Part shown: piece after piece, positions 1 to 64,000 of the stretch | How positions within the stretch are numbered: position 1 is the first letter of the stretch | Layout: every line of letters starts with the position of its first letter | NCBI GenBank assembly: GCA_963699175.1 | Contig: OY969418.1 | Span: 2,205,352-2,269,351 of the forward strand | Source of the DNA: an uncultured Acidobacteriota bacterium | Lineage (GTDB): Bacteria; Acidobacteriota; Blastocatellia; RBC074 | Direction of reading: 5' to 3' | DNA: 64,000 nucleotides | The notes under the pieces: model-generated | What the model saw: the letters and a program-made list of their open reading frames with translations, nothing else | What the model was told of the DNA's origin: nothing | Database searches by the model: none | Made by a program: the position numbers and the translations under genes

Positions 1-17
1 TTAAAAGGAGTAAGACG

Positions 18-2144
18 ATGCGCCTCCCCACTATGCAACTGACTCAACATCCATTTGAAGGCTACTTTTATTATCAATGGAACTCCGCGCGTCGTCGCGC
101 GCATATCGCTGTGGCCTTGCTCGCCACGTTAATGGCTCTGGCGGTCTATTCCGCATTTCCGTTCCGCCGTCTGGCTGCTGCGCCTGCCAAGCCCAACGTT
201 GCAGCTACGCTGCGGATGTTGCAAAGCGACTACAGCGTGTTGGCGATTGTGCCCAATGGAAATGATCTTTACGTGGGCGGAACTTTTACTTCCATCGGCG
301 GCCTGCAGGCGCGCGGGGTTGCGCGTTACAACCTGCAGACCGGCCAATGGTCAACGCTGGGCGCTAACAATGCGGTGAATGGCAACGGCGTCAACGGCTT
401 GGTGGCCGCCATTGCCGTGGTCGGCAGTGATCTTTACATCGGTGGCAGTTTCACACGCGGCTACAACAGCAGTAGCAGCAATGTCAGCGCCAACTGTATC
501 GCTAAATTCAATCTGACAACCAATACCTGGTCGTCGCTGGGTGGACAGAGCGGCACAACCGGAAATGGCGTTGATGGCGATGTGGGCACAATAGTCGCGC
601 TCAACGGTTCGGTTTATATCGGTGGCACGTTCAAAAACGCCCATATCAGCACCGGCAACAACGTTCTAACCAACGGTGTTGCGCGCTGGACTGGCAGCAC
701 CTGGGCGGCGTTGGGAAAAGGCACCAACACTGCCTCCAGTTCGGGTGTGGTGAACGATCTGACCGTGATCGGCAACGACCTTTATGCCGGTGGCACCTTC
801 ACCAGTGTAACCAACAGCAACGATACTAAAGTGGATGTAGGCTATGTTGCCCGCTGGAATACGCAGAACAGCACCTGGTCTGCCTTGGGTACGGGCGTTG
901 GCACTGCGAACAACGGGGTGGACGGGTTTGTCTACGCGCTGGCGACTAACGGGACGGAGCTATATGTCGGCGGCTCTTTCGCCACAGCCAGCAACAGCAG
1001 CAGCAGCAAACTGACAGCCAATAATCTTGCCAGATGGACTGGCTCTGCGTGGGGCGTGGTCGGCAGTGCGGCCACGGCGATGGGCAACGGTGTTGAAAGT
1101 ACAGTCTGGGAATTGATCTATAACGGCAGCAGTCTGTATGTCGGCGGTGAATTTGACGGAGCTTTTACCAACGGGGCTAAGACCAGCGTCAACGGCATTG
1201 CGCGTTGGAACGGCACGAGTTGGGCGGCCTTCGGCTCAGGCACAGGCACCAGCGGTAATGGCGTGGATGAGACGGTAAACGTGATTGCACTGGTGGGCGG
1301 CACCTTCTACGTCGGTGGCGACTTTTCAGAAGCCTACAACAGCGCCAGCAATAGTGTAGACGCCAACTCTATCGCGCGCTGGAACGGCAGCACTTGGTCA
1401 ACTCTATCTACTCCAACCGCGCCTAAAAGTCTGGCGGCGGTTTCTGCTGCCAGTTTCGCTGGCGCGGAATTGTCTGCCGAAGGCATCGTAGCCGCTTTTG
1501 GCACGGGCTTGGCGACCTCCACCCAAGTAGCCTCTACCACGCCTTTGCCGACGAGCTTGGCTGGCACGACCGTGTCAGTGAAAGACAGCGCCAATGCGAC
1601 GCGGCAGGCGTCACTCTTCTTTGTCTCCAGCGGACAAGTCAATTTCCTGATGCCGGCTGGCACGGTAGCCGGTGCGGCGATAGTAACGATCACTTCGGGT
1701 GACGGTTCTACTTCGGTCGGCAATGTGACGATCATCGGCGCCGCGCCGGGGTTGTTTGCAATGAATGCGAACGGCCAGGGCGTAGTAGCAGCGGTAGCGT
1801 TGCGCGTGCGCGGCACGGCGCAAACCTACGAAGCCATCGCCCGCTTCGACACGGCCACCAGCAAATTCGTGACGGTGCCGATTGATCTGGGGCCGGCCAC
1901 TGATCGAGTTTTCCTGATCGGCTATGGCACAGGCTTCCGCAATCGCTCTTCGCTCAGCAATGTCGTCGCCACCGTTGGCGGTACGAACGCCCCCGCCTCC
2001 TTCGCCGGGCCACAGGGCGTTTTAGTAGGTCTGGATCAGGTCAACCTGGAGTTGCCGCGCAGCCTGATCGGGCGCGGTGAAGTTGATCTGGTGCTGAGTG
2101 TAGACGGTAAAACCGCCAACAAGGTGAAGGTCAATATCAAGTAA
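18..2144 (+). CDS. secreted seven-blade beta-propeller repeat protein with Solibacter-type C-terminal domain
   Basis: AAGGAG RBS 8 nt before the ATG at 18. Hydrophobic N-terminus. Seven ~50-aa repeats, each ending L-Y-[VIA]-G-G-x-F. The C-terminal ~200 aa (SVKDSANATRQASLFFVSSGQVNFLMPAGT...) resembles, from memory, the TIGR03437-like module on Solibacter proteins. Confidence 0.6.
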   Translation: MRLPTMQLTQHPFEGYFYYQWNSARRRAHIAVALLATLMALAVYSAFPFRRLAAAPAKPNVAATLRMLQSDYSVLAIVPNGNDLYVGGTFTSIGGLQARGVARYNLQTGQWSTLGANNAVNGNGVNGLVAAIAVVGSDLYIGGSFTRGYNSSSSNVSANCIAKFNLTTNTWSSLGGQSGTTGNGVDGDVGTIVALNGSVYIGGTFKNAHISTGNNVLTNGVARWTGSTWAALGKGTNTASSSGVVNDLTVIGNDLYAGGTFTSVTNSNDTKVDVGYVARWNTQNSTWSALGTGVGTANNGVDGFVYALATNGTELYVGGSFATASNSSSSKLTANNLARWTGSAWGVVGSAATAMGNGVESTVWELIYNGSSLYVGGEFDGAFTNGAKTSVNGIARWNGTSWAAFGSGTGTSGNGVDETVNVIALVGGTFYVGGDFSEAYNSASNSVDANSIARWNGSTWSTLSTPTAPKSLAAVSAASFAGAELSAEGIVAAFGTGLATSTQVASTTPLPTSLAGTTVSVKDSANATRQASLFFVSSGQVNFLMPAGTVAGAAIVTITSGDGSTSVGNVTIIGAAPGLFAMNANGQGVVAAVALRVRGTAQTYEAIARFDTATSKFVTVPIDLGPATDRVFLIGYGTGFRNRSSLSNVVATVGGTNAPASFAGPQGVLVGLDQVNLELPRSLIGRGEVDLVLSVDGKTANKVKVNIK

Positions 2145-2319
2145 TTGGTGCGCGACGTGTGTCGGCCTCATCTTCAAGCCAGGCAGGGAATGATCTCCCT
2201 GTCTGGTTGATTGTTTATCTGGCTCTATGCAAGGAGCAGACAGGGTGTACAGAAATTGGATGGTGTTGCGAGAATCCGCCGCCTTATTTCTGGATCTAGC
2301 ACGCAGTAAAAGGAAAAAT

Positions 2320-4044
2320 ATGAAGCGATTACTGATGTATATCGTCGTTTTGATGTTCCTGACGTTCTGGCTGGTCTTGAGCGCGGGCAATCAAAGTAAA
2401 ACACAGGCGGCTCGGCGTAGTACCGAGGATGTTACCTTCTCGAATCAAATCGTGCGGCTGATGCAGAACCACTGTCAACGCTGTCATCACCCGGACGGGG
2501 CCGCGCCTTTCTCCTTGATGACCTACGAAGAGGCTTATCCATACGCTAGGGCCATTAGATCGGCTGTCCAAACGCGCCGCATGCCGCATGGCGTCTTCAA
2601 TGCGCGCCTCGAGAATGGTTGCGGAGATGTAAATACCTTCGAAGGCCCGCGCCGCCTGCTGGACAGCGAAATCGCCATGTTTGCGGCATGGGTGGAGGCA
2701 GACGCGCCTGAAGGGAACCCCGCCGATATGCCACCGCCCATGACCTTCGATAATGATCCTGGTCATGGCGGCCACGACGAATATTACGATACTTGGCAAG
2801 CCGGCGAGCCTGACATCGAGTTGAACAATGGCCCGGACGGTTTTAAGGTGCCGGGTTCGCTCTATAAAGATTTCTTCCGCCGCTTCCCCATCAAAACCAA
2901 CTACGAGTCGGATCGTTACTTTACCAGCTTCGAGGTGCTGCCTGGCACAGGCGACCTGGGCCGGCAGATCAATGTCGTGCACCACGTGACACTCTTCATT
3001 GATCCCACCTGCGGGTCGCTCGAACAGGAGAAAGCCTTTGCCGCCTCGAATCCGGAAATCAAGGGGGCGGGGTTCGAAGGTGAATTCCTCTACGAGACGA
3101 GTTTGGTCGGCATGTGGTTTCCGGGCACCAACGCGATAGTCTTACCGGCAGGCATCGGCATCAAGATTCCGCGCGGCGCTTGCTTGATAATGGAAATTCA
3201 CTATACCACCTGGCAGCCTGAAGAGGTCGTGGACAAAACCACGATGGGGCTGCGCTGGGCGCGCACGCCGGTCTACTATGAACGCCTCGCGAAGCGGGTC
3301 AGCAATGAAAACTTCGTCATTCCGGCGGGCGCAAAGCACTACATGATTAAGGCGAGCAAGACCATTGATGATCCTGTCACAATCTACTCGATGGCGCCGC
3401 ACATGCATCAGTTCGGGACTGACTTCGTGGCTGATGCGCTGCTTCCGGATGGCCAGAAGAAGTGTCTGATTGATGTCGAATATGATTTCAAGCATCAGGG
3501 CAACTACCTACTCAAAGAGCCGATCCATCTGCCAGCCGGAACGCAAATCACGATTCGTGGCTACTACGACAATACGGAGGATTTCCCGCGCCAGCTCAAT
3601 CATCCGCCGATTAACATTCCGTTTGGGCCGGTCTCCGATAAAGAGATGTGTCAGATCACCATCGGGCTGACTAACGACACTCAGTTGTTGCAGCCGTCGT
3701 CTCCCACCCTCTCGACGATTCGGGTGAACGGCGATAGCTTGATCGTCAACGGCAGCGACCTGCGCCCAGGAGCGTTTATAGAGGTCAACGGCAAGCTGCT
3801 TACCGATACGCAAATGGGCGATAAACAGTCTTCTGTTTTCTCGCTCTCCGATTGGCATGAATTTGCCGATGCGTCGAGTTGCTGCTGTGCGGCGAAGGGT
3901 GCCACCGTCTGCAACTGTGGCAAAGAGTGCAGCCTGGGTAAACCGGTGAAAATCGCTATCGTCAATCCTGATGGCGGACGGTCAGCAACCAGACGCTTTC
4001 TCCTGCGCGACTTGAGAAAAGAACCCAGCCGCATCCAGTATTAG
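2320..4044 (+). CDS. c-type haem (CXXCH) domain fused to a PHM/DBH-like copper type II monooxygenase domain; secreted
   Basis: Start moved to MKRLLMYIVVLMFLTFWLVLSA, a signal peptide preceded by the RBS AAAAGGAAAAAT. CQRCHH haem-binding motif at residues ~55-60. Ordered His/Met ligand set for two Cu sites: VHHVTLF, EIHYTTW, HMHQFG, EMCQIT. Cys-rich C-terminus. Confidence 0.6.
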   Translation: MKRLLMYIVVLMFLTFWLVLSAGNQSKTQAARRSTEDVTFSNQIVRLMQNHCQRCHHPDGAAPFSLMTYEEAYPYARAIRSAVQTRRMPHGVFNARLENGCGDVNTFEGPRRLLDSEIAMFAAWVEADAPEGNPADMPPPMTFDNDPGHGGHDEYYDTWQAGEPDIELNNGPDGFKVPGSLYKDFFRRFPIKTNYESDRYFTSFEVLPGTGDLGRQINVVHHVTLFIDPTCGSLEQEKAFAASNPEIKGAGFEGEFLYETSLVGMWFPGTNAIVLPAGIGIKIPRGACLIMEIHYTTWQPEEVVDKTTMGLRWARTPVYYERLAKRVSNENFVIPAGAKHYMIKASKTIDDPVTIYSMAPHMHQFGTDFVADALLPDGQKKCLIDVEYDFKHQGNYLLKEPIHLPAGTQITIRGYYDNTEDFPRQLNHPPINIPFGPVSDKEMCQITIGLTNDTQLLQPSSPTLSTIRVNGDSLIVNGSDLRPGAFIEVNGKLLTDTQMGDKQSSVFSLSDWHEFADASSCCCAAKGATVCNCGKECSLGKPVKIAIVNPDGGRSATRRFLLRDLRKEPSRIQY

Positions 4045-4054
4045 CGCAGCCCGT

Positions 4055-4188
4055 GCGTGACATGGCTGAGCGCAGCCGCTCTATGCTCAGCCATGTCACG
4101 GCCACAATGGAGTGAGTAGGGGCAGACCTATGTGTCTGCCCCAATTGGTTGCGCACGAACTGGGGCAGACACGTAGGTCTGCCCCTAC
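4055..4188. terminator. pair of GC-rich palindromes between convergent genes (likely bidirectional terminator)
   Basis: gtgacatggctgagc/gctcagccatgtcac (4058-4100). A 27-bp inverted repeat gtaggggcagacctatgtgtctgcccc / ggggcagacacgtaggtctgcccctac (4117-4188); each arm is itself palindromic. Confidence 0.4.
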
Positions 4189-4230
4189 GTTGGTGGTCGC
4201 ACCTCACCCAATTGATCCACTACCCCAGGC

Positions 4231-7200
4231 TTAAATGTACTTGGCCAAGACCGCCCGCACGGCCTCCGGGTCGTAAAACTCCTTCACCAACTCTTCCGCG
4301 CGGTAGCCGAGCAACTGGCCCGGCGCGGTGTAGCCGAGGTAGCGCATGCCTTCGGGGCTGCCATCGAAGCGCCCATCCGGCAACAGATCAAGCCACGCGC
4401 CGGGGCCGAAGCTGTAGCGATACAGGAAAGTCTCGCCCCGTTCATAATCCCAGAACTGCAAGCGTCCGGCAGCGCCCGCCGCGACCAGATATTTGCCGTT
4501 TGGCGCAAAAGCGACAGCTTCCACTGACCCCAGATTTCCTGCGAGCGTGCACAGCAGCTTCCCGTCGCACACCTGCCAGAGCCTGACCTTTGCATCAGCA
4601 CTGCCCGAGGCCAGCGTCAAGCCATCGGGCGCAAAGACGACCGAACTCACCTCGTGGGAGTGCCCGACGATTTCGCGCAGCAGCTTGCCGTCGCGCACCT
4701 GCCAGAGCCTGACCTTTTTGTCAGCACTGCCTGATGCCAGCGTCAAGCCATCGGGCGCAAAGGCGACCAACTTCACTGGTAAGGAGTGGCCGGTGAGTTC
4801 GCGCAGCAGCGAGCCATTGCGTACTTGCCAGAGTTTGACCGAGTTGTCATCACTGCTCGAAGCGAGTGTCGCACCATCGGGCGCAAAGGCGACCGCCCTT
4901 ACCCCAGAAGAGTGGCCGGTGAGTTCGCGCAGCAGCTTGCCGTCGCGTACTTGCCAGAGTTTGACCGAGTTGTCATCACTGCTCGAAGCGAGTGTCGCAC
5001 CATCGGGCGCAAAGGCGACCGCCCTTACCCCAGAAGAGTGGCCGGTGAGTTTGCGCAGCAGCTTGCCATCGCGCACCTGCCAGAGCTTGACCGAGCCGTC
5101 ACCACCGCCCGAAGCGAGCGTCGCGCCATCGGGCGCAAAGGCGACCGCATTCACCCTGCCGGAGTGGCTCGCGAGTTCGCGCAACAGCGTGCCATCGCGC
5201 ACCTGCCAGAGCTTGACCGAGCCGTCACCACCGCCCGAAGCGAGCGTCGCGCCATTGGGTGCAAAGGCGACCGCATTCACCCTCCCGGAGTGGCCCCCGA
5301 GTTCGCGCAACAGCGTGCCATCGCGCACCTGCCAGAGCTTGACCGAGCCGTCACCACCGCTCGAAGCGAGCGTCGCACCATCGGGCGCAAAGGCAACTAC
5401 AGTCACCCAATCTAAGTGACCCGCGAGTTCGCGCAGCATCGCGCCATCGCGCACCTGCCAGAGCTTGACCGAGCCGTCATCATCGCCCGAAGCGAGCGTC
5501 GCACCATCGGGCGCAAAGGCAACCGCCCTTACCCAATCTGAGTGGCCCGCAAGTTCGTGCAGCAGCGCGCCATTGCGTACTTGCCAGAGCTTGACCGAGT
5601 TGTCATCACTGCTCGAAGCGAGTGTCGCACCATCGGGCGCAAAGGCGACCGCCCTTACCCCAGAAGAGTGGCCGGTGAGTTTGCGCAGCAGCTTGCCATC
5701 GCGCACCTGCCAGAGCTTGACCGAGCCGTCACCACCGCCCGAAGCGAGCGTCGCGCCATTGGGTGCAAAGGCGACCGCATTCACCCTGCCGGAGTGGCCC
5801 CCGAGTTCGCGCAACAGCGTGCCATCGCGCACCTGCCAGAGCTTGACCGAGCCGTCACCACCGCCCGAAGCGAGCGTCGCGCCATCGGGCGCAAAGGCGA
5901 CCGCATTGGCTGCTTCACCGCCGCCCAACACTTGCAACAACATCCCATCGCTTGCGCGGTAAAGTCGAATCATTCCTTCTCTGTCACATTCGGCCAATAG
6001 TTTGCCATCGCTGCTGTAGGCTAAAGCGAGAATGGAACCTGTCGCACCCAGTTGGACAACCGGGCGCATTTCGCGAGTATCAATGGTGAAGAAGGGCCAA
6101 CCCGTCACCCCTATGAGCACAGCTTGGCGATAATCAGCCCCTGCCAGCCGGGCATTTTCCGTATTGGCTTCAGTTAGGTTGGCTGAGCGCAAATCAGCGC
6201 GGTCGAGCACGGCGTGGCCGAGCTTCGCTTTGGTCAAGTCCGCTCCGGCCAAGTTGGCTTCGGTCAAATCCACACTTTCCAGCACGGCTTCCTGCAATTG
6301 CGCGCCCGCCAATTGCGCACCCGGCGGAACGCGCCCAGCCAGGGCTTGCCGCAACTTTTCGACAGCGCCAATCTCTTCTTCCATCCCGGCGCGGATGCGG
6401 GCGCTCCAATACAGAATTTGCAGCGCGTTTTCCGACACGTTGGCTTGATAAGCTGCGCGCAAAATCTCTTGCAGCGGTTCGCGCAACGCATCCTGCTCAT
6501 CCAGCAGCGCCAGGAAATAGATGGTCTTCTGATCGTAGCGCCGCGTGTTCAGCATCTCGCGCAAGCCGACGGGATCGGCCAAACAATCCTGCAAACGGCG
6601 GGCGAGGAAAAATTCGCCGAACGAGCGGTGCATAAACGTGAAGTTGCCCGCATTGTCGCGTTTGAGGAAACTGGCGCTCTGCAATTCGACGGCGATGTCC
6701 GCCGCCTCTTCATCGCCAAGCTCAAGGCGTTGGTCGGCCACCAGCCGTTCGATAAAGGGGCAGAGTTCTTTGAAATGCGCCGCCTGCGTCGCATCGCGCC
6801 ACATCCGCCAGCCGAGTTCCAGCATCAAGGCCAGCCGCGTCTGTTTCCCCAAGCTGAGTTTGCGCCCCTTGCTGTCTTCACGGTCAATCCAGATGTTGGT
6901 GTAGACGTTGTAAAGATTGGCGGCATTGACCTGCTGCCCGGCTTTTAGACGCGGCAAGGATTTGACGATCATATCCAGCAACAGCGGGCGCGTGGCCAGG
7001 TCTTTCAGATTGTAGATGGCTTGAATCTTCTGCCAATCTTTTGCGTGGTCTTGCGGGCGGGCTTTCTTCAGATAATCCTTGATTTGATCGTCATTGAATT
7101 CCTGCAAATAGACGACCTCGGCGCTCGAACGCTGCCGCAAATCGCGGTAAAGCTCGGTCTCTGTTTCGGAAAGAGTCGGGCCTTCGCCGATGACTTTGAC

Positions 7201-8622
7201 CTGTTCGGTGCGATCTTTGAAATAATGCGTGCGACAGGTGATGACGATCTTGCCGCGCGCTTCGGCCAGGCGGCTCAACTGGCGGAAATTATCCTGCGTC
7301 ACATCCCAACGCACGCGGTCGGCCATCTCGTCAAAGGCATCGAAGAGCAACACGACCTTGCCCAGCCGCACCAGATGCTCGAAGCGCGGGAAGCTGATGT
7401 CGCGCAAGCCGCGCAATTGAAAGTGGCGGCTGACGACACTTTCCAGCGTCTCTTCCTTGCGCACATCCTTGAGCGGAATCAACACCGGCGCGGGATGGCG
7501 CAACGGGTCATCGTGAAAACTGCGCGCCAGTTGGTAAGCCAGAAAACTCGCCAGCGTCGTCTTGCCCGTGCCCAAATCGCCGAGGATGACCATCTGATTA
7601 CGACGCTCATCGCCCAACCATTTGCCGACGTGCGTCAAGGCGGGCAGCTTTTCGTAAACAATGTCGGTCACCAGATCAGGCCGAATAAACCAGTCGTCAC
7701 CCTGCCATTTGGTCTTGGCCTCTTCTTCATAGTCCGCGACCAGCCCGTCAACATAGCTGTCTAGCGGCACCAACTCGCGCAACAGTTCAGCGTAGGTGAT
7801 GCAATGCACGCCCGCCGCTTCCAACGCTGTGCGCGTCTCGGCGGCAAAGCCCTGCGCCGAGACGGCCACGGTGCGGAAGGCAGGCAGCTTCTGTTGCGTC
7901 ATCAACCGTTGCGCCAGAATCTGGTCGCGTTCCTTCGCTGTAATCTGCTTGTCTTTGCATTCGACGATGGCGCTGGTGGGCAGGCCGCCGACCTTCTGTT
8001 CAATCGTCAAATCAATCTGCATCCCGCTCAGATTGCTGTCCTGTTTGGCATCGAAGCCGAGCAGCCGGTAAAGCGTCGCCACTTCGTCTTCAAAGCGTTT
8101 GCCCGCCGCGTAATTCTGTCGGCCACGCGCCGCCGGATCGAGTTTGTGTTCGCGGAACTCGAACTCTTCGCGCTCGCGGAATTGGAAGCCGTGGCGCGGC
8201 AGGTCTAGGGCTTCGACCAGTTGGCGCAGGCGCAAGTCGAAATCATCGTCGTTGCGGAAATCAATATGCAGGATGCCGCGCAAGGTCGGCTCGACCGCGC
8301 AGTCTTCGAGCAGCAGCGGAATCAGCGGGCGTTCTTTCGAGAGAATGTCAGCGGAGTGTTGCGCGAAAGCTTCGGCGCGCGTCCATTCTTTCTTGACGCC
8401 GAAGTAGCTGCGGCTGAAGACGGCGACCAGCTTGCGCGCTTGTTTCAAACCTTCGTTGATGCGTTCCAGCAGATTGTCGCCGGGTCGCAATTCCCACCGG
8501 TCGAACCACACGCGCACGCCTTCGTCGCGCAAGCGCGTGGCCAGCCGCTCGCACCAATCCCCATCCTCGCGCGCGTGACTGAGGAACGCATCGTAGGGTT
8601 TGTCGTTCTCGTTCTGAGCCAT
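4231..8622 (-). CDS. NLR-like STAND protein: TIR, PD-(D/E)xK (Mrr-like) nuclease, NACHT P-loop NTPase, pentapeptide repeats, ~14 WD40 repeats
   Basis: AGGAGG RBS 7 nt upstream. N-terminal YDAFLSHAREDGDW...FSRSYFGVKKEWTRAE; the W-x3-E matches the TIR catalytic-glutamate motif. GMQIDLTIEQKV...IVECKDK has a D...E-x-K spacing. Walker A VILGDLGTGKTT and Walker B VVLLFDAFDEM. AQLAGAQLQEAVLESVDLTEANLAGADLTKAKL pentapeptide repeats. 42-aa WD40 units (SVKLWQVRDG...HSxxVxAVAFAPDGATLASGGGDG) repeated about 14 times. Confidence 0.85.
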   Translation of the reverse strand: MAQNENDKPYDAFLSHAREDGDWCERLATRLRDEGVRVWFDRWELRPGDNLLERINEGLKQARKLVAVFSRSYFGVKKEWTRAEAFAQHSADILSKERPLIPLLLEDCAVEPTLRGILHIDFRNDDDFDLRLRQLVEALDLPRHGFQFREREEFEFREHKLDPAARGRQNYAAGKRFEDEVATLYRLLGFDAKQDSNLSGMQIDLTIEQKVGGLPTSAIVECKDKQITAKERDQILAQRLMTQQKLPAFRTVAVSAQGFAAETRTALEAAGVHCITYAELLRELVPLDSYVDGLVADYEEEAKTKWQGDDWFIRPDLVTDIVYEKLPALTHVGKWLGDERRNQMVILGDLGTGKTTLASFLAYQLARSFHDDPLRHPAPVLIPLKDVRKEETLESVVSRHFQLRGLRDISFPRFEHLVRLGKVVLLFDAFDEMADRVRWDVTQDNFRQLSRLAEARGKIVITCRTHYFKDRTEQVKVIGEGPTLSETETELYRDLRQRSSAEVVYLQEFNDDQIKDYLKKARPQDHAKDWQKIQAIYNLKDLATRPLLLDMIVKSLPRLKAGQQVNAANLYNVYTNIWIDREDSKGRKLSLGKQTRLALMLELGWRMWRDATQAAHFKELCPFIERLVADQRLELGDEEAADIAVELQSASFLKRDNAGNFTFMHRSFGEFFLARRLQDCLADPVGLREMLNTRRYDQKTIYFLALLDEQDALREPLQEILRAAYQANVSENALQILYWSARIRAGMEEEIGAVEKLRQALAGRVPPGAQLAGAQLQEAVLESVDLTEANLAGADLTKAKLGHAVLDRADLRSANLTEANTENARLAGADYRQAVLIGVTGWPFFTIDTREMRPVVQLGATGSILALAYSSDGKLLAECDREGMIRLYRASDGMLLQVLGGGEAANAVAFAPDGATLASGGGDGSVKLWQVRDGTLLRELGGHSGRVNAVAFAPNGATLASGGGDGSVKLWQVRDGKLLRKLTGHSSGVRAVAFAPDGATLASSSDDNSVKLWQVRNGALLHELAGHSDWVRAVAFAPDGATLASGDDDGSVKLWQVRDGAMLRELAGHLDWVTVVAFAPDGATLASSGGDGSVKLWQVRDGTLLRELGGHSGRVNAVAFAPNGATLASGGGDGSVKLWQVRDGTLLRELASHSGRVNAVAFAPDGATLASGGGDGSVKLWQVRDGKLLRKLTGHSSGVRAVAFAPDGATLASSSDDNSVKLWQVRDGKLLRELTGHSSGVRAVAFAPDGATLASSSDDNSVKLWQVRNGSLLRELTGHSLPVKLVAFAPDGLTLASGSADKKVRLWQVRDGKLLREIVGHSHEVSSVVFAPDGLTLASGSADAKVRLWQVCDGKLLCTLAGNLGSVEAVAFAPNGKYLVAAGAAGRLQFWDYERGETFLYRYSFGPGAWLDLLPDGRFDGSPEGMRYLGYTAPGQLLGYRAEELVKEFYDPEAVRAVLAKYI
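4490..5900 (-). repeat. tandem 126-bp near-identical coding repeats (WD40 blades) inside the NLR-like gene
   Basis: Blocks such as 4862-4990, 4988-5116 and 5620-5750 are almost identical at the nucleotide level. Antisense and out-of-frame ORFs in the track (4493..5419, 4786..5415, 5465..5962, 5542..6000) are artefacts of this periodicity. Confidence 0.8.
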
Positions 8623-8703
8623 CGGCGCGCCTCCTGAGTCGGGTTAAAGCAGTACTGCCGAGGGCTGCAAATTATCATCAAGTGCGTGGGATGGGAAGCC
8701 CAA

Positions 8704-8880
8704 AGCCTGGGTACGCACGCTTCCAGCGTGCCAAGCTCTGGGTGAGACGGAAGGCAAGAGCAAGAACCACTCGGCTCGCTTGATTGATTGGCAGATCGAA
8801 GTGGGGGATAAGTTGATCGCGTTACCCTGATGCGCTCGCCTTCCCAAACGGGGCACGCTGGAAGCGTGCGTACCCAGGCT
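8704..8880. repeat. 29-bp perfect inverted repeat flanking a ~119-bp spacer (palindromic element, family Y)
   Basis: agcctgggtacgcacgcttccagcgtgcc (8704-8732) and its exact reverse complement (8852-8880). The right arm overlaps the stop of the upstream gene. The core AGCCTGGG..GCGCACGC recurs at 19366. Confidence 0.5.
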
Positions 8881-9316
8881 AAGGTTTACGTGGCACGCTC
8901 TTCGGTTTGTTAGTCTCTTCGGGTTTGGCGGGCGAAGTCTCTTTAGGCTTTTCAGCCTTTTGCACCGCCGCCAAGCGTTCCGTCAACCGGTCAACTTCTT
9001 TCTGCATGTCCAACATCTGCTTTTGCAAATGGACTATCTGTTGCCCGTGGTCGAATAGTTGGCGCTGCAATTCGAGCACTCGCTCTTGGCTGTAATTGCT
9101 TGTGCTGCCCGTGTTGAGCGACTGGTTCTGCTGCGAGCGCTCGACGTAATCAAGTCTCGTTTGCATCTGATCTACGCGGCGTTCCAGGTTCATCAAGCGA
9201 AAGCTTTGATCCTGGCCAAAGCGCGTGGCCGCACCCAACGATAGCAGACTCAAACACAACAAACCCGTGAGCGCCGTGCGCCAATTACGTTTGATGGGAA
9301 ATCTCATTGCTCTCAA
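8879..9316 (-). CDS. secreted coiled-coil protein, hypothetical
   Basis: Signal-peptide-like N-terminus MRAMRFPIKRNWRTALTGLLCLSLLSLGAA. Heptad-rich, Q/E/L-rich middle. Lys/Pro-rich tail. Confidence 0.45.
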   Translation of the reverse strand: MRAMRFPIKRNWRTALTGLLCLSLLSLGAATRFGQDQSFRLMNLERRVDQMQTRLDYVERSQQNQSLNTGSTSNYSQERVLELQRQLFDHGQQIVHLQKQMLDMQKEVDRLTERLAAVQKAEKPKETSPAKPEETNKPKSVPRKP

Positions 9317-9488
9317 CCTCCATTGCTGTCATCAGCGTGCTTTACTGAAACCAATTTGTTAGTCTTCTGCGTCTACTGAACGTGACAGTTCTGGCACAAC
9401 TGGTTTCCGAATTGCAAGCCCTAGCAATCTGCCGTTTGCGACGGGAGACATCAAAGCAGGAATGCACGCCTGCGACTAAATCGAATTG

Positions 9489-9575
9489 GTGCGGTACAGG
9501 GAGCGGTAGCGACCTGCTGGATTCGTGAGGTGCACGCTCCCGCAGTACCAGGTCGCTACCGCTCCCGTACCGCAC
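9489..9575. repeat. palindromic intergenic element, family X copy 1
   Basis: gtgcggtacagggagcggtagcgacctg ... caggtcgctaccgctcccgtaccgcac; ~28-bp arms with a 32-nt loop. Confidence 0.6.
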
Positions 9576-9597
9576 CTGCTTCCTACAGAGGACTTCG

Positions 9598-12466
9598 TTT
9601 GAAGAAATTAGCGGCTCGCTTTTGGAGCGTAATTTTACTCATAGTCTTTAGCTCCGCGGCAATTGCCGCACAATCAAGCGAGATTTTACGCGGGCAGATC
9701 GTTGATGAGCTGAGCGACGTTATTCCCGGTGCGCAGCTCACGCTGACGGCAACCGGCGGCAAGCAACTCACTGCCGTCAGCGATGCCAACGGCGAATTCA
9801 CGCTACTACACGTCGCGCCCGGCGTTTACACACTGACCGTCACCGCCGAAGGCTTTCAGCCCTACAATGAACGCGAACTGCGTTTACCGCCCAAACCGCC
9901 GCTGCTCAAACTCACGCTGAAAGTCGCCGCCGTCAACATCGAAACCGAAGTCAAAGCCGATGAACCGGGCGTTTCCGTCGAGCCGGATCAGAACATGGAT
10001 GCGATTGTGTTAGGCGAAGACTTCATCGAGACCCTGCCTGACAATGAAGATGATCTGCGCGAATACTTGCTGATGCTGGCTGGCCCCGGCGCGGCTGGCG
10101 CGGCGGGCGGACAGGGCGGCGCGCAGATTTACATCAACGGTTTTCGCGGCGGACGCTTGCCGCCGCGCGAAGCCATCCTGCAAGTACGCATCAACCAAAG
10201 CCCCTTCTCCGCCGAATTCGAGCGTCCCGGCGCGGGCCGCGTAGAAATCATCACCAAGCCGGGCAACAACGAATGGCACGGCGGCTTCGGCGCGAACTTC
10301 CGCAACTCGGCGCTCGACGCGCGCAACGCGTTTGCGGCGGTCAAACCTGAGTTGGAGCAGAAGCGTTATTCGTTCAACCTGAGCGGCCCGCTGATTCGCA
10401 AGCGCATGTCGTTCTTCGCCAACCTGGAACAACGCCACTTGATCGGCAGCGGGACGGTGCGCGCTGAAACGCTCAGCGGGCCGTTCGTCGCCAACGTGGC
10501 CGCGCCCAACGAGAGCGCCTATTTCAGCGCGCGCGCTGATTATCTGCTCAATCAGAAGAACACTATCAACCTGACCTACTCGCGCTCTTCGTCCGAAGCG
10601 CTAAACCGCGAATTCGCCGCGCGGCTCGCTAGCGGCGGGACGAGCAACTTCACCTTGCCCGAACGCGCTTCGAGTTCCGACGATGTGAATCACACGTTGC
10701 AACTGGCCGAGACCTGGCTCATCAGCGCGCGGCTGATTCACGAGTCGCGCTTGCGCTTGCAATACGACGAGCGTCATCTGCGCGCCAATACACAGGGCTA
10801 CGCGGTCAACGTACTCGATGCGTTTTACGGTGGCGGCGCAACCTGTTGTCCCAACAACTCGCGCCAATTCACAGCAGAGTGGCAGGACTATCTGACTTAC
10901 ACGCGCAAGCGGCAGACCCTGCGCGGCGGCGTGCAGGTCGAGTACAACCGGCAGAACGATTTCAGCGCGAGCAATTTCAACGGTACTTACACCTTCTCCA
11001 GTCTCGATCAATATCGCCGCGCATTGACTGACCCGCAAGCGCGCGCCACTCAGTTCACGCAGAGCCTGGGCAATCCGCGTTTGCGCTACGACCTTTATCA
11101 AGCCGCGTGGTTTGTGCAAGACGACGTGCGTTTGCGGCAAGGCCTGACGCTCTCGTTCGGCTTGCGCCACGAATTCCAGTCGCATTTGGAAGACAAGCTG
11201 AATTTCGCGCCGCGCTTCGGCGTGGCTTGGTCGCCCTTCAAAGATCGCAAGACGACTTTGCGCGTGGGCGCGGGGATTTTCTACGCGCGGCTGACGGGCG
11301 GAGTTTATAACACCACGCTGCGCTACAACGGCATAACGCAACAGAGCATCATCATTCCCACGCCGCTCTTCCCCGATCCCTTCGCTGGCAATCCGAACAT
11401 CCGGCAAAGCAGCGCCATCCGCTGGCTGCTTGCGCCGGAGTTGCAAGCGCCCTACGTCATCAATTTCAACGGAACGGTCGAGCGGCAATTGACGCGCTCA
11501 GTGGTCACGACCTTTGGCTACCACTTCACGCGCGGCGTACATCAATTTCGCGCGCGCAACATCAACGCGCCGCTGCTTGATGGCGTGCGCCCTGATCCAA
11601 CGCAAGGCAATCTCTTTCAGATCGAATCTTCCGCCGCCTCGCAATATCACGGCCTGCAATTCCGGCTGGATCGTCGCCTGGGGCGTAGCTTCACAGCTTT
11701 CGGTAGCTATGCGCTGGCGTGGACGCAGAGCGATGCCGACGGCCCAACGTTCTTTCCGGCGAACAGCTACAATCTGCGTGATGAATGGAGCCGCGCGTTG
11801 ATTGATCGGCGGCACAATCTCTACATCGGCGGCAGTCTGCGTTTGCCCTACGGCTGGCGTGTTGCGCCGACTGTTAATGCATATTCCGGCACGCCGTTCA
11901 ATATAACGACAGGGCGCGACGAGAACGGCGATTCGCGCCTCAACGACCGCTTTGTCGGCGTCGGGCGCAATGCTGATTTGCTGGCGAGCCTTTATCCGAG
12001 TTTGCCTGATCGCTGTCTGCTCAATTGCAGCGCGGGCAGTCAACCAATCAATCTCCGCGATTTTCTCATTGCCAATTTCCCGAACGGCGTGCGTGCCGAA
12101 GGGCCGGGTTACTTCAGCGCCAATCTGAGCGTCACTAAAACCATTGGCTTTGGCCACCGCAAAGCGAACACGACCGCAGCCAGGCCGGGCGCGACAAATG
12201 CCAAAAGCGCCGAGAAGCTCAACGCAAAGAGTGCAGGATTGAACGGTCAGAGCAAGCCCGGCAAAGTTGGTGGTCAGGCCAACGCGCCGAATAACAACAG
12301 CGAAGCACCGCGTTTCAACTTGCAACTCGGCGCACAGATCACCAATCTTTTCAACCGCGTCAACTTCGGACAATACAGCGGCGTGCTGACCTCGCCGTTT
12401 TTCGCGCGGGCGAACAGCGCCAGCACAGCGCGCCAGTTTGAGTTTACGTTGCGTTTCGGTTTTTGA
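9598..12466 (+). CDS. TonB-dependent outer-membrane receptor with N-terminal carboxypeptidase-regulatory-like domain
   Basis: The start probably lies downstream of the track start, at TTG 9598 (LKKLAARFWSVILLIVFSSAAIAAQ signal peptide, AGAGGA RBS). The track start at 9530 lies inside the palindromic element. CarboxypepD_reg-like ILRGQIVDELSDVIPGAQLTLTATGG...GEFTL. ~950-aa beta-barrel ending ...FEFTLRFGF. Confidence 0.8.
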
Positions 12467-12478
12467 GTGGCGCGTATA

Positions 12479-12617
12479 GTTCGACAAGCTGCCAGCTTGT
12501 CGGCAGTCTCGGCATAAGACCCAATGGTCTTCCGGCTGAGACTGCGATTCGACAGTCTTGACGTTGAATCAATCGAGCGCCAACCAAGTCTGCCGACAAG
12601 CTGGCAGCTTGTCGAAC
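12479..12617. repeat. 28-bp inverted repeat flanking an 83-bp spacer (palindromic element)
   Basis: gttcgacaagctgccagcttgtcggcag / ctgccgacaagctggcagcttgtcgaac. The arm core gacaagctgccagcttgtc is itself a palindrome. Confidence 0.5.
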
Positions 12618-12631
12618 AACTTCATCACAAT

Positions 12632-14089
12632 ATGAAAAAGACACTCGTCACCCTGCTAGCTTTGCTCTGCCTCAGCGCGTATCCGCAAGAGCGCGCCGCC
12701 ACGCGCCCCAACTTCATCCTCATCATCGCCGATGACATGGCCTGGGACGATTGTGGCGCTTATGGCCACTGCACTATTCGCACACCGAATCTTGACCGGC
12801 TGGCACAGAGCGGCTTGCGCTTTGACCGCGCGTTCGTTACATCCAGTTCGTGCAGCCCAAGCCGCGCTAGCCTCATCACCGCGCGCTACCCGCACAGCGC
12901 CGACGCAGAGCAGTTGCACTGGCCAGTGCCTGCCGAACAGACGACCTTTGTCGAATTGTTGAAAGCCGCGGGCTATTGGACGGCAGCGGCGGGCAAGTGG
13001 CATTTGGGCGATGCTATTCGTAACCGCTTCGATCTGGTGAAAGAGGCCGACCCGGCGGGCTTCATCCTGCCGCGTCCCCCAAACGTAGATCCGAAAACGC
13101 TGGACGTAAGCGGCACCGGCGAATGGCTCAACCTATTGCGGCAACGACCAAAGGATAAACCGTTCTTCTTGTGGCTGGCAGCATTCGATCCGCACCGCGA
13201 TTATGAAGAAGGGATCATAGCCAAACCACACACGCTGGCTGATGTAGTCGTTCCGCCTTACTTGCCCGACACGCCTGGAGTGCGCAAGGAACTGGCGCTC
13301 TATTACGACGAGATCACACGGCTGGATGAGAAGGTGGGCGAAGTGCTCGCCGAGTTGGACAGACAGCAAGCGGCGCGCGATACGCTGGTCATGTTTGTGA
13401 GCGACAACGGTCGCCCCTTCCCGCGCGCGAAGACGACGCTGTTTGACAGCGGCATTCGCACGCCACTGATCGCGCGCTGGCCGGGCAAAGTCAAAGCTGG
13501 CGGCGTAACGCGCAGCCTAGTCAGCACGGTTGACATTGGGCCGACGCTCTTGGAATTGGCGGGCGTCAAATTGTCGCCGGCATTTCAAGGCCGCAGCTTT
13601 GCAGCAGTCTTGCGCAACCCACAGCGCCAAATCCGCGACGCTATTTATGCCGAAAAGAACTGGCACGACTACGAAGACCGTTCGCGCGCCGTGCGCACGG
13701 CGCGCTTCAAATACATTCGTAACTATTACAATGATCTGCCGCTGACGCCCTCCGCCGATGCCTGGCGCAGCCCAACGGGGCAGGCATTTCGCCACTTGCG
13801 CGACGCGGGCAAACTCACGCCGCAACAAATGGTCGTCTTCCAGACTCGCGCTGCCGAAGAGCTTTACGACACCGTCGCCGACCCAAACGAGTTCCACAAT
13901 CTGGCCGGAGATGTGCGCTATGCCGCGACGTTGAAAGCAATGCGGGAGAAGTTGCAACGTTGGGAGACCGAGACTGCCGATCGTGCGCCGCTACGCCGCA
14001 CGCCGGATGAGTTCGACCGTGAGACAGGAGAACCGTTGCCTAATCGCCCAACACAGCGTCCCGGCAAGCAAGCGTTCTTCAGACCGTGA
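12632..14089 (+). CDS. sulfatase (formylglycine-dependent arylsulfatase family), secreted
   Basis: Start at MKKTLVTLLALLCLSA signal peptide. C-x-P-x-R signature SCSPSRASLITARYPHS. N-terminal IIADDMAWDD metal-binding region. Confidence 0.85.
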   Translation: MKKTLVTLLALLCLSAYPQERAATRPNFILIIADDMAWDDCGAYGHCTIRTPNLDRLAQSGLRFDRAFVTSSSCSPSRASLITARYPHSADAEQLHWPVPAEQTTFVELLKAAGYWTAAAGKWHLGDAIRNRFDLVKEADPAGFILPRPPNVDPKTLDVSGTGEWLNLLRQRPKDKPFFLWLAAFDPHRDYEEGIIAKPHTLADVVVPPYLPDTPGVRKELALYYDEITRLDEKVGEVLAELDRQQAARDTLVMFVSDNGRPFPRAKTTLFDSGIRTPLIARWPGKVKAGGVTRSLVSTVDIGPTLLELAGVKLSPAFQGRSFAAVLRNPQRQIRDAIYAEKNWHDYEDRSRAVRTARFKYIRNYYNDLPLTPSADAWRSPTGQAFRHLRDAGKLTPQQMVVFQTRAAEELYDTVADPNEFHNLAGDVRYAATLKAMREKLQRWETETADRAPLRRTPDEFDRETGEPLPNRPTQRPGKQAFFRP

Positions 14090-14092
14090 ATG

Positions 14093-14180
14093 GTGCGGTA
14101 CCGGGAGCGATAGCGACCGGGTAGGCTGGCGGTGATTGCCTCATGTGCGCAATATATCCGGTCGCTATCGCTCCCGGTAC
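14093..14180. repeat. palindromic intergenic element, family X copy 2
   Basis: gtgcggtaccgggagcgatagcgaccgg ... ccggtcgctatcgctcccggtac. The right arm supplies the last five codons and stop of the adjacent dgoK-like gene. Confidence 0.6.
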
Positions 14181-15142
14181 TGTATAGCTATTTGCCGCAG
14201 GCCGGTCAGGAAACCCCGTTCAACTGCCGCTTCATCAAGCAGCCTGACTTCAATGCCAGACGCAGCCAACACATCCCGCCAAGCTTCCGCAAGCGCGCCG
14301 CCACCCGTAATGAGGACTTGCCGCAACAACCCGCGCCGCAACCATGCATCCAAATCCGCCGCCAAATAAACGCCCAGCAAAAAAGCGAGCCGCTCTTCTG
14401 GCGTGCTCGCAGTGCGTTGTTCGAGCAAGCGCACACAGAATAACGCGCGCGGCAAACCGCTTTGCCGTTGCTCGTGCATCCCAGCTTCGAGCCAGTGCCG
14501 GTCAATCTTTTCCGGCCTGGTTTGCGGCACGGAGTCGGCCAGGATGGTTTGCGTTTGCGTCGTGTGAATCAACTCGCCGGTCAAGCTAGTCAGGCTGGCG
14601 GCGATGCGCGCCGTGTCGTCGAGTTGAATGAGCTTCCAATGCGAGCCGAGATTGAGCAGCGTAGCGCCCGGCGCGAGCAAACCGAGCGCATGCAATCCGA
14701 CGCAGAGCGTCTCTTCACCCCGCATCACATCCGCCGCGCCGATGGTTTCAGCATCGCATTGCGCAGGGCCGGAACGCACGCCGGGCACGAGCAGGACAGG
14801 CAAGTCAGTGATGTGTGGGAAGCGATGTGTTTGAGTAGCCGCGCTCAAATCGCTCAAAGCTGCGGGCGCAGCGACGTGCGGCACTTCGGCCAAGCCAAGC
14901 GGTGAAGTAATCATTCCGGCGGCCAACACGGTGCGCGGTGCTGAGCCTGGCGCTTCTGCTCGCACTTGCGCAATCAATTCGCGCAAAGCTTCGTGCAGAC
15001 GCGCGGGCGAGCCGTCACGCGCCGTATCGCGTACGCCGACGCTGGCGCGCACGTTGGCGACGCTCTCTTCACCAACCGTCAGCCAGACGCGCGTGTTGGT
15101 AGTGCCGGTGTCAATACAGATCAAACAATGAAGATCGTTCAT
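14165..15142 (-). CDS. dgoK: 2-dehydro-3-deoxygalactonokinase-like sugar kinase
   Basis: N-terminal [15 protein letters not shown] matches the DgoK I-D-W-G-T-[ST]-N-x-R-x-W-L motif. ~320 aa. 4-nt ATGA overlap with the downstream aldolase. Confidence 0.7.
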
Positions 15143-15780
15143 CGGCTTGCCAGCGCAGCTTCAATAAAGGCAGTCGCGCGCATGCGGAGCAATGCCAAGC
15201 CGCCCTCTTGCAAAACATCTTTGCCAACCAACTCTGAGCCGATGCCGACTGCCCAAGCGCCAGCGGCAAAGTATGCGCGCGCCGCGTCAGGCGTTACACC
15301 GCCAGTCGGCACCAACCGCACGTCATTGAGCGGCGCGCGCACGGCCTTGATGTAAGCAGGCCCTAGCGTATTAGCTGGAAAAATCTTGATGGCATCCGCG
15401 CCCGCATCCAAGGCTTCGACAATCTCTGAAGGCGTAAAGCAGCCGGGCAGTGAGAACAGGTTCAAGCGTTTTGTCGCAGCAATCACTTCGGCATTACGGT
15501 TGGGCGAGACGATAAAGCACGCGCCTGCGTCAGCGGCCTGCTTGACTTCATCAGCGCGTAGCACCGTGCCTGCGCCAATCGCCGCCGTTGCGCCGAAACG
15601 CCGCGCCAGCCGCCCGATTGTCGTCATTGCGTTTGGTGAGTTCAGCGTAACCTCGACCGCCGTGATTCCGGCTTCGAGCAGCACTGCCGCCAAATCTTCT
15701 TCACGTCCGCCAAAAGCGCCGCGCAAGATTGCCACGATGCGCCCGGCCTCGATCAACTTGCCAACTTGTTCGCTCATCAT
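15139..15780 (-). CDS. KDPG / KDPGal aldolase family (2-dehydro-3-deoxy-6-phosphogalactonate aldolase candidate)
   Basis: 213 aa. [14 protein letters not shown]...GAGTV...IVSP...VPTGGV class I aldolase pattern. Operonic with the dgoK-like gene. Confidence 0.75.
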
Positions 15781-18047
15781 TTTGCCAACGGAGAAAAACG
15801 ATAACTGCCTGCACTAATTTCGTAAGTTGCCAATCCATTCGCTTCATGCAAAAACTTTACGCCGGGTTGCTCTGCGCTGCGAAACGGCAGCTCGAGCTGC
15901 GCAGACATATTGGCCGGGAGCGTCAGATCAAATTGCTGCTGCGTTCCCGTCGCTTGCCATTCGCACAAGATCGTGCCGCGAATCGTCGGCAGCTTTAACT
16001 TTGCGTGCGCGAGCTTGCCAAACTGCGGCTTGATATGCGCGACTTTGAAGCTCGGCACAAGCGGCTCGATGCCAAACATTTTGCGCGCGATGATGTTCGC
16101 AGGCGCAGCGCCCCAGGCGTGATTCCAATCCAGGTTGGGTTTGTATTTGATGTCCCACGCCTCAGTGGTCATCGTCGAACCTACTTCGAGCATGTGCAGC
16201 CAACTGCGGTCGTGCTTGGCCGTCAGCAACTCCAATGCGTAATCGGCCTCGCCCGCTTCATACAAAGCTTCGAGCAGATACTGCGCGCCGTAAACGCTGC
16301 AAGCCATCCCACGCGATTTGATAAACTCGACGACTGATTTAACGCTGTCCGGCGCGACCATCCCGAACGCCAGCGGAAACATATTCGCGTGTAGCGAGCT
16401 GTGCCCAGTGCCTATGCCGTCAACGTAAACGCCGCGCGGTTGGTCGAAGAACGTGCGATTGAAAACCTCTTTGAACACAAAAGCTCGTTGGCGAATCAAT
16501 CCGGCTTCATCCGCCTTGCCCAACACAGCAGCGATCTCGCCCAGCAACACCAGCGCACGATAGTGAAATGCATTGACCACCGTATTGTAGTCGGTGAAGA
16601 CAAACCCATCGGTCTCGCCGCCAGGCGTTGGCGGCGTCCATTCGCCTGGCCGTTGGTTGCCGCGTGCGCCTTGCGGCCAATCCACGATGTCGCGAAATTG
16701 GTCGCCGCTGTAATGAAGCGTCTGCAAAAACTCCTTTGTGACACGGCCTGTGCGCGTGCTGATCAATCCGTCTTCGCGCGCCAGCGTCAGCAGCGTTTTT
16801 GCTTTCAAGTCGCTGTAAAACCGGCGCAGCGATTCAAGGTTGCTCGTCTGTTGATAATCGGCCCACGCCATCAGCACCGAGTGCAAGTGCCATTCGGTGG
16901 GCCAAGCCGGATTGAAGAGTAGAAACTCGTGCGTGTAACGCGCAATCGCATATTCGCGATCAACCGCGTAATGGCCGAGTTGTTGGATGTAGGCGTCTGC
17001 TTCATAAGGCATCCGTTCGCGCGTGCCATCGGCGTAAACGCCCAGGAACGGTGTGGCCTTTAACGTGTACTTGCATAAATCCCAGACAGCATTCAGTTCA
17101 GGGCTTGAACTAGTGAACTCAGCGGCTTGGTCATCAAATTGATAGAACAGCGCAAGCTGTTTGACTTGAAAAGCGGCCAACTCGCCGGGCACACCGATCA
17201 ATTCTGCGTAGCGAAATGGCGCGACCTCCGGCATATGTTCGGCTAGCACTTGGCTGTTTGGATATGACGAGCTTTGGCGCGGCAATTCGACGACGTAAGT
17301 GTGCGGGCCTTGTTGCAATGTCAACTCGGCTTTTTTGTAGACGATATTGCCACCGGGTTTGCGATCAACCGTGTTTTCGGCTTGCAGCTTCTCGCCCAAA
17401 TGCACCTCGACCTTATCGCCTTCGCGCGGGTTACTCAGTGTGACTTTGAGGGTGGCAAAAGCTGCTTTGCCAAAATCAATGAAGTAGTGCTGCGACGCAA
17501 TGCGCACAACTTTGACCGGCGCGACTTCGTGATAAGAGATCGGGTGACGATTCTCGAAGACCCATTCATCGCCCAGCTTCACCCAGCGGCTCTCGCTCGG
17601 CCAGCGGCGCTGCTTGAAATTCAAATCGCCGATGTTGAAGCGTTGCGGCTGGCTCCATGCGCTCGCCTTCCCTGCCACGTCCCAGGTTCGCACCTGCCAC
17701 CAGTAAGACGTGTTGGTTTGCAGCGGCTTGCCCGTGTACTCGACATCAATGGATTGATCGGAGTTGACCTTGCCAGAATCCCAGCCATCGCCCTGTTTAC
17801 GCGCGAGCAACTTGGCATCCGAAGCTACGAGGATTTGATAGGCTGTCTGGCGCGCACCCATCCGCGTGTCGTTGACGATCCAGCCAAACTCCGGGCGGGC
17901 GTCGGTAATCACGGCGCGTTCGGGGTGCGACAGCAATTCACACAGCAAACCGGAAGGGGCGCGTAACGCGGGTTGCGCGCGCGTCGTTGCAACAAAAGTC
18001 AGGACGAGCAAGAGGCCGGATAAACAAATGACAATCAGACTTTTCAT
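15777..18047 (-). CDS. GH78 alpha-L-rhamnosidase-like glycoside hydrolase, secreted
   Basis: Start at [24 protein letters not shown]. The N-terminal domain [10 protein letters not shown]...WDSGKV...YWWQVRTWD matches the bacterial rhamnosidase N-domain pattern. The rest is consistent with a six-hairpin catalytic domain. Family assignment is from memory. Confidence 0.6.
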
Positions 18048-18174
18048 AACGGATTGGGGGAGTGAAAGCACGCCGCACAATATAACAGAATTTGCAGTTG
18101 GGGAACCGGCATGATTGTCTGTTCACGCCCCTTGGTTGATACTGCTTGAAACTACAGACTTCAAGAAAATGAAA

Positions 18175-18272
18175 CCACGAAGAAACGAAGAAAACGAAGG
18201 GGGAATACGGAGAGCTAAGGCTGAAATGATTGCACTCCTACTGCTTCCTTCGCCTTTTTCGTTTCTTCGTGG
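18175..18272. repeat. 26-bp inverted repeat with 46-nt loop in a divergent intergenic region
   Basis: ccacgaagaaacgaagaaaacgaagg / ccttcgcctttttcgtttcttcgtgg. Confidence 0.5.
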
Positions 18273-18293
18273 TGAAATAGCAGGAGGAATTGT

Positions 18294-18461
18294 ATGCCGA
18301 ATCCGCTCTGGGTCTCGATTGTTTCCGCGACCGCGCAGAAGCTGACGAAGAAGTGTCCGCATTGTGGCAGGCAAGGCGTTTATCCGGCGAAACAAGCCGG
18401 ACATTTCTACACCTGCAAATTCTGTGGCCACCGGTTCAAAGAAAAAGGAACGGAGAAATAA
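18294..18461 (+). CDS. 55-aa zinc-ribbon small protein (not in ORF track, below length cutoff)
   Basis: Perfect AGGAGG 6 nt upstream of the ATG. MPNPLWVSIVSATAQKLTKKCPHCGRQGVYPAKQAGHFYTCKFCGHRFKEKGTEK, with two C-x-x-C pairs. Confidence 0.5.
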   Translation: MPNPLWVSIVSATAQKLTKKCPHCGRQGVYPAKQAGHFYTCKFCGHRFKEKGTEK

Positions 18462-18483
18462 TTGCTGAGCCAACGCGCCCTCA

Positions 18484-19305
18484 TCACAAGCGGCGCAGAT
18501 AGGCTTCGGGGTTATTCAGGAAACGCCGCGTCAAATCCACGTGTTCAACTTCGTCGTAAGCGACCTCGCGCACTGGATGCTGATCGAAGCTCAAGATCGC
18601 CGCGCCGGGAAAAGCCATCAACAACGGCGAATGCGTAGCAATGATGAACTGCGCGTCTTCTTCCACCATCTCTTTCAACATCGAGAGCAGCGCCAATTGC
18701 CGTTGCGGCGAAAGCGGCGCTTCCGGTTCGTCGAGCAGATACAAGCCGCCCGGCACGAAGCGCGATTGAAAGAGCTTCAGAAAGCTCTCGCCATGTGAAT
18801 TGGCGTCGAGGTCTTCGCCGTAGCGTTCGATCAAGGCTTGCCGCTGACTGAGAACTGCACCTTTGGCCAAGCCCAGCGCATAGCCGGTGTACTCTTGCTC
18901 AAAATTGTCGGCCATCTCCTGCAACTCTTCGGTCATGCGTTTCAAGCGCCGCGCAAAATTGAAGAAGTCTTCGGCGCGCAGAAAGAAGCCGCGCGTAGTT
19001 CTGTGTTGCCAGACGAATTGCATCAAGCGGGACAACGCCCGCGCGTGTTGCAACGTGTTATCGCGCGGCAGATCATCGCCGCCTACCGCCACGGAGCCGA
19101 CACCTACAGCCAACGCTTCGAGCAAGGTGGATTTGCCTGAACCGTTTTCACCGACCAGGAATGTAACGGACGAGTGAAACTCGATCGGTGCGAACTGCTG
19201 TACGAGCGGCAAGCTGAATGGAAAGTCCTGTCGCCGTTGCGCGGAAGGTTTGAGCCGGATAGCTTGCAAATGAATCATCGTCGTATCGGTGATTTGTCTT
19301 GTCAT
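18484..19305 (-). CDS. AAA/ABC-like P-loop ATPase (COG3910-like predicted ATPase)
   Basis: Walker [18 protein letters not shown]. Walker B/D-loop [20 protein letters not shown]. Confidence 0.7.
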
Positions 19306-19365
19306 AGCGAAGCTGTTACTCTTGCGCCTCCTTGTATCACTGAATCCAATAGAAAAGTAAAGCCT

Positions 19366-19471
19366 GGGAGCGCACGCGGCTCGCGTGCGGCGTCGAGAGG
19401 CGCGACATTTACTTCAATGTATCTCTTCCGCAATCCCCGCACGCGAGCCGCGTGCGCTCCCAGGTTTGCAC
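19366..19471. repeat. 25-bp perfect inverted repeat with 56-nt loop in a divergent promoter region (family Y-related)
   Basis: gggagcgcacgcggctcgcgtgcgg / ccgcacgcgagccgcgtgcgctccc. Shares AGCCTGGG.GCGCACGC with the 8704 element. Confidence 0.5.
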
Positions 19472-19476
19472 ACTCA

Positions 19477-20718
19477 ATGACCAAATCAGAAGCTCTTCCC
19501 CTCCCCCGTACCATCTCGTTCAGCGACTGGCTGGCTAACAAACTTTCACGCGTCACCTCGTCCGGCGAATTGATTCCCGAAATCGATGGCCTGCGCTTTC
19601 TGGCCATCGCGTCGGTGCTCTTTCATCACATGATGTCCATCTACCTGCACCGCAGCGGTAGGAGCGCCGTCGCAGTGCATTCGCAGGCGGACTGGATGGC
19701 TACCATCAATCAATCGTGGTTGGTGCAGTTGTGTTACGACGGTCATTTCGGCGTCAACCTCTTCTTTGCTATCAGCGGCTTCATCCTCGCTTTGCCATTT
19801 GCTAAACGCAGTTTCGCAAATCAGCCCGCGCCGAGTTTGAAAAACTATTATCTGCGCCGCGTGACGCGCATCGAACCACCCTACGCGATCTGCCTGATTC
19901 TCTTCTTTCTTTATCAATGGCTGGTCTTCCACAAGGAATTGGAGTTCCTGTTTCCGCACCTGCTGGCAAGCCTATTCTACGCGCATAACCTGGTCTATGG
20001 CACGCACAGCGTGATTAACAGCGTGGCTTGGTCTTTAGAGATAGAGATTCAGTTCTACCTGCTCGTGCCCGTGTTGGTGAAGCTCTTCAAGCTGAAAAAT
20101 GCAGCGATACGGCGCGGCTTGTTGCTGGTGTTAATTACTGCGGGCGGCTTGCTTTCAACCAGCGTAATTTATCCGTCAGGCTCAACACGCTTGATGCTAT
20201 CGCTCCCAAACTTCGCGCACTACTTCCTGGTCGGCTTTTTGCTAGCCGATTTGTATCTGCACGATTGGTTCAAACCGGAGCGGAAGTCATGGCGGGGCGA
20301 TTTGCTGACACTGCTGGGTGGGGGGGCGAGTGTCGCAGTGCTCAGCCGCTTCGGGCTGTTTTATTTCGCGCTGCCGCTGCTGGTATTGGTGCTCTATTTA
20401 GGCTGCTTGCTGGGCAAGCTGTCGAACGAGCTCATCAAAATGCGTTGGATCGTCATCATCGGTGGGATGTGCTACACGTTCTATCTTTATCACGTGCCGA
20501 TTGTGTCGGAGATGTTATCAAAGACGGCAGTGCTGGCGTCGGCGACGCGCCCGTTGGGTGTAGATTTTCTGCTGCAATGTCTGCTCGTCTGCCCGCTCGT
20601 CTTTTTGCTTTGCAGTTGGTGGTTTGTAGTAACTGAGAAGCCATTTATGCGCTGGAGTCTGTCAGCGAAGCCTAAACAGCGCGCGGTTGAATATGAAACT
20701 AATGTGCTGCTGTCGTAA
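19477..20718 (+). CDS. acyltransferase family 3 (OafA/OpgC-like) integral membrane protein
   Basis: Start at MTKSEALPL. IDGLRFLAIASVLFHH motif. Ten or more hydrophobic segments. Confidence 0.75.
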   Translation: MTKSEALPLPRTISFSDWLANKLSRVTSSGELIPEIDGLRFLAIASVLFHHMMSIYLHRSGRSAVAVHSQADWMATINQSWLVQLCYDGHFGVNLFFAISGFILALPFAKRSFANQPAPSLKNYYLRRVTRIEPPYAICLILFFLYQWLVFHKELEFLFPHLLASLFYAHNLVYGTHSVINSVAWSLEIEIQFYLLVPVLVKLFKLKNAAIRRGLLLVLITAGGLLSTSVIYPSGSTRLMLSLPNFAHYFLVGFLLADLYLHDWFKPERKSWRGDLLTLLGGGASVAVLSRFGLFYFALPLLVLVLYLGCLLGKLSNELIKMRWIVIIGGMCYTFYLYHVPIVSEMLSKTAVLASATRPLGVDFLLQCLLVCPLVFLLCSWWFVVTEKPFMRWSLSAKPKQRAVEYETNVLLS

Positions 20719-20787
20719 CGTTTCAGCAAGCTCATACACTTAAAATTGCCAAGCCAAACCCGCGTTGAAAGCGGGAGGATTAGGTGT

Positions 20788-21432
20788 ATGGGAATTAGTT
20801 TCAACTGGCCAACCTGGTACGGAATCATTGTCACTGTGATGGGCCTGCACTGGCTTTTCAGCCGCCGCGCTGGCTCTGCCAAACCGCTTCTTTCGTTAAT
20901 GCTGCTGATCGCACTGGTGAACTATGGGCAGTCTTATTATCAGAAATACGCCGGGACTCATCAGTACAAATCTCCACTCGCTGGCGCGTCTGCGCAAACC
21001 AGCCGCACATACCACAAAAGCAGCGGCGCAGTCAGCGTCTTCGATCAATCGTCCGGGGAGGAAATCTTCGCGCACTTCGTGGCCAAGCCAGCGGCGCAAC
21101 TGAAACAGTTGGATCAACAGAGCAACGGCGATTGGCTGGCGAGTTTCTGGATTCCTGAAGCCACCGCGCTGGAAGCAGCGCCGGAGATGCGCGGTTGGTG
21201 GGAGCGAGAGATCGAGGACGAAGCCATCACGGTGCCCTTCACCCGCTGTTACAAATCCTTCTTCGGCTCGATCAGGGTAGAAGACCCGCAAACGGGCTGC
21301 ACCTTGTTCGTCTACAAAGAGAGCGGCAAATATCACCCCATCGTCGTAGCCAAGTCAGCTAGCGAGAGCACAGGGACTTGGCGCGTGCTCTTCTCCACAC
21401 AGCCGGGGCTGCCTTCCGTGCCGACAGAGTAG
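20788..21432 (+). CDS. hypothetical membrane-anchored protein
   Basis: GGAGGA RBS 8 nt before the ATG at 20788. Two N-terminal hydrophobic helices. Overlaps the decayed SulP fragment on the other strand. Confidence 0.4.
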   Translation: MGISFNWPTWYGIIVTVMGLHWLFSRRAGSAKPLLSLMLLIALVNYGQSYYQKYAGTHQYKSPLAGASAQTSRTYHKSSGAVSVFDQSSGEEIFAHFVAKPAAQLKQLDQQSNGDWLASFWIPEATALEAAPEMRGWWEREIEDEAITVPFTRCYKSFFGSIRVEDPQTGCTLFVYKESGKYHPIVVAKSASESTGTWRVLFSTQPGLPSVPTE

Positions 21433-21780
21433 TTTCATGTGAGCAATGCTCGCGCGCGCCAACGCCACATCACTGTTCTCCATCACATTTTCGTGGCCCA
21501 GCTTTTCTAAGAAGCCCGGCTGCTCCATCACGCGCAACTGTTGTTCAGCCACGCCGGTCAGCAGCAGTGTGCCGCCGAGCACGCCGATCACCAAGCCCGC
21601 GATGACGGCGGTGTAAAGCTCCGGCTCCGGCTTCACGCCCGAAGCAATCGCAAAAGCAATCGCCAGCGGCAGCGCGACGATGCCGCCGATGAGACCCGCA
21701 ATCAGATCGCTGGTGAACTGTTTGCGCATGTATCCTTCGCGCAGGACGGTGACAAGTTTGGGTTCGAGGCGGGTTTGCAT
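21355..21780 (-). pseudogene. N-terminal ~140-codon fragment of a SulP-family sulfate/bicarbonate permease
   Basis: MQTRLEPKLVTVLREGYMRKQFTSDLIAGLIGGIVALPLAIAFAIASGVKPEPELYTAVIAGLVIGVLGG matches the SulP N-terminus. The sequence then diverges and stops. A full SulP is ~550 aa. Confidence 0.5.
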
Positions 21781-22164
21781 GGGCGGGAATGATAAGGGCG
21801 GCGTGGTTGTTCCGCCAATCAGTTGGCTAACCAGAATGGAGTTGGCTCGCCGGTCAGTTTTTTGTTGTGACAATTGTCTTCACAGCAGAATGGACATATA
21901 CTCCGGCGCGTTCCGCAGTCTCCGTTCAAGATCCGCGAAATGGCCAGGCAGTCGCGCTGGGGTCGGAAGACCGTATTGAACGACCAAAGATGTCTACACC
22001 TAAACGTCCGCGTATGTTTCGAGAGAAAATGCTGGAGCCACGGCGTAGAGGTGATTCTGGTTTTAGACGTCGGTTAACCAAATGACGCTCTAAGTAGGTA
22101 AGAGGGGAATCTACAGAAAGGCTGCGAATCTAAAAAGCGGTAAAAATACTATTGGGGAGAAAGA

Positions 22165-23034
22165 GTGTTAGCTATGTCTACATCAAGTAAAGGAAACCTT
22201 AAACGTACCTGGGTCGTCACCATCCTTTTCGTGGTAGCACTTGCACTCTATTTTTTGCTTCCTCTTCTCCCAACAATCCCCGAATCAATCAAACACCTTT
22301 CATTAACTCTCACTGCGGTAATGGCAGTTCATTTGTTGGATCGCCTCTGGTTATTCCGTGATTATTTTGAATACATGGTAGAGATTAAAAAAGGGGTTGA
22401 GCTTGAAATCAGAAATCAAACATCACCCTTACTCCAGCGAATTGATGAGATGAAAAGGGGGCTGGGAATCAAGGTTTCATACCTAGAGCGACAACATAAC
22501 AGCGCCAATCTTTTCAGCAGGGCCAGGGAGATTGTGAATATGGCGGAAGAAAGCATTTTGGTCTTAAACTCCCCTACATATGAAAGCGAGGAAGACGATG
22601 ACACAGGAGAAGCGGCGAAGGAACGCGCTCAATATTACGAATCGATATTAAATCGAGTAAGAACGGGAAGCGGGAAAATACGATACGAACGCCTGCTACA
22701 GATTCACAACGAGCAGGACTTAAAAAGCATTGCAATAAGAAAAGAATACAATAAACATTTGAATAGGATGCTTGACGAGCAACACAAGAGCCCCAACTTG
22801 CACATACACCTTCTTAAGGTACAGGCCAGGCGTTTAGCAACTTTCGTTCTTATAGATAACAAATACCTGATTTGGGAATCTAATGAGTTTGTAGACGCAC
22901 AAAAGATACGAATGCATGGGGTTTTCATTATTGAGGACCCTTCTCGAGAAATTACAAGACACTTTTATACATTTTTTGACGACTTGAGACTTCTGAATAA
23001 AGGGCCTGTTACTCGTGACGACCTGTCCAAGTAA
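22165..23034 (+). CDS. hypothetical protein with N-terminal TM helices; markedly low-GC gene
   Basis: 289-aa ORF in an AT-rich (~42% GC by eye) stretch, contrasting with neighbours. Two hydrophobic helices, then a charged helical domain. Confidence 0.5.
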   Translation: MLAMSTSSKGNLKRTWVVTILFVVALALYFLLPLLPTIPESIKHLSLTLTAVMAVHLLDRLWLFRDYFEYMVEIKKGVELEIRNQTSPLLQRIDEMKRGLGIKVSYLERQHNSANLFSRAREIVNMAEESILVLNSPTYESEEDDDTGEAAKERAQYYESILNRVRTGSGKIRYERLLQIHNEQDLKSIAIRKEYNKHLNRMLDEQHKSPNLHIHLLKVQARRLATFVLIDNKYLIWESNEFVDAQKIRMHGVFIIEDPSREITRHFYTFFDDLRLLNKGPVTRDDLSK

Positions 23035-23138
23035 TAAGGCAATCACAAGGTAAAGATGAATTTGAAGTGGAAACCTAACTCAGCCGTTAAGCAGCCCGAA
23101 AAAGTGACTGTTTCTTGGCGGGCCTGTAGTTAAGCGCA

Positions 23139-23996
23139 ATGGAAACAGAAAAAAGCTACTACATTGAAGTGGTCGAGCCAACTGATCTGGATGCGTTGAA
23201 GGCAATCCAGGAATTGCAGGTGGCTGCTTGGGAGGGTTTGCCAGACAGGGACATTGTCCCGGCGCACGTGTTAGAGGTAGTCGCGGAAACCGGCGGCCAA
23301 CTCCTCGCAGCGCGAGCAAATGACAACAACCAGATCATCGGTTTCGCCTTAGCCTTCCTTGCGAAGAATGATGGGTTGGAGAAGCATACAGGGATACCGG
23401 AAGACGAATTGTTCTTCGCATCACACATGGTCGCCGTCCTGCCCCAGCACCAGGGCGGCGTCGGTTATGAACTGAAGCAGGCACAGAAGGATCACGCGCT
23501 CCGCCGTGGGATCCGTTGGATGCAGTGGACCTACTATCCAATGCTGAGCAAGAATGGATCGTTAAACTTAAGGAAACTTGGCGCGCGCTGTTATAAGTTC
23601 GTGCGCAACAAGTATGGGAAGTTGACTGGTGGCTTATATCAAGGTTTGCCCTCAGACCGATTGATCGTGCTTTGGGATATGCAGCACCCTGGGGCCGCCC
23701 CGTTCCAACAAGATGCTGTGCTACTCACTCGACGAGATAGGGATTGGAGACCCGTCTTAGACAGATCGGTACTCGAAGCGGCGGCTAGCGGAAGCGGACC
23801 GCCATCAGTCATCTGCACTGTTCCGATTGAGTTTGTAGCACTCCGCCAGCGTGACTTAGATGCCGCTCGCGCTTGGCAAGAGAGCTTTGCACAAGTGGCC
23901 ACAACGCTTCTAACCTCAGAGGCACGTTGGGCAGTCGCCAATTTCAGGGTTAGTGAGGATAAAGAAGAGGGAGAGTACCTGTTCATTAGAGAATGA
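23139..23996 (+). CDS. GNAT-fold acetyltransferase-like protein with C-terminal extension
   Basis: Q-x-x-G-x-G motif (LPQHQGGVGYEL) with the surrounding beta-alpha pattern. 285 aa. Confidence 0.45.
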   Translation: METEKSYYIEVVEPTDLDALKAIQELQVAAWEGLPDRDIVPAHVLEVVAETGGQLLAARANDNNQIIGFALAFLAKNDGLEKHTGIPEDELFFASHMVAVLPQHQGGVGYELKQAQKDHALRRGIRWMQWTYYPMLSKNGSLNLRKLGARCYKFVRNKYGKLTGGLYQGLPSDRLIVLWDMQHPGAAPFQQDAVLLTRRDRDWRPVLDRSVLEAAASGSGPPSVICTVPIEFVALRQRDLDAARAWQESFAQVATTLLTSEARWAVANFRVSEDKEEGEYLFIRE

Positions 23997-24010
23997 GAGC
24001 TAAACCCCAG

Positions 24011-24085
24011 AACCCCGTAAATCATTTCCGAAATTGTTTGCGCCTGTAGCCTTCACGCAGAATTGTGACGAGTTTGGGTTCAAGC
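24011..24085 (-). pseudogene. second, 24-codon remnant of the SulP 5' end plus its upstream region (diverged duplicate of 21700-21960)
   Basis: The reverse complement reads MPTRLEPKLVTILREGYRRKQFRK-stop. The upstream 150 bp is ~75% identical to the region upstream of 21780, including the conserved ggacatatactcc. Confidence 0.35.
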
Positions 24086-24341
24086 CGGGTTGGCATGGAT
24101 AGGAATGCTAAGGGCAGCGTGATTGCTCTGCCACTCGGTTAGCAAAACCGAATGCGGTCGTTTGGTTGGTCAAATCTTCAGTGCCACGATTGTCTTCCCG
24201 ACGCGACGGACATATACTCCGTCGCGTTCCGCAATCTCAACTTAACACTAACAATATGACCAAGTAGTCGCGCTTTGACTGTTAGACTCGATTGAGCAGT
24301 CATACTTCTTCAAAGATTACGCTTTGAAAGTCGGATAAATC

Positions 24342-25112
24342 ATGGGCATACCAACACAAATAGACGTGCGAGTAGTCGCAAAGGATGGCAAATATCTGGG
24401 TGATGATATTGGCGGATCGCTCATAACCATTCACGATGTCCACACAGGTGAGTTGCTCGCGCGCGGCACAACCGGCGGAGGCTCAGGACAGCAGAATCTG
24501 ATGGAGATATGTCTGACTCGCTCGGAAGTTTTGCCGGTTGACGGAGCTTCGGTTTTCACCGTGTCGCTCGATTTAGCTGAGCCTCGTTTGATTAGGGTAA
24601 CTGCCTATGGGCCACTTGCCGCACAGAAATCTGCCAACACAGTCTCTCTTACACAATGGGTCTACCCAGGGAAGAATATAACTGGGGGAACGGAAGGTGG
24701 CGGCTTCTTATTGGAGATGCCCGGATTGATAGTTCAAATATTGAATCCCCCTACCCACTACTTGCCACAAACTGCTCCTCAACAGATAGAAATAAGAGCC
24801 AACGTGACGATGATGTGTGGCTGTCCTATTGGTAAAGGTCACCCGCCCTGGGACCCCAATCAATTTGAAGTTATGGCTGTAATCAAGCAAGGAGAATATA
24901 TCTCCCTTGAGCTTCCCCTCAAGTATGACGAAGCCGCCCCGTATGCAGCACCAAGCCAGTTCGCTAATAAGTGGCAAGTGCCGAAGAATGATGCCCGGCA
25001 GCCCCAGATATACGAGATAACAGTTTCAGCCTTTCAGCAGAAGACAGGCAACACAGGAGTTGACAAGGCAACGGTCATAATTCCGCCAGGAACTACAGCG
25101 TCCAAGAGTTAA
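24342..25112 (+). CDS. hypothetical protein
   Basis: 256-aa ORF with coding-like composition. No recognised motif. Confidence 0.45.
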   Translation: MGIPTQIDVRVVAKDGKYLGDDIGGSLITIHDVHTGELLARGTTGGGSGQQNLMEICLTRSEVLPVDGASVFTVSLDLAEPRLIRVTAYGPLAAQKSANTVSLTQWVYPGKNITGGTEGGGFLLEMPGLIVQILNPPTHYLPQTAPQQIEIRANVTMMCGCPIGKGHPPWDPNQFEVMAVIKQGEYISLELPLKYDEAAPYAAPSQFANKWQVPKNDARQPQIYEITVSAFQQKTGNTGVDKATVIIPPGTTASKS

Positions 25113-25144
25113 TCGCCAAGCTTATTTGAGAAGAGGAAACCATT

Positions 25145-25501
25145 ATGGATAAGCAAAACAGCCAGCGCGCGACGACGACGATCGCGTTGCTATTGGTCAT
25201 AGTATTGGTTTCCTGGTTGGCGGCGTGTGGCAACAATAAATCGTTCGACTCGGCTGCGTGGCTGAAGGGCGATCAGCGTGCGCGCGGCAGGATGTGCGAA
25301 GACCTGGTTAAACGCAAAATCCTCATCGGCCAACCCGCTGCAGAAACGCAACGCTTGCTCGGCCAACCCGACACGAATTATGTCAGCGTCCTCTCGTATA
25401 ACATTGATTTGGGCTGGCCCTTTAAGGATGCCAAGCACTGCGGACTTCAGGTGCACCTCGACGAAAACCGCAAGGTACGCGAAGTGAAGATTGTTGACTG
25501 A
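25145..25501 (+). CDS. lipoprotein, hypothetical
   Basis: Signal peptide ending in the lipobox LAAC. Confidence 0.5.
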   Translation: MDKQNSQRATTTIALLLVIVLVSWLAACGNNKSFDSAAWLKGDQRARGRMCEDLVKRKILIGQPAAETQRLLGQPDTNYVSVLSYNIDLGWPFKDAKHCGLQVHLDENRKVREVKIVD

Positions 25502-25592
25502 ACCCACCCTCCTGTAAAAAGAGGTAAAAGCCATAACCTCTTTGTAAAAGCACCAGCCGCCTGACTGTCTCTACGTCAGCCATTGATTTATC

Positions 25593-26738
25593 GTGGACGC
25601 ATTCTTGCTGAGAACATCCAGGAGGGAGATTTCTATCTTGCCAAGCAGATACGCAATCATTTTACTTTTCATCTTCGCCTTGATTGGGCAAGCTGCTTCT
25701 TCTCCACAGGACAAAGAAGCGCAAAGCCCGGCACGCAACTTTGAAGTCCAGAAACTTGCTGAAGGCGTCTACGCCGTGATCCGCAAGGACCTGCCAGGGT
25801 TGATGGTTGATGCGAACAACGTTTTCATCATCAACGATGATGATGTGATTGTCGTTGATGCCAACGGCGCGCCTTCGATAACGAAAGAGGTGTTGGCGGC
25901 GCTGCGGAAGCTGACGAACAAGCCGGTGAGGTATGTGGTCAACACGCACTGGCATGACGATCACATCATCGGCGATCCGGTCTATCGCGACGCCTTCCCT
26001 GCGGTCGAGTTCATCGCGCACGCGAAGATGCGTGAGTACCTGCCAAAGCAAGGCGGGGCCAATCGGAAAAACTTTCTGACGGAAGCTCCCAATTTTCTGG
26101 ATTATCTACGCGGACTGCTGGAGAAAAACCAGAGTCTCACTGGCGCAGAACTGACGGCGGAAGAGCGCGCGAGCCTCACGAATGACATCAAGCTGGCCGG
26201 TTGGGTATTGGCAGAGGGCGCTCAGACACAATTGACTTTGCCGACGCTCACCGTCGAAGATCGGCTGACGTTGCACCGGGGCAATAGCGTGATTGACATT
26301 CGGCATCTGGGGCGCGGCCACACCGCCGGAGACATCGTGGTTCATCTGCCTAAAGAAGGCATCGTAATCACCGGCGATCTGGTGGTCTGGCCTGTGCCGT
26401 TGGTTGGCAGCGAACAGTCGCACATCGGGGATTGGAGCGCGACGCTTGAGAGGCTGCGGGAGCTTAAACCGAGTATCATTGTCCCCGGCCACGGCCCAGT
26501 GATGCGCGATGATTCGTACTTGAAGCTGATGGCGAATTTGTTCGCATCGGTGAAGCAACAGACTGACGCAGCAGTGGCGCGCGGCGAAACGCTGGAACAA
26601 GTGCGAAAGAGTGTGAACCTCGACGAATTTCGGAAGCAATTTGCAGGCGACTCACCAGTCAGGCGAGTTCTATTCAGTAGCTATGTCACATCCCCTGCAG
26701 TAACTGCTGCATTCCGCGAGTCATCAGCGAAGCGTTGA
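25593..26738 (+). CDS. MBL-fold metallo-hydrolase, secreted
   Basis: H-x-H-x-D-H motif NTHWHDDHIIGD. Alternative TTG start at 25638 after an AGGAGGGA RBS gives a clean signal peptide LPSRYAIILLFIFALIGQAASS. Confidence 0.75.
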   Translation: MDAFLLRTSRREISILPSRYAIILLFIFALIGQAASSPQDKEAQSPARNFEVQKLAEGVYAVIRKDLPGLMVDANNVFIINDDDVIVVDANGAPSITKEVLAALRKLTNKPVRYVVNTHWHDDHIIGDPVYRDAFPAVEFIAHAKMREYLPKQGGANRKNFLTEAPNFLDYLRGLLEKNQSLTGAELTAEERASLTNDIKLAGWVLAEGAQTQLTLPTLTVEDRLTLHRGNSVIDIRHLGRGHTAGDIVVHLPKEGIVITGDLVVWPVPLVGSEQSHIGDWSATLERLRELKPSIIVPGHGPVMRDDSYLKLMANLFASVKQQTDAAVARGETLEQVRKSVNLDEFRKQFAGDSPVRRVLFSSYVTSPAVTAAFRESSAKR

Positions 26739-27247
26739 AGCTCAACACGTTGGGTGAAAATATGATTGCTTTACAGCCAATCGGGATCATCAGAAACTCG
26801 CGTCAAAGCATCGAGGATGATAACTGGGGCGGGATCGTGTCGGAGATTGAAATTGATGCGCCGCTGGGCGCAGAGAGCTTAGCGGGAATCGAAGAGTTTT
26901 CGCACGCCGAAGTGATCTTCTACTTTCATCAGGTCGAAGAACAAAAGATAGTGACCGGGGCCAGACATCCGCGCAACAATCCCGACTGGCCTAAAGTCGG
27001 CATCCTGGCTCAACGCGGAAAGAATCGTCCTAATCGCTTGGGTCTTGCGCTGGTCAAAATATTGAAGCGAGACGCTAACAAGCTCTACGTCGAGGGGCTG
27101 GATGCAATAGACGGCACGCCGGTCTTAGACATCAAGCCTGTGATGAAAGAGTTCCTGGCTGACGAAGACGTTCGCCAGCCGGAATGGGCGACGGAGTTGA
27201 TGAAGAATTATTGGAAGAATAGCTTGCCGGTTTCAGGGAACGCTTGA
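26735..27247 (+). CDS. TsaA/TrmO (YaeB, UPF0066) family tRNA methyltransferase-like protein
   Basis: IGIIRNSRQ..., LDAIDGTPVLDIKP and the RPNRLGLALVKI motif typical of the family. ATGA overlap with the MBL hydrolase stop. Confidence 0.65.
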   Translation: MKLNTLGENMIALQPIGIIRNSRQSIEDDNWGGIVSEIEIDAPLGAESLAGIEEFSHAEVIFYFHQVEEQKIVTGARHPRNNPDWPKVGILAQRGKNRPNRLGLALVKILKRDANKLYVEGLDAIDGTPVLDIKPVMKEFLADEDVRQPEWATELMKNYWKNSLPVSGNA

Positions 27248-27338
27248 CCCTCTTCCAGGCAGTTCGTACAGTATCTCTGTACAAAGATGTGTTATTGCCA
27301 AATCAGTAAAATAACACTGCAATTAAGAGGCCTAAACG

Positions 27339-27563
27339 ATGGTGACGATTACATTTCCTGACCGCGAAACTGAGAAACGGGCGCTGGCCTTTTTACTTGG
27401 CCGCTTTTCAGGGCGCGTGCTCCGCTCAGGTGAGCACTTAGTTCCAGAGGCAGCGCTGGAAGCCTTGGCAGACCAGAACATTCCGTTTACCGTCAAAGGC
27501 AAGACAACCTATGAGCAGCAAATGGCGGCGCTTCGAGATATTGCTCCCGCTTCAGTTCAATGA
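27339..27563 (+). CDS. hypothetical small protein (possibly 5' part of a frameshifted gene)
   Basis: 74-aa ORF overlapping the next ORF out of frame by 53 nt. Confidence 0.3.
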   Translation: MVTITFPDRETEKRALAFLLGRFSGRVLRSGEHLVPEAALEALADQNIPFTVKGKTTYEQQMAALRDIAPASVQ

Positions 27564-27831
27564 TGGACGCGATGTCCCAGCCGAGTGGCTCGCTGAGGCG
27601 GTCTTGGAGATCGTAGATCACTTTGGCGCCGCCAGTTATGAGACACAAAAAGTTGAAGGCCATTGGCGTTACAGTGGCGTCCTTTACCGGGATAATTTGG
27701 TCAGGGTAGTGATTGACGTAGCCGACTCAGCCAAGAATCGTCAATGGATGAAGCAGTTCAAAACCCGCTGGAAAACCCGTCTTGAACAAGTGGAACTTTG
27801 GATGGTGAGCTATCGCATTGATGTTGAGTAA
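27511..27831 (+). CDS. hypothetical small protein (possibly 3' part of a frameshifted gene)
   Basis: 106-aa ORF. No internal RBS at the ATG. Confidence 0.3.
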   Translation: MSSKWRRFEILLPLQFNDGRDVPAEWLAEAVLEIVDHFGAASYETQKVEGHWRYSGVLYRDNLVRVVIDVADSAKNRQWMKQFKTRWKTRLEQVELWMVSYRIDVE

Positions 27832-27839
27832 AGGTTACT

Positions 27840-29012
27840 TCAACAGCCGCAGCGCACCAGTAAGCGTTGCGCTGCGTCCCTGAAATCAGCCTCCGGCGTC
27901 AACAAACTCAACACCAGAAAAGACTCGCGCGCAAAGTCAAAGAAGTAGCCCGGATGCGCCAGCACATTATCTTCGGCGAGCAACTGTAGAACCAACTCTT
28001 CTTCCGACACGTGGCGCGGCACTTCGAGCGTGGCGTACCAACCGCCTTCAACTTTGAGCAGGCGGCACGGCGAGTGTTCAACCTGCTGCGCCAGCCAATG
28101 CAAATTCGCCCGCGTGCGCGTGCCGATCTGCGTCTGTAATTCGCGGCGCAGCGACAGCCAAGCAGCAGCCGCGTGCTGCACGGGCGCGCTGACGGAAAGG
28201 AAGGTGTCGGCGATCAATTCCAATCGCTCTTCGGCCTCGCGCCGCAATTCTGCTGGGCCATTCGTCACCAACCAACCAAGCTTCATCTGCGGCAGCGCGA
28301 GAATCTTGGAAAAGCCGCTCAGCACAAAGGTCAACGCCTGTTCATTCTCGACCAGCGAAGTCGCCAACCGCTCGTCAGCCTGCAAAACATAATCGCTGAA
28401 AACTTCATCAACAATCAGCGCCAGTTGGTGCGCCTGACAAAACTCGTTCAACGCTAAGACCTCATCACGCTTTACAAACGAGCCCGTGGGATTGTTCGGA
28501 TTGACCAGGATGATGGCGCGCGTGCGCGGTGTAACGGCGCGCGCCAGCGAATCGAAATCTATCTGCCAACCACGCGGATGCAGATAGCTCAGTTCGTAAG
28601 GGCGCAAGGCCACGCCTTCCAACGTCGCCAGGAAATCAAAGAGGGGGTAGCTTGGGTGTGGCACCAGCACTTCATCGCCGTGATCGCAAAGCAGCTTGAA
28701 CAGGTACGCGTATGCCTCGCTCGTGCTGGCAGTCAAAAAGATGTGTTCAGGCTCGATACGTAAGTTGCGCGTTGTGTAGTAGCCCGCGACCGCCTCACGC
28801 GCTTTGAGCAAGCCACGCGGTGTTGGTTCGTAAAGCAGCGCTGACTCCTGCGCCAGCGCGTTGAGGATCGGGGCTTTGGGATAAACAAAGCCCGCACGCG
28901 TTGGATTGGCCTCAGTCAAATCGAGCAGCTTTGCGCCAGCGCGTCGCTTCTCTTCAATCAACTGCGCTAGTTGATTGGTGGTTAAATCCCATTTGAAGCG
29001 TGCAGAAAACAT
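27840..29012 (-). CDS. class I/II pyridoxal-phosphate-dependent aminotransferase
   Basis: [16 protein letters not shown] lysine region. Overall aminotransferase fold length. Start moved to [10 protein letters not shown] at 29012, because the longer track start would translate the AT-rich hairpin arm. Confidence 0.7.
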
Positions 29013-29014
29013 GA

Positions 29015-29134
29015 AAAAGGCAAAAGGCAAAAGGCAAAAGCCAAATATCAAACGGCAAAAGGGTGGAACTTGTTTTTTCTGAAAAAGAAAGTGCCGACCT
29101 TTTGCCGTTTGATATTTGCCTTTTGCCTTTTGAT
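29015..29134. repeat. AT-rich inverted repeat with ~38-bp arms, immediately 5' of the aminotransferase start codon and 3' of the M16 peptidase stop
   Basis: aaaaggcaaaaggcaaaaggcaaaagccaaatatcaaacggcaaaagg / ccttttgccgtttgatatttgccttttgccttttga. (GGCAAAA)n-like periodicity. Confidence 0.55.
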
Positions 29135-29140
29135 TTGTTG

Positions 29141-31903
29141 TTACCGGGTTTCGCCCTTAGCCGCCTTCGCAAAATCGCCAGCCTTGATGATAGAGATTTT
29201 GGCCGGGTCAATGTGCTTGCGCAGCGCGACTACGATTTGTTCAGGCGCGAGCGCGGCGACTTTCTTCTCCAGCTCCGCGCTCCAAACCATCGTGCGTCCC
29301 AGGTAGGCATAATTCGCTAGCCTGCGCGCGAGCGATGGGTCTTGCGCGCGATCGGCTTCACGGGCTTGCAACAAGCCGGATTTGCCTGCCGCCACCTCTT
29401 CCGGCGTGAAGCCGTCTTTGAGCGCGCGCGCCATCTCTTCTTTGAGAGCAGCTTCGAGCTTCGCACCGTTCTGCGGCGCGTAGATCGCATAGGCCGTGAA
29501 GTTGCCAGCTTTGTCGAAGGTGCCTGCCGTGAGGTCAGAGCCGACGCCATAGCTCAAACCTTCCTTGCCGCGAATCCGTGCGGTCAGACGCGCGCTGAGG
29601 CCGCTGCCGCCGAGCATCCAGTTTGCCAGCATCAGTGCTGGATAATCCGGATCATCATCACGCAACGGCAGATTCACTCCGGCCAGCAAGATCGCATTGG
29701 TCTTGTCGGGCGTTTCGATGACTTTGTTGGCGGCGGCCACGTTATTGAATTTACTCACCAACCGTGCGTAAGGCAGCTTGCTCTGCCAGCCGTTGAACAA
29801 ATCGCCCGCGAGTTTGGCCACGGCTTTGTCGTCGAAGTCGCCGACGACTGCGAGTTCGCCCTGCTGTGCGCCGTAAAAATCGGCGTAGAACTTCTTCGCC
29901 TGATCGAGCGTGACGGCTTTGATCTCGGCCAGCGACTCTTCGAGCGTTGGCACATAGCGCGGATCGCCTTTCTGGTAGGGCGACAGGTGGCGCTGATAAG
30001 CATTGACGCCGAGCGCCTGTGGATCGCTCAGCCCTTGTTCAATCTCGGCGAGTTGCTCCTGTTTGAGTTGCTCAAACTCAGTCGCCGGGAACGCAGGCTC
30101 GCGCAGGATTTCCGCCACCAGCCTTAGAACGGCTGGCAGATTTTCGCGTGTCGTTTCAATCGAAGCTGTCGCCGCAGCGAACTCGCCAGCAACGCTGACG
30201 CGGGCTTTGAGCTTATCGAATTCGTCCTGAATCTGCTGGCGTGTATGTTTGGCCGTGCCGCGCATCAACAGCGCGCCCGCCATTGCGGCGGCGGTCGCTC
30301 TGTTTTGCAGCCCCTTCTCGTCGCCGAAGCGCAGCGTCAATTGCGCGACGACTGCGTTGCCGCGCGTCTTTTTCGGCAACAGAACGAGTTTCAACCCGCC
30401 AGTCGTGGTCGAACGCGTCGCCCGCGACTCGATGTTGGCAGGCGAGGGATCGAAGGCTTCGCCGACTGCAATCGCGGCATCGCCTTTGTAATCTTTGACC
30501 AGCGCCAACACGTCGGGCGTGGACGGGATTTCAGCGCGCTCGGGTTTCGGCGTCGGAACGAAAAGGCCGAGCGTGCGATTGGATTGTTTCAGATAGTTGG
30601 TGGCAACGCGCTGCACGTCTTCCGGCGTGAGCTTGCGCAGGCGGTCGCGGCTGATGAAGAGCAACCGCCAATCACCCTGCCCCATCCATTCGCTCAACTC
30701 AACGCCGACCTGATCGGACGAGTTGAGATTGAGTTCGATCTGTTTGAGCAGTTGCGCTCTGCCGCGCTCTACCTCTTCCTTCGTCACTGGATTTTTGGCG
30801 AGGTCTTCGACGATTTGCAGCATAGTGTCGCGCGCCGCGTCGAGCGAGTCTTCCTGGCGCACGGCAGCACCGACTAACAGCAGGCTGGGCTCGCCGAAGA
30901 TGAATGGGAAGTTGAAAACCTGACTGGCCTTCTTCGATTCGACCAGAGCTTTGTGCAGACGCCCAGAAGGTGTGTCGGCGAGGATTTGCATCAAGACGCG
31001 CGCGGCAGCGGCGTCAGGATGCGCGCCGCCAGGAATGTGATAACCGGCGGCGACAACTTGCACATCGCCAGTGCGCCGCAATGTGACGGCGCGCTCGCCA
31101 TCTTGTGCCGGCTCTTGGGTGTAAATCTTCGGCAACACGCGCGTGGGCTTGGGAATCCCGGCGAAGTTCTGATTGATGAGCGCGAGCGTCTTGGCTTCAT
31201 CAAAGCGACCTGCCACCAGCAACACGACGTTGTCGGGTTGATAGTAGCGACGGTAGAACGCTTGTAAGCGGTCAATCGGCACGTTCTCGATGTCTGCGCG
31301 CGCACCAATGGTGGATTTGCCGTAGTTGTGCCAGAGATAAGCAGTCGAGAAGATGCGTTCGAGCAGCACGTTGGGCGGGCTGTTTTCGCCCATCTCGAAT
31401 TCGTTGCGGACGACAGTCATCTCACTATCGAGGTCTTTCTTGGCAATGTCAGCGTTGACCAGCCGGTCGGCTTCCAGTTCAAGCGCCCACTTGAGATTGT
31501 CTTCGGTCGAAGTCAGGCTCTCGTAGTAGTTCGTGCGGTCATACCAGGTCGAGCCGTTGTAAGTCGCGCCACGCGATTCCATCTCTTTGGAGATCACCGC
31601 GTGGTTCTTCGAACCTTTGAACATCAGGTGTTCGAGTAAGTGGGCCATCCCGGTCTCGCCGTAATTCTCGTGCTTAGAGCCGACCAGAATGGTCATATTG
31701 ACCGTAACCGTTTGTTTGGATTGGTCAGGAAAGAGCAGCACGCGCAGGCCGTTGGGCAAGTGGTACTCAGTGATGCCTTCGACTGAGGCAATCCGCGTCA
31801 CGCCCGCGGGTAAAGCAGGCGCGTTTTGCGCAAGGGCATTCACCGCAGCAAGCAGCGCCAGTGAAAGCAGCGCAGTCATGCGCTTGAATTGTTGAGCTAA
31901 CAT
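29141..31903 (-). CDS. two-unit M16 family zinc peptidase (insulinase-like), secreted
   Basis: Signal peptide [26 protein letters not shown]. HxxEH motif [11 protein letters not shown]. 920 aa, consistent with a tandem M16 active plus inactive unit. Confidence 0.8.
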
Positions 31904-32033
31904 TGATTTGTCCTCCGAAAATGAAACTTGCTAGGAGTGCGTCAGGCAAAAACTTTATACGGCTGGAAATAAGAACGGGTTCCGAGCTACTTCAGCGCGG
32001 AACCCGTTTCAGCTTGAGTAAAGCTGCCTTCAT

Positions 32034-34277
32034 CTATTCGCCACGCACGTCCAGTTCACCTTCAATCAAATCTACTGAGAAGTTGTTGAAGGCTTTCCAC
32101 AGATTGGTAATCGGCAACTTGACCTTCTCGTCAATCGTGCGCTTCAGGAAGCGCGCGCCATAAGCCGGGCTGAAACCAAGCTCGACCACCTTGTCAATTG
32201 CCACCTCGCTGATGCGCAGCACCTTGCCCTGGCGCTCCATCTGTTGCCGTATGTTGCCCAGGTAAAGCAAGGCGATCTGTTTGACTTCGTCTTGCGTAAG
32301 CGGCGAGAAGACTACGATCTCGTCAATGCGGTTGCGGAACTCCGGCGAGAAGCGGTTTTCGGCAGCCTGGATGACGGCGCGTTTGATCTCTTCGACCTCG
32401 GCGGTCGTCTTGTTGCCGAAGCCGAGCGGTTTCATGTACTTCTTGAAATTATCGCTCCCCAGGTTGGAAGTCATGATGATGATCGCGTCGGACAAGTAGA
32501 CCTTCTTCCCGCGTCCGTCGGTCAGCCAGCCTTCATCGAAGGCTTGCAAAAACAGGTTGAGCAAGTAGGGCGAGGCTTTCTCGACTTCGTCCAGCAACAA
32601 GACGGTGTAGGGATTCTCGCGCAGCCGCTCGGTCAAAATGCCGCCGCGTTCGCTGCCGACGATACCGCGCGGCATGCCGATGAGCTTTTCGATGGCGACT
32701 GTGCCGTCGCTGTATTCGCTCATATCAATCCGCACCATCTTGTGCTCGTCGCCGAACATGGCTTCGGCCACGGCTTTGGCCAGTTCGGTCTTGCCGACAC
32801 CGGTCGGGCCTAAGAAGAGCAGCACGCCGTCAGGTTTGTAGAAGTTCTCTTTGAGCGGGCCTTTGTTCAAGCGCAGCCGTTGCGCGACGGCCCTAACCGC
32901 ATCTTTCTGGCCGATGACGCGGTGGCCTAATACATCTTCGAGACTTTTGAAACGATCCGAAGTGTCGCGGAAGATCAGGTCACGCGGGATGCGCGACTCT
33001 TGCGAGATCACATCAATGATGTGCTCCGGCTTGACCTGCATGATGCTCGGCTCGTTGATCTCGACTTTGACAGCAGCCGTGTCCAGCCAACCGATCACTT
33101 TGTCGGGCAGATGTAGGTTGCGGATGTAACGCGGCGCCATCTCCAACGCCGTGTCAATCGCGGCGTCGGTGATTTTGACCGAGTAGTTCTTTTCCAGCCG
33201 CGGGCGAACGCCATTCAAAATCTGGCGCGTTTCATTCAACGATGGTTCGTCTACTTTGACCAAGCGGAAGCGGCGCGCCAAGGCTTCGTCCTCAGCGATG
33301 TATTCTTTGTACTCGGTCATGGTGGTCGCGCCAATAATGCGCAGTTCGCCACGCGCGAGTGCGCCCTTGAACATGTTGGCCGCATCGCTCGAAGCGCCGA
33401 GCGCCGAACCAGCGCCAATAATCGTGTGCGCTTCGTCAACGAAGAGGATCAGGTCGGTGCGTTCTTTGACTTCGGCGATGATGCCTTGCAGCCGCTCTTC
33501 GAACATGCCGCGCAGCATTGTACCGGCAACGATGCCGGACATCTGCAACTGCACGATGTGGGAGTTACGTAACCGTGCGGGAACCTTCTCCGGTTCGAGT
33601 TCGATCAAGCGTGCGAGGCCTTCAACCACGGCGGTCTTGCCCACGCCCGGTTCACCGACGAGCATTGGTGAATTGGCGCGCTCGCGGTGGCAGAGGATTT
33701 CGATCATCTGCTGGATTTCGCCTTCGCGCCCGATGGTCGGCGGCAGCTTGTCCTGGCGCGCGAGTTTATTGAGTGACGTGCCGAAGTGTTTCAGGTAAGG
33801 CGGAAGCTCATACTTCTTCCGTTGTGATTCGCTCTGCTCTTCACGCGTGCGAATGCTGGACGAGATAGTGTCTACGGCCTCTTGCGGATTGACGCCGAGA
33901 CGCCGCAGGATTTCTGCTGGCACGCCTGCCGGATCGGAGAACAAGGAAACGAACAGATCGAAGGATTCGATCTGTTGCCGCCCCTGCTGGCGCGCGCGCC
34001 GGAGCGAACGATTGAAGAGATCGCGCGCCGTGTCAGTGATGTACATCTTCTTGCCGACATACTGGCGATTCTTCATCAATTCCTGTTCGAGCAGATGCAC
34101 AACGGCGCGTGGCTCGATGCCGACCGATTGCATGGCCTCGCCGAAGAGTTGACTCTCAATCTCGCCCAGCGCGGTGAAGATATGCTCGACCGAAAGATAG
34201 TTGTGATCTCGGCGACGCGATTCTTCGATGGCCCGGTAGATTACCTTCTGGCCTGTCTCAGAAAACTTGTCAGTCAT
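32034..34277 (-). CDS. Clp/Hsp100 AAA+ ATPase, ClpA/ClpC type (two AAA domains, short linker)
   Basis: Start at MTDKFSETGQKVIYRAIEESRRRDHNYLSVEHIFTAL (Clp_N). Walker [18 protein letters not shown] and [17 protein letters not shown]. No long ClpB-type middle domain. Confidence 0.8.
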   Translation of the reverse strand: MTDKFSETGQKVIYRAIEESRRRDHNYLSVEHIFTALGEIESQLFGEAMQSVGIEPRAVVHLLEQELMKNRQYVGKKMYITDTARDLFNRSLRRARQQGRQQIESFDLFVSLFSDPAGVPAEILRRLGVNPQEAVDTISSSIRTREEQSESQRKKYELPPYLKHFGTSLNKLARQDKLPPTIGREGEIQQMIEILCHRERANSPMLVGEPGVGKTAVVEGLARLIELEPEKVPARLRNSHIVQLQMSGIVAGTMLRGMFEERLQGIIAEVKERTDLILFVDEAHTIIGAGSALGASSDAANMFKGALARGELRIIGATTMTEYKEYIAEDEALARRFRLVKVDEPSLNETRQILNGVRPRLEKNYSVKITDAAIDTALEMAPRYIRNLHLPDKVIGWLDTAAVKVEINEPSIMQVKPEHIIDVISQESRIPRDLIFRDTSDRFKSLEDVLGHRVIGQKDAVRAVAQRLRLNKGPLKENFYKPDGVLLFLGPTGVGKTELAKAVAEAMFGDEHKMVRIDMSEYSDGTVAIEKLIGMPRGIVGSERGGILTERLRENPYTVLLLDEVEKASPYLLNLFLQAFDEGWLTDGRGKKVYLSDAIIIMTSNLGSDNFKKYMKPLGFGNKTTAEVEEIKRAVIQAAENRFSPEFRNRIDEIVVFSPLTQDEVKQIALLYLGNIRQQMERQGKVLRISEVAIDKVVELGFSPAYGARFLKRTIDEKVKLPITNLWKAFNNFSVDLIEGELDVRGE

Positions 34278-34489
34278 CGAACCTAAGTCAAACACAATGT
34301 TTTCCTCACTACGATAAGCCTGCATTCAGGCGTGTTGTCTACCATTCCTTCTCTTGCTCCTGCCTGTCACAGCCTGCAACTGGCAAAGTAGCGAAGTGGC
34401 TTATTAGTTGTCAACAGCCGCTGATTGGTTGCCGCTGGCTGGTGGTCGAAACTGCTTGCCGACAGCCAGCTAACAGCAACGAATTAAAG

Positions 34490-36112
<1,623 letters not shown>

Positions 36113-36222
36113 TCAATTGTATTTAGAAATCTGACGGGATGTTTTGCTGACCAACAAGAATCACTTTCTTCAGTCTGGCAATCCTGTCGAACTCAAAAAC
36201 TGCGTTGTTTGAAATGAACGGC

Positions 36223-36918
36223 TCAACCGGTTGACCGCCCGACACGCACACGCGCCGGACGCAACAGTTTGTCACCATACTTGTAGCCGGGCTGAAACTC
36301 TGCCACGACGTGATTGTCCTGCTCAGGTGGAACGGCCACGATTTCGACGGCTTCGTGAAATTCGGGATTGAACTCCTCTCCTTCGCTCGTCACCGGGGTC
36401 AGCCCGTGCTCGCGCATCTTGGCGTCAAACAAGCTAGCCGTTGCTTTGACGCCATCGAGCAAGGCGCGGAACTCAGGCTCTTTGGACTCAGCCCGTTCCG
36501 CCGCCCAGACGGCGCGCCGCAAGTTGTCTAGTGTATCGAGCAGGCTGGCGATGATGTCGCCCTTGGCGGTGTCCAACCGCTGATCGTAATTGCGTTGCAG
36601 CCGCTGGCGCATGCCGTCGGTTTCGGCCTGCATCTTTTTCTGCGCCTGATTGAATTTCTCGGATACTTCGCGCAGTGTACGCTCGGCCTCTTCGCGCTTG
36701 CGCTCAGCTTCGGCTACCCGTTCGAGTAGTTGCGCAACTTCTGGGGCCTCGGCTTTTGGTGTTTCAGCTTTCGCTTCCGGGCCGATTGGCTCACCTTCAG
36801 CCGTAAAGCGGCGCTTGTCAGTCACTCGCACTTCCGCACTCTCTTTATCTTCATCGGTATGATCTGCCGCCGCACTGCGCGCAGCCTGATTTTCTTTGCC
36901 ATTTGACATAGCTAACAA
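36223..36918 (-). CDS. grpE: nucleotide exchange factor GrpE
   Basis: Coiled-coil N-terminal half and a C-terminal GrpE core (...FNPEFHEAV...PGYKYGDKLLRPARVRV). Confidence 0.8.
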   Translation of the reverse strand: MLAMSNGKENQAARSAAADHTDEDKESAEVRVTDKRRFTAEGEPIGPEAKAETPKAEAPEVAQLLERVAEAERKREEAERTLREVSEKFNQAQKKMQAETDGMRQRLQRNYDQRLDTAKGDIIASLLDTLDNLRRAVWAAERAESKEPEFRALLDGVKATASLFDAKMREHGLTPVTSEGEEFNPEFHEAVEIVAVPPEQDNHVVAEFQPGYKYGDKLLRPARVRVGRSTG

Positions 36919-37072
36919 AAACCTTACCCCCCCATGTAAGATTGGTTGTTACTCCACTTCAATAACGAATAGGCAATCTATCATCGGCCACTATGGTTTG
37001 CAATAAGCCCCTTTGTCGCAAGAGGAGCGCAGTGCGCGCCGGTAATCACCGCCCTGCTCTTCCACTTTCGAC

Positions 37073-39676
37073 TCAACCGCGCGCCGCTACGCTTTGCTCC
37101 GGCACAAAGAGCATCTGCCCTTGCTCCAGATCACCTTTGACCACTAAGGTGTCGCCCGGCTTGATCTCACCACTTAGCAGCTTCATCGCCAGCGGGTTTT
37201 GGATCAGCCCTTGAATCGCCCGCTTCAAGGGACGTGCGCCAAAGACCGGGTCGTAACCCTCGTGTGCCAGCACTTCTTCCGCCGATGGGTCGAGCACCAG
37301 CGTAACCTTGCGGTCAGCCAACAATTTGCGCAACGCTTCGAGTTGAATCTTGATGATTTCCCGCAATTGCTCCAAACCCAACTGCCGGAAGATGATGACC
37401 TCGTCAACCCGGTTCAGGAACTCAGGCTTGAAGTGCCCGCGCAAACGTTCCATTACGCTCTCCTGCATCGCCTCCTCGTCGCCTTCCCACTCCTGAATCT
37501 CGCGCGAGCCGAGGTTCGAGGTCATAATAATGACGGTGTTTTTGAAATCCACCGTCCGCCCCTTGCCGTCGGTCAACCGCCCGTCGTCCAGGATTTGCAA
37601 CAGGATGTTGAAGACGTCCGTGTGCGCCTTCTCGATCTCATCAAAAAGCACCACTGAGTAAGGCCGTCGCCTGACCGCCTCCGTCAGATAGCCGCCCTCG
37701 TCATAGCCGATGTAGCCCGGCGGCGCGCCGATCAAACGCGCGACCGAATGTTTCTCCATAAACTCCGACATATCCAGCCGCACCATCGAGTGCTCATCAT
37801 CAAAGAGGAACTCGGCCAACGCCCGCGCCGTTTCGGTCTTACCGACACCCGTCGGCCCCAGGAAGATGAACGAGCCGACCGGTCGCTTCGGGTCTTGCAA
37901 GCCCGCGCGCGCACGGCGCACAGCATTCGCCACCGCGATCAAAGCATCCTCTTGCCCAACTACACGCATGCCCAGCCGCTCTTCCATCTTGACCAGCTTC
38001 TGCAACTCACCTTCGAGCATCTTCGAGACTGGCACACCCGTCCAGCGCGCCACAACCTCGGCCACGTCCTCTTCCGTGACTTCTTCTTTCAACGTGCGCC
38101 CCGCCTGTTGCAATTCGGCCAGTCGCGCTTGATCAGCCTCGAACTGTTTTTGCAACTCGGTCATCTGGCCGTAGCGAATCTCCGCCACCTTGCCGTAATC
38201 GCCTGCCCGCTCGAACTTCTCCGCTTCGACCTTCAGCGCCTCCATCTTCTCTTTCGCGCCCCGGATGCGCTCGATAACTTCTTTTTCAGATTGCCACTTG
38301 GCTTTCATAGCACCGGACTTCTCGCGCAGGTCAGCAATCTCTTTCTCGACCTTCGCCAGCCGTTCTTTCGAGACTACATCTTCCTCGCGCAATAGCGCCT
38401 GCCGTTCGATCTCGCGCTGGATGATCTCGCGCTCGACTTCATCAATCTCAGTTGGCAAAGAATCAATCTCAATGCGCAACTTCGACGCCGCCTCGTCAAT
38501 CAGGTCAATCGCCTTGTCCGGCAAAAACCTATCAGTGATGTAGCGCTGCGACAAAGTTGCCGCCGCCACAATCGCCGCGTCTTTGATGCGCACGCCGTGA
38601 TGCGTCTCGTACTTGTCTTTCAAGCCGCGCAAGATCGCAATCGTATCCTCCACGTTCGGCTCGCCAATGTAGACCTGCTGGAAGCGGCGCTCTAACGCTT
38701 TGTCCTTCTCGATGTACTTTTGATATTCGTTGAGCGTCGTCGCGCCCACACAGCGCAGTTCTCCGCGTGCCAGCGCAGGCTTCAACATATTCGACGCGTC
38801 CACTGCGCCTTCCGCAGCGCCCGCGCCCACCAGCGTGTGCAACTCGTCAATAAAGACGATGACCTGCCCCTGCGCCTTCTCGACTTCGCGCAAGAACGAT
38901 TTCAAGCGTTCCTCGAATTCGCCACGATACTTCGCGCCAGCGAGCATCGCACCCAAATCCATCGAAACTACCCGCTTGTTCTTCAAGGTTTCCGGCACGT
39001 CACCCGAGACGATGCGTTGGGCCAAGCCTTCGACAATCGCGGTCTTGCCCACGCCCGGCTCGCCGATCAGCACCGGATTGTTCTTCGTGCGCCGCGACAG
39101 GACTTGAATCGTGCGGCGAATCTCGTCATCGCGCCCGATCACCGGATCGAGCTTGCCCGCGCGCGCTAACTCGGTCAGGTCGCGCGAGTATTTCGCTATC
39201 GCTTGATACTGCTCTTCCGCGTTCTGCGACGTGACCCGCGCGCCCGCGCGCATCCCTTCGATTACCTTGAGCAAACCGTCGCGCGTCACGCCGTGCGCGC
39301 GCAGCAAGCGTCCCGCCTCCTGCTTGTCTTCGACCAGCGCCAGCAGCAGATGCTCAGTCGAGATAAACTCGTCCTTCAGCTTGTCGGCTTCCTTCTGCGC
39401 CTTGCCAAACACATCGGTCGTACGGTTGCTGTAATACCGCTGGCCGAAGCCGCTTACTTGTGGGAACTTCTTGATCGCCGCTTCGACTTCCGGCGCGAGC
39501 GTCTGCACGTTGACGCCGATCTTGCCCAACATCGGACGAGTCACGCCTTCTCCCTGTTCGATCAGCGCGGCCAACACGTGTTCCGGCTCGACCTGCTGGT
39601 GATTTTGCTTTTCGGCCAGGGCGACGGATGACTCAATCGCCTCCTGCGCTTTCAAGGTGAATTTATCTAACCTCAT
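37073..39676 (-). CDS. clpB: chaperone ClpB
   Basis: Start at [17 protein letters not shown] with GGAGGAG 5 nt upstream. Two AAA modules ([34 protein letters not shown]) separated by a long coiled-coil M-domain. Confidence 0.9.
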
Positions 39677-39895
39677 CTCACTCCTCCTCAAACAAATGTA
39701 CTGGCAAATTTACTAGCAACCTTACTGGGCAACCTTACTGGGCAACCAGCGTTCGACCGTAAAAAGAAGCGGCCACGAATTGAACTGCACAAACACGAAC
39801 GATCTGGAGGACTCCCTAATCTTACGCTTCGTGCTCGCGCGTGCCAATTCGTGGCCGGGCTGCAAGGCAATCAATTTTGCTTGGCCAGCCGCCGC

Positions 39896-40384
39896 TTACG
39901 CGACTGTCGCTTTCGCCTGGTTGCCTTCAGTCTTGACGTTCACCCGAATCTCGCGCGCCTTAACTTCCTCGCGCTTCGGCAAGCTAACGTACAAGACGCC
40001 ATCCTTAAATTCAGCCCGCACATCTTCTACGTTGACCGTCGAAGGCAGCGTAAAGGTGCGCGTGAAGCTGCCGTAGTTGCGCTCGACGCGATGCCAGTTG
40101 TCCTCGCGCGTATCTTTCTCGAACTTGCGCTCGCCGCTCAGGGTAAGCTTGTAGTTCTCAATCGAGAGCTTAAAGTCTTCCGGCTTCACGCCCGGCAAAT
40201 CAGCTTCGAGCTTGATGGCATTTTGGTCTTCATAAATGTCCACGCTCGGCGACCACTTGCCGCTCAACAAGCCGTCTTCGAACTTCCCGAAGAAGCCCGG
40301 AAAGGCGCTGTTAAAAGCGCGATTGAAGTCTGTCTGCAAGCCACGCATTTCATTGAACGGATCACGTTTGACTATCCACGACAT
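39896..40384 (-). CDS. Hsp20/alpha-crystallin small heat-shock protein
   Basis: VDIYEDQNAIKLEADLPGVKPEDFKLSIENYKLTLSGER...GSFTRTFTLP...GVLYVSLPK alpha-crystallin domain. GGAGGT RBS. Confidence 0.85.
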   Translation of the reverse strand: MSWIVKRDPFNEMRGLQTDFNRAFNSAFPGFFGKFEDGLLSGKWSPSVDIYEDQNAIKLEADLPGVKPEDFKLSIENYKLTLSGERKFEKDTREDNWHRVERNYGSFTRTFTLPSTVNVEDVRAEFKDGVLYVSLPKREEVKAREIRVNVKTEGNQAKATVA

Positions 40385-41216
40385 AGTTGTTTTACCTCCG
40401 AAAGTTGACCTTTAGTTCTTCCTGCTTATTCCGACCAGCAATTTGATCGTTTGGCCTGCGTCCCGGTCGGTGAGCCGCACAGCCTTGCTGTCCTCCCAGA
40501 GCCTTCGGCTGAAATCGCCTCCTTGACCTCTCTGAAAGTTCTCCTCCTACCAACTCCTGCTTGATCATACATCTTTGTGCTCTTTTTTATATTTAGCTTA
40601 TGTGAGCACGTGCGCACTATAAAACTTGAGTGTATATCTGTCAAGAAGCCTTATATAATTTCTTTTTCCTGAATGAGACAGCAGTTTGCCTCTCTTTCAA
40701 CACCCTCTCTCTTGTTTGCGGTGTTCCCAATCCATACCCTGCCTATGTGAAAAACCGTTTGGCTAGCAATTCTCAATTTGATCGGCAAAGATAAAACCCC
40801 GCGTATCCGCTGACGAGCAAAGCTACGGTCAGCCATTGCCAGCGGGATAAGCGGGGTGATGCAGGGTCTGCAACTGCGTGGGGTGTGGGCCAAGTAGTGA
40901 CGTGTCTACTCGTAGTCTTCTGTGTTCTCTTCTTCGTCATCACCTTCCGGTTCATCATCCGGGCCGGTTACTGAGAAGATGAAAGCATGGTTGAAACGTG
41001 TATCCAGCGTTTGCTCTGTGTTGCTTAGCATAACTTCTCCTATTGGCAGTTTGGGAAGATGGAATCCAGTTCAATCTGCGGATTGACTGCATCCTCTACT
41101 GCATGAAAAGCGAGAGCGGTCTGACTACAAGCAGCTTAAGCAGCAATCAGCTTTGCCTAAATTCGCCGTTAAGAGCAAAACGTAAGGCTGAATTTGCAGC
41201 CGCGTAGTGGCGACCT

Positions 41217-41359
41217 GAATTTAGCCCGGTGTTTCAACGCCGGGAAAGATCAGCAGCAAGTCCCGCGTCGCGTCAGCGACGCCTGATTCAAGCGTCGCTG
41301 ACGCGACGCGGGACTTGCTGCTTGCACATACCGTGGGTTGAAAACCCACGGCTAAATTC
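41217..41359. repeat. 143-bp nested imperfect palindrome with a 31-bp perfect core stem
   Basis: Outer arms gaatttagcc / ggctaaattc. Inner hairpins cccggtgtttcaacgccggg and ccgtgggttgaaaacccacgg. Core agcagcaagtcccgcgtcgcgtcagcgacgc (41252-41282), loop ctgattcaa, then an exact reverse complement (41292-41322). Confidence 0.6.
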
Positions 41360-41657
41360 AACTGCCGCGACGCGGCAAAACGATTGAGCCTTACATTTTT
41401 ACCACTTCCCGCTTTGAAATTGGGCGGGCAAAGGCGCGCCGATTTTCGCGCGCTGCCGTTCAGCTTTTACCGCACGCCGAAAACATAATCCGCCGCTAAC
41501 ACAGACCTGACTTGACTTGAACATGGCTGCGCTATGTTCCAACCGAATGATCCGGCTGGTGGGCTGCAAGGCTTGTTCGGATGTGCAGTGACAAGCGCTG
41601 ATGGTCAGACACGTAGCACTAGCCGGATCAGTTGCCAACTCACTCACGAGATTACTT

Positions 41658-42461
41658 ATGACGACCTGGCTCCAAGCATCAATTCAAGCACCTCACCGTT
41701 TCTCGCTGAGCACGGCGGCGCTCGAAGTCAAACTCGCCACCTCGTTCGCGGAGTTTGACGCGGCCTTGCGGCTGCGCTTCGAGGTTTTCAATTTGGAACT
41801 GCAAGAGGGGCTGAGCGCGTCTTACGCGCGCGGCTACGATACGGATGCCTACGACGCTTGGTGCGACCATTTGATCGTCAAGGATGTGCTGAGTGACGCG
41901 GTGGTCGGCACCTATCGCCTGTTGCGCGGGAGCGTAGCGGCGCGCCAACTCGGCTTCTATTCGGAGAACGAGTTCGACTTGGATCAGTTGAAGCGCTTGC
42001 CGGGTGAGGTGTTAGAACTTGGCCGCTCCTGTGTCGCTCGCTCGCACCGATCGTTCGCCACGATCAATCTGCTCTGGAGCGCGCTTATGCAATACGCCGA
42101 ACAGCGCGGCATCCGCTATCTGTTCGGTTGCGCGAGTCTGCACTCGGCGGCGGCGGCAGAAGTCGAGCCGCTCTACGCCTATTTGCGCAAACATCATTTC
42201 GCGCCGGAAGAATGCCGCGTCCATCCGCTCGAAGCCTGTCGCATGCCGTTGCGCGAAACACTGGACGAACAATTTGACGAGCGCCTGGTGCGGCGCAAGC
42301 TGCCGCCCTTGTTGAAAGGTTATTTGCGCGCGGGTGCGCTGGTCTGTGGCGCGCCGGCTTTTGACGCGGAGTTCGGCACAGCGGACGTGCTCGTGCTGAT
42401 GCAGATGGAGCAGATGGCGACTCGCTATCAACAACATTACAGTGCGGAGGAGCGGTGTTGA
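41658..42461 (+). CDS. GNAT-family N-acyltransferase (OlsB / N-acyl amino acid synthase-like)
   Basis: Length ~268 aa. LPPLLKGYLRAGALVCGAPAFDAEFGTADVLVLM is the C-terminal pattern typical of the OlsB-like lipid N-acyltransferase family. From memory. Confidence 0.55.
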   Translation: MTTWLQASIQAPHRFSLSTAALEVKLATSFAEFDAALRLRFEVFNLELQEGLSASYARGYDTDAYDAWCDHLIVKDVLSDAVVGTYRLLRGSVAARQLGFYSENEFDLDQLKRLPGEVLELGRSCVARSHRSFATINLLWSALMQYAEQRGIRYLFGCASLHSAAAAEVEPLYAYLRKHHFAPEECRVHPLEACRMPLRETLDEQFDERLVRRKLPPLLKGYLRAGALVCGAPAFDAEFGTADVLVLMQMEQMATRYQQHYSAEERC

Positions 42462-42608
42462 GGCTGCGGGTGAGGTTGCTTTACTTCCCACAGTTCAAAC
42501 TTTACCTCAATTTTAAGCCGGTTTATCGCTAGCTTAACTTCTGCCGTTTATCCTCAGATTTACTTTTCAAGCATTACCCCAACAGTTACGAACAAGCTCT
42601 GGTCGCGG

Positions 42609-43058
42609 GTGAGCGAGTTCACCCGCTTGCCACGAGCATTGCTGTGTGCAGGAACGCGCTCCCTCCGGTGCGAGGAGTACGCAATGCTGGGAGAAGGTCC
42701 GATTTTTAGCGAGTATCCACTCAACAACACTGCACCGCGCAGTGAAGTTTACGACGATGGACGATTGCACATCGAATACGGCGGCTATTACGTCGAATGT
42801 GCCGGGCATCCCATCTATGACCTGACGCGCAAAGAATTTCTGGTGTTGGCACGCTTGGCGCGCGATGCCGGACGCGTCGTGAGCCACGAACAGCTTTGGA
42901 CTTTCGTGTGGGGCGCAGACCAGGCGTTCAATCACCGCACCATGCGCGTCCACGTTGCCAATTTGCGGCGCAAGCTTGCGCCTTACGGTGTGGAGATCAC
43001 GGTCGTAGTTCACATCGGCTATCGCTTACTGCGTGCAGAGTCACGCGCGCCCGAGTAG
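42609..43058 (+). CDS. stand-alone OmpR/PhoB-type winged-helix DNA-binding protein (no receiver domain)
   Basis: LTRKEFLVLARLARDAGRVVSHEQLWTFVWG...NHRTMRVHVANLRRKLAPYGVEI...GYRL matches trans_reg_C. True start uncertain. Confidence 0.55.
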   Translation: MSEFTRLPRALLCAGTRSLRCEEYAMLGEGPIFSEYPLNNTAPRSEVYDDGRLHIEYGGYYVECAGHPIYDLTRKEFLVLARLARDAGRVVSHEQLWTFVWGADQAFNHRTMRVHVANLRRKLAPYGVEITVVVHIGYRLLRAESRAPE

Positions 43059-43120
43059 TTTTCAGCAGCTTCACTATAAGCATTTCCCAAATTCACTAAT
43101 TACCTAAGAGGAGAGGATGT

Positions 43121-46100
43121 ATGCCAAGAACAAGTTTTTCCCAGCGTTGCCTGACCGCGCTGACATTGGCCGTCGCCCTGATCGCGCTTTCGTTGACGGC
43201 CTTGGCGCAGACCAACGCGCGCATCGCCGGCACAGTCAAAGATCAGACCGGCGCGGTTGTGCCCAACGCCACCATTACCGTGAAGAATACACGCACTGGC
43301 GAAGAGCGCACCTCCACCAGCAATGGTGACGGCGTGTTTATCGTGCCCGCGCTCAAGCCCTCGGTTTATAACTTACAGGTAACCGCGGGCGGTTTCGCCA
43401 AGACTGAATACACCAACATTGAACTGGTCGTCGGCCAGGCGCTCGACCTGGATGCAGAGTTGAAACCTGTGGGCGCTAGCGAAACCATCAATATCGCCGC
43501 CGGTGAAGAGGCCGCACTCGATACGTCATCAGCGCGCATGGGCGCGAACGTGAATGAGACTGAAGTCAAAAGCCTGCCGCTCAATGGCCGCCAGTTGTCG
43601 CAGCTCTATCTGCAAGCGCCCGGCTCGCTCAACAGCGGTTCAGGCACCTTCGGCGACATTCGCTTCAGCGGGCGCGCAGTAGAACAGAATGCAGTTCGTT
43701 ACGATGGCGTCGAAGGCTCGGCCATCATTGACGCCAGCCCGGGCAATTTGAACGGTGAGATCGCTTCGCCCTTCCGGCTGCAAGCCTCTTTGGAAAACGT
43801 GCAAGAGTTCCGCGTGGATTCCAACAGCTATCCGGCGGAGTACGGCACGGGCACGGGCGGACAGGTCAACGTCGTCACCAAATCCGGTTCGAACAGGTTT
43901 CACGGTTCGGTCTTTGAGTATCTGCGCAACGACAAGCTCGATGCGCGCAACTTCTTTGACCGTGACTTCAAATCAAAACTGCGGCTCAATCAATTTGGCG
44001 CATCGCTGGGTGGGCCAATCGTCAAAGACAAGTTCTTCTTCTTTGGCAGCTACGAAGGCTATCGCGTGCGTTCGGGCATCAACATCGTGGAAGGCGTGCC
44101 GAAATTGTCGCGCTGCGCCACGGCTGTCGCGGCGGTGCGCCCGTTGTGTGAAGGCGCGTTTCTGGCTACGGGTGGAATTCGCATCGTGACCGACCCTAAC
44201 ACCAGCCCGGATTTCGACATCGGCCAGTTGCTGGCCAGCAATCCGGTCAATGAAAACTCCGGCGCTGTGCGCTTTGATTTCAAGCCTAATGCCAACAATT
44301 CATTCTACGTGCGCTTCTTCCGCGACCAGGGCGACAATGATCAGCCGCAGAACGTTTCCGGCGCGCGTGCGGTTTACAAATATGTGCCGCAAAATGGCGT
44401 CGCCGCCTGGCAAACCACTATCGGCAGCACCAAGATCAACGAGGTCAAGCTGGGCTACAACTCGGCTTACACGCGTGTGGCTGGCTTCGCGCCAACCATT
44501 GGCGGGATTGACCTCTCAGCGGTGACGCTCAACCTTTCTGGCAGTGTCGCGCTCGCGAATATTCCCGGCCAGGGCAATTCAGCCGGTCTCTCGATTCCGG
44601 GCGGGCTGTTCCGCCTCAATTCGGCGACCAACGGACGCGGCGCGCCGTACACGCCCTACACCATCGGCTTGTTTGATAACTTTAGCTGGTTGCGCGGCAA
44701 TCATTCGCTCAAGTTCGGCGGCGAGTTGCGTTTCATCCGGCTCTATACGGATCGGCTCGGTGGTACGACTTACTCTTACTCGAATCTAGCCAGCTTCCTG
44801 ACCAACACTGCGGCCACTGTGCAATATGCCGGGGACGTAAGCGCTCCCAGCGCATTCAACAACGGCGCAACCGGCCAGCGTTTTGCCAAGCAGGAGTACT
44901 ACATCGCCTACGCGCAGGACGAGTGGAAGATCAAATCGAATCTGACCTTCAACTACGGACTGCGTTATGAGTTCTACTCGCCGTTGCGCGAGGATCAGGA
45001 TCGGCAAGTGGTCTTTGACATTGATAAAGGCGTGATCTTGCCGTCGGACACGACTGTCTATAAAGCCTTGAAGACCAACTTTGCGCCGCGCTTGGCGCTG
45101 ACCTGGTCGCCCAATGAAAAAGGCACGGGCTTTTTCGGCGGCGGCAGGACGGTCATTCGCGGTGGCTTCGGCCTCAACTACGGCCCCGGTCAGACTGAAG
45201 ACCAGATTCAGCCGATTGAATCCGACCGCGTCAGCTCAACGCTGAGCAACGTGACCAATGCGTTCCCGGCCAATATCGCAACGATCGTGGCCAACTTCAA
45301 CGCCAATCCCAACAATCGTTCTTACCAGCCGCGCGCTTACGACCGCGCCAATTACGAAGTGCCGGAGCGCGTCTTCTCCTACTCGGTTTCGCTCCAACAG
45401 GAACTGCCCTATAAATTGGCGCTCACGCTTGCTTATGTGGGCAGCCAAGGGCGCAACCTCTTCCTGCGCAGCGTGGCCAATCAGATCACGCAGGTCTTGA
45501 CCAACGTCAACCCGGCCAACGCGGCCATCGTCATCCGCGAATTCTCCATCGTTACGCCGGGCGCAGCAGGCCAGAATCCGACTGTGCTCAATCCGTTTGC
45601 CGAAGTTGACTACAAACGCAGCGGCGGGCACGACAGCTACAACGCCTTACAGATGACGCTGGCGCGCCGCTTCAACAGCGGTGTGACGCTTAACGCGCAA
45701 TACACTTTCGGGCGCAGCTACGGCAACACTGCCGGCTCGAACGAAGCTTTGACGGCGGGCAACATCGCGCGCAAGACGGCGGACTTCGATTACGACGATG
45801 GCTACAACAACTTCGACGTGCGCCATACATTCAACGTCAGCGCCATCTACGCGCTGCCCTGGGGCAAGTCTCTGACAGGCATCCACAAGACGCTGCTCGG
45901 CGGTTGGGAGGTCGGCACGATCATGAACTCGCGCAGCGGCATCCCCATCCCGGTGCAGGTCACGCGCCCGGACATCATTTATGTGGATGCGGCAGGTCTC
46001 TACTACGGCAACCCGGCGGCTGGTCGCACGGCGGTAATCAACACGCCGGGCGGCGGCAATTCACGCAATGTGCGCCGTCCTGATCTGCTTCCCGGCGTTA

Positions 46101-46492
46101 GTCCGTTCCTCAATCAGGATCGTACGATCCTCAATCCAGCGGCCTTTGCGATTCCGAAGCCTGGCACGTACGGCAATCTCGAGCGCAACTCGATACACGG
46201 GCCGAGTTTCTTCCAACAAGACTTGATCGTGGCCAAGAAGTTCGCCATCACCGAGTCGGTCAACCTCGAATTCCGCTCGGAGTTCTTCAACATCTTCAAC
46301 GTGACGAACTTTGCCAATCCACCCGCGCAGTTGCCCAACACTTACGGCGCTGGGGCGACATTGCAACCCGGGCAGCCTTTCACGACGGCACTGGCAGGCA
46401 GCGCCTTCGGCGTGGTCAATCGCACCGTAGAGCGTGTGGTCGGCTTGGGCACGAACCGGCAGATTCAGTTCGCACTGCGGCTCAATTTCTAA
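43121..46492 (+). CDS. TonB-dependent outer-membrane receptor with N-terminal carboxypeptidase-regulatory-like domain
   Basis: GGAGAGGA RBS. Signal peptide. NARIAGTVKDQTGAVVPNATITVKNTRTGEERTSTSNGDGVFIVPALKPSVYNLQVTAGGF (CarboxypepD_reg). 1123 aa ending ...QFALRLNF. Confidence 0.85.
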   Translation: MPRTSFSQRCLTALTLAVALIALSLTALAQTNARIAGTVKDQTGAVVPNATITVKNTRTGEERTSTSNGDGVFIVPALKPSVYNLQVTAGGFAKTEYTNIELVVGQALDLDAELKPVGASETINIAAGEEAALDTSSARMGANVNETEVKSLPLNGRQLSQLYLQAPGSLNSGSGTFGDIRFSGRAVEQNAVRYDGVEGSAIIDASPGNLNGEIASPFRLQASLENVQEFRVDSNSYPAEYGTGTGGQVNVVTKSGSNRFHGSVFEYLRNDKLDARNFFDRDFKSKLRLNQFGASLGGPIVKDKFFFFGSYEGYRVRSGINIVEGVPKLSRCATAVAAVRPLCEGAFLATGGIRIVTDPNTSPDFDIGQLLASNPVNENSGAVRFDFKPNANNSFYVRFFRDQGDNDQPQNVSGARAVYKYVPQNGVAAWQTTIGSTKINEVKLGYNSAYTRVAGFAPTIGGIDLSAVTLNLSGSVALANIPGQGNSAGLSIPGGLFRLNSATNGRGAPYTPYTIGLFDNFSWLRGNHSLKFGGELRFIRLYTDRLGGTTYSYSNLASFLTNTAATVQYAGDVSAPSAFNNGATGQRFAKQEYYIAYAQDEWKIKSNLTFNYGLRYEFYSPLREDQDRQVVFDIDKGVILPSDTTVYKALKTNFAPRLALTWSPNEKGTGFFGGGRTVIRGGFGLNYGPGQTEDQIQPIESDRVSSTLSNVTNAFPANIATIVANFNANPNNRSYQPRAYDRANYEVPERVFSYSVSLQQELPYKLALTLAYVGSQGRNLFLRSVANQITQVLTNVNPANAAIVIREFSIVTPGAAGQNPTVLNPFAEVDYKRSGGHDSYNALQMTLARRFNSGVTLNAQYTFGRSYGNTAGSNEALTAGNIARKTADFDYDDGYNNFDVRHTFNVSAIYALPWGKSLTGIHKTLLGGWEVGTIMNSRSGIPIPVQVTRPDIIYVDAAGLYYGNPAAGRTAVINTPGGGNSRNVRRPDLLPGVSPFLNQDRTILNPAAFAIPKPGTYGNLERNSIHGPSFFQQDLIVAKKFAITESVNLEFRSEFFNIFNVTNFANPPAQLPNTYGAGATLQPGQPFTTALAGSAFGVVNRTVERVVGLGTNRQIQFALRLNF

Positions 46493-46530
46493 CCCACCTA
46501 CAAGGACACAATCCCGTTAAAGACTCCAAC

Positions 46531-46569
46531 GGGCTGCTGAAGTTCTCCCTTCGGCAGCCCGCTTTTTAT
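46531..46569 (+). terminator. rho-independent terminator after the TonB receptor gene
   Basis: gggctgc...gcagccc stem followed by TTTTTATTT. Confidence 0.6.
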
Positions 46570-46808
46570 TTCGATCAATAACGACAGCCGTTCCAGCCGC
46601 TCACCTTAAATATTTAACCTCGCCCTCTGTTTCCACATTTTTCTCTTACTCGACCGCAAAAAAGGCTTGCGCTGGCTGACTTCGGTGCTATTATCTGCGC
46701 CGCCTTACGTGGCTTTACGTTGATCTAACATCAAATTTACACCGTGTGTTAAGCGACCGCTCAAGAGCATCCTCCCGCCGCAGCACCAATTGAAAAGGAG
46801 GTCGTAGT

Positions 46809-47663
46809 ATGACCGGCAAGCAGTATCGTTTCCTTTTCCTCACCATCCTTTGGTTGAGTGGCCTGTGCCTCACAGGTTATGCGCAAAGCTCGCGCACGGA
46901 GTCTGCCGCTTCGTACCGTGCGCGCGGTAATCAATACTTACAACAAGGTGAATGGGAACGCGCGGTAGCGGATTACAGCCTAGCCATCGTGTTTGACCCG
47001 CAAGATGCTCTGAGTTATCTCAATCGCGGCATGGCGAAGTTTGAAATGCACGATCTGCCGGGCGCGATCAACGATTACAGTCGTGCGCTGACGTTGCAAC
47101 CACAGTTGGCGCAAGCTCCCTACAATCGCGGGCTGGCGCGCAAGGCGCAGGGTGATTTGGACGGCGCGTTGGCCGATTTCGATTTGGCATTACAACTGCA
47201 ACCACATTTGGCCGAAGCCTACAACAATCGCGGCAACGTGCGGCGGAGCAAAGGCGATCTAGCGGGTGCATTGAGCGATTACGCAGAGGCGCTCAAACTC
47301 AATCCGAAGCTCGCCGAAGTCTACAACAATCGCGCCAACATTCGGTTCGCTACGCGCGACTTGCACGGTGCGTTGAGCGATTACGAACAGGCGCTCAAAC
47401 TCAACCCGCAGTACGCAACGGCTTATCACAATCGCAGTCTGGTGCGGAAAGCGTTGGGAGATATTCAGGGCGCACTCAATGACCTCAATCAAGCTCTCGC
47501 ACTCGACCCGCAATTGCCGGATGCTTATCTGCAACGTGGCTTGCTCTACTGGCAGCAAGGCCAGCGCGAAGTGGCACAAAACGATTTTGACGAATGCGTG
47601 CGGCTCGCTCCGAATTTGCAAACGACGATTGAACGCCGTATGGCACAGAGCAACACACGCTGA
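46809..47663 (+). CDS. secreted tetratricopeptide-repeat protein
   Basis: Signal peptide. Seven tandem 34-aa TPR units (A..Y..RG....GDL.GAL.DY..AL.L.P). Confidence 0.75.
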   Translation: MTGKQYRFLFLTILWLSGLCLTGYAQSSRTESAASYRARGNQYLQQGEWERAVADYSLAIVFDPQDALSYLNRGMAKFEMHDLPGAINDYSRALTLQPQLAQAPYNRGLARKAQGDLDGALADFDLALQLQPHLAEAYNNRGNVRRSKGDLAGALSDYAEALKLNPKLAEVYNNRANIRFATRDLHGALSDYEQALKLNPQYATAYHNRSLVRKALGDIQGALNDLNQALALDPQLPDAYLQRGLLYWQQGQREVAQNDFDECVRLAPNLQTTIERRMAQSNTR

Positions 47664-47730
47664 GCACATCCATTGAGTAATTCCTTACGCTGACTTAACA
47701 CCAACCAAACCATGTCTGAGGTAGATTGAG

Positions 47731-47763
47731 GCCGAGAGTAGCTGATTGCTCTCGGCTTTTTTA
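47731..47763 (+). terminator. rho-independent terminator
   Basis: gccgagag..ctctcggc stem plus a T6 run. Confidence 0.55.
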
Positions 47764-47798
47764 TTCACCCAGAACTTTTCTAAAAGAGGAACAGCCCG

Positions 47799-48236
47799 AT
47801 GAATGGCTCTAGCGATAAAAAGCTCCGCGTCCTGATTCTCTGCACCGGCAATTCCGCGCGCAGCCAGATGGCTGAAGGCCTGTTGCGCCATGACGGCGGC
47901 GAACGATTTGAAGTTTACAGCGCGGGCACAAAGGCGAGTATTGTGCGGCCTGAAGCGATTCAAGCGATGCGCGAGATCGGCATTGACATCTCGCAGCACC
48001 GCTCAAAACAGCTCGATGAATTTTGGGGGCAGGAGTTCGATTACGTCATCACTGTCTGCGACCACGCGAACGAAGTCTGCCCCGTCTTCCCCGGCAAGAC
48101 ACGGCGCATTCATCAGAGCTTTGAAGACCCGCCTGCGCCCGGCGTCGGTACTGACGAATATCGGCTGAGCATCTTTCGGCGCGTGCGCGATGAGATACGA
48201 ACGTGGTTGCGGAGCTTCACCGCCGCTACCGAATGA
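47799..48236 (+). CDS. ArsC-type arsenate reductase / low-molecular-weight phosphotyrosine phosphatase family (thioredoxin-coupled type)
   Basis: P-loop CTGNSARSQMAEG. Second cysteine pair TVCDHANEVCPVF. Confidence 0.75.
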   Translation: MNGSSDKKLRVLILCTGNSARSQMAEGLLRHDGGERFEVYSAGTKASIVRPEAIQAMREIGIDISQHRSKQLDEFWGQEFDYVITVCDHANEVCPVFPGKTRRIHQSFEDPPAPGVGTDEYRLSIFRRVRDEIRTWLRSFTAATE

Positions 48237-48255
48237 AAATTGGCTGGAGACGCCA

Positions 48256-48285
48256 AGGGCGCACCATCGAGTGCGCCCTTTTTGA
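48256..48285 (+). terminator. rho-independent terminator
   Basis: agggcgcac..gtgcgccct stem plus a T5 run. Confidence 0.55.
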
Positions 48286-48333
48286 TTAGCGGTACTCTAA
48301 ATCAAAACATACAAGATTGGGACACACACTGGG

Positions 48334-48420
48334 TGCGGTATAAGTAGCGGTAGTGATCTGGTGTTGCGGGAGCGTACGCCTTGTGAGTTCACCAGGTCGC
48401 TACCGCTACCTGTACCGCAC
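48334..48420. repeat. palindromic intergenic element, family X copy 3 (inverted orientation, diverged arms)
   Basis: gtgcggtataagtagcggtagtgatctggtg ... caccaggtcgctaccgctacctgtaccgcac. The loop resembles the reverse complement of the copy-1 loop. Confidence 0.55.
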
Positions 48421-48464
48421 CAATGTTTACAGAAATCCTGGTGTCATCTCACCGCTATTCACTG

Positions 48465-51400
48465 CTATCTCACTGTGAAAGCGTTAGCTTTAGTGCTTGA
48501 GCCACCGTCAGGATTAGTGACCGTGACATCGCGCACCGACCTGATGGCATTGGTGGAAACTCTGATGGTGGCCGTCAATCTTGTGCTTGATTCGTACCTG
48601 GTAAAGATCGTTAGCCCAAAACCTTCAATGCTGATCTTAGCTTGCGGCACGAAGCCATCGCCGATAATGGTTAGCGTAATCCGCTCTCCTGGATCGGCAA
48701 AGCCTGGATAGATCTGATCAATCTTGATAGGAATACGAACTTGATGCGGTTCGTCAGATGAAGAACTGGCATTGAAGTTCGTGTCGCTTGCATAGCTCGC
48801 TCGCAACGTTCTAGCGCCAGCCGTGCTTAGCGTTAGCACACAACTCCCCGCAGTCACAGTGCCGGTGCAGGAATCTACCCCATCAGTTATGGTGACATTG
48901 CCTGTCAGTGTACCGCTGCCCGAAGCGTTAGCAGCAACCTGATAATTGACTGTCACCTGCTGGCCAACCAGAGATGGATCAGGCGTATCGGCGATGATCG
49001 TAGTCGTCGTGTTTGCTCGCGCTATCGAGAAAGTCCGCGCGACGTCCGGGGCCGGGCTGAAGTTCGCGTCGCCCGCTTGTGAAGCGGTGATAATGCAGCT
49101 TCCGGCTCCGGTGAGTGTGACAACGGCTCCATTCACCGTGCAATTGCCGCTCGCCGCAAATGACACAGGAAGCCCTGAGCTGGCAGTAGCCGACACCGCG
49201 AAAGGAGCATCGCCAAAAGTCTTGTTCGCTAACTGAGCGAAACTGATCGTCTGGGTTGGAGTATCAATGATGGTGACGGTCGCGGTGCCATTCGCGCCGA
49301 CATCATAGCTACCCGTGTCTCCCAGGATCAGAGTTAAAGTTTCATTGCCTTCCACCAGGTTATCTTTGACCGGTGTGATCGTGATTTCGACAAATGATTG
49401 GCCGGCAGGGATCGTTGCCGCGCCCGTGAGCGTTGGCGTGTAATCAGCGCTCGTGGCCTGTCCTGGCCCAGTGGCGATGGTGTAGCTGGCAGTCAACGGC
49501 CCAAGCAAGCTGCCAGTGCGAGTAATGCGGAAAGTACCGGTGTTGTTTCCAGTTTCCGCCGCGTTGGCGTCTGTGGCCGTGATGTTGATGATCGGTGTTG
49601 ACGAAGCGCCGATGGTTCCGGGAGAGCCGATTTCAGTGCTGTCATTTGCTGCGGCGAACGCGCCATTGCCCCCAACCGCACTCAAAAGCGAAATAGTAGT
49701 GTTGTTCAGTCCAGCCGCATTATCAAAGGTCGGGAATGGGCCGGTGGGAGAAGCGCCAAAGGTCACGCTTGCCTGCACCGCACCTGCGCTGTCGAACAGA
49801 TTGACCTGATCGCCTCCGGTGCTTAGGCCGATGCCTGCGCCGCTGTAGCTGCCGATTCGCAGGCTGGTCGGCGGATTGGCGCCGAACCAAAGAGTCTTGA
49901 AGGCGGCGCTCTTGCCGGCGAGATCGGTGGTTTCCAGGAAAATTACCGATTCGCCAGGGGCAATGCTGGTGATGCCATTCAACTCTACCGCGGTATTGAA
50001 TGAGCGCGAGTCATCGTCCACCCTCCAGCCGACGATGGTCGCAGTGGCGGTGCCTACGTTCGTTACCTCGAACCAATCAACGGCAAGACTGGGAACGCTA
50101 TTGCCGCTTGACCAGGGTGCCACCTCGGAAATGATGAGCGAGGCGCTTCCACCCACAGAGGGTGTAACCATCAGGATATAGTTAGTGGTTGCATCCGGTG
50201 TGCTGCCGACTGCGGGGTCATCTACATTGACGGCGACGTTGTAGGCGGGCTTGACCGTAGAGTTTAGAGCGACTCCCGCTTTCAGATACAACGCCGTACC
50301 GATAATCTGGAAAGCATTAGCGTCTGTTCCGGTAACAGTCAGGTTGTTGCGCCCAAGTCCGTCGTCAGTAACGATAATGTCCGCCAATTTAACTGGTGCC
50401 GCGGTGCTGGTATTTGCCGGAATCGAAGTGACAGTATTGTTCAGCCTGATTGCAGTTGGCGCTAGGTTCGGAGCGGTGGACGGCGCATAAACCCAAAGCT
50501 GCGGATGATCCATGTCACCGCCGCCATTCTCGCTCACCACGTAAAGGTTGCCATCGCGATCCATCGTCAAGCCTTCATGAGTCTGGTCAGCAACAGACAA
50601 AGGATTGCCGGGATCGGCGACGATCGTCATCCTACTGAAGACGGTTCCGGATCGGTCAGTGTTAATGATCTGACCTGATTCCTGGCTCAACACTAGCAGA
50701 TGGCTGAAATCGGGTTGTCCAGTCAGGGACGGCAGATTCGACAGCGCGAACACGTCAGAAAAGTCCGCCAGGTTGGCCAAAGCCGGATTGAACAGATTGG
50801 TCGAACCCGTTGCTGTCGGCGAACCGTTGGTCGCGGTTTTAGCGACAAAATCAATACCGGTCTGGAAAATTGATTGTGGGTCCGCCTCTTTGACGAAAAT
50901 AAATCCGCTGGTCAGCGGATCATAGGAGAGGCCTTCAAGCCCAATGTTTCCGATTGTCGTGCCGAGTTTGACGGTTTGCACGTCAGTTCTACGCAGAATG
51001 CCGCCGCCTACATACGTGAACAAATTGACTTGCCGGTCTCTCTCCTCTACCAACACGAACTTGCCGCCGCCCACATAAGTGATGCCTTCCGGATCGAAAA
51101 ATTCCGTGCCCTGTGCGCTTGAACCAGGAGCCAGCGTCATGGTGTCAATCAGTTGCCCGGTTTTCGTGACCTGAGTCACGGAGGTGCCGCCATCGCCTGT
51201 GATAAACAAGGTATCGGTGTCCCAGTTGTAGGTCACCCCCGAGGCTTCTTGCGCCAGCACATTGTTGGGTGGATGGGCAGTCCGCGTAGGTTCAGGCAGA
51301 TCGAAGCGGCCGATCCTGACATACGTGGATAGATCAACTGAGGTAACTGGTGCTGCGGCCCTGGTAACATGTCCGCCTAGCCCTGCCTGGACACGTTGAA

Positions 51401-51479
51401 TTGAAAGGCCCGCGACCGTGCCGAGCACGAGGGCAATCATAAGTAGGAAGGCAAATAGTTTGGAAAATCCTTTGTTCAC
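48465..51479 (-). CDS. large secreted multidomain surface protein (beta-propeller/phytase-like N-domain, lamin-tail-like domain, Calx-beta, Ig-like repeats, C-terminal IPT/TIG)
   Basis: Signal peptide MNKGFSKLFAFLLMIALVLGTVAG. LTD-like LIISEVAPWSSGNS...DWFEVTNVG...GWRVDDD. Calx-beta-like TFRITRTGSLLGPLTASYTI...ADYTP...VEGNETLTLIL. Terminal IPT-like ...VTVTNPDGGSS...FTV. Domain names are from memory. Confidence 0.7.
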   Translation of the reverse strand: MNKGFSKLFAFLLMIALVLGTVAGLSIQRVQAGLGGHVTRAAAPVTSVDLSTYVRIGRFDLPEPTRTAHPPNNVLAQEASGVTYNWDTDTLFITGDGGTSVTQVTKTGQLIDTMTLAPGSSAQGTEFFDPEGITYVGGGKFVLVEERDRQVNLFTYVGGGILRRTDVQTVKLGTTIGNIGLEGLSYDPLTSGFIFVKEADPQSIFQTGIDFVAKTATNGSPTATGSTNLFNPALANLADFSDVFALSNLPSLTGQPDFSHLLVLSQESGQIINTDRSGTVFSRMTIVADPGNPLSVADQTHEGLTMDRDGNLYVVSENGGGDMDHPQLWVYAPSTAPNLAPTAIRLNNTVTSIPANTSTAAPVKLADIIVTDDGLGRNNLTVTGTDANAFQIIGTALYLKAGVALNSTVKPAYNVAVNVDDPAVGSTPDATTNYILMVTPSVGGSASLIISEVAPWSSGNSVPSLAVDWFEVTNVGTATATIVGWRVDDDSRSFNTAVELNGITSIAPGESVIFLETTDLAGKSAAFKTLWFGANPPTSLRIGSYSGAGIGLSTGGDQVNLFDSAGAVQASVTFGASPTGPFPTFDNAAGLNNTTISLLSAVGGNGAFAAANDSTEIGSPGTIGASSTPIINITATDANAAETGNNTGTFRITRTGSLLGPLTASYTIATGPGQATSADYTPTLTGAATIPAGQSFVEITITPVKDNLVEGNETLTLILGDTGSYDVGANGTATVTIIDTPTQTISFAQLANKTFGDAPFAVSATASSGLPVSFAASGNCTVNGAVVTLTGAGSCIITASQAGDANFSPAPDVARTFSIARANTTTTIIADTPDPSLVGQQVTVNYQVAANASGSGTLTGNVTITDGVDSCTGTVTAGSCVLTLSTAGARTLRASYASDTNFNASSSSDEPHQVRIPIKIDQIYPGFADPGERITLTIIGDGFVPQAKISIEGFGLTIFTRYESSTRLTATIRVSTNAIRSVRDVTVTNPDGGSSTKANAFTVR

Positions 51480-51594
51480 GGTTTATCTCCTAGATAAAAA
51501 GTCGTGCGATCAGAATTGAAGTTCGTTTGTGAGAGATGGAAATGCGTCAAGGTAACCGGTCTGTAGCAAATCCGCTAGCTTTGACTTCGATCAG

Positions 51595-51879
51595 CTACAG
51601 ACCGATGGGCATAATATTGGCGATGAACTGCCCGCGTTCATTAGTTGTCAGCGTGTGCGTGTAGCCGGTCTCGCTATTGCGCACGATCACCGGCGCGTCG
51701 GCAACAACTTTTGCGTCGAGCGCAGTGACGATGTCTTCAACAGTGGCGCTGTCCGAATCGGACTGCGCGCGCACGGTGGTGAAGAGCGCAGAGACGCCGA
51801 ACAACGTAGCGGCAAGCAGGAAATAGAATTTCGCCTTATCGCAACACGACGGTTGTGCCCGAGTGGGTACTGGACGCAT
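51595..51879 (-). CDS. small secreted protein with carboxypeptidase-regulatory-like fragment (doubtful)
   Basis: 94 aa. VIVRNSETGYTHTLTTNERGQF resembles a CarboxypepD_reg strand pair. Could be a receptor remnant. Confidence 0.25.
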   Translation of the reverse strand: MRPVPTRAQPSCCDKAKFYFLLAATLFGVSALFTTVRAQSDSDSATVEDIVTALDAKVVADAPVIVRNSETGYTHTLTTNERGQFIANIMPIGL

Positions 51880-52429
51880 CGGTAACCTCCCTGGTAATAG
51901 CTTAATGGTAGCCCGGTTGTGGTTCGAAGCTTGTGAATAGACATTACTGCTGGAATACAGTCAAGCAAGTTAGCAGGCGCGGGTAAAATCGGCGTTAATC
52001 ACGGCTCAAATCCTGCTTAAGCTTGCCGGGGGGTAGCCAACGGAATTGGATAGTGGCTCAAGCGGGTGAGGCGACGAGAGATTTTAGCGCTGTAGAAAGA
52101 GTCGCAAGCAAATGTAGCAATCACCCGTTGTAGCGTTGTTTTTGTTAAGCAGTTTTGCCATTCTTGACGGTGTTCAGCGCTGAACAAGCCGGACAAGAGA
52201 TTTCTTCATAGCACATAACAACAGAAGCATACCTTGTCTGGACTGTTTAATCCGCTCATCATCATTCTCAAACCACGACCGAACCTTTGACGGCGCGCGC
52301 CGATCATTCGTTTTCGTTTCAGTGGTGGAATCTATTGCTGAAGGCAATATAACCGGCGGCGACAGCACGTGGCTTCACCGCGAATGGGCGAGCCAAGCAA
52401 GTCTGAGGACGTTCTCTGGAGGTTCATTG

Positions 52430-53419
52430 ATGAGAGTTCTGATCACCGGCGGCGCCGGTTTCATTGGCTCACACTTGGCAGATCAGCATCATAAGCGCGG
52501 CGACGAGGTCTACATTATTGATGACCTTTCGACCGGAGCTATGGAGAATATCGAACAACTGAAAGGCTTGCCCCGTTTTCACTACCATCTGGATACGGTC
52601 ACTAATCAACGCTTGACGGCTGAGTTAGTGGATACCTGTGACGTGATCTATCACTTGGCGGCGGCGGTCGGTGTACGCTTAATAGTGGAAAGCCCGGTAC
52701 GCACCATCGAGACGAATATTCGCGGCACTGAAGTCGTACTTGAGCTTGCCGCCAAGAAACGCAAGCGCGTGCTGGTCGCTTCAACTTCTGAGGTTTATGG
52801 CAAACGCAACACTACGCCTTTCAGCGAAGACGATGACTTGATCCTGGGACCGACCAACAAGGGGCGTTGGAGCTACGCCTGCTCGAAGGCGATTGATGAA
52901 TTTCTGGCGATTGCCTACTGGAAAGAGAAACGTGTCCCGACCGTAATTGCGCGACTCTTCAATACGGTCGGGCCACGCCAAACAGGACAGTATGGAATGG
53001 TGATTCCGAGCCTAGTGCGTCAAGCGCTCAAGGGCGAAGCCATCACCGTTTACGGCGACGGCTCACAAACGCGCTGCTTCACCCACGTCACGGACGTCGT
53101 CGGCGGGTTGATGAAATTGTGCGAACACCCGCAGGCGGTCGGCGAGGTTTACAATATCGGCGGCAATCAGGAAGTGTCTATTCTGGAGTTAGCCGAACGC
53201 ATCAAATCATTGACCGGCTCCGCTTCACCTATCGTTTTCATACCATATCACGAAGCATACGAGACTGGCTTTGAAGATATGCTGCGGCGCGTGCCCGATC
53301 TCACCAAGCTCCAACGTCTGATTGGCTACGAGCCGCAGCACACGCTGGATGACATTCTGCGCAGCGTGATTGATTATCAACGAACCAAAATGGACATTCT
53401 CCCTTCGACCTATTCCTAG
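52430..53419 (+). CDS. NAD-dependent epimerase/dehydratase (extended SDR) nucleotide-sugar enzyme
   Basis: GGAGGT RBS. Start MRVLITGGAGFIGSHL (Rossmann GxxGxxG). Catalytic YACSKAIDE (YxxxK). Confidence 0.85.
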   Translation: MRVLITGGAGFIGSHLADQHHKRGDEVYIIDDLSTGAMENIEQLKGLPRFHYHLDTVTNQRLTAELVDTCDVIYHLAAAVGVRLIVESPVRTIETNIRGTEVVLELAAKKRKRVLVASTSEVYGKRNTTPFSEDDDLILGPTNKGRWSYACSKAIDEFLAIAYWKEKRVPTVIARLFNTVGPRQTGQYGMVIPSLVRQALKGEAITVYGDGSQTRCFTHVTDVVGGLMKLCEHPQAVGEVYNIGGNQEVSILELAERIKSLTGSASPIVFIPYHEAYETGFEDMLRRVPDLTKLQRLIGYEPQHTLDDILRSVIDYQRTKMDILPSTYS

Positions 53420-53697
53420 CCCTGGCTGACGCAGGAACACCTATGCTTCTTATCCCTGGTTTTGTATTCTGCTCCCAGGCTTAGCCCTTAGGCACTGTCT
53501 TCGCAGCTCGCCACCGCTGCCCGCTTCATCAGGAAAAAACTGCGAAGATAGAGGTCGTCAGATACCCACAACTTTGTCGCTGCCCTTCTTTCTTTGGGCT
53601 TTTACCGATTGAGTTACACGACTTGGAAAGTTATCCCCTTGCGTAGAGTGTCCGTCAAAGTTTTGCACACGGGGAAACGGACTGTTCGGCACGCGTA

Positions 53698-54137
53698 GCG
53701 CAATCTGCCGAGCATTCGTTTCTACACAAGTCCGCGCTCCTCTAGCTCCGTAGGAGCGCAATGTTTATAGCATCGTAAGCCAGCGCAGCGTTTAGCTCCG
53801 TAGGAGCGGCATCTGCTAGCCTCAGATGCCGCTCCTACGGAGCTAGGAGGCTATTGACGCAACCCCCTAAAAACATTGCGCTCCTACGGAGCGGGGAAAA
53901 TTTGTGTAGAAACGAATGCTGCCGAGGTTGCGCCGCTGCGTTGCCGAAGTGATGGGGGAAACGGATATATGTGATGTGAAGCCGCGCAACCTCGGCAGCT
54001 AAAGTTTCTACACAAGTCTGGTGCTGGCTCGTAAGTCCTTTGCTTTGAGAAATGGCATTTTCGACGCGAGCGCCATAAGTCCCTTAGAATTGGCACAACT
54101 CAAACTTGTGTAGAAACTTTAGCTCGGCAGGTTGCGC
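53698..54137. repeat. complex of four ~32-bp repeats in alternating orientation, forming two large hairpins with nested inner palindromes
   Basis: Four copies of gcgcaa(t/c)ctgccgagc(a/t)...gtttctacacaagtc: 53698-53732 (+), 53902-53933 (-), 53984-54018 (+), 54104-54137 (-). The first loop holds further inverted repeats built on ctccgtaggagc, and gcggcatctg ctagcctca gatgccgc. Confidence 0.6.
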
Positions 54138-54227
54138 TACGCAGGTTCAGCCATCTGATCACGGAGTGGTAACTTTCCAAAGTCGTGAACTGGACCGCTT
54201 TGCGCTACGATTGCCGAATGTTCAGTC

Positions 54228-54722
54228 CTACAATTGCGCCAGAAAATATGCCAGATCAAAGAACTCTCTCTCCGATTGAATTTTCCCCTGCTGGTTGAAC
54301 TTGAAGAAGCCGATGCCTTCCAGGAAGAAGACATTTCCGGTCTTGGTCTTAAAACGCAACCTCCAATTGACGGCGGCTTCCTGACCGCACACCTTGACGT
54401 CCAGGGAGTAGAGTTTGATTTGACTGAAGAGAGTGGGGAACGATGCCAAATAAGCGGCGATGGCTTGTGTTCCCTGGATCGGCGGAATTCCGACCGGGTC
54501 TTCAACCACGGCGTCAGCGGCGAAATGGCTTACGACCCCTTGGGCGTCGAACGCAGCCAATTTGGTAAAAACTTCCTCAATCACCGCCTCGATCTGCTCC
54601 GAGGTCAGATCGTAGGTTGCAGCCGCCTCAACGCGCGTGACGCTCGAAGCGCTCAATAACATGAGCGCCAGCGCCAGCGCCGTCATCTTTTTCAAAAACA
54701 GACTTTGGTTTCTCATTCTCAT
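54228..54722 (-). CDS. SnoaL/NTF2-like fold protein, secreted
   Basis: Start at MRMRNQSLFLKKMTALALALMLLSASSVTRVEA (AAGGA RBS). ~130-aa mature domain with the hydrophobic-cone pattern of NTF2-like proteins. Weak call. Confidence 0.5.
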   Translation of the reverse strand: MRMRNQSLFLKKMTALALALMLLSASSVTRVEAAATYDLTSEQIEAVIEEVFTKLAAFDAQGVVSHFAADAVVEDPVGIPPIQGTQAIAAYLASFPTLFSQIKLYSLDVKVCGQEAAVNWRLRFKTKTGNVFFLEGIGFFKFNQQGKIQSEREFFDLAYFLAQL

Positions 54723-55277
54723 TTCCTTATAGATATTAGGTTGATCCGAGGCGAACATCGCTATGTCATCGGCGTCGATGGCTGCGATTTTCCTCTTCAC
54801 CAAGACAGGCGAAAAACAAAGGTCAAATTGCTGGTGCTGGCGCAAATTTTTTCAATTGACTCAAGGCAGGATGAGTTTATCGAGCGGGTTGTCGGGATTG
54901 CCGACGAACATCCGGAGCACGGCGAAATGAGCGGGATTCGCGCTGAGAATTTCCTGGTTGAAGATCAACAGCGATTGGTCATGCTGTCGAATGCGATGGC
55001 AGGGGCGCTGCAACTCGCGCAAGGGCTGTTTGCTCAAGGGCGCACTTGCGCTCAGGTTCTAGAAATGTTGATGCCCTCCTGACTACAGCTTCGGGCTGCC
55101 AATCGGCAATTGGATGCGCTCGCGCTCAGCACCACCACGGAGGCGATTTTGAGTCAGCGTCAGATTCCGGTGCTGGTGCATCAGTGAAGAGATCTGACGC
55201 TATTGATTGGTCACTGTGCTTCAATTTGAAGAACGCTTCGGCAAGCTTTTGCCAGCCCTCATTGATTTATCAAAGGT

Positions 55278-56189
55278 TTATTTTCCCTCTTTCACCCATT
55301 CCTGCTTCAGCTTTACGTTTAGGCGCAGGCTATTGAGAGAAATCTGGTATTCGAAAAACTGAAGCTGTGTTCTCCCCAAGGTCGTCGTTGCTGGTTCGGT
55401 GGAAGAAGGCGCGCCGATGATTCTAAGGCCGTTGACGCGGCGGTCTTCAGCGTAATGGAGATGGCCGTGAATGATTAGGCGTACCCCATGAGTTATGGCC
55501 AGCAAGCGAAGCGCCCTTCGCTCTGCCTCGGGAACTTGGTGCGCGAGTACTTCCCATTTAGACAGGGCTTTTTGAAAGCGTTTCTGAGCGGTTTCTTTGG
55601 ATGGAATGTTTGGACTGTGATGCAGCGCGATGATTTTGATCGGCACAGCTTGATAACGGCGCAAAACTCTGGCCAGTGCTTCTAGTTGGTAAAAGCTGAT
55701 GTTCCCTACCGCATTGGTTGCGCCATTCAAATTACCTGCATTATTCGAATCAATTCCGATGACGACGATACTTGGATGAGGCTGATGTGCCCAGGGAAAG
55801 CGTGTCTCCAAGCCGCAGTGCAATAGTCCTTGCCTGGCCTTTTCACGGTCTGCCAGCGCGAGCGCTGCACCCGCTGGCAGCCGGGCGATTCCCAATGAAC
55901 AGATGTCGTGATTGCCAGGCAAGGCTTTGACCTTGTTCGCCAACCCTGCGGCGTGGATGGCTTGGCGAAACACTTGCCAGGAAGCGAGGTCTCCACGATC
56001 CGAAATGTCGCCTGTAATCAAAATCAGGCCAGCTTGTTGCAGAGAAGGGGTCAGCAATAACTTCCGAAACCGTTCATTCATTCCCTTCAAGCGACCAAAG
56101 AGGCGTGCCTCTGACCGCGCGTCGTTATCGTGGCTGGTAAGATGTAAATCCGAAAGATGAATGATGCGATAGTGACTAGGGGCTGTCAT
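55278..56189 (-). CDS. calcineurin-like metallophosphoesterase
   Basis: Start MTAPSHYRIIHLSDLHL (GGAAAAATG). Motifs ILITGDISDRGD, LPGNHDI, ALHHSPN, IIHGHLHYAE. Confidence 0.75.
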   Translation of the reverse strand: MTAPSHYRIIHLSDLHLTSHDNDARSEARLFGRLKGMNERFRKLLLTPSLQQAGLILITGDISDRGDLASWQVFRQAIHAAGLANKVKALPGNHDICSLGIARLPAGAALALADREKARQGLLHCGLETRFPWAHQPHPSIVVIGIDSNNAGNLNGATNAVGNISFYQLEALARVLRRYQAVPIKIIALHHSPNIPSKETAQKRFQKALSKWEVLAHQVPEAERRALRLLAITHGVRLIIHGHLHYAEDRRVNGLRIIGAPSSTEPATTTLGRTQLQFFEYQISLNSLRLNVKLKQEWVKEGK

Positions 56190-56425
56190 TTTTCCTGTTC
56201 CTTTCTGCCTGTTTTTGAGTGTTGCCGTTCCTCTTCTTCTGTGGGAAGCCAATAGCAATCCTCGAAGGTTTGCCGATACGCCGGATCAGTGCTTTCGACC
56301 ATTGCCTTGCGATCGTTGGCACGGGCTTCATCGCCATAGGCCAGATCGCGGATGCAATGCGCAATGCATAACGGGGCATCGTCATAGGGGCGAGTCAGCG
56401 CCGCAAGCTCGGCAAAAGGCTTCAA
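56186..56425 (-). CDS. hypothetical 79-aa protein, TTG start, translationally coupled (ATGA) to the metallophosphoesterase; possibly a remnant of a longer decayed gene
   Basis: Stop overlaps the downstream start codon. An upstream region (56430-56700) has protein-like reading in a different frame. Confidence 0.3.
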   Translation of the reverse strand: MKPFAELAALTRPYDDAPLCIAHCIRDLAYGDEARANDRKAMVESTDPAYRQTFEDCYWLPTEEEERQHSKTGRKEQEK

Positions 56426-56980
56426 TCGTAGTCGTCAACGATTGCTCGACCTCGGCTCTATGGTTATCACTGACTGGCGAAGGGTAGAGCTTATGCCGAT
56501 AACCGACCGTGATGGTATTGCCGTTTTTCTCAAAGGCATCCATCCCATGATAATCCCCATAATAATCGCCTGCCCAAGCATCGAATACCCCAATCGTCCG
56601 CCCGTTGCGGCGTCCATCGTGAAAAAGCAGTAGATTGACGATGCGGGCAAACTCACACCACTGGCTGAACTTTTCTGTGGCAGTATTTCAAGTAGTGATT
56701 TTGTCTCGTGAATGCGTCTCGGCGTTTTCCCAGCCAGCTTGCCTCCTTTTTTGTAGCACGGGCTGGCAGTCCACTCTTCATTGGCTTACTTTTTCGGTGT
56801 CGTTAATTTTGAAAACAAAGGTGTGATGCGCAGGCGCTTGAGCTGGCCCTCATTCGGCGTCGTGATCGTAAGCCTATCTTTGACGAGCGAAGTCTCCAGC
56901 ACGGCCGATGCGTACACGTATGTGTGCATAAGGAGAAACGGGCACCCTAAAGATGCCCGTAAGTGAGTGATTATAAAAGT

Positions 56981-57025
56981 CGGGACGCCCGGATTTGAAC
57001 CGGGGGCCTCTTGCACCCCAAGAAA
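56981..57025 (-). other. tRNA 3'-end fragment (T-arm GGTTCAAATCC plus 3' acceptor strand) = candidate attachment-site repeat of an integrative element
   Basis: The reverse complement reads ...cccggttcaaatccgggcgtcccgac. The T-stem/loop and acceptor 3' strand are canonical. No complementary 5' acceptor strand (cgggacg), D-arm or anticodon arm is present upstream. Confidence 0.6.
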
Positions 57026-57140
57026 CAGCCCTATAATTTCCTGAGCCTGCCCAATCTTTCAAATCGTTTCAAACCCTCATATTTACTGGCTTTTTTCATT
57101 TCCCCTGGTGTCATCGAATTTCCTCAAATCGCAATTCAGT

Positions 57141-57161
57141 GTGTCCGCAAATGTGTCCGCA
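57141..57161 (+). promoter_or_regulatory. direct repeat gtgtccgca x2 just upstream of the integrase gene (possible arm-type recombinase binding sites)
   Basis: gtgtccgcaaatgtgtccgcag, 20 nt before the int RBS. Confidence 0.2.
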
Positions 57162-57181
57162 GATTTTTGTGAGGAAGAACG

Positions 57182-58453
57182 ATGAAAGAAATAACCGGGT
57201 ATGTGAGCTACGATAAGAGGCGCAACAGTTGGTGCGGCCGAGTCTCCTTGACTGACCCCGACACCGGCAAAAGGAAGTGGTTCAAGCGCTACGGCAGCAC
57301 CAAGACTGAAGCCCGGCAGCGGGTCAGAGATCTGATCACAAGGTTTGAAAAGGGCGGCGTGCAATCCGTTACCGCTGACCGCCACTCCTTCGCTTACCTG
57401 GCTCAGAAGTTCAAAAAGGAAAAGCTGATCCCTGCCGTTTACCTGGGCGAAAGAAAGATCGCCGGTCGGCGCACCCTCTCCCCGCCCCTAGCCTGGCTGA
57501 ACCAGTTGAGGCTCTTCTTTGACGAGTACAAGCTGACGGAGATTACCGCAGGCGAGGTGCGTAAGTTCAAAGTCTGGCTCTCGAAGATCCCCTCGCGCAG
57601 CCAGATCAAAGAGGAGGACGGCGTGCTGAAACTAATCGTCAAAGAAGACGGCGAGCAGCGTGGCATTGACTCGGTCAACCGGCCCATCGAATTGCTGCGC
57701 ACCATGCTGAATTACGCAGTGGAGGAAAATCTGCTGCGGCCAGAGAACAATCTATTCCTGGCGATGCGCGGCCGTAAGCTGATCGATAGGGCTGCTGAGG
57801 GGAAACGGGAGCGCTTTCCAACCTTCGGCGAGGAACTGGCCCTACTCAAGTTTTGCAACATTGAGGGGCAACTCGGCAACGCTCACCTGCGCCCGATCTT
57901 GATAGTCGCAGCGGATACTGGATTGCGTCGCAATGAGCTACTTACACTCATAGATACTGACCTGGATTTTGGCCGCGAGATTATTCGCCTGCGCGCGTTC
58001 AACGCGAAGACCAACCGGCCGCGCCAAATACCGATGACGCCGCGCGTGAAGCTGGAACTGCAGAAGATGGTGGAAAAGAATAGGGCAGGTCTCGTCTTCG
58101 GCGGGATCAAAAACGTAAAGCGCTCTTATGCTACGGCCTGCCGCAAGTGCGGGATTGAAGACCTGAACCGTCATGACTTCCGGCATGGTTTTGTTAGCCG
58201 GGCGATCCTCGCTGGCATCCCGCCCGCTGTGGCGCTCTCGGCCAGCGGTCACGCCAGCGACGAATGGAAACGCTATCTGAATATGACACCGGATCAGTTG
58301 CAGTACCTGCTTGAGCCGCTGGACGGGCAGGACGCGCAGGAAGTCCAGGTTTATGCGGAAGAGGTTATGCGCGGCCTGCGGGAGGCGCTTAAGTACGATC
58401 AAGTGGAGAGACTCTTTGTGACGCCGCAAACTGGACGCGAGCGGCATGGGTAA
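57182..58453 (+). CDS. tyrosine-type site-specific recombinase / phage integrase
   Basis: GAGGAAG RBS. C-terminal catalytic region with LRRNELLTL..., HDFRHGFVSRAI and the terminal tyrosine region GHASDEWKRYLNM (R-H-R-Y set). Confidence 0.85.
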   Translation: MKEITGYVSYDKRRNSWCGRVSLTDPDTGKRKWFKRYGSTKTEARQRVRDLITRFEKGGVQSVTADRHSFAYLAQKFKKEKLIPAVYLGERKIAGRRTLSPPLAWLNQLRLFFDEYKLTEITAGEVRKFKVWLSKIPSRSQIKEEDGVLKLIVKEDGEQRGIDSVNRPIELLRTMLNYAVEENLLRPENNLFLAMRGRKLIDRAAEGKRERFPTFGEELALLKFCNIEGQLGNAHLRPILIVAADTGLRRNELLTLIDTDLDFGREIIRLRAFNAKTNRPRQIPMTPRVKLELQKMVEKNRAGLVFGGIKNVKRSYATACRKCGIEDLNRHDFRHGFVSRAILAGIPPAVALSASGHASDEWKRYLNMTPDQLQYLLEPLDGQDAQEVQVYAEEVMRGLREALKYDQVERLFVTPQTGRERHG

Positions 58454-58599
58454 AGTCTGGCTAGCCAAAACTGGCAGCTTAAGGCGGAGTACAGCCCTAG
58501 TGTTATAATCTGCGCCAGCCGCGGGCAATACGAGCCGAACGCACTCGATTGATAAAGCACGTTCGGTGCATCCACTTGTTTGTGAAGAGAGGTGAAGTG

Positions 58600-58854
58600 A
58601 TGACGACTGTTTCCGTAGAATTGCCGGAGAGTGTTTTTTCAGCCCTGCGACGTGCACCAGAAGATTTCGTGCGCGAAATGCGGATTGCCGCCGCAGTCAA
58701 ATGGTATGAGCTAGGGCAACTGTCGCAAGGCAAAGCGGCTGAAGTGGCTGGCTTAACGCGCGCCGAGTTTATCAACACACTCTCGCGTTATCAGGTTTCC
58801 CCATTCCAATATACGGCAGAAGAATTAGCGGAGGATTTAGCACGTGCCGAGTGA
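58600..58854 (+). CDS. UPF0175-family antitoxin
   Basis: Start MTTVSVELPESVF... (AGAGGTGA RBS). ...KWYELGQLSQGKAAEVAGLTRAEFINTLSRYQVSPFQYTAEELAEDL matches the UPF0175 consensus. Confidence 0.65.
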   Translation: MTTVSVELPESVFSALRRAPEDFVREMRIAAAVKWYELGQLSQGKAAEVAGLTRAEFINTLSRYQVSPFQYTAEELAEDLARAE

Positions 58855-59047
58855 CCGGGCCGTCCTCAACACCTCACCCCTAATCACCCTCTGCAAAAGC
58901 GGGCAGGAGTATCTGCTTCCGCGATTGTTCGCTGAAATCGTCGTACCCGACGCAGTCTGGGATGAAGTGCTGGCGGGTAGTGAGGTGCGTATTCGCACGC
59001 AACGTGAACACCGATTCGCAGCCAACGTGAACACCAATTCGCATTGA
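58844..59047 (+). pseudogene. PIN-like (DUF3368-type) toxin gene truncated after ~47 codons by an IS21 insertion
   Basis: 4-nt overlap with the antitoxin stop. N-terminus VLNTSPLITLCKSGQEYLLPRLFAEIVVPDAVWDEVLAGSE matches the partner family. The reading then runs into the IS21 terminal repeats. Confidence 0.55.
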
Positions 59048-59220
59048 TCGTGAACGCCGATTCGCACGTCGTGAACACCGATTGGCAAGCCAGTGAACAC
59101 GGATTCGCACGATCGTGAACGCGGGTGTCGGGCGTGCGCCGCCCGCGCGGAGTGTGCTGGAAATCATTTAGACAGTGCTGGACGCTGTCCTCCTATTTTC
59201 TTCAAGGAGGACTCGCTGCA

Positions 59221-60762
59221 ATGCCAGCACCAAAGATTTCCATGCCACGACTCACTGAACTTTTACGTCTCCACGCCGCCGGGCTTTCACAACGTCAGAT
59301 CGCCCAAAGCCTCGACCTCTCGGTCGGCGTCGTCAACAAATATCTCCAACTCGCCCAAGCGCGCGGCCTCGGCTGGCCACTGCCGGCCGAACTGACTGAA
59401 GCGGCCTTGTGGCAACTGCTGGAAGGCGCGACTACGGCGGCCACCAGCACGCCACTCGCCGCACCTGATTTCTCCCTCATCCATCGCGAACTGCAACGCA
59501 AGGGCGTCACGCGCCTCTTACTCTGGGAAGAGTATGTGGCGGTCTATCCCGACCGGCATTACAGCTATGCACAGTTCTGCCGCCTCTACCGCGAATGGCG
59601 CGCTGGGGTCAAGCCCACCTTACGTCAGACGCAGCACGCCGGCGAAAAGCTCTTTGTGGATTACGCCGGGCAGACCGTGCCGATCGTAGACACGCTGACG
59701 GGCGCAGTCTGGCAAGCCCAAATCTTTGTGGCCGTCTTGGGCGCCTCCAATTACACCTACGCCGAAGCGACCGCCACGCAACGGCTGCACGATTGGGTCG
59801 GCGCACACGCGCGGGCCTTCGCCTTCTTCGGCGGCGTGCCGCAATTAGTCGTGCCGGACAATCTCAAGAGCGCCGTGCGCAAAGCCTGCCGTTACGAGCC
59901 GTTGCTCAATCGCACCTATCAAGAGTTGCTGGCCCACTACAACACCGCCGCTTTGCCAGCTCGCCCCTACAAACCGCGCGATAAGGCTAAAGCCGAAGTC
60001 GGCGTGCAGGTCGTCGAGCGTTGGCTCTTGGCACGATTGCGCCAGCAGACTTTCTTCTCGCTCGCCGAACTCAATCAAGCGTTGCGGCACCTGCTCACCC
60101 GACTCAATGACCGGCCTTTCAAAAAGCTGCCGGGCTCGCGCCGCTTTCAGTACGAAGCCCTTGATCGTCCCGCCTTGCGCCCCTTGCCAGCGCAGCCTTT
60201 CGTCTACGCCGAGTGGAAGAAGGCGCGCGTGCACATTGACTATCACGTGGAAGTCGAAGGCCCTTACTACAGCGTGCCGCACGCGCTGATCCGGCGCGAA
60301 ATCGAGCTGCGCCTCACGGCCACCACGGTCGAATGCTTGTATCAAGGTGAGCGCGTCGCCGCGCATCCACGCTCCGACCGCAAAGGCGCGCACACCACTA
60401 ACCCGGAACACATGCCCAAGTCACATCGCGCCCATCTGGAATGGACGCCAGGCCGCTTCCTCAATTGGGCACTGGAGATCGGTCCGCAAACGCGCGATCT
60501 GGTGCAGCACTTACTGACCAATCGCCCACACCCCGAGATGGGGTTTCGCTCCTGTTTGGGCTTGCTCTCGTTGGCCAAAAACTATGGCAAGCGGCGGCTG
60601 GAAGCGGCTTGTACGCGCGCCCTTGCGCTCGGCTCACCGACGCGCCGTAGCGTCGTCTCGATCCTGGAGAAGGGGCTGGAAAACCAACCGCTGCCGGAAA
60701 GCACGCTCGAATTGCCCGCGCCGCGTCACGCCAATTTACGCGGCGCGGACTACTACTATTAA
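59221..60762 (+). CDS. istA: IS21 family transposase IstA
   Basis: Start [31 protein letters not shown] (HTH) after an AAGGAGGA RBS. DDE integrase-core-like centre (...LFVDYAG...). Confidence 0.85.
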
Positions 60763-60786
60763 CCCATCACACGAAGGAGACCTTGG

Positions 60787-61539
60787 ATGCTCAATCAACA
60801 AACACTCACGCGCCTGCGCGCACTCAAACTCTTCGGGCTGGCTGAGGCCTTGGCCCAACAACTGGAACAACCGCCCACGCAAGCGCTCGCCTTTGAAGAG
60901 CGTCTGGCGCTGTTGGTCGAACGCGAAGTCAGCTATCGTGATAACCGCCGGCTACAATGCCTCTTGCGAGCCGCTAAGCTCAGACAGCCCGCTTGCGTAG
61001 AAGACATTGACTATCGCCACCAGCGCGGGCTTGAACGTACGCTGGTAGCCACGCTCACGAGTTGCGACTGGATTCGCGCCCACCACAATCTGCACATTAC
61101 GGGTCCAACGGGGACGGGCAAGAGTTGGCTAGCTTGCGCCTTCGGTAATCAAGCTTGCCGCCAAGGCTTGAGCGTCCGCTATGAACGCACAGGCCGTCTA
61201 CTCGACCAATTACGCGTGGCACGTGGCGACGGCAGTTACCCAAAACTTTTGCGCCAACTGGCGCGGGTAGAGTTACTGATCCTGGATGACTTCGGGCTCA
61301 AACCGCTCACGCAGACTGAGCGCCACGACTTATTGGAAGTGATTGAAGACCGGCACGGTGTGCACTCGACCCTGCTGACGAGTCAATTACCGATCCGTGC
61401 TTGGCACGAATATCTGAACGAACCGACCGTCGCCGACGCCCTGCTGGATCGGCTGCTCAATGGCGCGCATCGGCTCGAATTAACTGGCGATTCAATGCGC
61501 CAGAAAGAAGCCTTGACCAAAGTGAAGGCAAAGCAGTAG
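60787..61539 (+). CDS. istB: IS21 family helper ATPase IstB
   Basis: Walker [23 protein letters not shown]. Walker B LLILDDFG. 250 aa. Confidence 0.9.
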
Positions 61540-61726
61540 AACTTAAGCGCCAGCGCGCTCCGCGCGCGTTCACGATCGTGCCAATCGGCGTTCATGATGC
61601 TTGCCATTCAGCGTTCATCTTCGTGCGAATACCCACCTGAAGCCATAGAAAAGCATTAGTGGTTTAATCTTAGCAGTTGTATAATCCCTGTCCAATTATC
61701 GAGCCTGTCCATAAAAGGAGTAATTT

Positions 61727-61930
61727 ATGAATGATGACAATGGAAAACAATATAGATGCATAGATTGCGGCTACATCTGGACTATTCTTCCTAAGAGTTG
61801 CGCCATGTGTCAATCACACAAGCTTGAGGTGTTCGCTGAGCTTGACAATATAAAGCCGGATAAATTTGATAGACATTTCGTTAATGAATTGTCTCAGCGC
61901 GATCTGCCTTTACGACGCGGCGAGCGGTGA
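61727..61930 (+). CDS. zinc-ribbon small protein, possibly the N-terminal part of a frameshifted Zn-ribbon/WD40 gene
   Basis: AAAAGGAG RBS. YRCIDCGYIW...CAMCQSH. AT-rich. Overlaps the WD40 ORF by 65 nt in another frame. Confidence 0.4.
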   Translation: MNDDNGKQYRCIDCGYIWTILPKSCAMCQSHKLEVFAELDNIKPDKFDRHFVNELSQRDLPLRRGER

Positions 61931-62843
61931 ATGGTTGCGCACCATCGGCGGGCCGGGCGTGTGGAGAGTGGCCTGGTCGCCGGACGGGAAGCTGCTGGCC
62001 AGCCAGTTGGCGGATGACGCCGTACAGGTTTGGGACGCGGCGACGGCAAAGTTGTGGCATACGCTCGGCGGGAATACAGCGTACGGGCGCTTGGCGTGGG
62101 CACCCGACGGAGGGCGGTTGGCCACGAGCGGGAATGACAATAACATTCGCTTGTGGGACGTGACGAGCGATACGTTGTTGCACCGCCTGAGCGCCCACAC
62201 TGAGCACGTGCAATGCCTCGCCTGGTCGGCCGACGGACAAACGCTGGCGAGCGGCGGCAATGATTGTACGGTGCGGCTTTGGAGTGCGGAAGAGGGGAAA
62301 CTGTTGCGCACGCTGCTTACGCCGGAGAGCCACTTGAACTGGCTGAAGGGGGTGAAGTGGTCAGCGGATGGAAAGCGGCTGCTGAGCATAACGTTACACA
62401 GTAGGTTGCATGTTTGGGACGCGGCGACGGGAGAATTGCTGCACACCCTAAACGAGGACGAAGATTTTGGGCTGCGCGAGCTGTCTTGGTCAGCGAGTGG
62501 TGACTTGGTAGCGGGCAGCAACGGGGGCAACACAATCAGACTCTGGGACTCGGCCAGTGGAAAGCTGTTGCAGCAACTGGGTTGTCACGACGGCGACATC
62601 GACAGTATAGCTTTCTCGCCCGATCAGACGTTGCTTGCCAGCGGTAGCAAAAACGGCAACGTCACCGTCTGGGCCATCGAGACTGGGGCAGAACTGCAAT
62701 CCTTTGCCACCAATTTGCCTGCGCACGAACTAAAGGAAGTCGCGTTTGTAGCATCAGGTCCCTTTTCAACATCAACAGTTTTCGGGCAGACGCCGTACGG
62801 CACACCCACGATTGCGGTAACTGTCTTCGAGTCAGGCAAATAA
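61866..62843 (+). CDS. WD40 repeat protein (start uncertain; begins mid-repeat)
   Basis: Seven or more WD40 units (...SPDGKLLAS...VQVWDAATAKL...). No own RBS. Confidence 0.55.
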   Translation: MIDISLMNCLSAICLYDAASGEWLRTIGGPGVWRVAWSPDGKLLASQLADDAVQVWDAATAKLWHTLGGNTAYGRLAWAPDGGRLATSGNDNNIRLWDVTSDTLLHRLSAHTEHVQCLAWSADGQTLASGGNDCTVRLWSAEEGKLLRTLLTPESHLNWLKGVKWSADGKRLLSITLHSRLHVWDAATGELLHTLNEDEDFGLRELSWSASGDLVAGSNGGNTIRLWDSASGKLLQQLGCHDGDIDSIAFSPDQTLLASGSKNGNVTVWAIETGAELQSFATNLPAHELKEVAFVASGPFSTSTVFGQTPYGTPTIAVTVFESGK

Positions 62844-62865
62844 ATGTGGTTGGCTGCTGAACGCC

Positions 62866-63048
62866 ATGCTAATTCGAGAAGCAACAACGAATGACGCTGT
62901 ACAAATAGCATTGGTACAAGTTTCTTCTTCTCAAGAAGCATACAAAGGCATTCTTCCAGCCAAAGAGATTACAGATGAATTTATAGAAAGCCGGGCTCGC
63001 GTATGGGAAGAATTTATTCGGTCAGGGGAAACCAGAATATATGTCTAT
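62866..63048 (+). pseudogene. GNAT acetyltransferase gene interrupted by the IS982 insertion (5' part)
   Basis: MLIREATTNDAVQIALVQVSSSQEAYKGILP...RIYVY, then the IS. Downstream of the IS the frame continues EHEHTVLGFIHFGP, the classic GNAT beta-strand. Confidence 0.55.
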
Positions 63049-63946
63049 CTTGATTGCTAGTTGGCGTTCATAAATTGCCTGTCTGAAAATGAAAGTGACT
63101 AAACCCACTTTCAGGAGGAGCTTATGAACGCCACGTGGATTATAACGGTCTTTGTCATCATTGATGAATTGTTGCAAAAAGGCGGTCATCGTGACCACCC
63201 CTTGGCCCACGTCAGCGACGCCGAAGTGCTCACCGTCGCCATCGTGGCCGCTAAATATTTCCACAACAATCACGAACGCGCGTTGTTGCTTTTGCAAGAG
63301 ACCCCTTACTTGTCAGGTCACTTGAGTGTCTCGCGCTTCAACCGTCGCCTGCACCAGCAGGCTGACTGGTTTGAACTGGCGCTTGCCGTACTCGGTGAAG
63401 TTGCCGCGCGGGGCGCCGTCTTTATCATTGACAGTCTGCCCGTACCGGTTTGCAAGCGTGTGCGTGCCCGACGTTGTCGCAAAGTGCGGGGGCTGGATTA
63501 CTGCGGCAAATGCGCGGCGAAGAAAGAGAAGTTCTTCGGTTGGCGCTTGCATCTGATCTGCACGCCGGAGGGCGTGCCGGTGAGTTTCGCACTCTGGCCC
63601 GCGCGTTATCACGACCTCTCGCCCTTGCACGAATTAGCTTTCGTCCTGCCGCCGCAAGCGAGTCTTTATGGTGACAAGGGCTATATCGCAGGGGCTGACG
63701 CCGCTACCATCCTCGCAGAAACTGACGTACGCTTGATTACTGTGCGGCGTAAGAATATGAAACCCAACACCTGGGGTGATGACATGGACTTGCGGCGCTA
63801 CCGCAAAACGATTGAAACACGTAACAGCCAGTTGGAGAAGATGGGCCTTGAGCATTTGCACGCACGCACCAATGCAGGCTTCGAAATTAAGGTTCATGCT
63901 TCCTTACTGGCGCTGTTTTGGACTAACTTCAACTAGCAATCAAAGT
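63049..63946 (+). mobile_element. IS982-family insertion sequence (~0.9 kb) with 8-bp target-site duplication
   Basis: Terminal inverted repeats cttgattgctagttg / caactagcaatcaaag. Direct repeat ATGTCTAT at 63041-63048 and 63947-63954. Confidence 0.75.
63124..63936 (+). CDS. IS982 family DDE transposase
   Basis: IIDSLPVPVCKRVRARRCRKV..GLDYCGKCAAKKEKFFGWRLHLICTPEGVPVSFALWPARYHD...GDKGY matches the IS982 transposase pattern. From memory. Confidence 0.75.
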   Translation: MNATWIITVFVIIDELLQKGGHRDHPLAHVSDAEVLTVAIVAAKYFHNNHERALLLLQETPYLSGHLSVSRFNRRLHQQADWFELALAVLGEVAARGAVFIIDSLPVPVCKRVRARRCRKVRGLDYCGKCAAKKEKFFGWRLHLICTPEGVPVSFALWPARYHDLSPLHELAFVLPPQASLYGDKGYIAGADAATILAETDVRLITVRRKNMKPNTWGDDMDLRRYRKTIETRNSQLEKMGLEHLHARTNAGFEIKVHASLLALFWTNFN

Positions 63947-64000
63947 ATGTCTATGAGCATGAGCATACAGTTTTAGGCTTCATCCATTTTGGCCCGTGTA

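Follow-up and report, generated by a model that had tools for sequence, protein, structure and literature searches.

A probable REP doublet with both palindromes split by small hairpin elements in a Blastocatellia genome

The intergenic locus at 53698-54137 of the window (the whole 64-kb stretch of DNA from an uncultured Acidobacteriota bacterium analyzed here) raises the question of what kind of element is built of four copies of one short repeat set in alternating orientation, e.g., a pair of MITEs, an invertible switch, or a structured RNA. The four ~32-bp repeats of the original prediction were confirmed as ~35-nt copies, namely A (53698-53732, +), B (53898-53933, -), C (53984-54018, +), and D (54102-54137, -). 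With up to two mismatches allowed, the window contains four occurrences of the 14-mer GTTTCTACACAAGT, where 0.18 are expected; all four fall within this locus, and their number was matched in 0 of 100 shuffles. The description of the copies as nearly perfect terminal inverted repeats of two hairpins holds for the arms, A/B being 84% complementary and 172 nt apart (pair I4) and C/D 86% complementary and 80 nt apart (pair I2), but not for the outer 15 nt of each copy, the best partners of which lie across the hairpins. Thus, the outer part of A pairs best with D (I1, 39 nt, 87%) and that of B with C (I3, 36 nt, 86%). The A/D pairing takes in GCGTA/TACGC, beyond the ends initially proposed for the locus, and the repeat-derived region is longer still, including a conserved flank at ~53646-53697 and a degenerate third REP at ~54186-54208.

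Each ~35-nt repeat is chimeric, the outer 15 nt representing half of a REP palindrome and the inner ~20 nt the TIR of a small hairpin element, hereafter H. The mosaic is reflected in the way the copies share their variable positions: A and D' have CTGCCGAG, and B' and C have its reverse complement; A and B' share ATTC, and C and D' share TAAA. Read from left to right, the locus is preceded by a conserved repeat-unit flank (GTGTCCGTCAAAGTTTTGCACACGGGGAAACGGAC...GGCACGC; 53646..53694, +) harboring its own small hairpin (GTCCGT...ACGGAC) and alignable with the flanks of two related loci, L030 (from a different Acidobacteriota MAG) and L013, at 74% mean column identity in the three-way alignment. 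The GTAG tag of REP1 (53695..53698, +), which delimits the composite in almost every related locus, is followed by the left half of REP1 (GCGCAAT-CTGCCGAG; 53698..53712, +), i.e., the outer part of repeat A, pairing with 54123-54137 perfectly but for one G-T pair (I1). This half ends with the left copy of the direct repeat CTGCCGAG (53705..53712, +), a putative target-site duplication of H1 identical to 53919-53926.

The H1 element itself (53713..53918, unstranded) is a 206-nt hairpin with ~20-nt TIRs (CATTCGTTTCTACACAAGT and its inverted copy), the cargo of which comprises two nested doublets of the mini-palindrome GCTCCGTAGGAGC. The further palindromes predicted in the first cargo were borne out: four GCTCCGTAGGAGCG copies form nested palindromes there (I5, 26 nt at 96%; I6, 23 nt at 100%). 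The right half of REP1 (CTGCCGAG-GTTGCGC; 53919..53933, +), the outer part of repeat B, contains the right copy of the direct repeat (53919-53926, +) and pairs with 53984-53998 (I3). A 50-nt spacer with complementary ends (53934..53983, +), partly alignable with the spacer of L013, leads to the left half of REP2 (GCGCAAC-CTCGGCAG; 53984..53998, +), i.e., the outer part of repeat C with the direct repeat CTCGGCAG at 53991-53998. Next comes the 124-nt hairpin element H2 (53999..54122, unstranded), the TIRs of which belong to the same family as those of H1 (variant CTAAAGTTTCTACACAAGT); its cargo of ~85 nt is unlike that of H1 and contains the motif GTAAGTCCTTTG, which on inspection by eye it has in common with the H copies of L017. 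The composite is closed by the right half of REP2 (CTCGGCAG-GTTGCGC; 54123..54137, +), the outer part of repeat D with the right direct-repeat copy at 54123-54130, and by the second GTAG tag (54137..54140, -; CTAC on the + strand). The degenerate third REP (54186..54218, -; I7) reads TTCGGCAATC-GTAGCGCAAAGCGGTCCAG on the - strand and has a CGGCAA flank and a GTAG tag at 54205-54208 (-), within a match to GTAGCGCAA at 54200-54208 (-). This sequence occurs four times in the window versus 0.77 expected, three of the occurrences being at this locus.

When H1, H2, and one copy of each direct repeat are removed in silico, a 100-nt canonical inverted REP doublet (REPIN-like) emerges that fits the pattern of doublets found empty in other genomes (see below): GTAG-CGCAATCTGCCGAGGTTGCGC, the 50-nt spacer, and GCGCAACCTCGGCAGGTTGCG-CTAC. 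The REP unit is a 22-nt GTAG-tagged palindrome, GCGCAAYCT-NNNN-AGRTTGCGC, with a 9-bp stem and a 4-nt loop (GCGCAACCT-NNNN-AGGTTGCGC), for comparison with the published definition of a 5-13-bp stem and a 2-20-nt loop (PMC3733652). This palindrome is intact in many relatives, and in the window only after the reconstruction. REP1 and REP2 are exact inverted copies but for one T/C difference, and the loop of REP2 is the exact reverse complement of that of REP1. A GTAG tag outside the palindrome, a short stem-loop, inverted dimers, and conserved spacers are the hallmarks of GTAG REPs (PMC3733652) and REPINs (PMC3116915), and the inverted-doublet arrangement of REPINs and REPtrons is displayed by REP1/REP2. 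The locus is probably a GTAG-tagged REP doublet of a dispersed, RAYT-associated Blastocatellia family, each REP of which is split at the apex by an H element.

The question asked in the original prediction, whether the terminal repeat represents a dispersed family, was answered in the positive. The pattern GCGCAANCTNNNNAGNNNNNGTTTCTACAC was found in 34 loci of 11 GTDB representative assemblies, nearly all of them Acidobacteriota/Blastocatellia, and H-bearing doublets are present in ~33 loci of ~10 Acidobacteriota/Blastocatellia MAGs; a single MAG (DATEMY01) holds 14 such loci, and the 64-kb window only one. The GTAG tag is conserved at the outer ends of the composites (L001-L034). Many of the GCGCAANCTNNNNAGNNNNNGTTTCTACAC matches sit at contig ends; such repeat loci break MAG assemblies.

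At the same time, the family members lacking H are numerous: at least 120 soil-metagenome loci matching the pattern of an empty doublet were retrieved. Of the 121 empty doublets among the matches listed, 104 have two loops that are exact reverse complements of each other; the loops fall into at least eight covarying variants, and stem position 7 covaries as C-G/A-T/T-A. Empty 22-nt palindromes also reside beside H-filled ones on the same scaffold (L010, L007, L033, L018, L013, L030, L011, L014, and L001). Many doublet copies possess conserved polar flanks extending well past the two REPs. A leader peptide was considered for the conserved ATGAAAATCGGCGGCGAG flank and rejected, since the 79- and 80-nt doublets change the frame, and the length of the small upstream ORF varies while the hairpin is conserved.

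In the complete insertions, H occupies the REP apex and is bordered on both sides by an 8-9-nt direct repeat, which is identical in 11 of the 12 cases and, in 11 of the 12, covaries with the loop of the local REP. Certain variants are private to their REPs, e.g., CTGTCCAG in L010, CTCAGCAG in L019, and the 9-mer CTTGGCGAG in L017. By its appearance, the direct repeat looks like a target-site duplication, the length of which is only bounded to 4-9 nt (4 to 8/9 nt) because the CT and AG ends of the repeat are palindromic. A staggered-cut insertion of H1 and H2 at the REP apex would duplicate the 8-nt REP loop (CTGCCGAG and CTCGGCAG, respectively). Since 8-nt REP-loop direct repeats flank each insert, H seemingly acts as a MITE that specifically targets the apex of REPs, a preference also displayed by some IS elements.

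In keeping with the bacterial MITE class (PMC3184786), H1 and H2 are non-coding elements of 206 and 124 nt with TIRs of ~20 nt and multiple copies; their ORFs are only short, overlapping, and devoid of Pfam matches. In relatives, ~20 paired H copies were recognized, with sizes of ~100-370 nt. The homologs of H1, five copies in five other assemblies, have a three-tier hairpin in common, and compensatory changes were recorded in 7 of its 87 predicted pairs. The H termini (CATTSGTTTCTACACAAGT) matched no IS family, and no autonomous element with such termini was found in ~0.83 Mb of related sequence. Two long TIR pairs considered as autonomous H (L031 and L033) enclosed ordinary genes or were chance matches.

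The same evidence bears on the suggestion of a MITE tandem, of which one part stood: since the GCGCAANCTNNNNAGNNNNNGTTTCTACAC family is dispersed, a mobile-element origin, MITE-like in spirit, was a sound idea, but the locus does not consist of two MITEs sharing a 32-bp TIR. Taken literally, such a tandem would comprise two adjacent, opposite members of one family, the full ~35 nt being the end recognized by the transposase and the GCCG/CGGC asymmetry within it an unconstrained spot. Apart from the dispersal, this proposal can draw on the TA...TA bounding the whole complex in the window and on the copies with one cargo, two GTAG-tagged 35-nt ends, and TA just outside (L028, L005, L027, L029, and L034). 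It is already disfavored, and we regard it as unlikely, by the fact that the outer 15 nt stand alone as intact 22-nt palindromes, both in the at least 120 empty loci and beside the filled REPs, and that the outer motif flanks RAYT genes with no H nearby (see below). Furthermore, in 11 of the 12 cases the 8-mer is direct, not inverted, and varies together with the local REP, and the outward-facing unit B-spacer-C, which has no place in a tandem, is exactly the middle part of a REP doublet.

The copies with a single H (L028, L005, L006, L027, L029, and L034) have GTAG-tagged half-REPs on both sides of one H. Such copies resemble a plain MITE with 35-nt TIRs and count against the explanation by split REPs. 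They may represent deletion derivatives of a doubly occupied doublet, arisen by recombination between directly repeated H termini.

The association of the REPs with a RAYT transposase was evident in five relatives (L126, L122, L159, L160, and L161), where RAYT genes are flanked by REPs. In L126, a doublet lies on each side of a 261-aa ORF, in which the HUH motif reads PNHVHAVF and the tyrosine motif YVVSNPVKAGLV; the same REPtron-type linkage is displayed by L122, L160, and L161. In L159, which comes from the same MAG that holds the 14 H-bearing loci (DATEMY01), the doublet begins 2 nt past the RAYT stop, and its REP subfamily is exactly that of the window. The top NCBIfam match of the RAYT ORF is the REP-associated tyrosine transposase (70 bits, E = 1.8e-19, below the equivalog cut-off of 80 bits), the Pfam Y1_Tnp match is marginal (23.5 versus 23), and the top PDB match is E. 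coli TnpArep (4ER8); its homologs are named RayT by JGI. No RAYT was detected in the 64-kb window and L001-L034 by a motif scan and tblastn with an E. coli YafM query, and no RAYT homolog from the source genome was among the best 120 matches. A motif match in L012 belonged to an unrelated ORF.

Could the RAYT itself generate the H-bearing REPs? Cleavage at C^T and strand exchange among REPs and hairpins would then account for H, and the duplication would be a by-product of joining REP halves. The E. coli TnpArep cuts single-stranded DNA at C^T near REP, catalyzes strand exchange, and was proposed as a source of BIME diversity (PMC3333891), and the direct repeat at hand does begin with CT. Moreover, H was seen only inside REPs, although both collection scans used REP-containing patterns, and no H transposase turned up in the ~0.83 Mb surveyed. 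Still, the joining of two different REPs would not put private loop variants to the left and right of H, as observed in L017, which has CTTGGCGAG twice, and in L019, which has CTCAGCAG twice with a different partner REP. In addition, Y1/HUH transposition, known from IS200/IS605, characteristically produces no duplication. An origin of H from RAYT activity alone is thus highly improbable, and its arrival through transposition by a putative separate transposase is the reading we infer. The doublet as such, in turn, presumably is or was mobilized in trans by a RAYT, with hairpins of single-stranded DNA as the substrate.

In neither of the two hairpins, A/B and C/D, can the central 4 nt pair (GCCG/GCCG and CGGC/CGGC), and therefore the MFE fold of either strand is a perfect four-way junction (z = -16.9 and -15.6) surpassing two separate hairpins by 28 kcal/mol with RNA parameters and by 16 kcal/mol with DNA parameters. 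It is the occupation of both REPs that lets the four half-REPs and four H termini pair in this manner. Such a fold (z about -17) invites the idea of a structured non-coding or cis-regulatory RNA, the function of which would need the junction and in which the repeats would be helices of one molecule. The idea agrees with the compensatory changes among the H1-type copies, with the excess of G-U over A-C pairs (64 to 20) on one strand of the oriented doublets, and with the score of the cargo of other H copies against the Rfam family Acido-Lenti-1 (36.9 bits versus a gathering score of 37). However, both strands fold nearly equally well, as DNA palindromes should, and the G-T strand bias is equally expected of single-stranded DNA substrates of a Y1 transposase. 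At the gathering threshold, no Rfam family matched in the window or in 14 loci, the best score of Acido-Lenti-1 (RF01687) in the window being 21.5 bits in the H1 core, at 53794-53847. The helices occur or are missing as blocks with direct-repeat scars, which is the behavior of insertions and not of an evolving RNA, and the element is not framed by a promoter or terminator signal. Overall, an RNA-level explanation is very unlikely.

The genes on both sides converge on the element: an NAD-dependent sugar epimerase/dehydratase (52430..53419, +; Pfam PF16363/PF01370) and a secreted SnoaL/NTF2-like protein (54228..54719, -; Pfam PF12680; start at MRMRNQ). A search for exact matches to the SnoaL-like ORF, translated from its first TTG on, gave no result. 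The closest homologs of the epimerase are 83-84% identical and are followed by a Glycos_transf_4 gene versus the SnoaL-like one here; no orthologous empty site was found via these homologs, the closest relatives differing downstream.

This setting is relevant to the original idea of a recombinase-driven invertible promoter switch, with the repeats as recombination sites and one or both cargos flipping to alter the expression of the neighbors, which gained no support. Inverted repeats do enclose segments of 85-170 nt, one weak sigma-70-like match lies in cargo 2 (54061-54090), and a tyrosine recombinase is encoded 3 kb away; in 3 of 52 oriented empty doublets, the flanks enclose the 30-nt spacer in flipped orientation, and one of the four H1-type copies is flipped relative to its REP. 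Nevertheless, promoter-like sites are not enriched (2 versus 0.8 +/- 0.8 expected), and because both neighbors converge, a promoter inside the element would yield antisense transcription only. The integrase (57182-58453) is a generic tyrosine recombinase adjoining an IS21, with a top match of 42.6 bits versus a cut-off of 220 bits among integron-integrase and Xer models, and nothing links it to the locus. The same architecture recurs in ~10 assemblies beside unrelated genes, where no recurrent recombinase was seen, and the rare flips are explained equally well by the orientation of insertion. The switch is, accordingly, extremely improbable. An integron attC site, considered on account of GCGCAAC/GTTGCGC and of ORFs that begin just past the repeat, was rejected as well, since the integrase is not of the integron type, no cassette array is present, and a RAYT linkage was found instead; GCGCAAC and GTTGCGC are each one position off the RYYYAAC/GTTRRRY consensus.

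Returning to the REP doublet split by H, the present-day role of this copy between convergent genes is likely incidental and not that of a switch. By analogy with REP/BIME elements, it could serve as a transcript-end hairpin. A bolder and tentative possibility is that H represents an undescribed class of non-autonomous transposons specialized for the REP apex, i.e., a parasite of a parasite spreading in REPINs, with an 8-nt duplication, shuffled cargo modules (one of them being Acido-Lenti-1), and doubly occupied junctions. If so, doubly occupied REPINs would form four-way (Holliday-like) junctions acting as recombination hot spots, and such recombination would yield the fused single-H copies encountered elsewhere. 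The nesting of H in REPs would explain the “ornate” intergenic palindromes of Blastocatellia genomes, and the layered parasitism, in which a second hairpin element has colonized the REPs and left a clean signature of insertion, offers a tractable bacterial example. Genome annotators should mask such loci as repeats rather than call them switches or structured RNA genes.

Among known systems, the closest parallels are the GTAG REPs and BIMEs of E. coli with their TnpArep (REPtron). In both cases, GTAG marks one end of a short GC-rich palindrome, the palindromes alternate in orientation with linkers between them, are extragenic and often situated between convergent genes, and lie on both sides of a RAYT gene encoding HUH and Tyr motifs, the top structure by sequence being 4ER8 (PMC3333891, PMC3733652). 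Unlike the E. coli REPs, those described here belong to another sequence family and another phylum and have a near-perfect 9-bp stem with a 4-nt loop, where the stem mismatch required by TnpArep was not seen, and in the copy at this locus both REPs are interrupted by a second element; the RAYT comprises 165 aa in E. coli versus ~260 aa in the acidobacterial relatives. The REPIN of Pseudomonas fluorescens, in which a single-copy RAYT replicates two inverted REPs and their spacer as one unit, is likewise an inverted doublet of ~80-100 nt foldable as one long hairpin (PMC3116915), and the reverse-complementary loops, the many dispersed copies, and the RAYT linkage are common to both; in contrast, many acidobacterial copies have polar flanks conserved well outside both REPs. 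REP/REPIN-RAYT systems are best known from Proteobacteria, and in a 2013 survey of GTAG repeats, Acidobacteria appeared without GTAG REPs, with only TIR-flanked tyrosine transposases (PMC3733652). The present data reveal a large GTAG-REP/RAYT family in Blastocatellia that is abundant in soil metagenomes.

As to the insertion of H, the targeting of REPs is documented for IS elements belonging to five families, namely IS1397 and ISKpn1 of the IS3 family and members of the IS110, IS4, IS256, and IS5 families (PMC1525189). As in those cases, a mobile element resides inside a REP palindrome, H being located at the apex with a short flanking duplication; unlike an IS, H measures 124-206 nt at this locus and encodes nothing. 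The Correia (Neisseria), ERIC, RUP, and BOX elements are small, non-coding, hairpin-forming, multicopy, and intergenic, with TIRs, and H resembles them in all these respects. The difference is in the target and content: those elements insert at simple targets, e.g., TA in the case of Correia, whereas H was encountered exclusively within another repeat and has a cargo that is in turn composed, mosaic-like, of other palindromic modules. Finally, the two-hairpin Acido-Lenti-1 RNA motif (RF01687; Weinberg et al. 2010, PMC2864571) fits an H subtype different from those in the window nearly at the gathering score, with two inverted copies per element. The locus under study is not a member, the H1 core scoring as low as stated above and H2 having no match, but the occurrence of the motif in H suggests that Acido-Lenti-1 may be a module of these repeats and not a free-standing sRNA.

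The four alternating repeats of about 35 nt in this locus probably represent a REP/REPIN-type doublet of a Blastocatellia family (two inverted REPs, i.e., GTAG-tagged 22-nt palindromes, plus a spacer), both palindromes of which were invaded at the apex by MITE-like hairpins (H). The structure sits in an 809-bp gap between two convergent genes, a sugar epimerase/dehydratase gene (52430-53419, + strand) and a gene for a secreted SnoaL-like protein (− strand, ending at 54228). The repeats were borne out as originally predicted and mapped to A (53698-53732, +), B (53898-53933, −), C (53984-54018, +), and D (54102-54137, −), with all four copies of their 14-mer core in the window falling within this locus (0.18 expected); the further palindromes of the first cargo also stood, comprising four nested copies of GCTCCGTAGGAGCG. 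Upstream of the epimerase, 48465-51479 (−) encodes a 1004-aa protein with SdiA-regulated/phytase-like, lamin-tail, Calx-beta, and Big_3_5 domains.

The repeats are mosaics. In a common orientation, A reads GCGCAAT-CTGCCGAG-CATTC-GTTTCTACACAAGT, inverted B reads GCGCAAC-CTCGGCAG-CATTC-GTTTCTACACAAAT, C reads GCGCAAC-CTCGGCAG-CTAAA-GTTTCTACACAAGT, and inverted D reads GCGCAAC-CTGCCGAG-CTAAA-GTTTCTACACAAGT. Through their inner 20 nt, A pairs with B and C with D; through their outer 15 nt, the partners are A and D, and B and C. In the A/B hairpin, the central GCCG lies opposite another GCCG and hence does not pair.

The locus is very probably not a switch. A recombinase-driven invertible promoter switch, as the original prediction considered, is extremely improbable, since both neighboring genes point toward the element, promoter-like sites show no enrichment, and the integrase (57182-58453, 423 aa) is a generic tyrosine recombinase adjoining an IS21-family element (58991-61617) with unrelated repeats of its own. 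The latter element harbors the IS21 transposase (59125-60762; NF033546, 293 bits), followed by an IstB-like ORF after ~61140, and multiple ~23-bp subterminal repeats (58991-59109 and 61554-61617). An integron attC site was ruled out: the integrase does not fit, and there is no cassette array. No tRNA is present anywhere in the 64-kb window. Five ~41-nt repeats with a period of 123-135 nt (62025-62578) and three near-identical coding-strand repeats in 5042-5700 (around 5056, 5182, and 5686) probably belong to repeat-domain proteins unrelated to the REP/H locus.

The terminal repeat does form a dispersed family, a possibility raised in the original prediction: a degenerate 30-nt pattern spanning the outer and inner repeat parts matched, in GTDB representative genomes, 34 stretches in 11 assemblies, nearly all of them Acidobacteriota/Blastocatellia MAGs, with 14 stretches from the single MAG DATEMY01 and many at contig ends. 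The window's organism probably belongs here too, the named homologues of its epimerase being from Acidobacteria/Blastocatellia. The oriented repeat ends are of two kinds, with a preceding GTA (giving GTAG-CGCAA...) and without it. Most related loci have an intact 22-nt palindrome, GCGCAACCT-NNNN-AGGTTGCGC, ~30 nt from a copy split by a GTTTCTACAC-type hairpin (side by side in, e.g., L010, L007, L033, L018, L013, L030, L011, and L014). The locus is two elements, a REP scaffold and H, not one. The general layout in the relatives is GTAG-[REP]-spacer-[inverted REP]-CTAC, with H in either REP or both; L017, like the window, has both REPs occupied. A minority of copies (L028, L005, L006, L027, L029, and L034) carry one H between two GTAG-tagged half-REPs. 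They may derive from doublets with H in both REPs, since recombination joining the directly repeated H termini would give exactly this arrangement. In L004 (CAZWAK010000025, labelled uncultured Heliobacteriaceae, probably a binning error) and L018 (Blastocatellia), the element lies upstream of homologous genes (MPVKEDFAK... and MPIKEDFAN...), and the H cargo differs at the same position.

The REP scaffold exists independently of H, the empty-doublet pattern being found in at least 120 metagenome stretches. Among the matches listed, the units are mostly 79-80 nt long. Their two loops are exact reverse complements in 104 of 121, a relation that holds across eight or more covarying variants, and the stem covaries at position 7 (C-G/A-T/T-A). 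In the main REP subfamily (L041-L158, e.g., L136:380-640, L132, and L150; also L010, L033, L018, L019, and L020), the doublet lies within a polar ~150-nt unit. On one side of this unit, TTTTCCGAGGAG-N6-ATG is followed by a GTCGC..GCGAC hairpin and by GCCCTGAAACAATGAAAATCGGCGGCGAGM-GTAG; on the other stands CTAC-TTTTTCCGAGGAG-N5-11-ATG, the ATG being the start of unrelated host genes. In 52 of 121 units among the matches listed, the repeat thus has a Shine-Dalgarno sequence 10 nt away; the element may provide translation-initiation regions or duplicate them. This module is absent from the window's copy. In 3 of 52 oriented units (L050, L112, and L114; 46 others compared), the ~30-nt spacer that separates the 25-nt inverted REPs has the opposite orientation with respect to the polar flanks; either an occasional inversion between the REPs or insertion the other way round could account for this.

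In the window, H1 (53713-53918) is flanked by the direct repeat CTGCCGAG and H2 (53999-54122) by CTCGGCAG; when both are deleted together with one copy of their respective repeats, a 100-nt doublet remains. In 11 of 12 complete insertions, H is bordered on both sides by a direct repeat of the central 8-9 nt of the REP, including variants found only in the REP concerned (CTGTCCAG, CTCAGCAG, and CTTGGCGAG). It looks like the signature of a target-site duplication, the length of which is bounded to 4-9 nt only. That the H-bearing REPs were made by the REP-associated Y1 (HUH) tyrosine transposase (RAYT) itself, via C^T cleavage and strand exchange (PMC3333891), is highly improbable, since the duplicated loop variants private to one REP would be left unexplained.

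Regarding H as an invader of REPs, the H1-type copies of six assemblies are alignable end to end and have in common a three-tier hairpin of 87 pairs, seven with compensatory changes; by eye, the cargoes of H2 and L017 have the GTAAGTCCTTTG motif in common. Neither protein coding in the H copies nor an autonomous relative of H in 0.83 Mb of related sequence was found; the two collection scans relied on patterns that include REP sequence and would have missed any H lying elsewhere. Since IS elements of five families target REPs (PMC1525189), it is plausible that H is a REP-apex-specific non-autonomous derivative. Other H copies carry different cargo, reaching 36.9 bits against Rfam Acido-Lenti-1 (gathering score 37), and the H1 core in the window gets no further than 21.5 bits. 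Near-threshold matches (30-36.9 bits against the same gathering score) form inverted pairs within H cargo and elsewhere in the same loci (L002:3796-3840, L019:5212-5256, and L010:3816-3860; also L025:970-1014, L001:903-964, and L018:1557-1601), and palindromic repeats may include this candidate sRNA motif as one of their modules.

The predicted fold of 53680-54225 is a four-helix junction on both strands (z = −16.9 and −15.6), built from exactly the inner and outer repeat pairings given above. Its advantage in stability over a pair of separate hairpins is 28 kcal/mol under RNA parameters and 16 kcal/mol under DNA ones. A structured RNA is nevertheless very unlikely: the fold is much the same for either strand, the window has no Rfam match above threshold, and helices are gained or lost as insertion blocks.

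A tblastn search with an approximate E. coli YafM sequence matched two REP loci. L126 carries a 261-aa ORF, with the HUH motif PNHVHAVF and the tyrosine motif YVVSNPVKAGLV, between two doublets and followed by a third REP; in L122, a doublet overlaps the stop codon of the same gene. The top NCBIfam profile of this ORF is REP-associated tyrosine transposase (E = 1.8e-19, 70 bits, below the cut-off of 80), its Pfam Y1_Tnp score is marginal (23.5 bits, cut-off 23), its top PDB match is TnpArep (4ER8), and its homologues bear the JGI name “REP element-mobilizing transposase RayT”. Together with the motifs and context, these point to a RAYT. Three further homologues were examined in context: L161 has doublets on both sides of the RAYT, L160 has REPs downstream, and L159, from the MAG with 14 H-bearing loci (DATEMY01), has GTAGCGCAACCTGCCGAGGTTGCGC 2 nt past the stop codon, then 114 nt, then ACGCAACCTCGGCAGGTTGCGCTAC. 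The L159 REPs are of the window's subfamily. A plain tandem of two MITEs, also envisaged originally, is unlikely, failing on the RAYT linkage of the REPs, the existence of empty palindromes, and flanking 8-mers that are direct, not inverted.

By eye, one flank of the dispersed doublets, GCCGCCGATT(T/C)..., is similar to the short interval that separates the RAYT start codon from the REP upstream of it (L159:1455-1500, L126:518-551), and the other, ...GAACGAGCG..CAACC-GTAG, is similar to the final ~25 nt of the RAYT gene; therefore, the dispersed copies seem to carry pieces of the ends of REPtrons (RAYT genes flanked by their own REPs). The whole-unit tandem arrays at L108:2939-3161 (period ~143 nt), L047, L155, and L100 resemble BIME arrays. 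The features of the window's family and its RAYT-linked relatives agree with GTAG REPs, their dimers, and REPtrons as defined in the literature (PMC3733652, PMC3333891), and likewise with REPINs (PMC3116915).

Follow-up and report, generated by a model that had tools for sequence, protein, structure and literature searches.

In the Islander collection (Hudson, Lau and Williams 2015, PMC4383910), 3,760 of 3,919 islands have 3' fragments and 2,083 are anticodon-centred, and tandem arrays of tRNA-targeting islands are also recorded there. The locus described in the present work resembles such tRNA islands in its tyrosine integrase, in the displaced 3' tDNA fragment at one end and in a layout where the target would be regenerated by island DNA, while it differs in that its integrase family is uncharacterised and in that the island is known from the integrase-bearing end alone. 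Both pSAM2 of Streptomyces and phage 16-3 of Rhizobium integrate in tRNA-Pro genes, using integrases with arm sites, and the segment shared extends from the anticodon region as far as the 3' end, as it does here, although phyla and isoacceptors differ. An anticodon-loop sublocation class of tRNA integration was reportedly described by Williams in 2002. In the case of ICEAfe1 from Acidithiobacillus ferrooxidans, experiments cited in a preprint (bioRxiv 10.1101/2020.11.02.365908) showed that 19 bp around the anticodon loop are sufficient for integration, a requirement which matches the breakpoints at tRNA positions 27-33 found in the family of the present integrase.

As regards the enzyme, the integrases of lambda and of Tn916/Tn1549 have in common with the present one the catalytic residues, a small N-terminal sheet-plus-helix domain (predicted here) and repeated putative arm sites, which lie some 70-140 bp away from the core on either arm. 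Nevertheless, identity in structural alignment amounts to 14-17%, the putative arm sites are here tandem pairs which keep one orientation on both arms, and, unlike in lambda-type systems, no excisionase gene was recognisable in the window (open reading frames and Pfam, 58454-64000).

The window, that is, the whole 64-kb stretch of DNA analysed, very probably contains at 56921-58453 the integrase-proximal junction of a genomic island inserted site-specifically in the anticodon loop of tRNA-Pro(GGG) in an Acidobacteriota chromosome, with the integration module intact and the cargo disrupted by two insertion sequences and by one or more rearrangements (Table 1). The host itself is a member of the Acidobacteriota without a close relative, its epimerase being at most 84% identical at the protein level to anything else, and the locus pinpoints a site of recombination in a genome of this phylum that is large and has been little studied. 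The biology is expected rather than surprising: novelty is confined to the integrase family, the hosts in which it occurs and the clear correspondence between domain and repeat, the rest being a standard tRNA-integrated island junction.

Table 1. Features of the junction and of the neighbouring island DNA (window coordinates)
Feature	Position	Strand	Basis or remark
Degenerate single repeat copy ATGTGTGCA	56921..56929	+	Counterpart, in alignment, of the second repeat in the left-hand modules of L002, L004 and L034
Terminator-like hairpin, directly 3' of the tRNA end	56938..56960	-	Terminator scan and RNA fold
Displaced 3' tRNA-Pro(GGG) fragment	56980..57022	-	tRNA positions 31-73; reads CTTGGGGTGCAAGAGGCCCCCGGTTCAAATCCGGGCGTCCCGA
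Anticodon loop, tRNA positions 32-38	57015-57021	-	Putative crossover region
Island-side arm (P arm), core to repeats	57023..57139	+	117 nt; blocks such as ATTTCC semi-conserved in relatives
Tandem direct repeat TGTGTCCGCA, two copies, period 12, 'W' type	57140..57161	+	Proposed arm-type integrase binding sites
Tyrosine integrase, 423 aa, apparently intact	57182..58453	+	Pfam and PHROG matches
UPF0175-family antitoxin-like gene	58549..58854	+	Pfam 4.5e-30; kept beside the integrase in close relatives
5' part of toxin-like partner gene	58844..58985	+	Open reading frame runs into the IS21-family end and does not resume beyond
IS21-family insertion sequence	58986..61635	+	IstA 59125-60762, IstB 60787-61539
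Zinc-ribbon-like open reading frame and WD40 gene	61727..62843	+	WD40 1.2e-40; zinc-ribbon matches weak
Second transposase, DDE_Tnp_1 type	63124..63936	+	Pfam 3.6e-20

The tRNA-Pro(GGG) fragment and the adjoining integrase

An earlier note on this DNA had described a tRNA 3' piece, consisting of T-arm plus acceptor strand, at 156 bp from an integrase gene. The piece is real and unique, its 44-mer having a single match in the 64-kb window at up to 3 mismatches (0 expected by chance), and both parts are present, but the description calls for correction: it occupies the minus strand at 56980-57022 and takes in, besides those parts, the variable loop, the 3' strand of the anticodon stem and the anticodon loop, and the integrase ATG (57182) lies 159 nt from the last matching base. 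Its identity is that of tRNA-Pro with anticodon GGG; the variable loop has 5 nt, the T arm is perfect, and the 3' acceptor strand is followed by the discriminator A, the CCA not being encoded. The same note held that the 5' half is missing and that the piece is not a functional tRNA, which agrees with the results, since ARAGORN finds no tRNA across the entire 64-kb window and similarity to intact tRNA-Pro(GGG) fades upstream of position 31, where merely 8/12 bases match. From position 32 to the 3' end, 37/43 bases are identical to those of the intact tRNA-Pro(GGG) genes of relatives; the T stem differs by paired changes and the T loop by a single base. These paired changes indicate that the fragment descends from a working tRNA gene. 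A terminator scan revealed the hairpin on its 3' side, with 10 pairs (6 G-C) followed by a T-rich tail, which was also obtained by RNA fold; a hairpin is found at the equivalent position downstream of the fragment in all relatives.

The adjoining gene, taken in the earlier note for a tyrosine integrase, is one according to both Pfam (Phage_integrase, 1.4e-13) and PHROG (PHROG 1, integrase, 2.5e-43). The catalytic set Arg-Lys-His-Arg-His-Tyr is complete: in an alignment of 28 family members, K276 shows at least 90% conservation, and the other five residues (R249, H331, R334, H357 and Y365) do not vary. The AlphaFold2 model (mean pLDDT 83) predicts an N-terminal domain composed of strands 7-11, 16-24 and 31-38 and a helix at 41-57, preceding the core-binding and catalytic domains, and the best fold matches of the model are the Tn1549 integrase and full-length lambda integrase, the latter aligning structurally over 392 columns. 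A search by sequence among solved structures gave no match; the nearest deposited phage integrase is 30% identical and plasmid matches reach 26-28%. A protein search returned 209 relatives bearing names from Blastocatellia and other Acidobacteriota. On these comparisons, the integrase belongs to an uncharacterised family whose closest characterised relatives are distant.

Upstream DNA is visible in eight distinct loci of this family, namely the window, L001, L002 (identical to L003 and L017, and counted once), L004, L008, L034, L035 and L036, the integrases of which are 56-82% identical; identity to that of the window is 73% for L001, 60% for L002 and L034, 59% for L004 and L035, and 56% for L008 and L036. 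In all eight, a tRNA-Pro(GGG) 3' fragment, lying on the opposite strand, precedes the integrase gene by about 150-260 nt, and an intact tRNA upstream of the integrase is found in none (0/8), so that the possibility raised in the earlier note, of relatives carrying an intact tRNA at this spot, was not borne out. The tRNA identity ends at position 31 in the window, at about 33 in L004, at 29 in L001 and L034, and at 27 in L002, L008, L035 and L036. With breakpoints confined to positions 27-33, the break always falls at the 5' edge of the anticodon stem-loop, and the junction accordingly belongs to the anticodon-centred class of tRNA integration. The upstream arm has been lost in L005/L006 and in L011, where an insertion-sequence-like open reading frame ends about 25 nt before the repeats.

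This recurrence bears on whether a decayed tRNA pseudogene might simply lie near an unrelated recombinase gene. The Rfam tRNA model does give the fragment a 5'-truncated match only (model positions 28-71, 18.5 bits, E 0.23), obtained with the search stretch cut at 57024 so as to permit such a hit, and the score is under the gathering score of 29. However, eight loci whose integrases have diverged agree in fragment, strand, spacing and breakpoint, and the paired T-stem changes point to descent from a working tRNA, which makes such a coincidence extremely improbable.

Arm repeats and the N-terminal domain

Between fragment and integrase, the first 12 nt of the P arm partly mimic tRNA positions 20-31, and the arm leads to the TGTGTCCGCA pair, located 21 nt before the integrase ATG and representing the sole exact copies in the window. 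Every integrase of the family has a tandem pair at the equivalent upstream place, the sequence of which varies: type W (TGTGTCCGCA) occurs in the window, L011 and L034, type V (AATGTGTAACACC) in L001 and L004, type U (AATATGTCTCT) in L002 and L035, and type T (AATGTGTGAC) in L036 and L008. The type is correlated with the first 60 aa of the integrase and not with the remaining protein. Thus, L001 and the window, whose repeats differ, are 43% identical in the N-terminal 60 aa and 77% in the rest, while L001 and L004, which have an identical 26-mer, are 88% identical in the N-terminal 60 aa and 60% in the rest; in L034 and L035, again with different repeats, the values are 56% and 82%. Moreover, the repeat pattern is confined to arm positions in the fetched loci and in the window. 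This mosaic co-variation suggests that the tandem repeats are arm-type sites, probably bound by a swappable N-terminal domain of the integrase. Since a 60-residue domain co-varies with its repeat, the family also offers naturally occurring domain swaps, with which the specificity for arm sites could be studied or engineered.

The insertion has displaced the 3' part of the original tRNA together with its terminator, both now left of the junction, and the island begins at the anticodon loop and runs rightwards through the 117-nt arm, the two TGTGTCCGCA repeats and the lambda-type integrase gene. From these elements, a mechanism can be proposed on the lines of that of lambda. The C-terminal domains of the integrase would cut and rejoin DNA at the anticodon-loop core, while the separate N-terminal domain would bind the tandem repeats, bridging arm and core. 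At its far end, the island would bring its own tRNA 3' part, by which a working tRNA would be regenerated, and islands of this integrase family appear to stack in tandem at tRNA-Pro(GGG).

The side occupied by the island and its far end

The earlier note had placed the host on the left and the element on the right, and several comparisons speak in favour of this orientation. L004, L034 and L035 have a common left flank (79-89% identical), followed on the right by three different integrase types and partly different genes. Empty sites, with which the earlier note had proposed a comparison, were also found for relatives: the left flank of L008 and L014, where fragment and foreign DNA are present, is common to L022 and L026, in which the tRNA is intact and the site empty, and homology between the two pairs stops 117-118 nt after the repeat start, at about tRNA position 27. 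In the window's own lineage, an 84%-identical epimerase gave no synteny, so that no empty site was found there. Mobile-element cargo follows the integrase on the right, with an HTH_17 excisionase-like gene, a primase-polymerase and a family B polymerase in L036, and a ParB-like gene, three tyrosine recombinases and a TraG/TrwB-like gene in L001; the cargo of L002 includes a mercury-resistance cluster. Two homologues of the L036 polymerase sit in other, larger elements, with an integrase nearby in neither. The pair formed by integrase and UPF0175 gene recurs on contigs with identical and 84%-identical integrases, the genes upstream being different.

Left flanks common to occupied and empty sites and to differently filled loci, together with mobile cargo rightwards, locate the island on the right. 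The opposite arrangement, an island left of the fragment with the integrase just outside it, would recall the many well-known islands in which the integrase adjoins an intact tRNA. Nevertheless, it is very hard to sustain here, since the tRNA terminator is on the left, the left flanks are shared by occupied and empty sites and also by loci with different right insertions, and the cargo comes after the integrase.

With the island extending to the right, the repeat expected at its far end is TGTGTCCGCAAATGTGTCCGCA. The window's 22-mer was scanned for in public metagenomes and in 185,579 species genomes, and was present in 23 public loci, in 22 of which it forms part of a fixed module made up of TCCCAA, the 22-mer, a hairpin and the tRNA-Pro 3' end; an intact tRNA-Pro(GGG) is found in 13 of these 22. 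Genes of the MerR family and IHF-like genes lie on the tRNA 5' side in many far-end loci. The two flanks of the tRNA differ markedly, since, for most pairs of genomes, some 2.4 kb on the repeat side, with a phosphoketolase and neighbouring genes, show 94-99.9% identity (in L028, the most divergent locus, 83-84%), while the MerR/IHF side is 70-80% identical and mostly unalignable, the high-identity alignments stopping at the tRNA 5' end. This contrast across the tRNA identifies the repeat side as island DNA that has spread horizontally, and the module as the tRNA-proximal arm of the island. As the phosphoketolase adjoins the module in many genomes, the repeat-hairpin module was also considered as host DNA, and this was rejected on the same figures, 94-99.9% on that side between most genomes as compared with 70-80% on the other tRNA flank. 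The far-end architecture predicted for the window's island is therefore seen in relatives of the same repeat type.

As regards the island of the window itself, neither the fragment nor the 22-mer occurs a second time in the 7 kb right of the junction, and no MerR or IHF gene is found in the 64-kb window. The 32-mer of the fragment has no match in the 185,579 species genomes, and the 16 loci with the 22-mer among these genomes include none attributable to the source contig; either the collection lacks the source genome or there is no exact copy at the far end.

Cargo, decay and proposed tandem integration

The earlier note had spoken of a decaying island. In its support stand the UPF0175 antitoxin, the truncated toxin gene, the IS21-family element and the second DDE transposase, but the GNAT label it used, which applies to a short open reading frame beyond 61636, has no support in Pfam. 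The same holds for a PIN label for the toxin-like partner gene, which has no Pfam match; a PIN/DUF3368 identity for this gene may be suggested by inference only. In the IS21-family element, IstA matches rve and Mu-transpos_C_2 in Pfam and IstB matches IstB_IS21 (2.4e-75); its ends read TGCGTATTCGCACG and TGGGTATTCGCACG, with terminal inverted repeats and multiple terminal repeats, and the flanks, tgagg and cctga, show that a target-site duplication is absent. Since the flanks are not duplicated and nothing of the partner gene follows the element, a rearrangement may have brought in the DNA beyond 61636, which would then not be contiguous island, and it is uncertain whether the zinc-ribbon-like open reading frame and the WD40 gene formed part of the original island. 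PHROG matches are limited to the integrase, with no phage structural or lysis gene among them, and no conjugation genes (coupling protein, relaxase, type IV secretion) are found in the visible 7 kb. In viral contigs, both repeat types had no matches, the 17-mer of the tRNA-Pro anticodon arm gave chance matches in coding DNA only, and a single 42%-identical integrase was found, at a contig end.

These features bear on the state of the island. It is possible, though on the whole somewhat unlikely, that the segment is a truncated relic in which an IS-mediated rearrangement split the integrase end from the far end, leaving no matching intact tRNA on the segment and abolishing excision. The absence of a target-site duplication around the IS21-family element, the missing 3' part of the toxin gene and the presence of two insertion sequences within 7 kb are in line with this, as are the scans, which gave no exact copy of the 32-mer and no 22-mer attributable to the source contig. 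Nevertheless, the integrase open reading frame, the catalytic residues and both repeats are intact, and the negative scans tell nothing should the collection lack the source genome. The reading preferred here is that of an island whose integration module is intact and whose cargo has been damaged.

The region left of the fragment has a history of its own. In relatives, a repeat-hairpin module also lies left of the fragment at integrase-proximal junctions, and its type differs from that of the resident integrase in 5/6 loci. Because of this mismatch, a complex chromosomal target with arm sites for the resident integrase is rejected. The neighbours of the left modules are island-like: a dnd-associated methyltransferase (TIGR04096, 2e-201) is complete in L008 and found in increasingly shortened form in L014, L026 and L022, and a reverse-transcriptase-like gene lies beside the left module of L002. 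The simplest reading would be that of successive integrations into the regenerated tRNA, by which older islands are pushed left and decay. In the window, the left module is reduced to the hairpin and one degenerate repeat, ATGTGTGCA, which may represent the relic of an older P' arm, and GC content drops to 52-53% over about 51-58 kb.

It could consequently be asked whether the left side of the window is pristine host DNA, or whether the junction lies within a tandem array, with an older, decayed island on the left of which the tRNA-proximal arm survives at 56921-56960. This second option is considered unlikely, even though relatives are arranged in this manner, with mismatched left modules in 5/6 loci and with the methyltransferase and reverse-transcriptase-like genes as neighbours, and even though the GC drop covers the relevant part of the window. 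Against it, the genes on the left are ordinary ones (a metallophosphatase, a SnoaL-like gene, an epimerase and a TonB-type receptor), neither an integrase nor a second fragment is found in the left 57 kb, and the repeat relic is a single degenerate copy.

In a wider context, this widespread integrase family makes tRNA-Pro(GGG) a hotspot of gene gain in Blastocatellia, with a cargo comprising mercury resistance, defence genes, phosphoketolase and polymerase-bearing elements. Going further, at least four arm-site 'codes' (TGTGTCCGCA, AATGTGTAAC, AATATGTCTCT and AATGTGTGAC), each paired with a swappable N-terminal domain, might conceivably form an orthogonality system, allowing related islands to stack at one tRNA-Pro(GGG) without mutual excision or displacement; the window would then carry the TGTGTCCGCA code and the relic on its left would be the trace of an earlier tenant. 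This idea is put forward as a speculation with the odds against it. Finally, it counts against the explanation preferred here that the window's 22-mer was also found next to an unrelated integrase of 408 aa, in L010.

Apparently eroded modules and other breakpoints at tRNA-Pro

Among the loci from public genomes and metagenomes compared with the window, L013 and L014 each have a tRNA fragment and, on its right, a variant of the tandem repeat in the place where arm sites are expected. No integrase gene follows the repeat pair in either locus, and both look like islands from which the integrase has been lost. In L005 and L006, an integrase 60% identical to that of the window retains the conserved leader directly before its start codon. 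Neither the repeats nor the tRNA fragment survive there; they have been replaced by a stretch that looks like part of a membrane-protein gene.

A metagenome contig, L010, holds the exact 22-mer of the window between an intact tRNA-Pro(TGG), whose T arm is the same as that of the window's tRNA fragment, and a 408-aa tyrosine integrase unrelated to the window's own (BLASTP E 0.61). Two more tandem pairs lie close by. One, GAGTGTATTCAAGTGTATTCG, is preceded by a hairpin; the other, GTGTGCAATTAAGTGTGCAATTAAC, sits on the upstream side of the tRNA gene.

In L023, L024 and L027, tRNA-Pro(GGG) is broken at the D arm (around position 22) and not at the anticodon, a class of breakpoint distinct from that of the integrase family studied. 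About 100 nt beyond the broken gene stands an intact tRNA-Pro(CGG) or tRNA-Pro(TGG), with a tandem-like repeat and a hairpin of its own.

Positions of the features in the compared loci and in the window
Locus	Positions	Feature
L013	13574-13600	AATGTGTCCGCAC x2
L014	3242-3268	AATGTGTCCGCAC x2
L005, L006	9600-10000	integrase with leader
L010 (Ga0114950_10001300)	1-2400	22-mer, tRNA-Pro(TGG), integrase
L023 (equivalent positions in L024, L027)	7462-7760	broken tRNA-Pro(GGG); intact tRNA-Pro(CGG) or tRNA-Pro(TGG)
L036	11421-21314	island adjoining 56%-identical integrase: HTH_17 gene; 932-aa primase-polymerase/DUF927 gene; family B DNA polymerase
L001	4984-8148	island of 73%-identical integrase: three tyrosine recombinase genes in succession; ParB-like gene; TraG/TrwB-like gene
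Window	4552-5905	126-nt unit x10.7
Window	4231-8622 (-)	1,463-aa ORF
Window	58986-61635	IS21-family element
Window	~51000-58000	lower GC content

Island cargo and taxon labels

The family B DNA polymerase of the L036 island has more than 1,500 homologues (E <= 1e-20), mostly in Blastocatellia, which suggests a large class of self-replicating elements in that group. MAGs labelled Heliomicrobium, Heliobacteriaceae or Gammaproteobacteria (L015, L019, L020, L022 and L028; P0035, P0126 and P0127) contain this tRNA-Pro locus of Blastocatellia type, or else the integrase and polymerase that go with it; these cases are probably binning or labelling errors.

Repeats, IS element and base composition in the window

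The 1,463-aa ORF of the window contains the 126-nt repeat, whose units show 86% matches. Five to six terminal repeats of 22-23 nt each lie at the left end of the IS21-family element, and the element is not flanked by a target-site duplication; this points to IS-mediated deletion or recombination. GC content falls to 52-53% between about 51000 and 58000, compared with 56-60% in the rest of the window. The left side of the junction might likewise have been acquired, at an earlier time.
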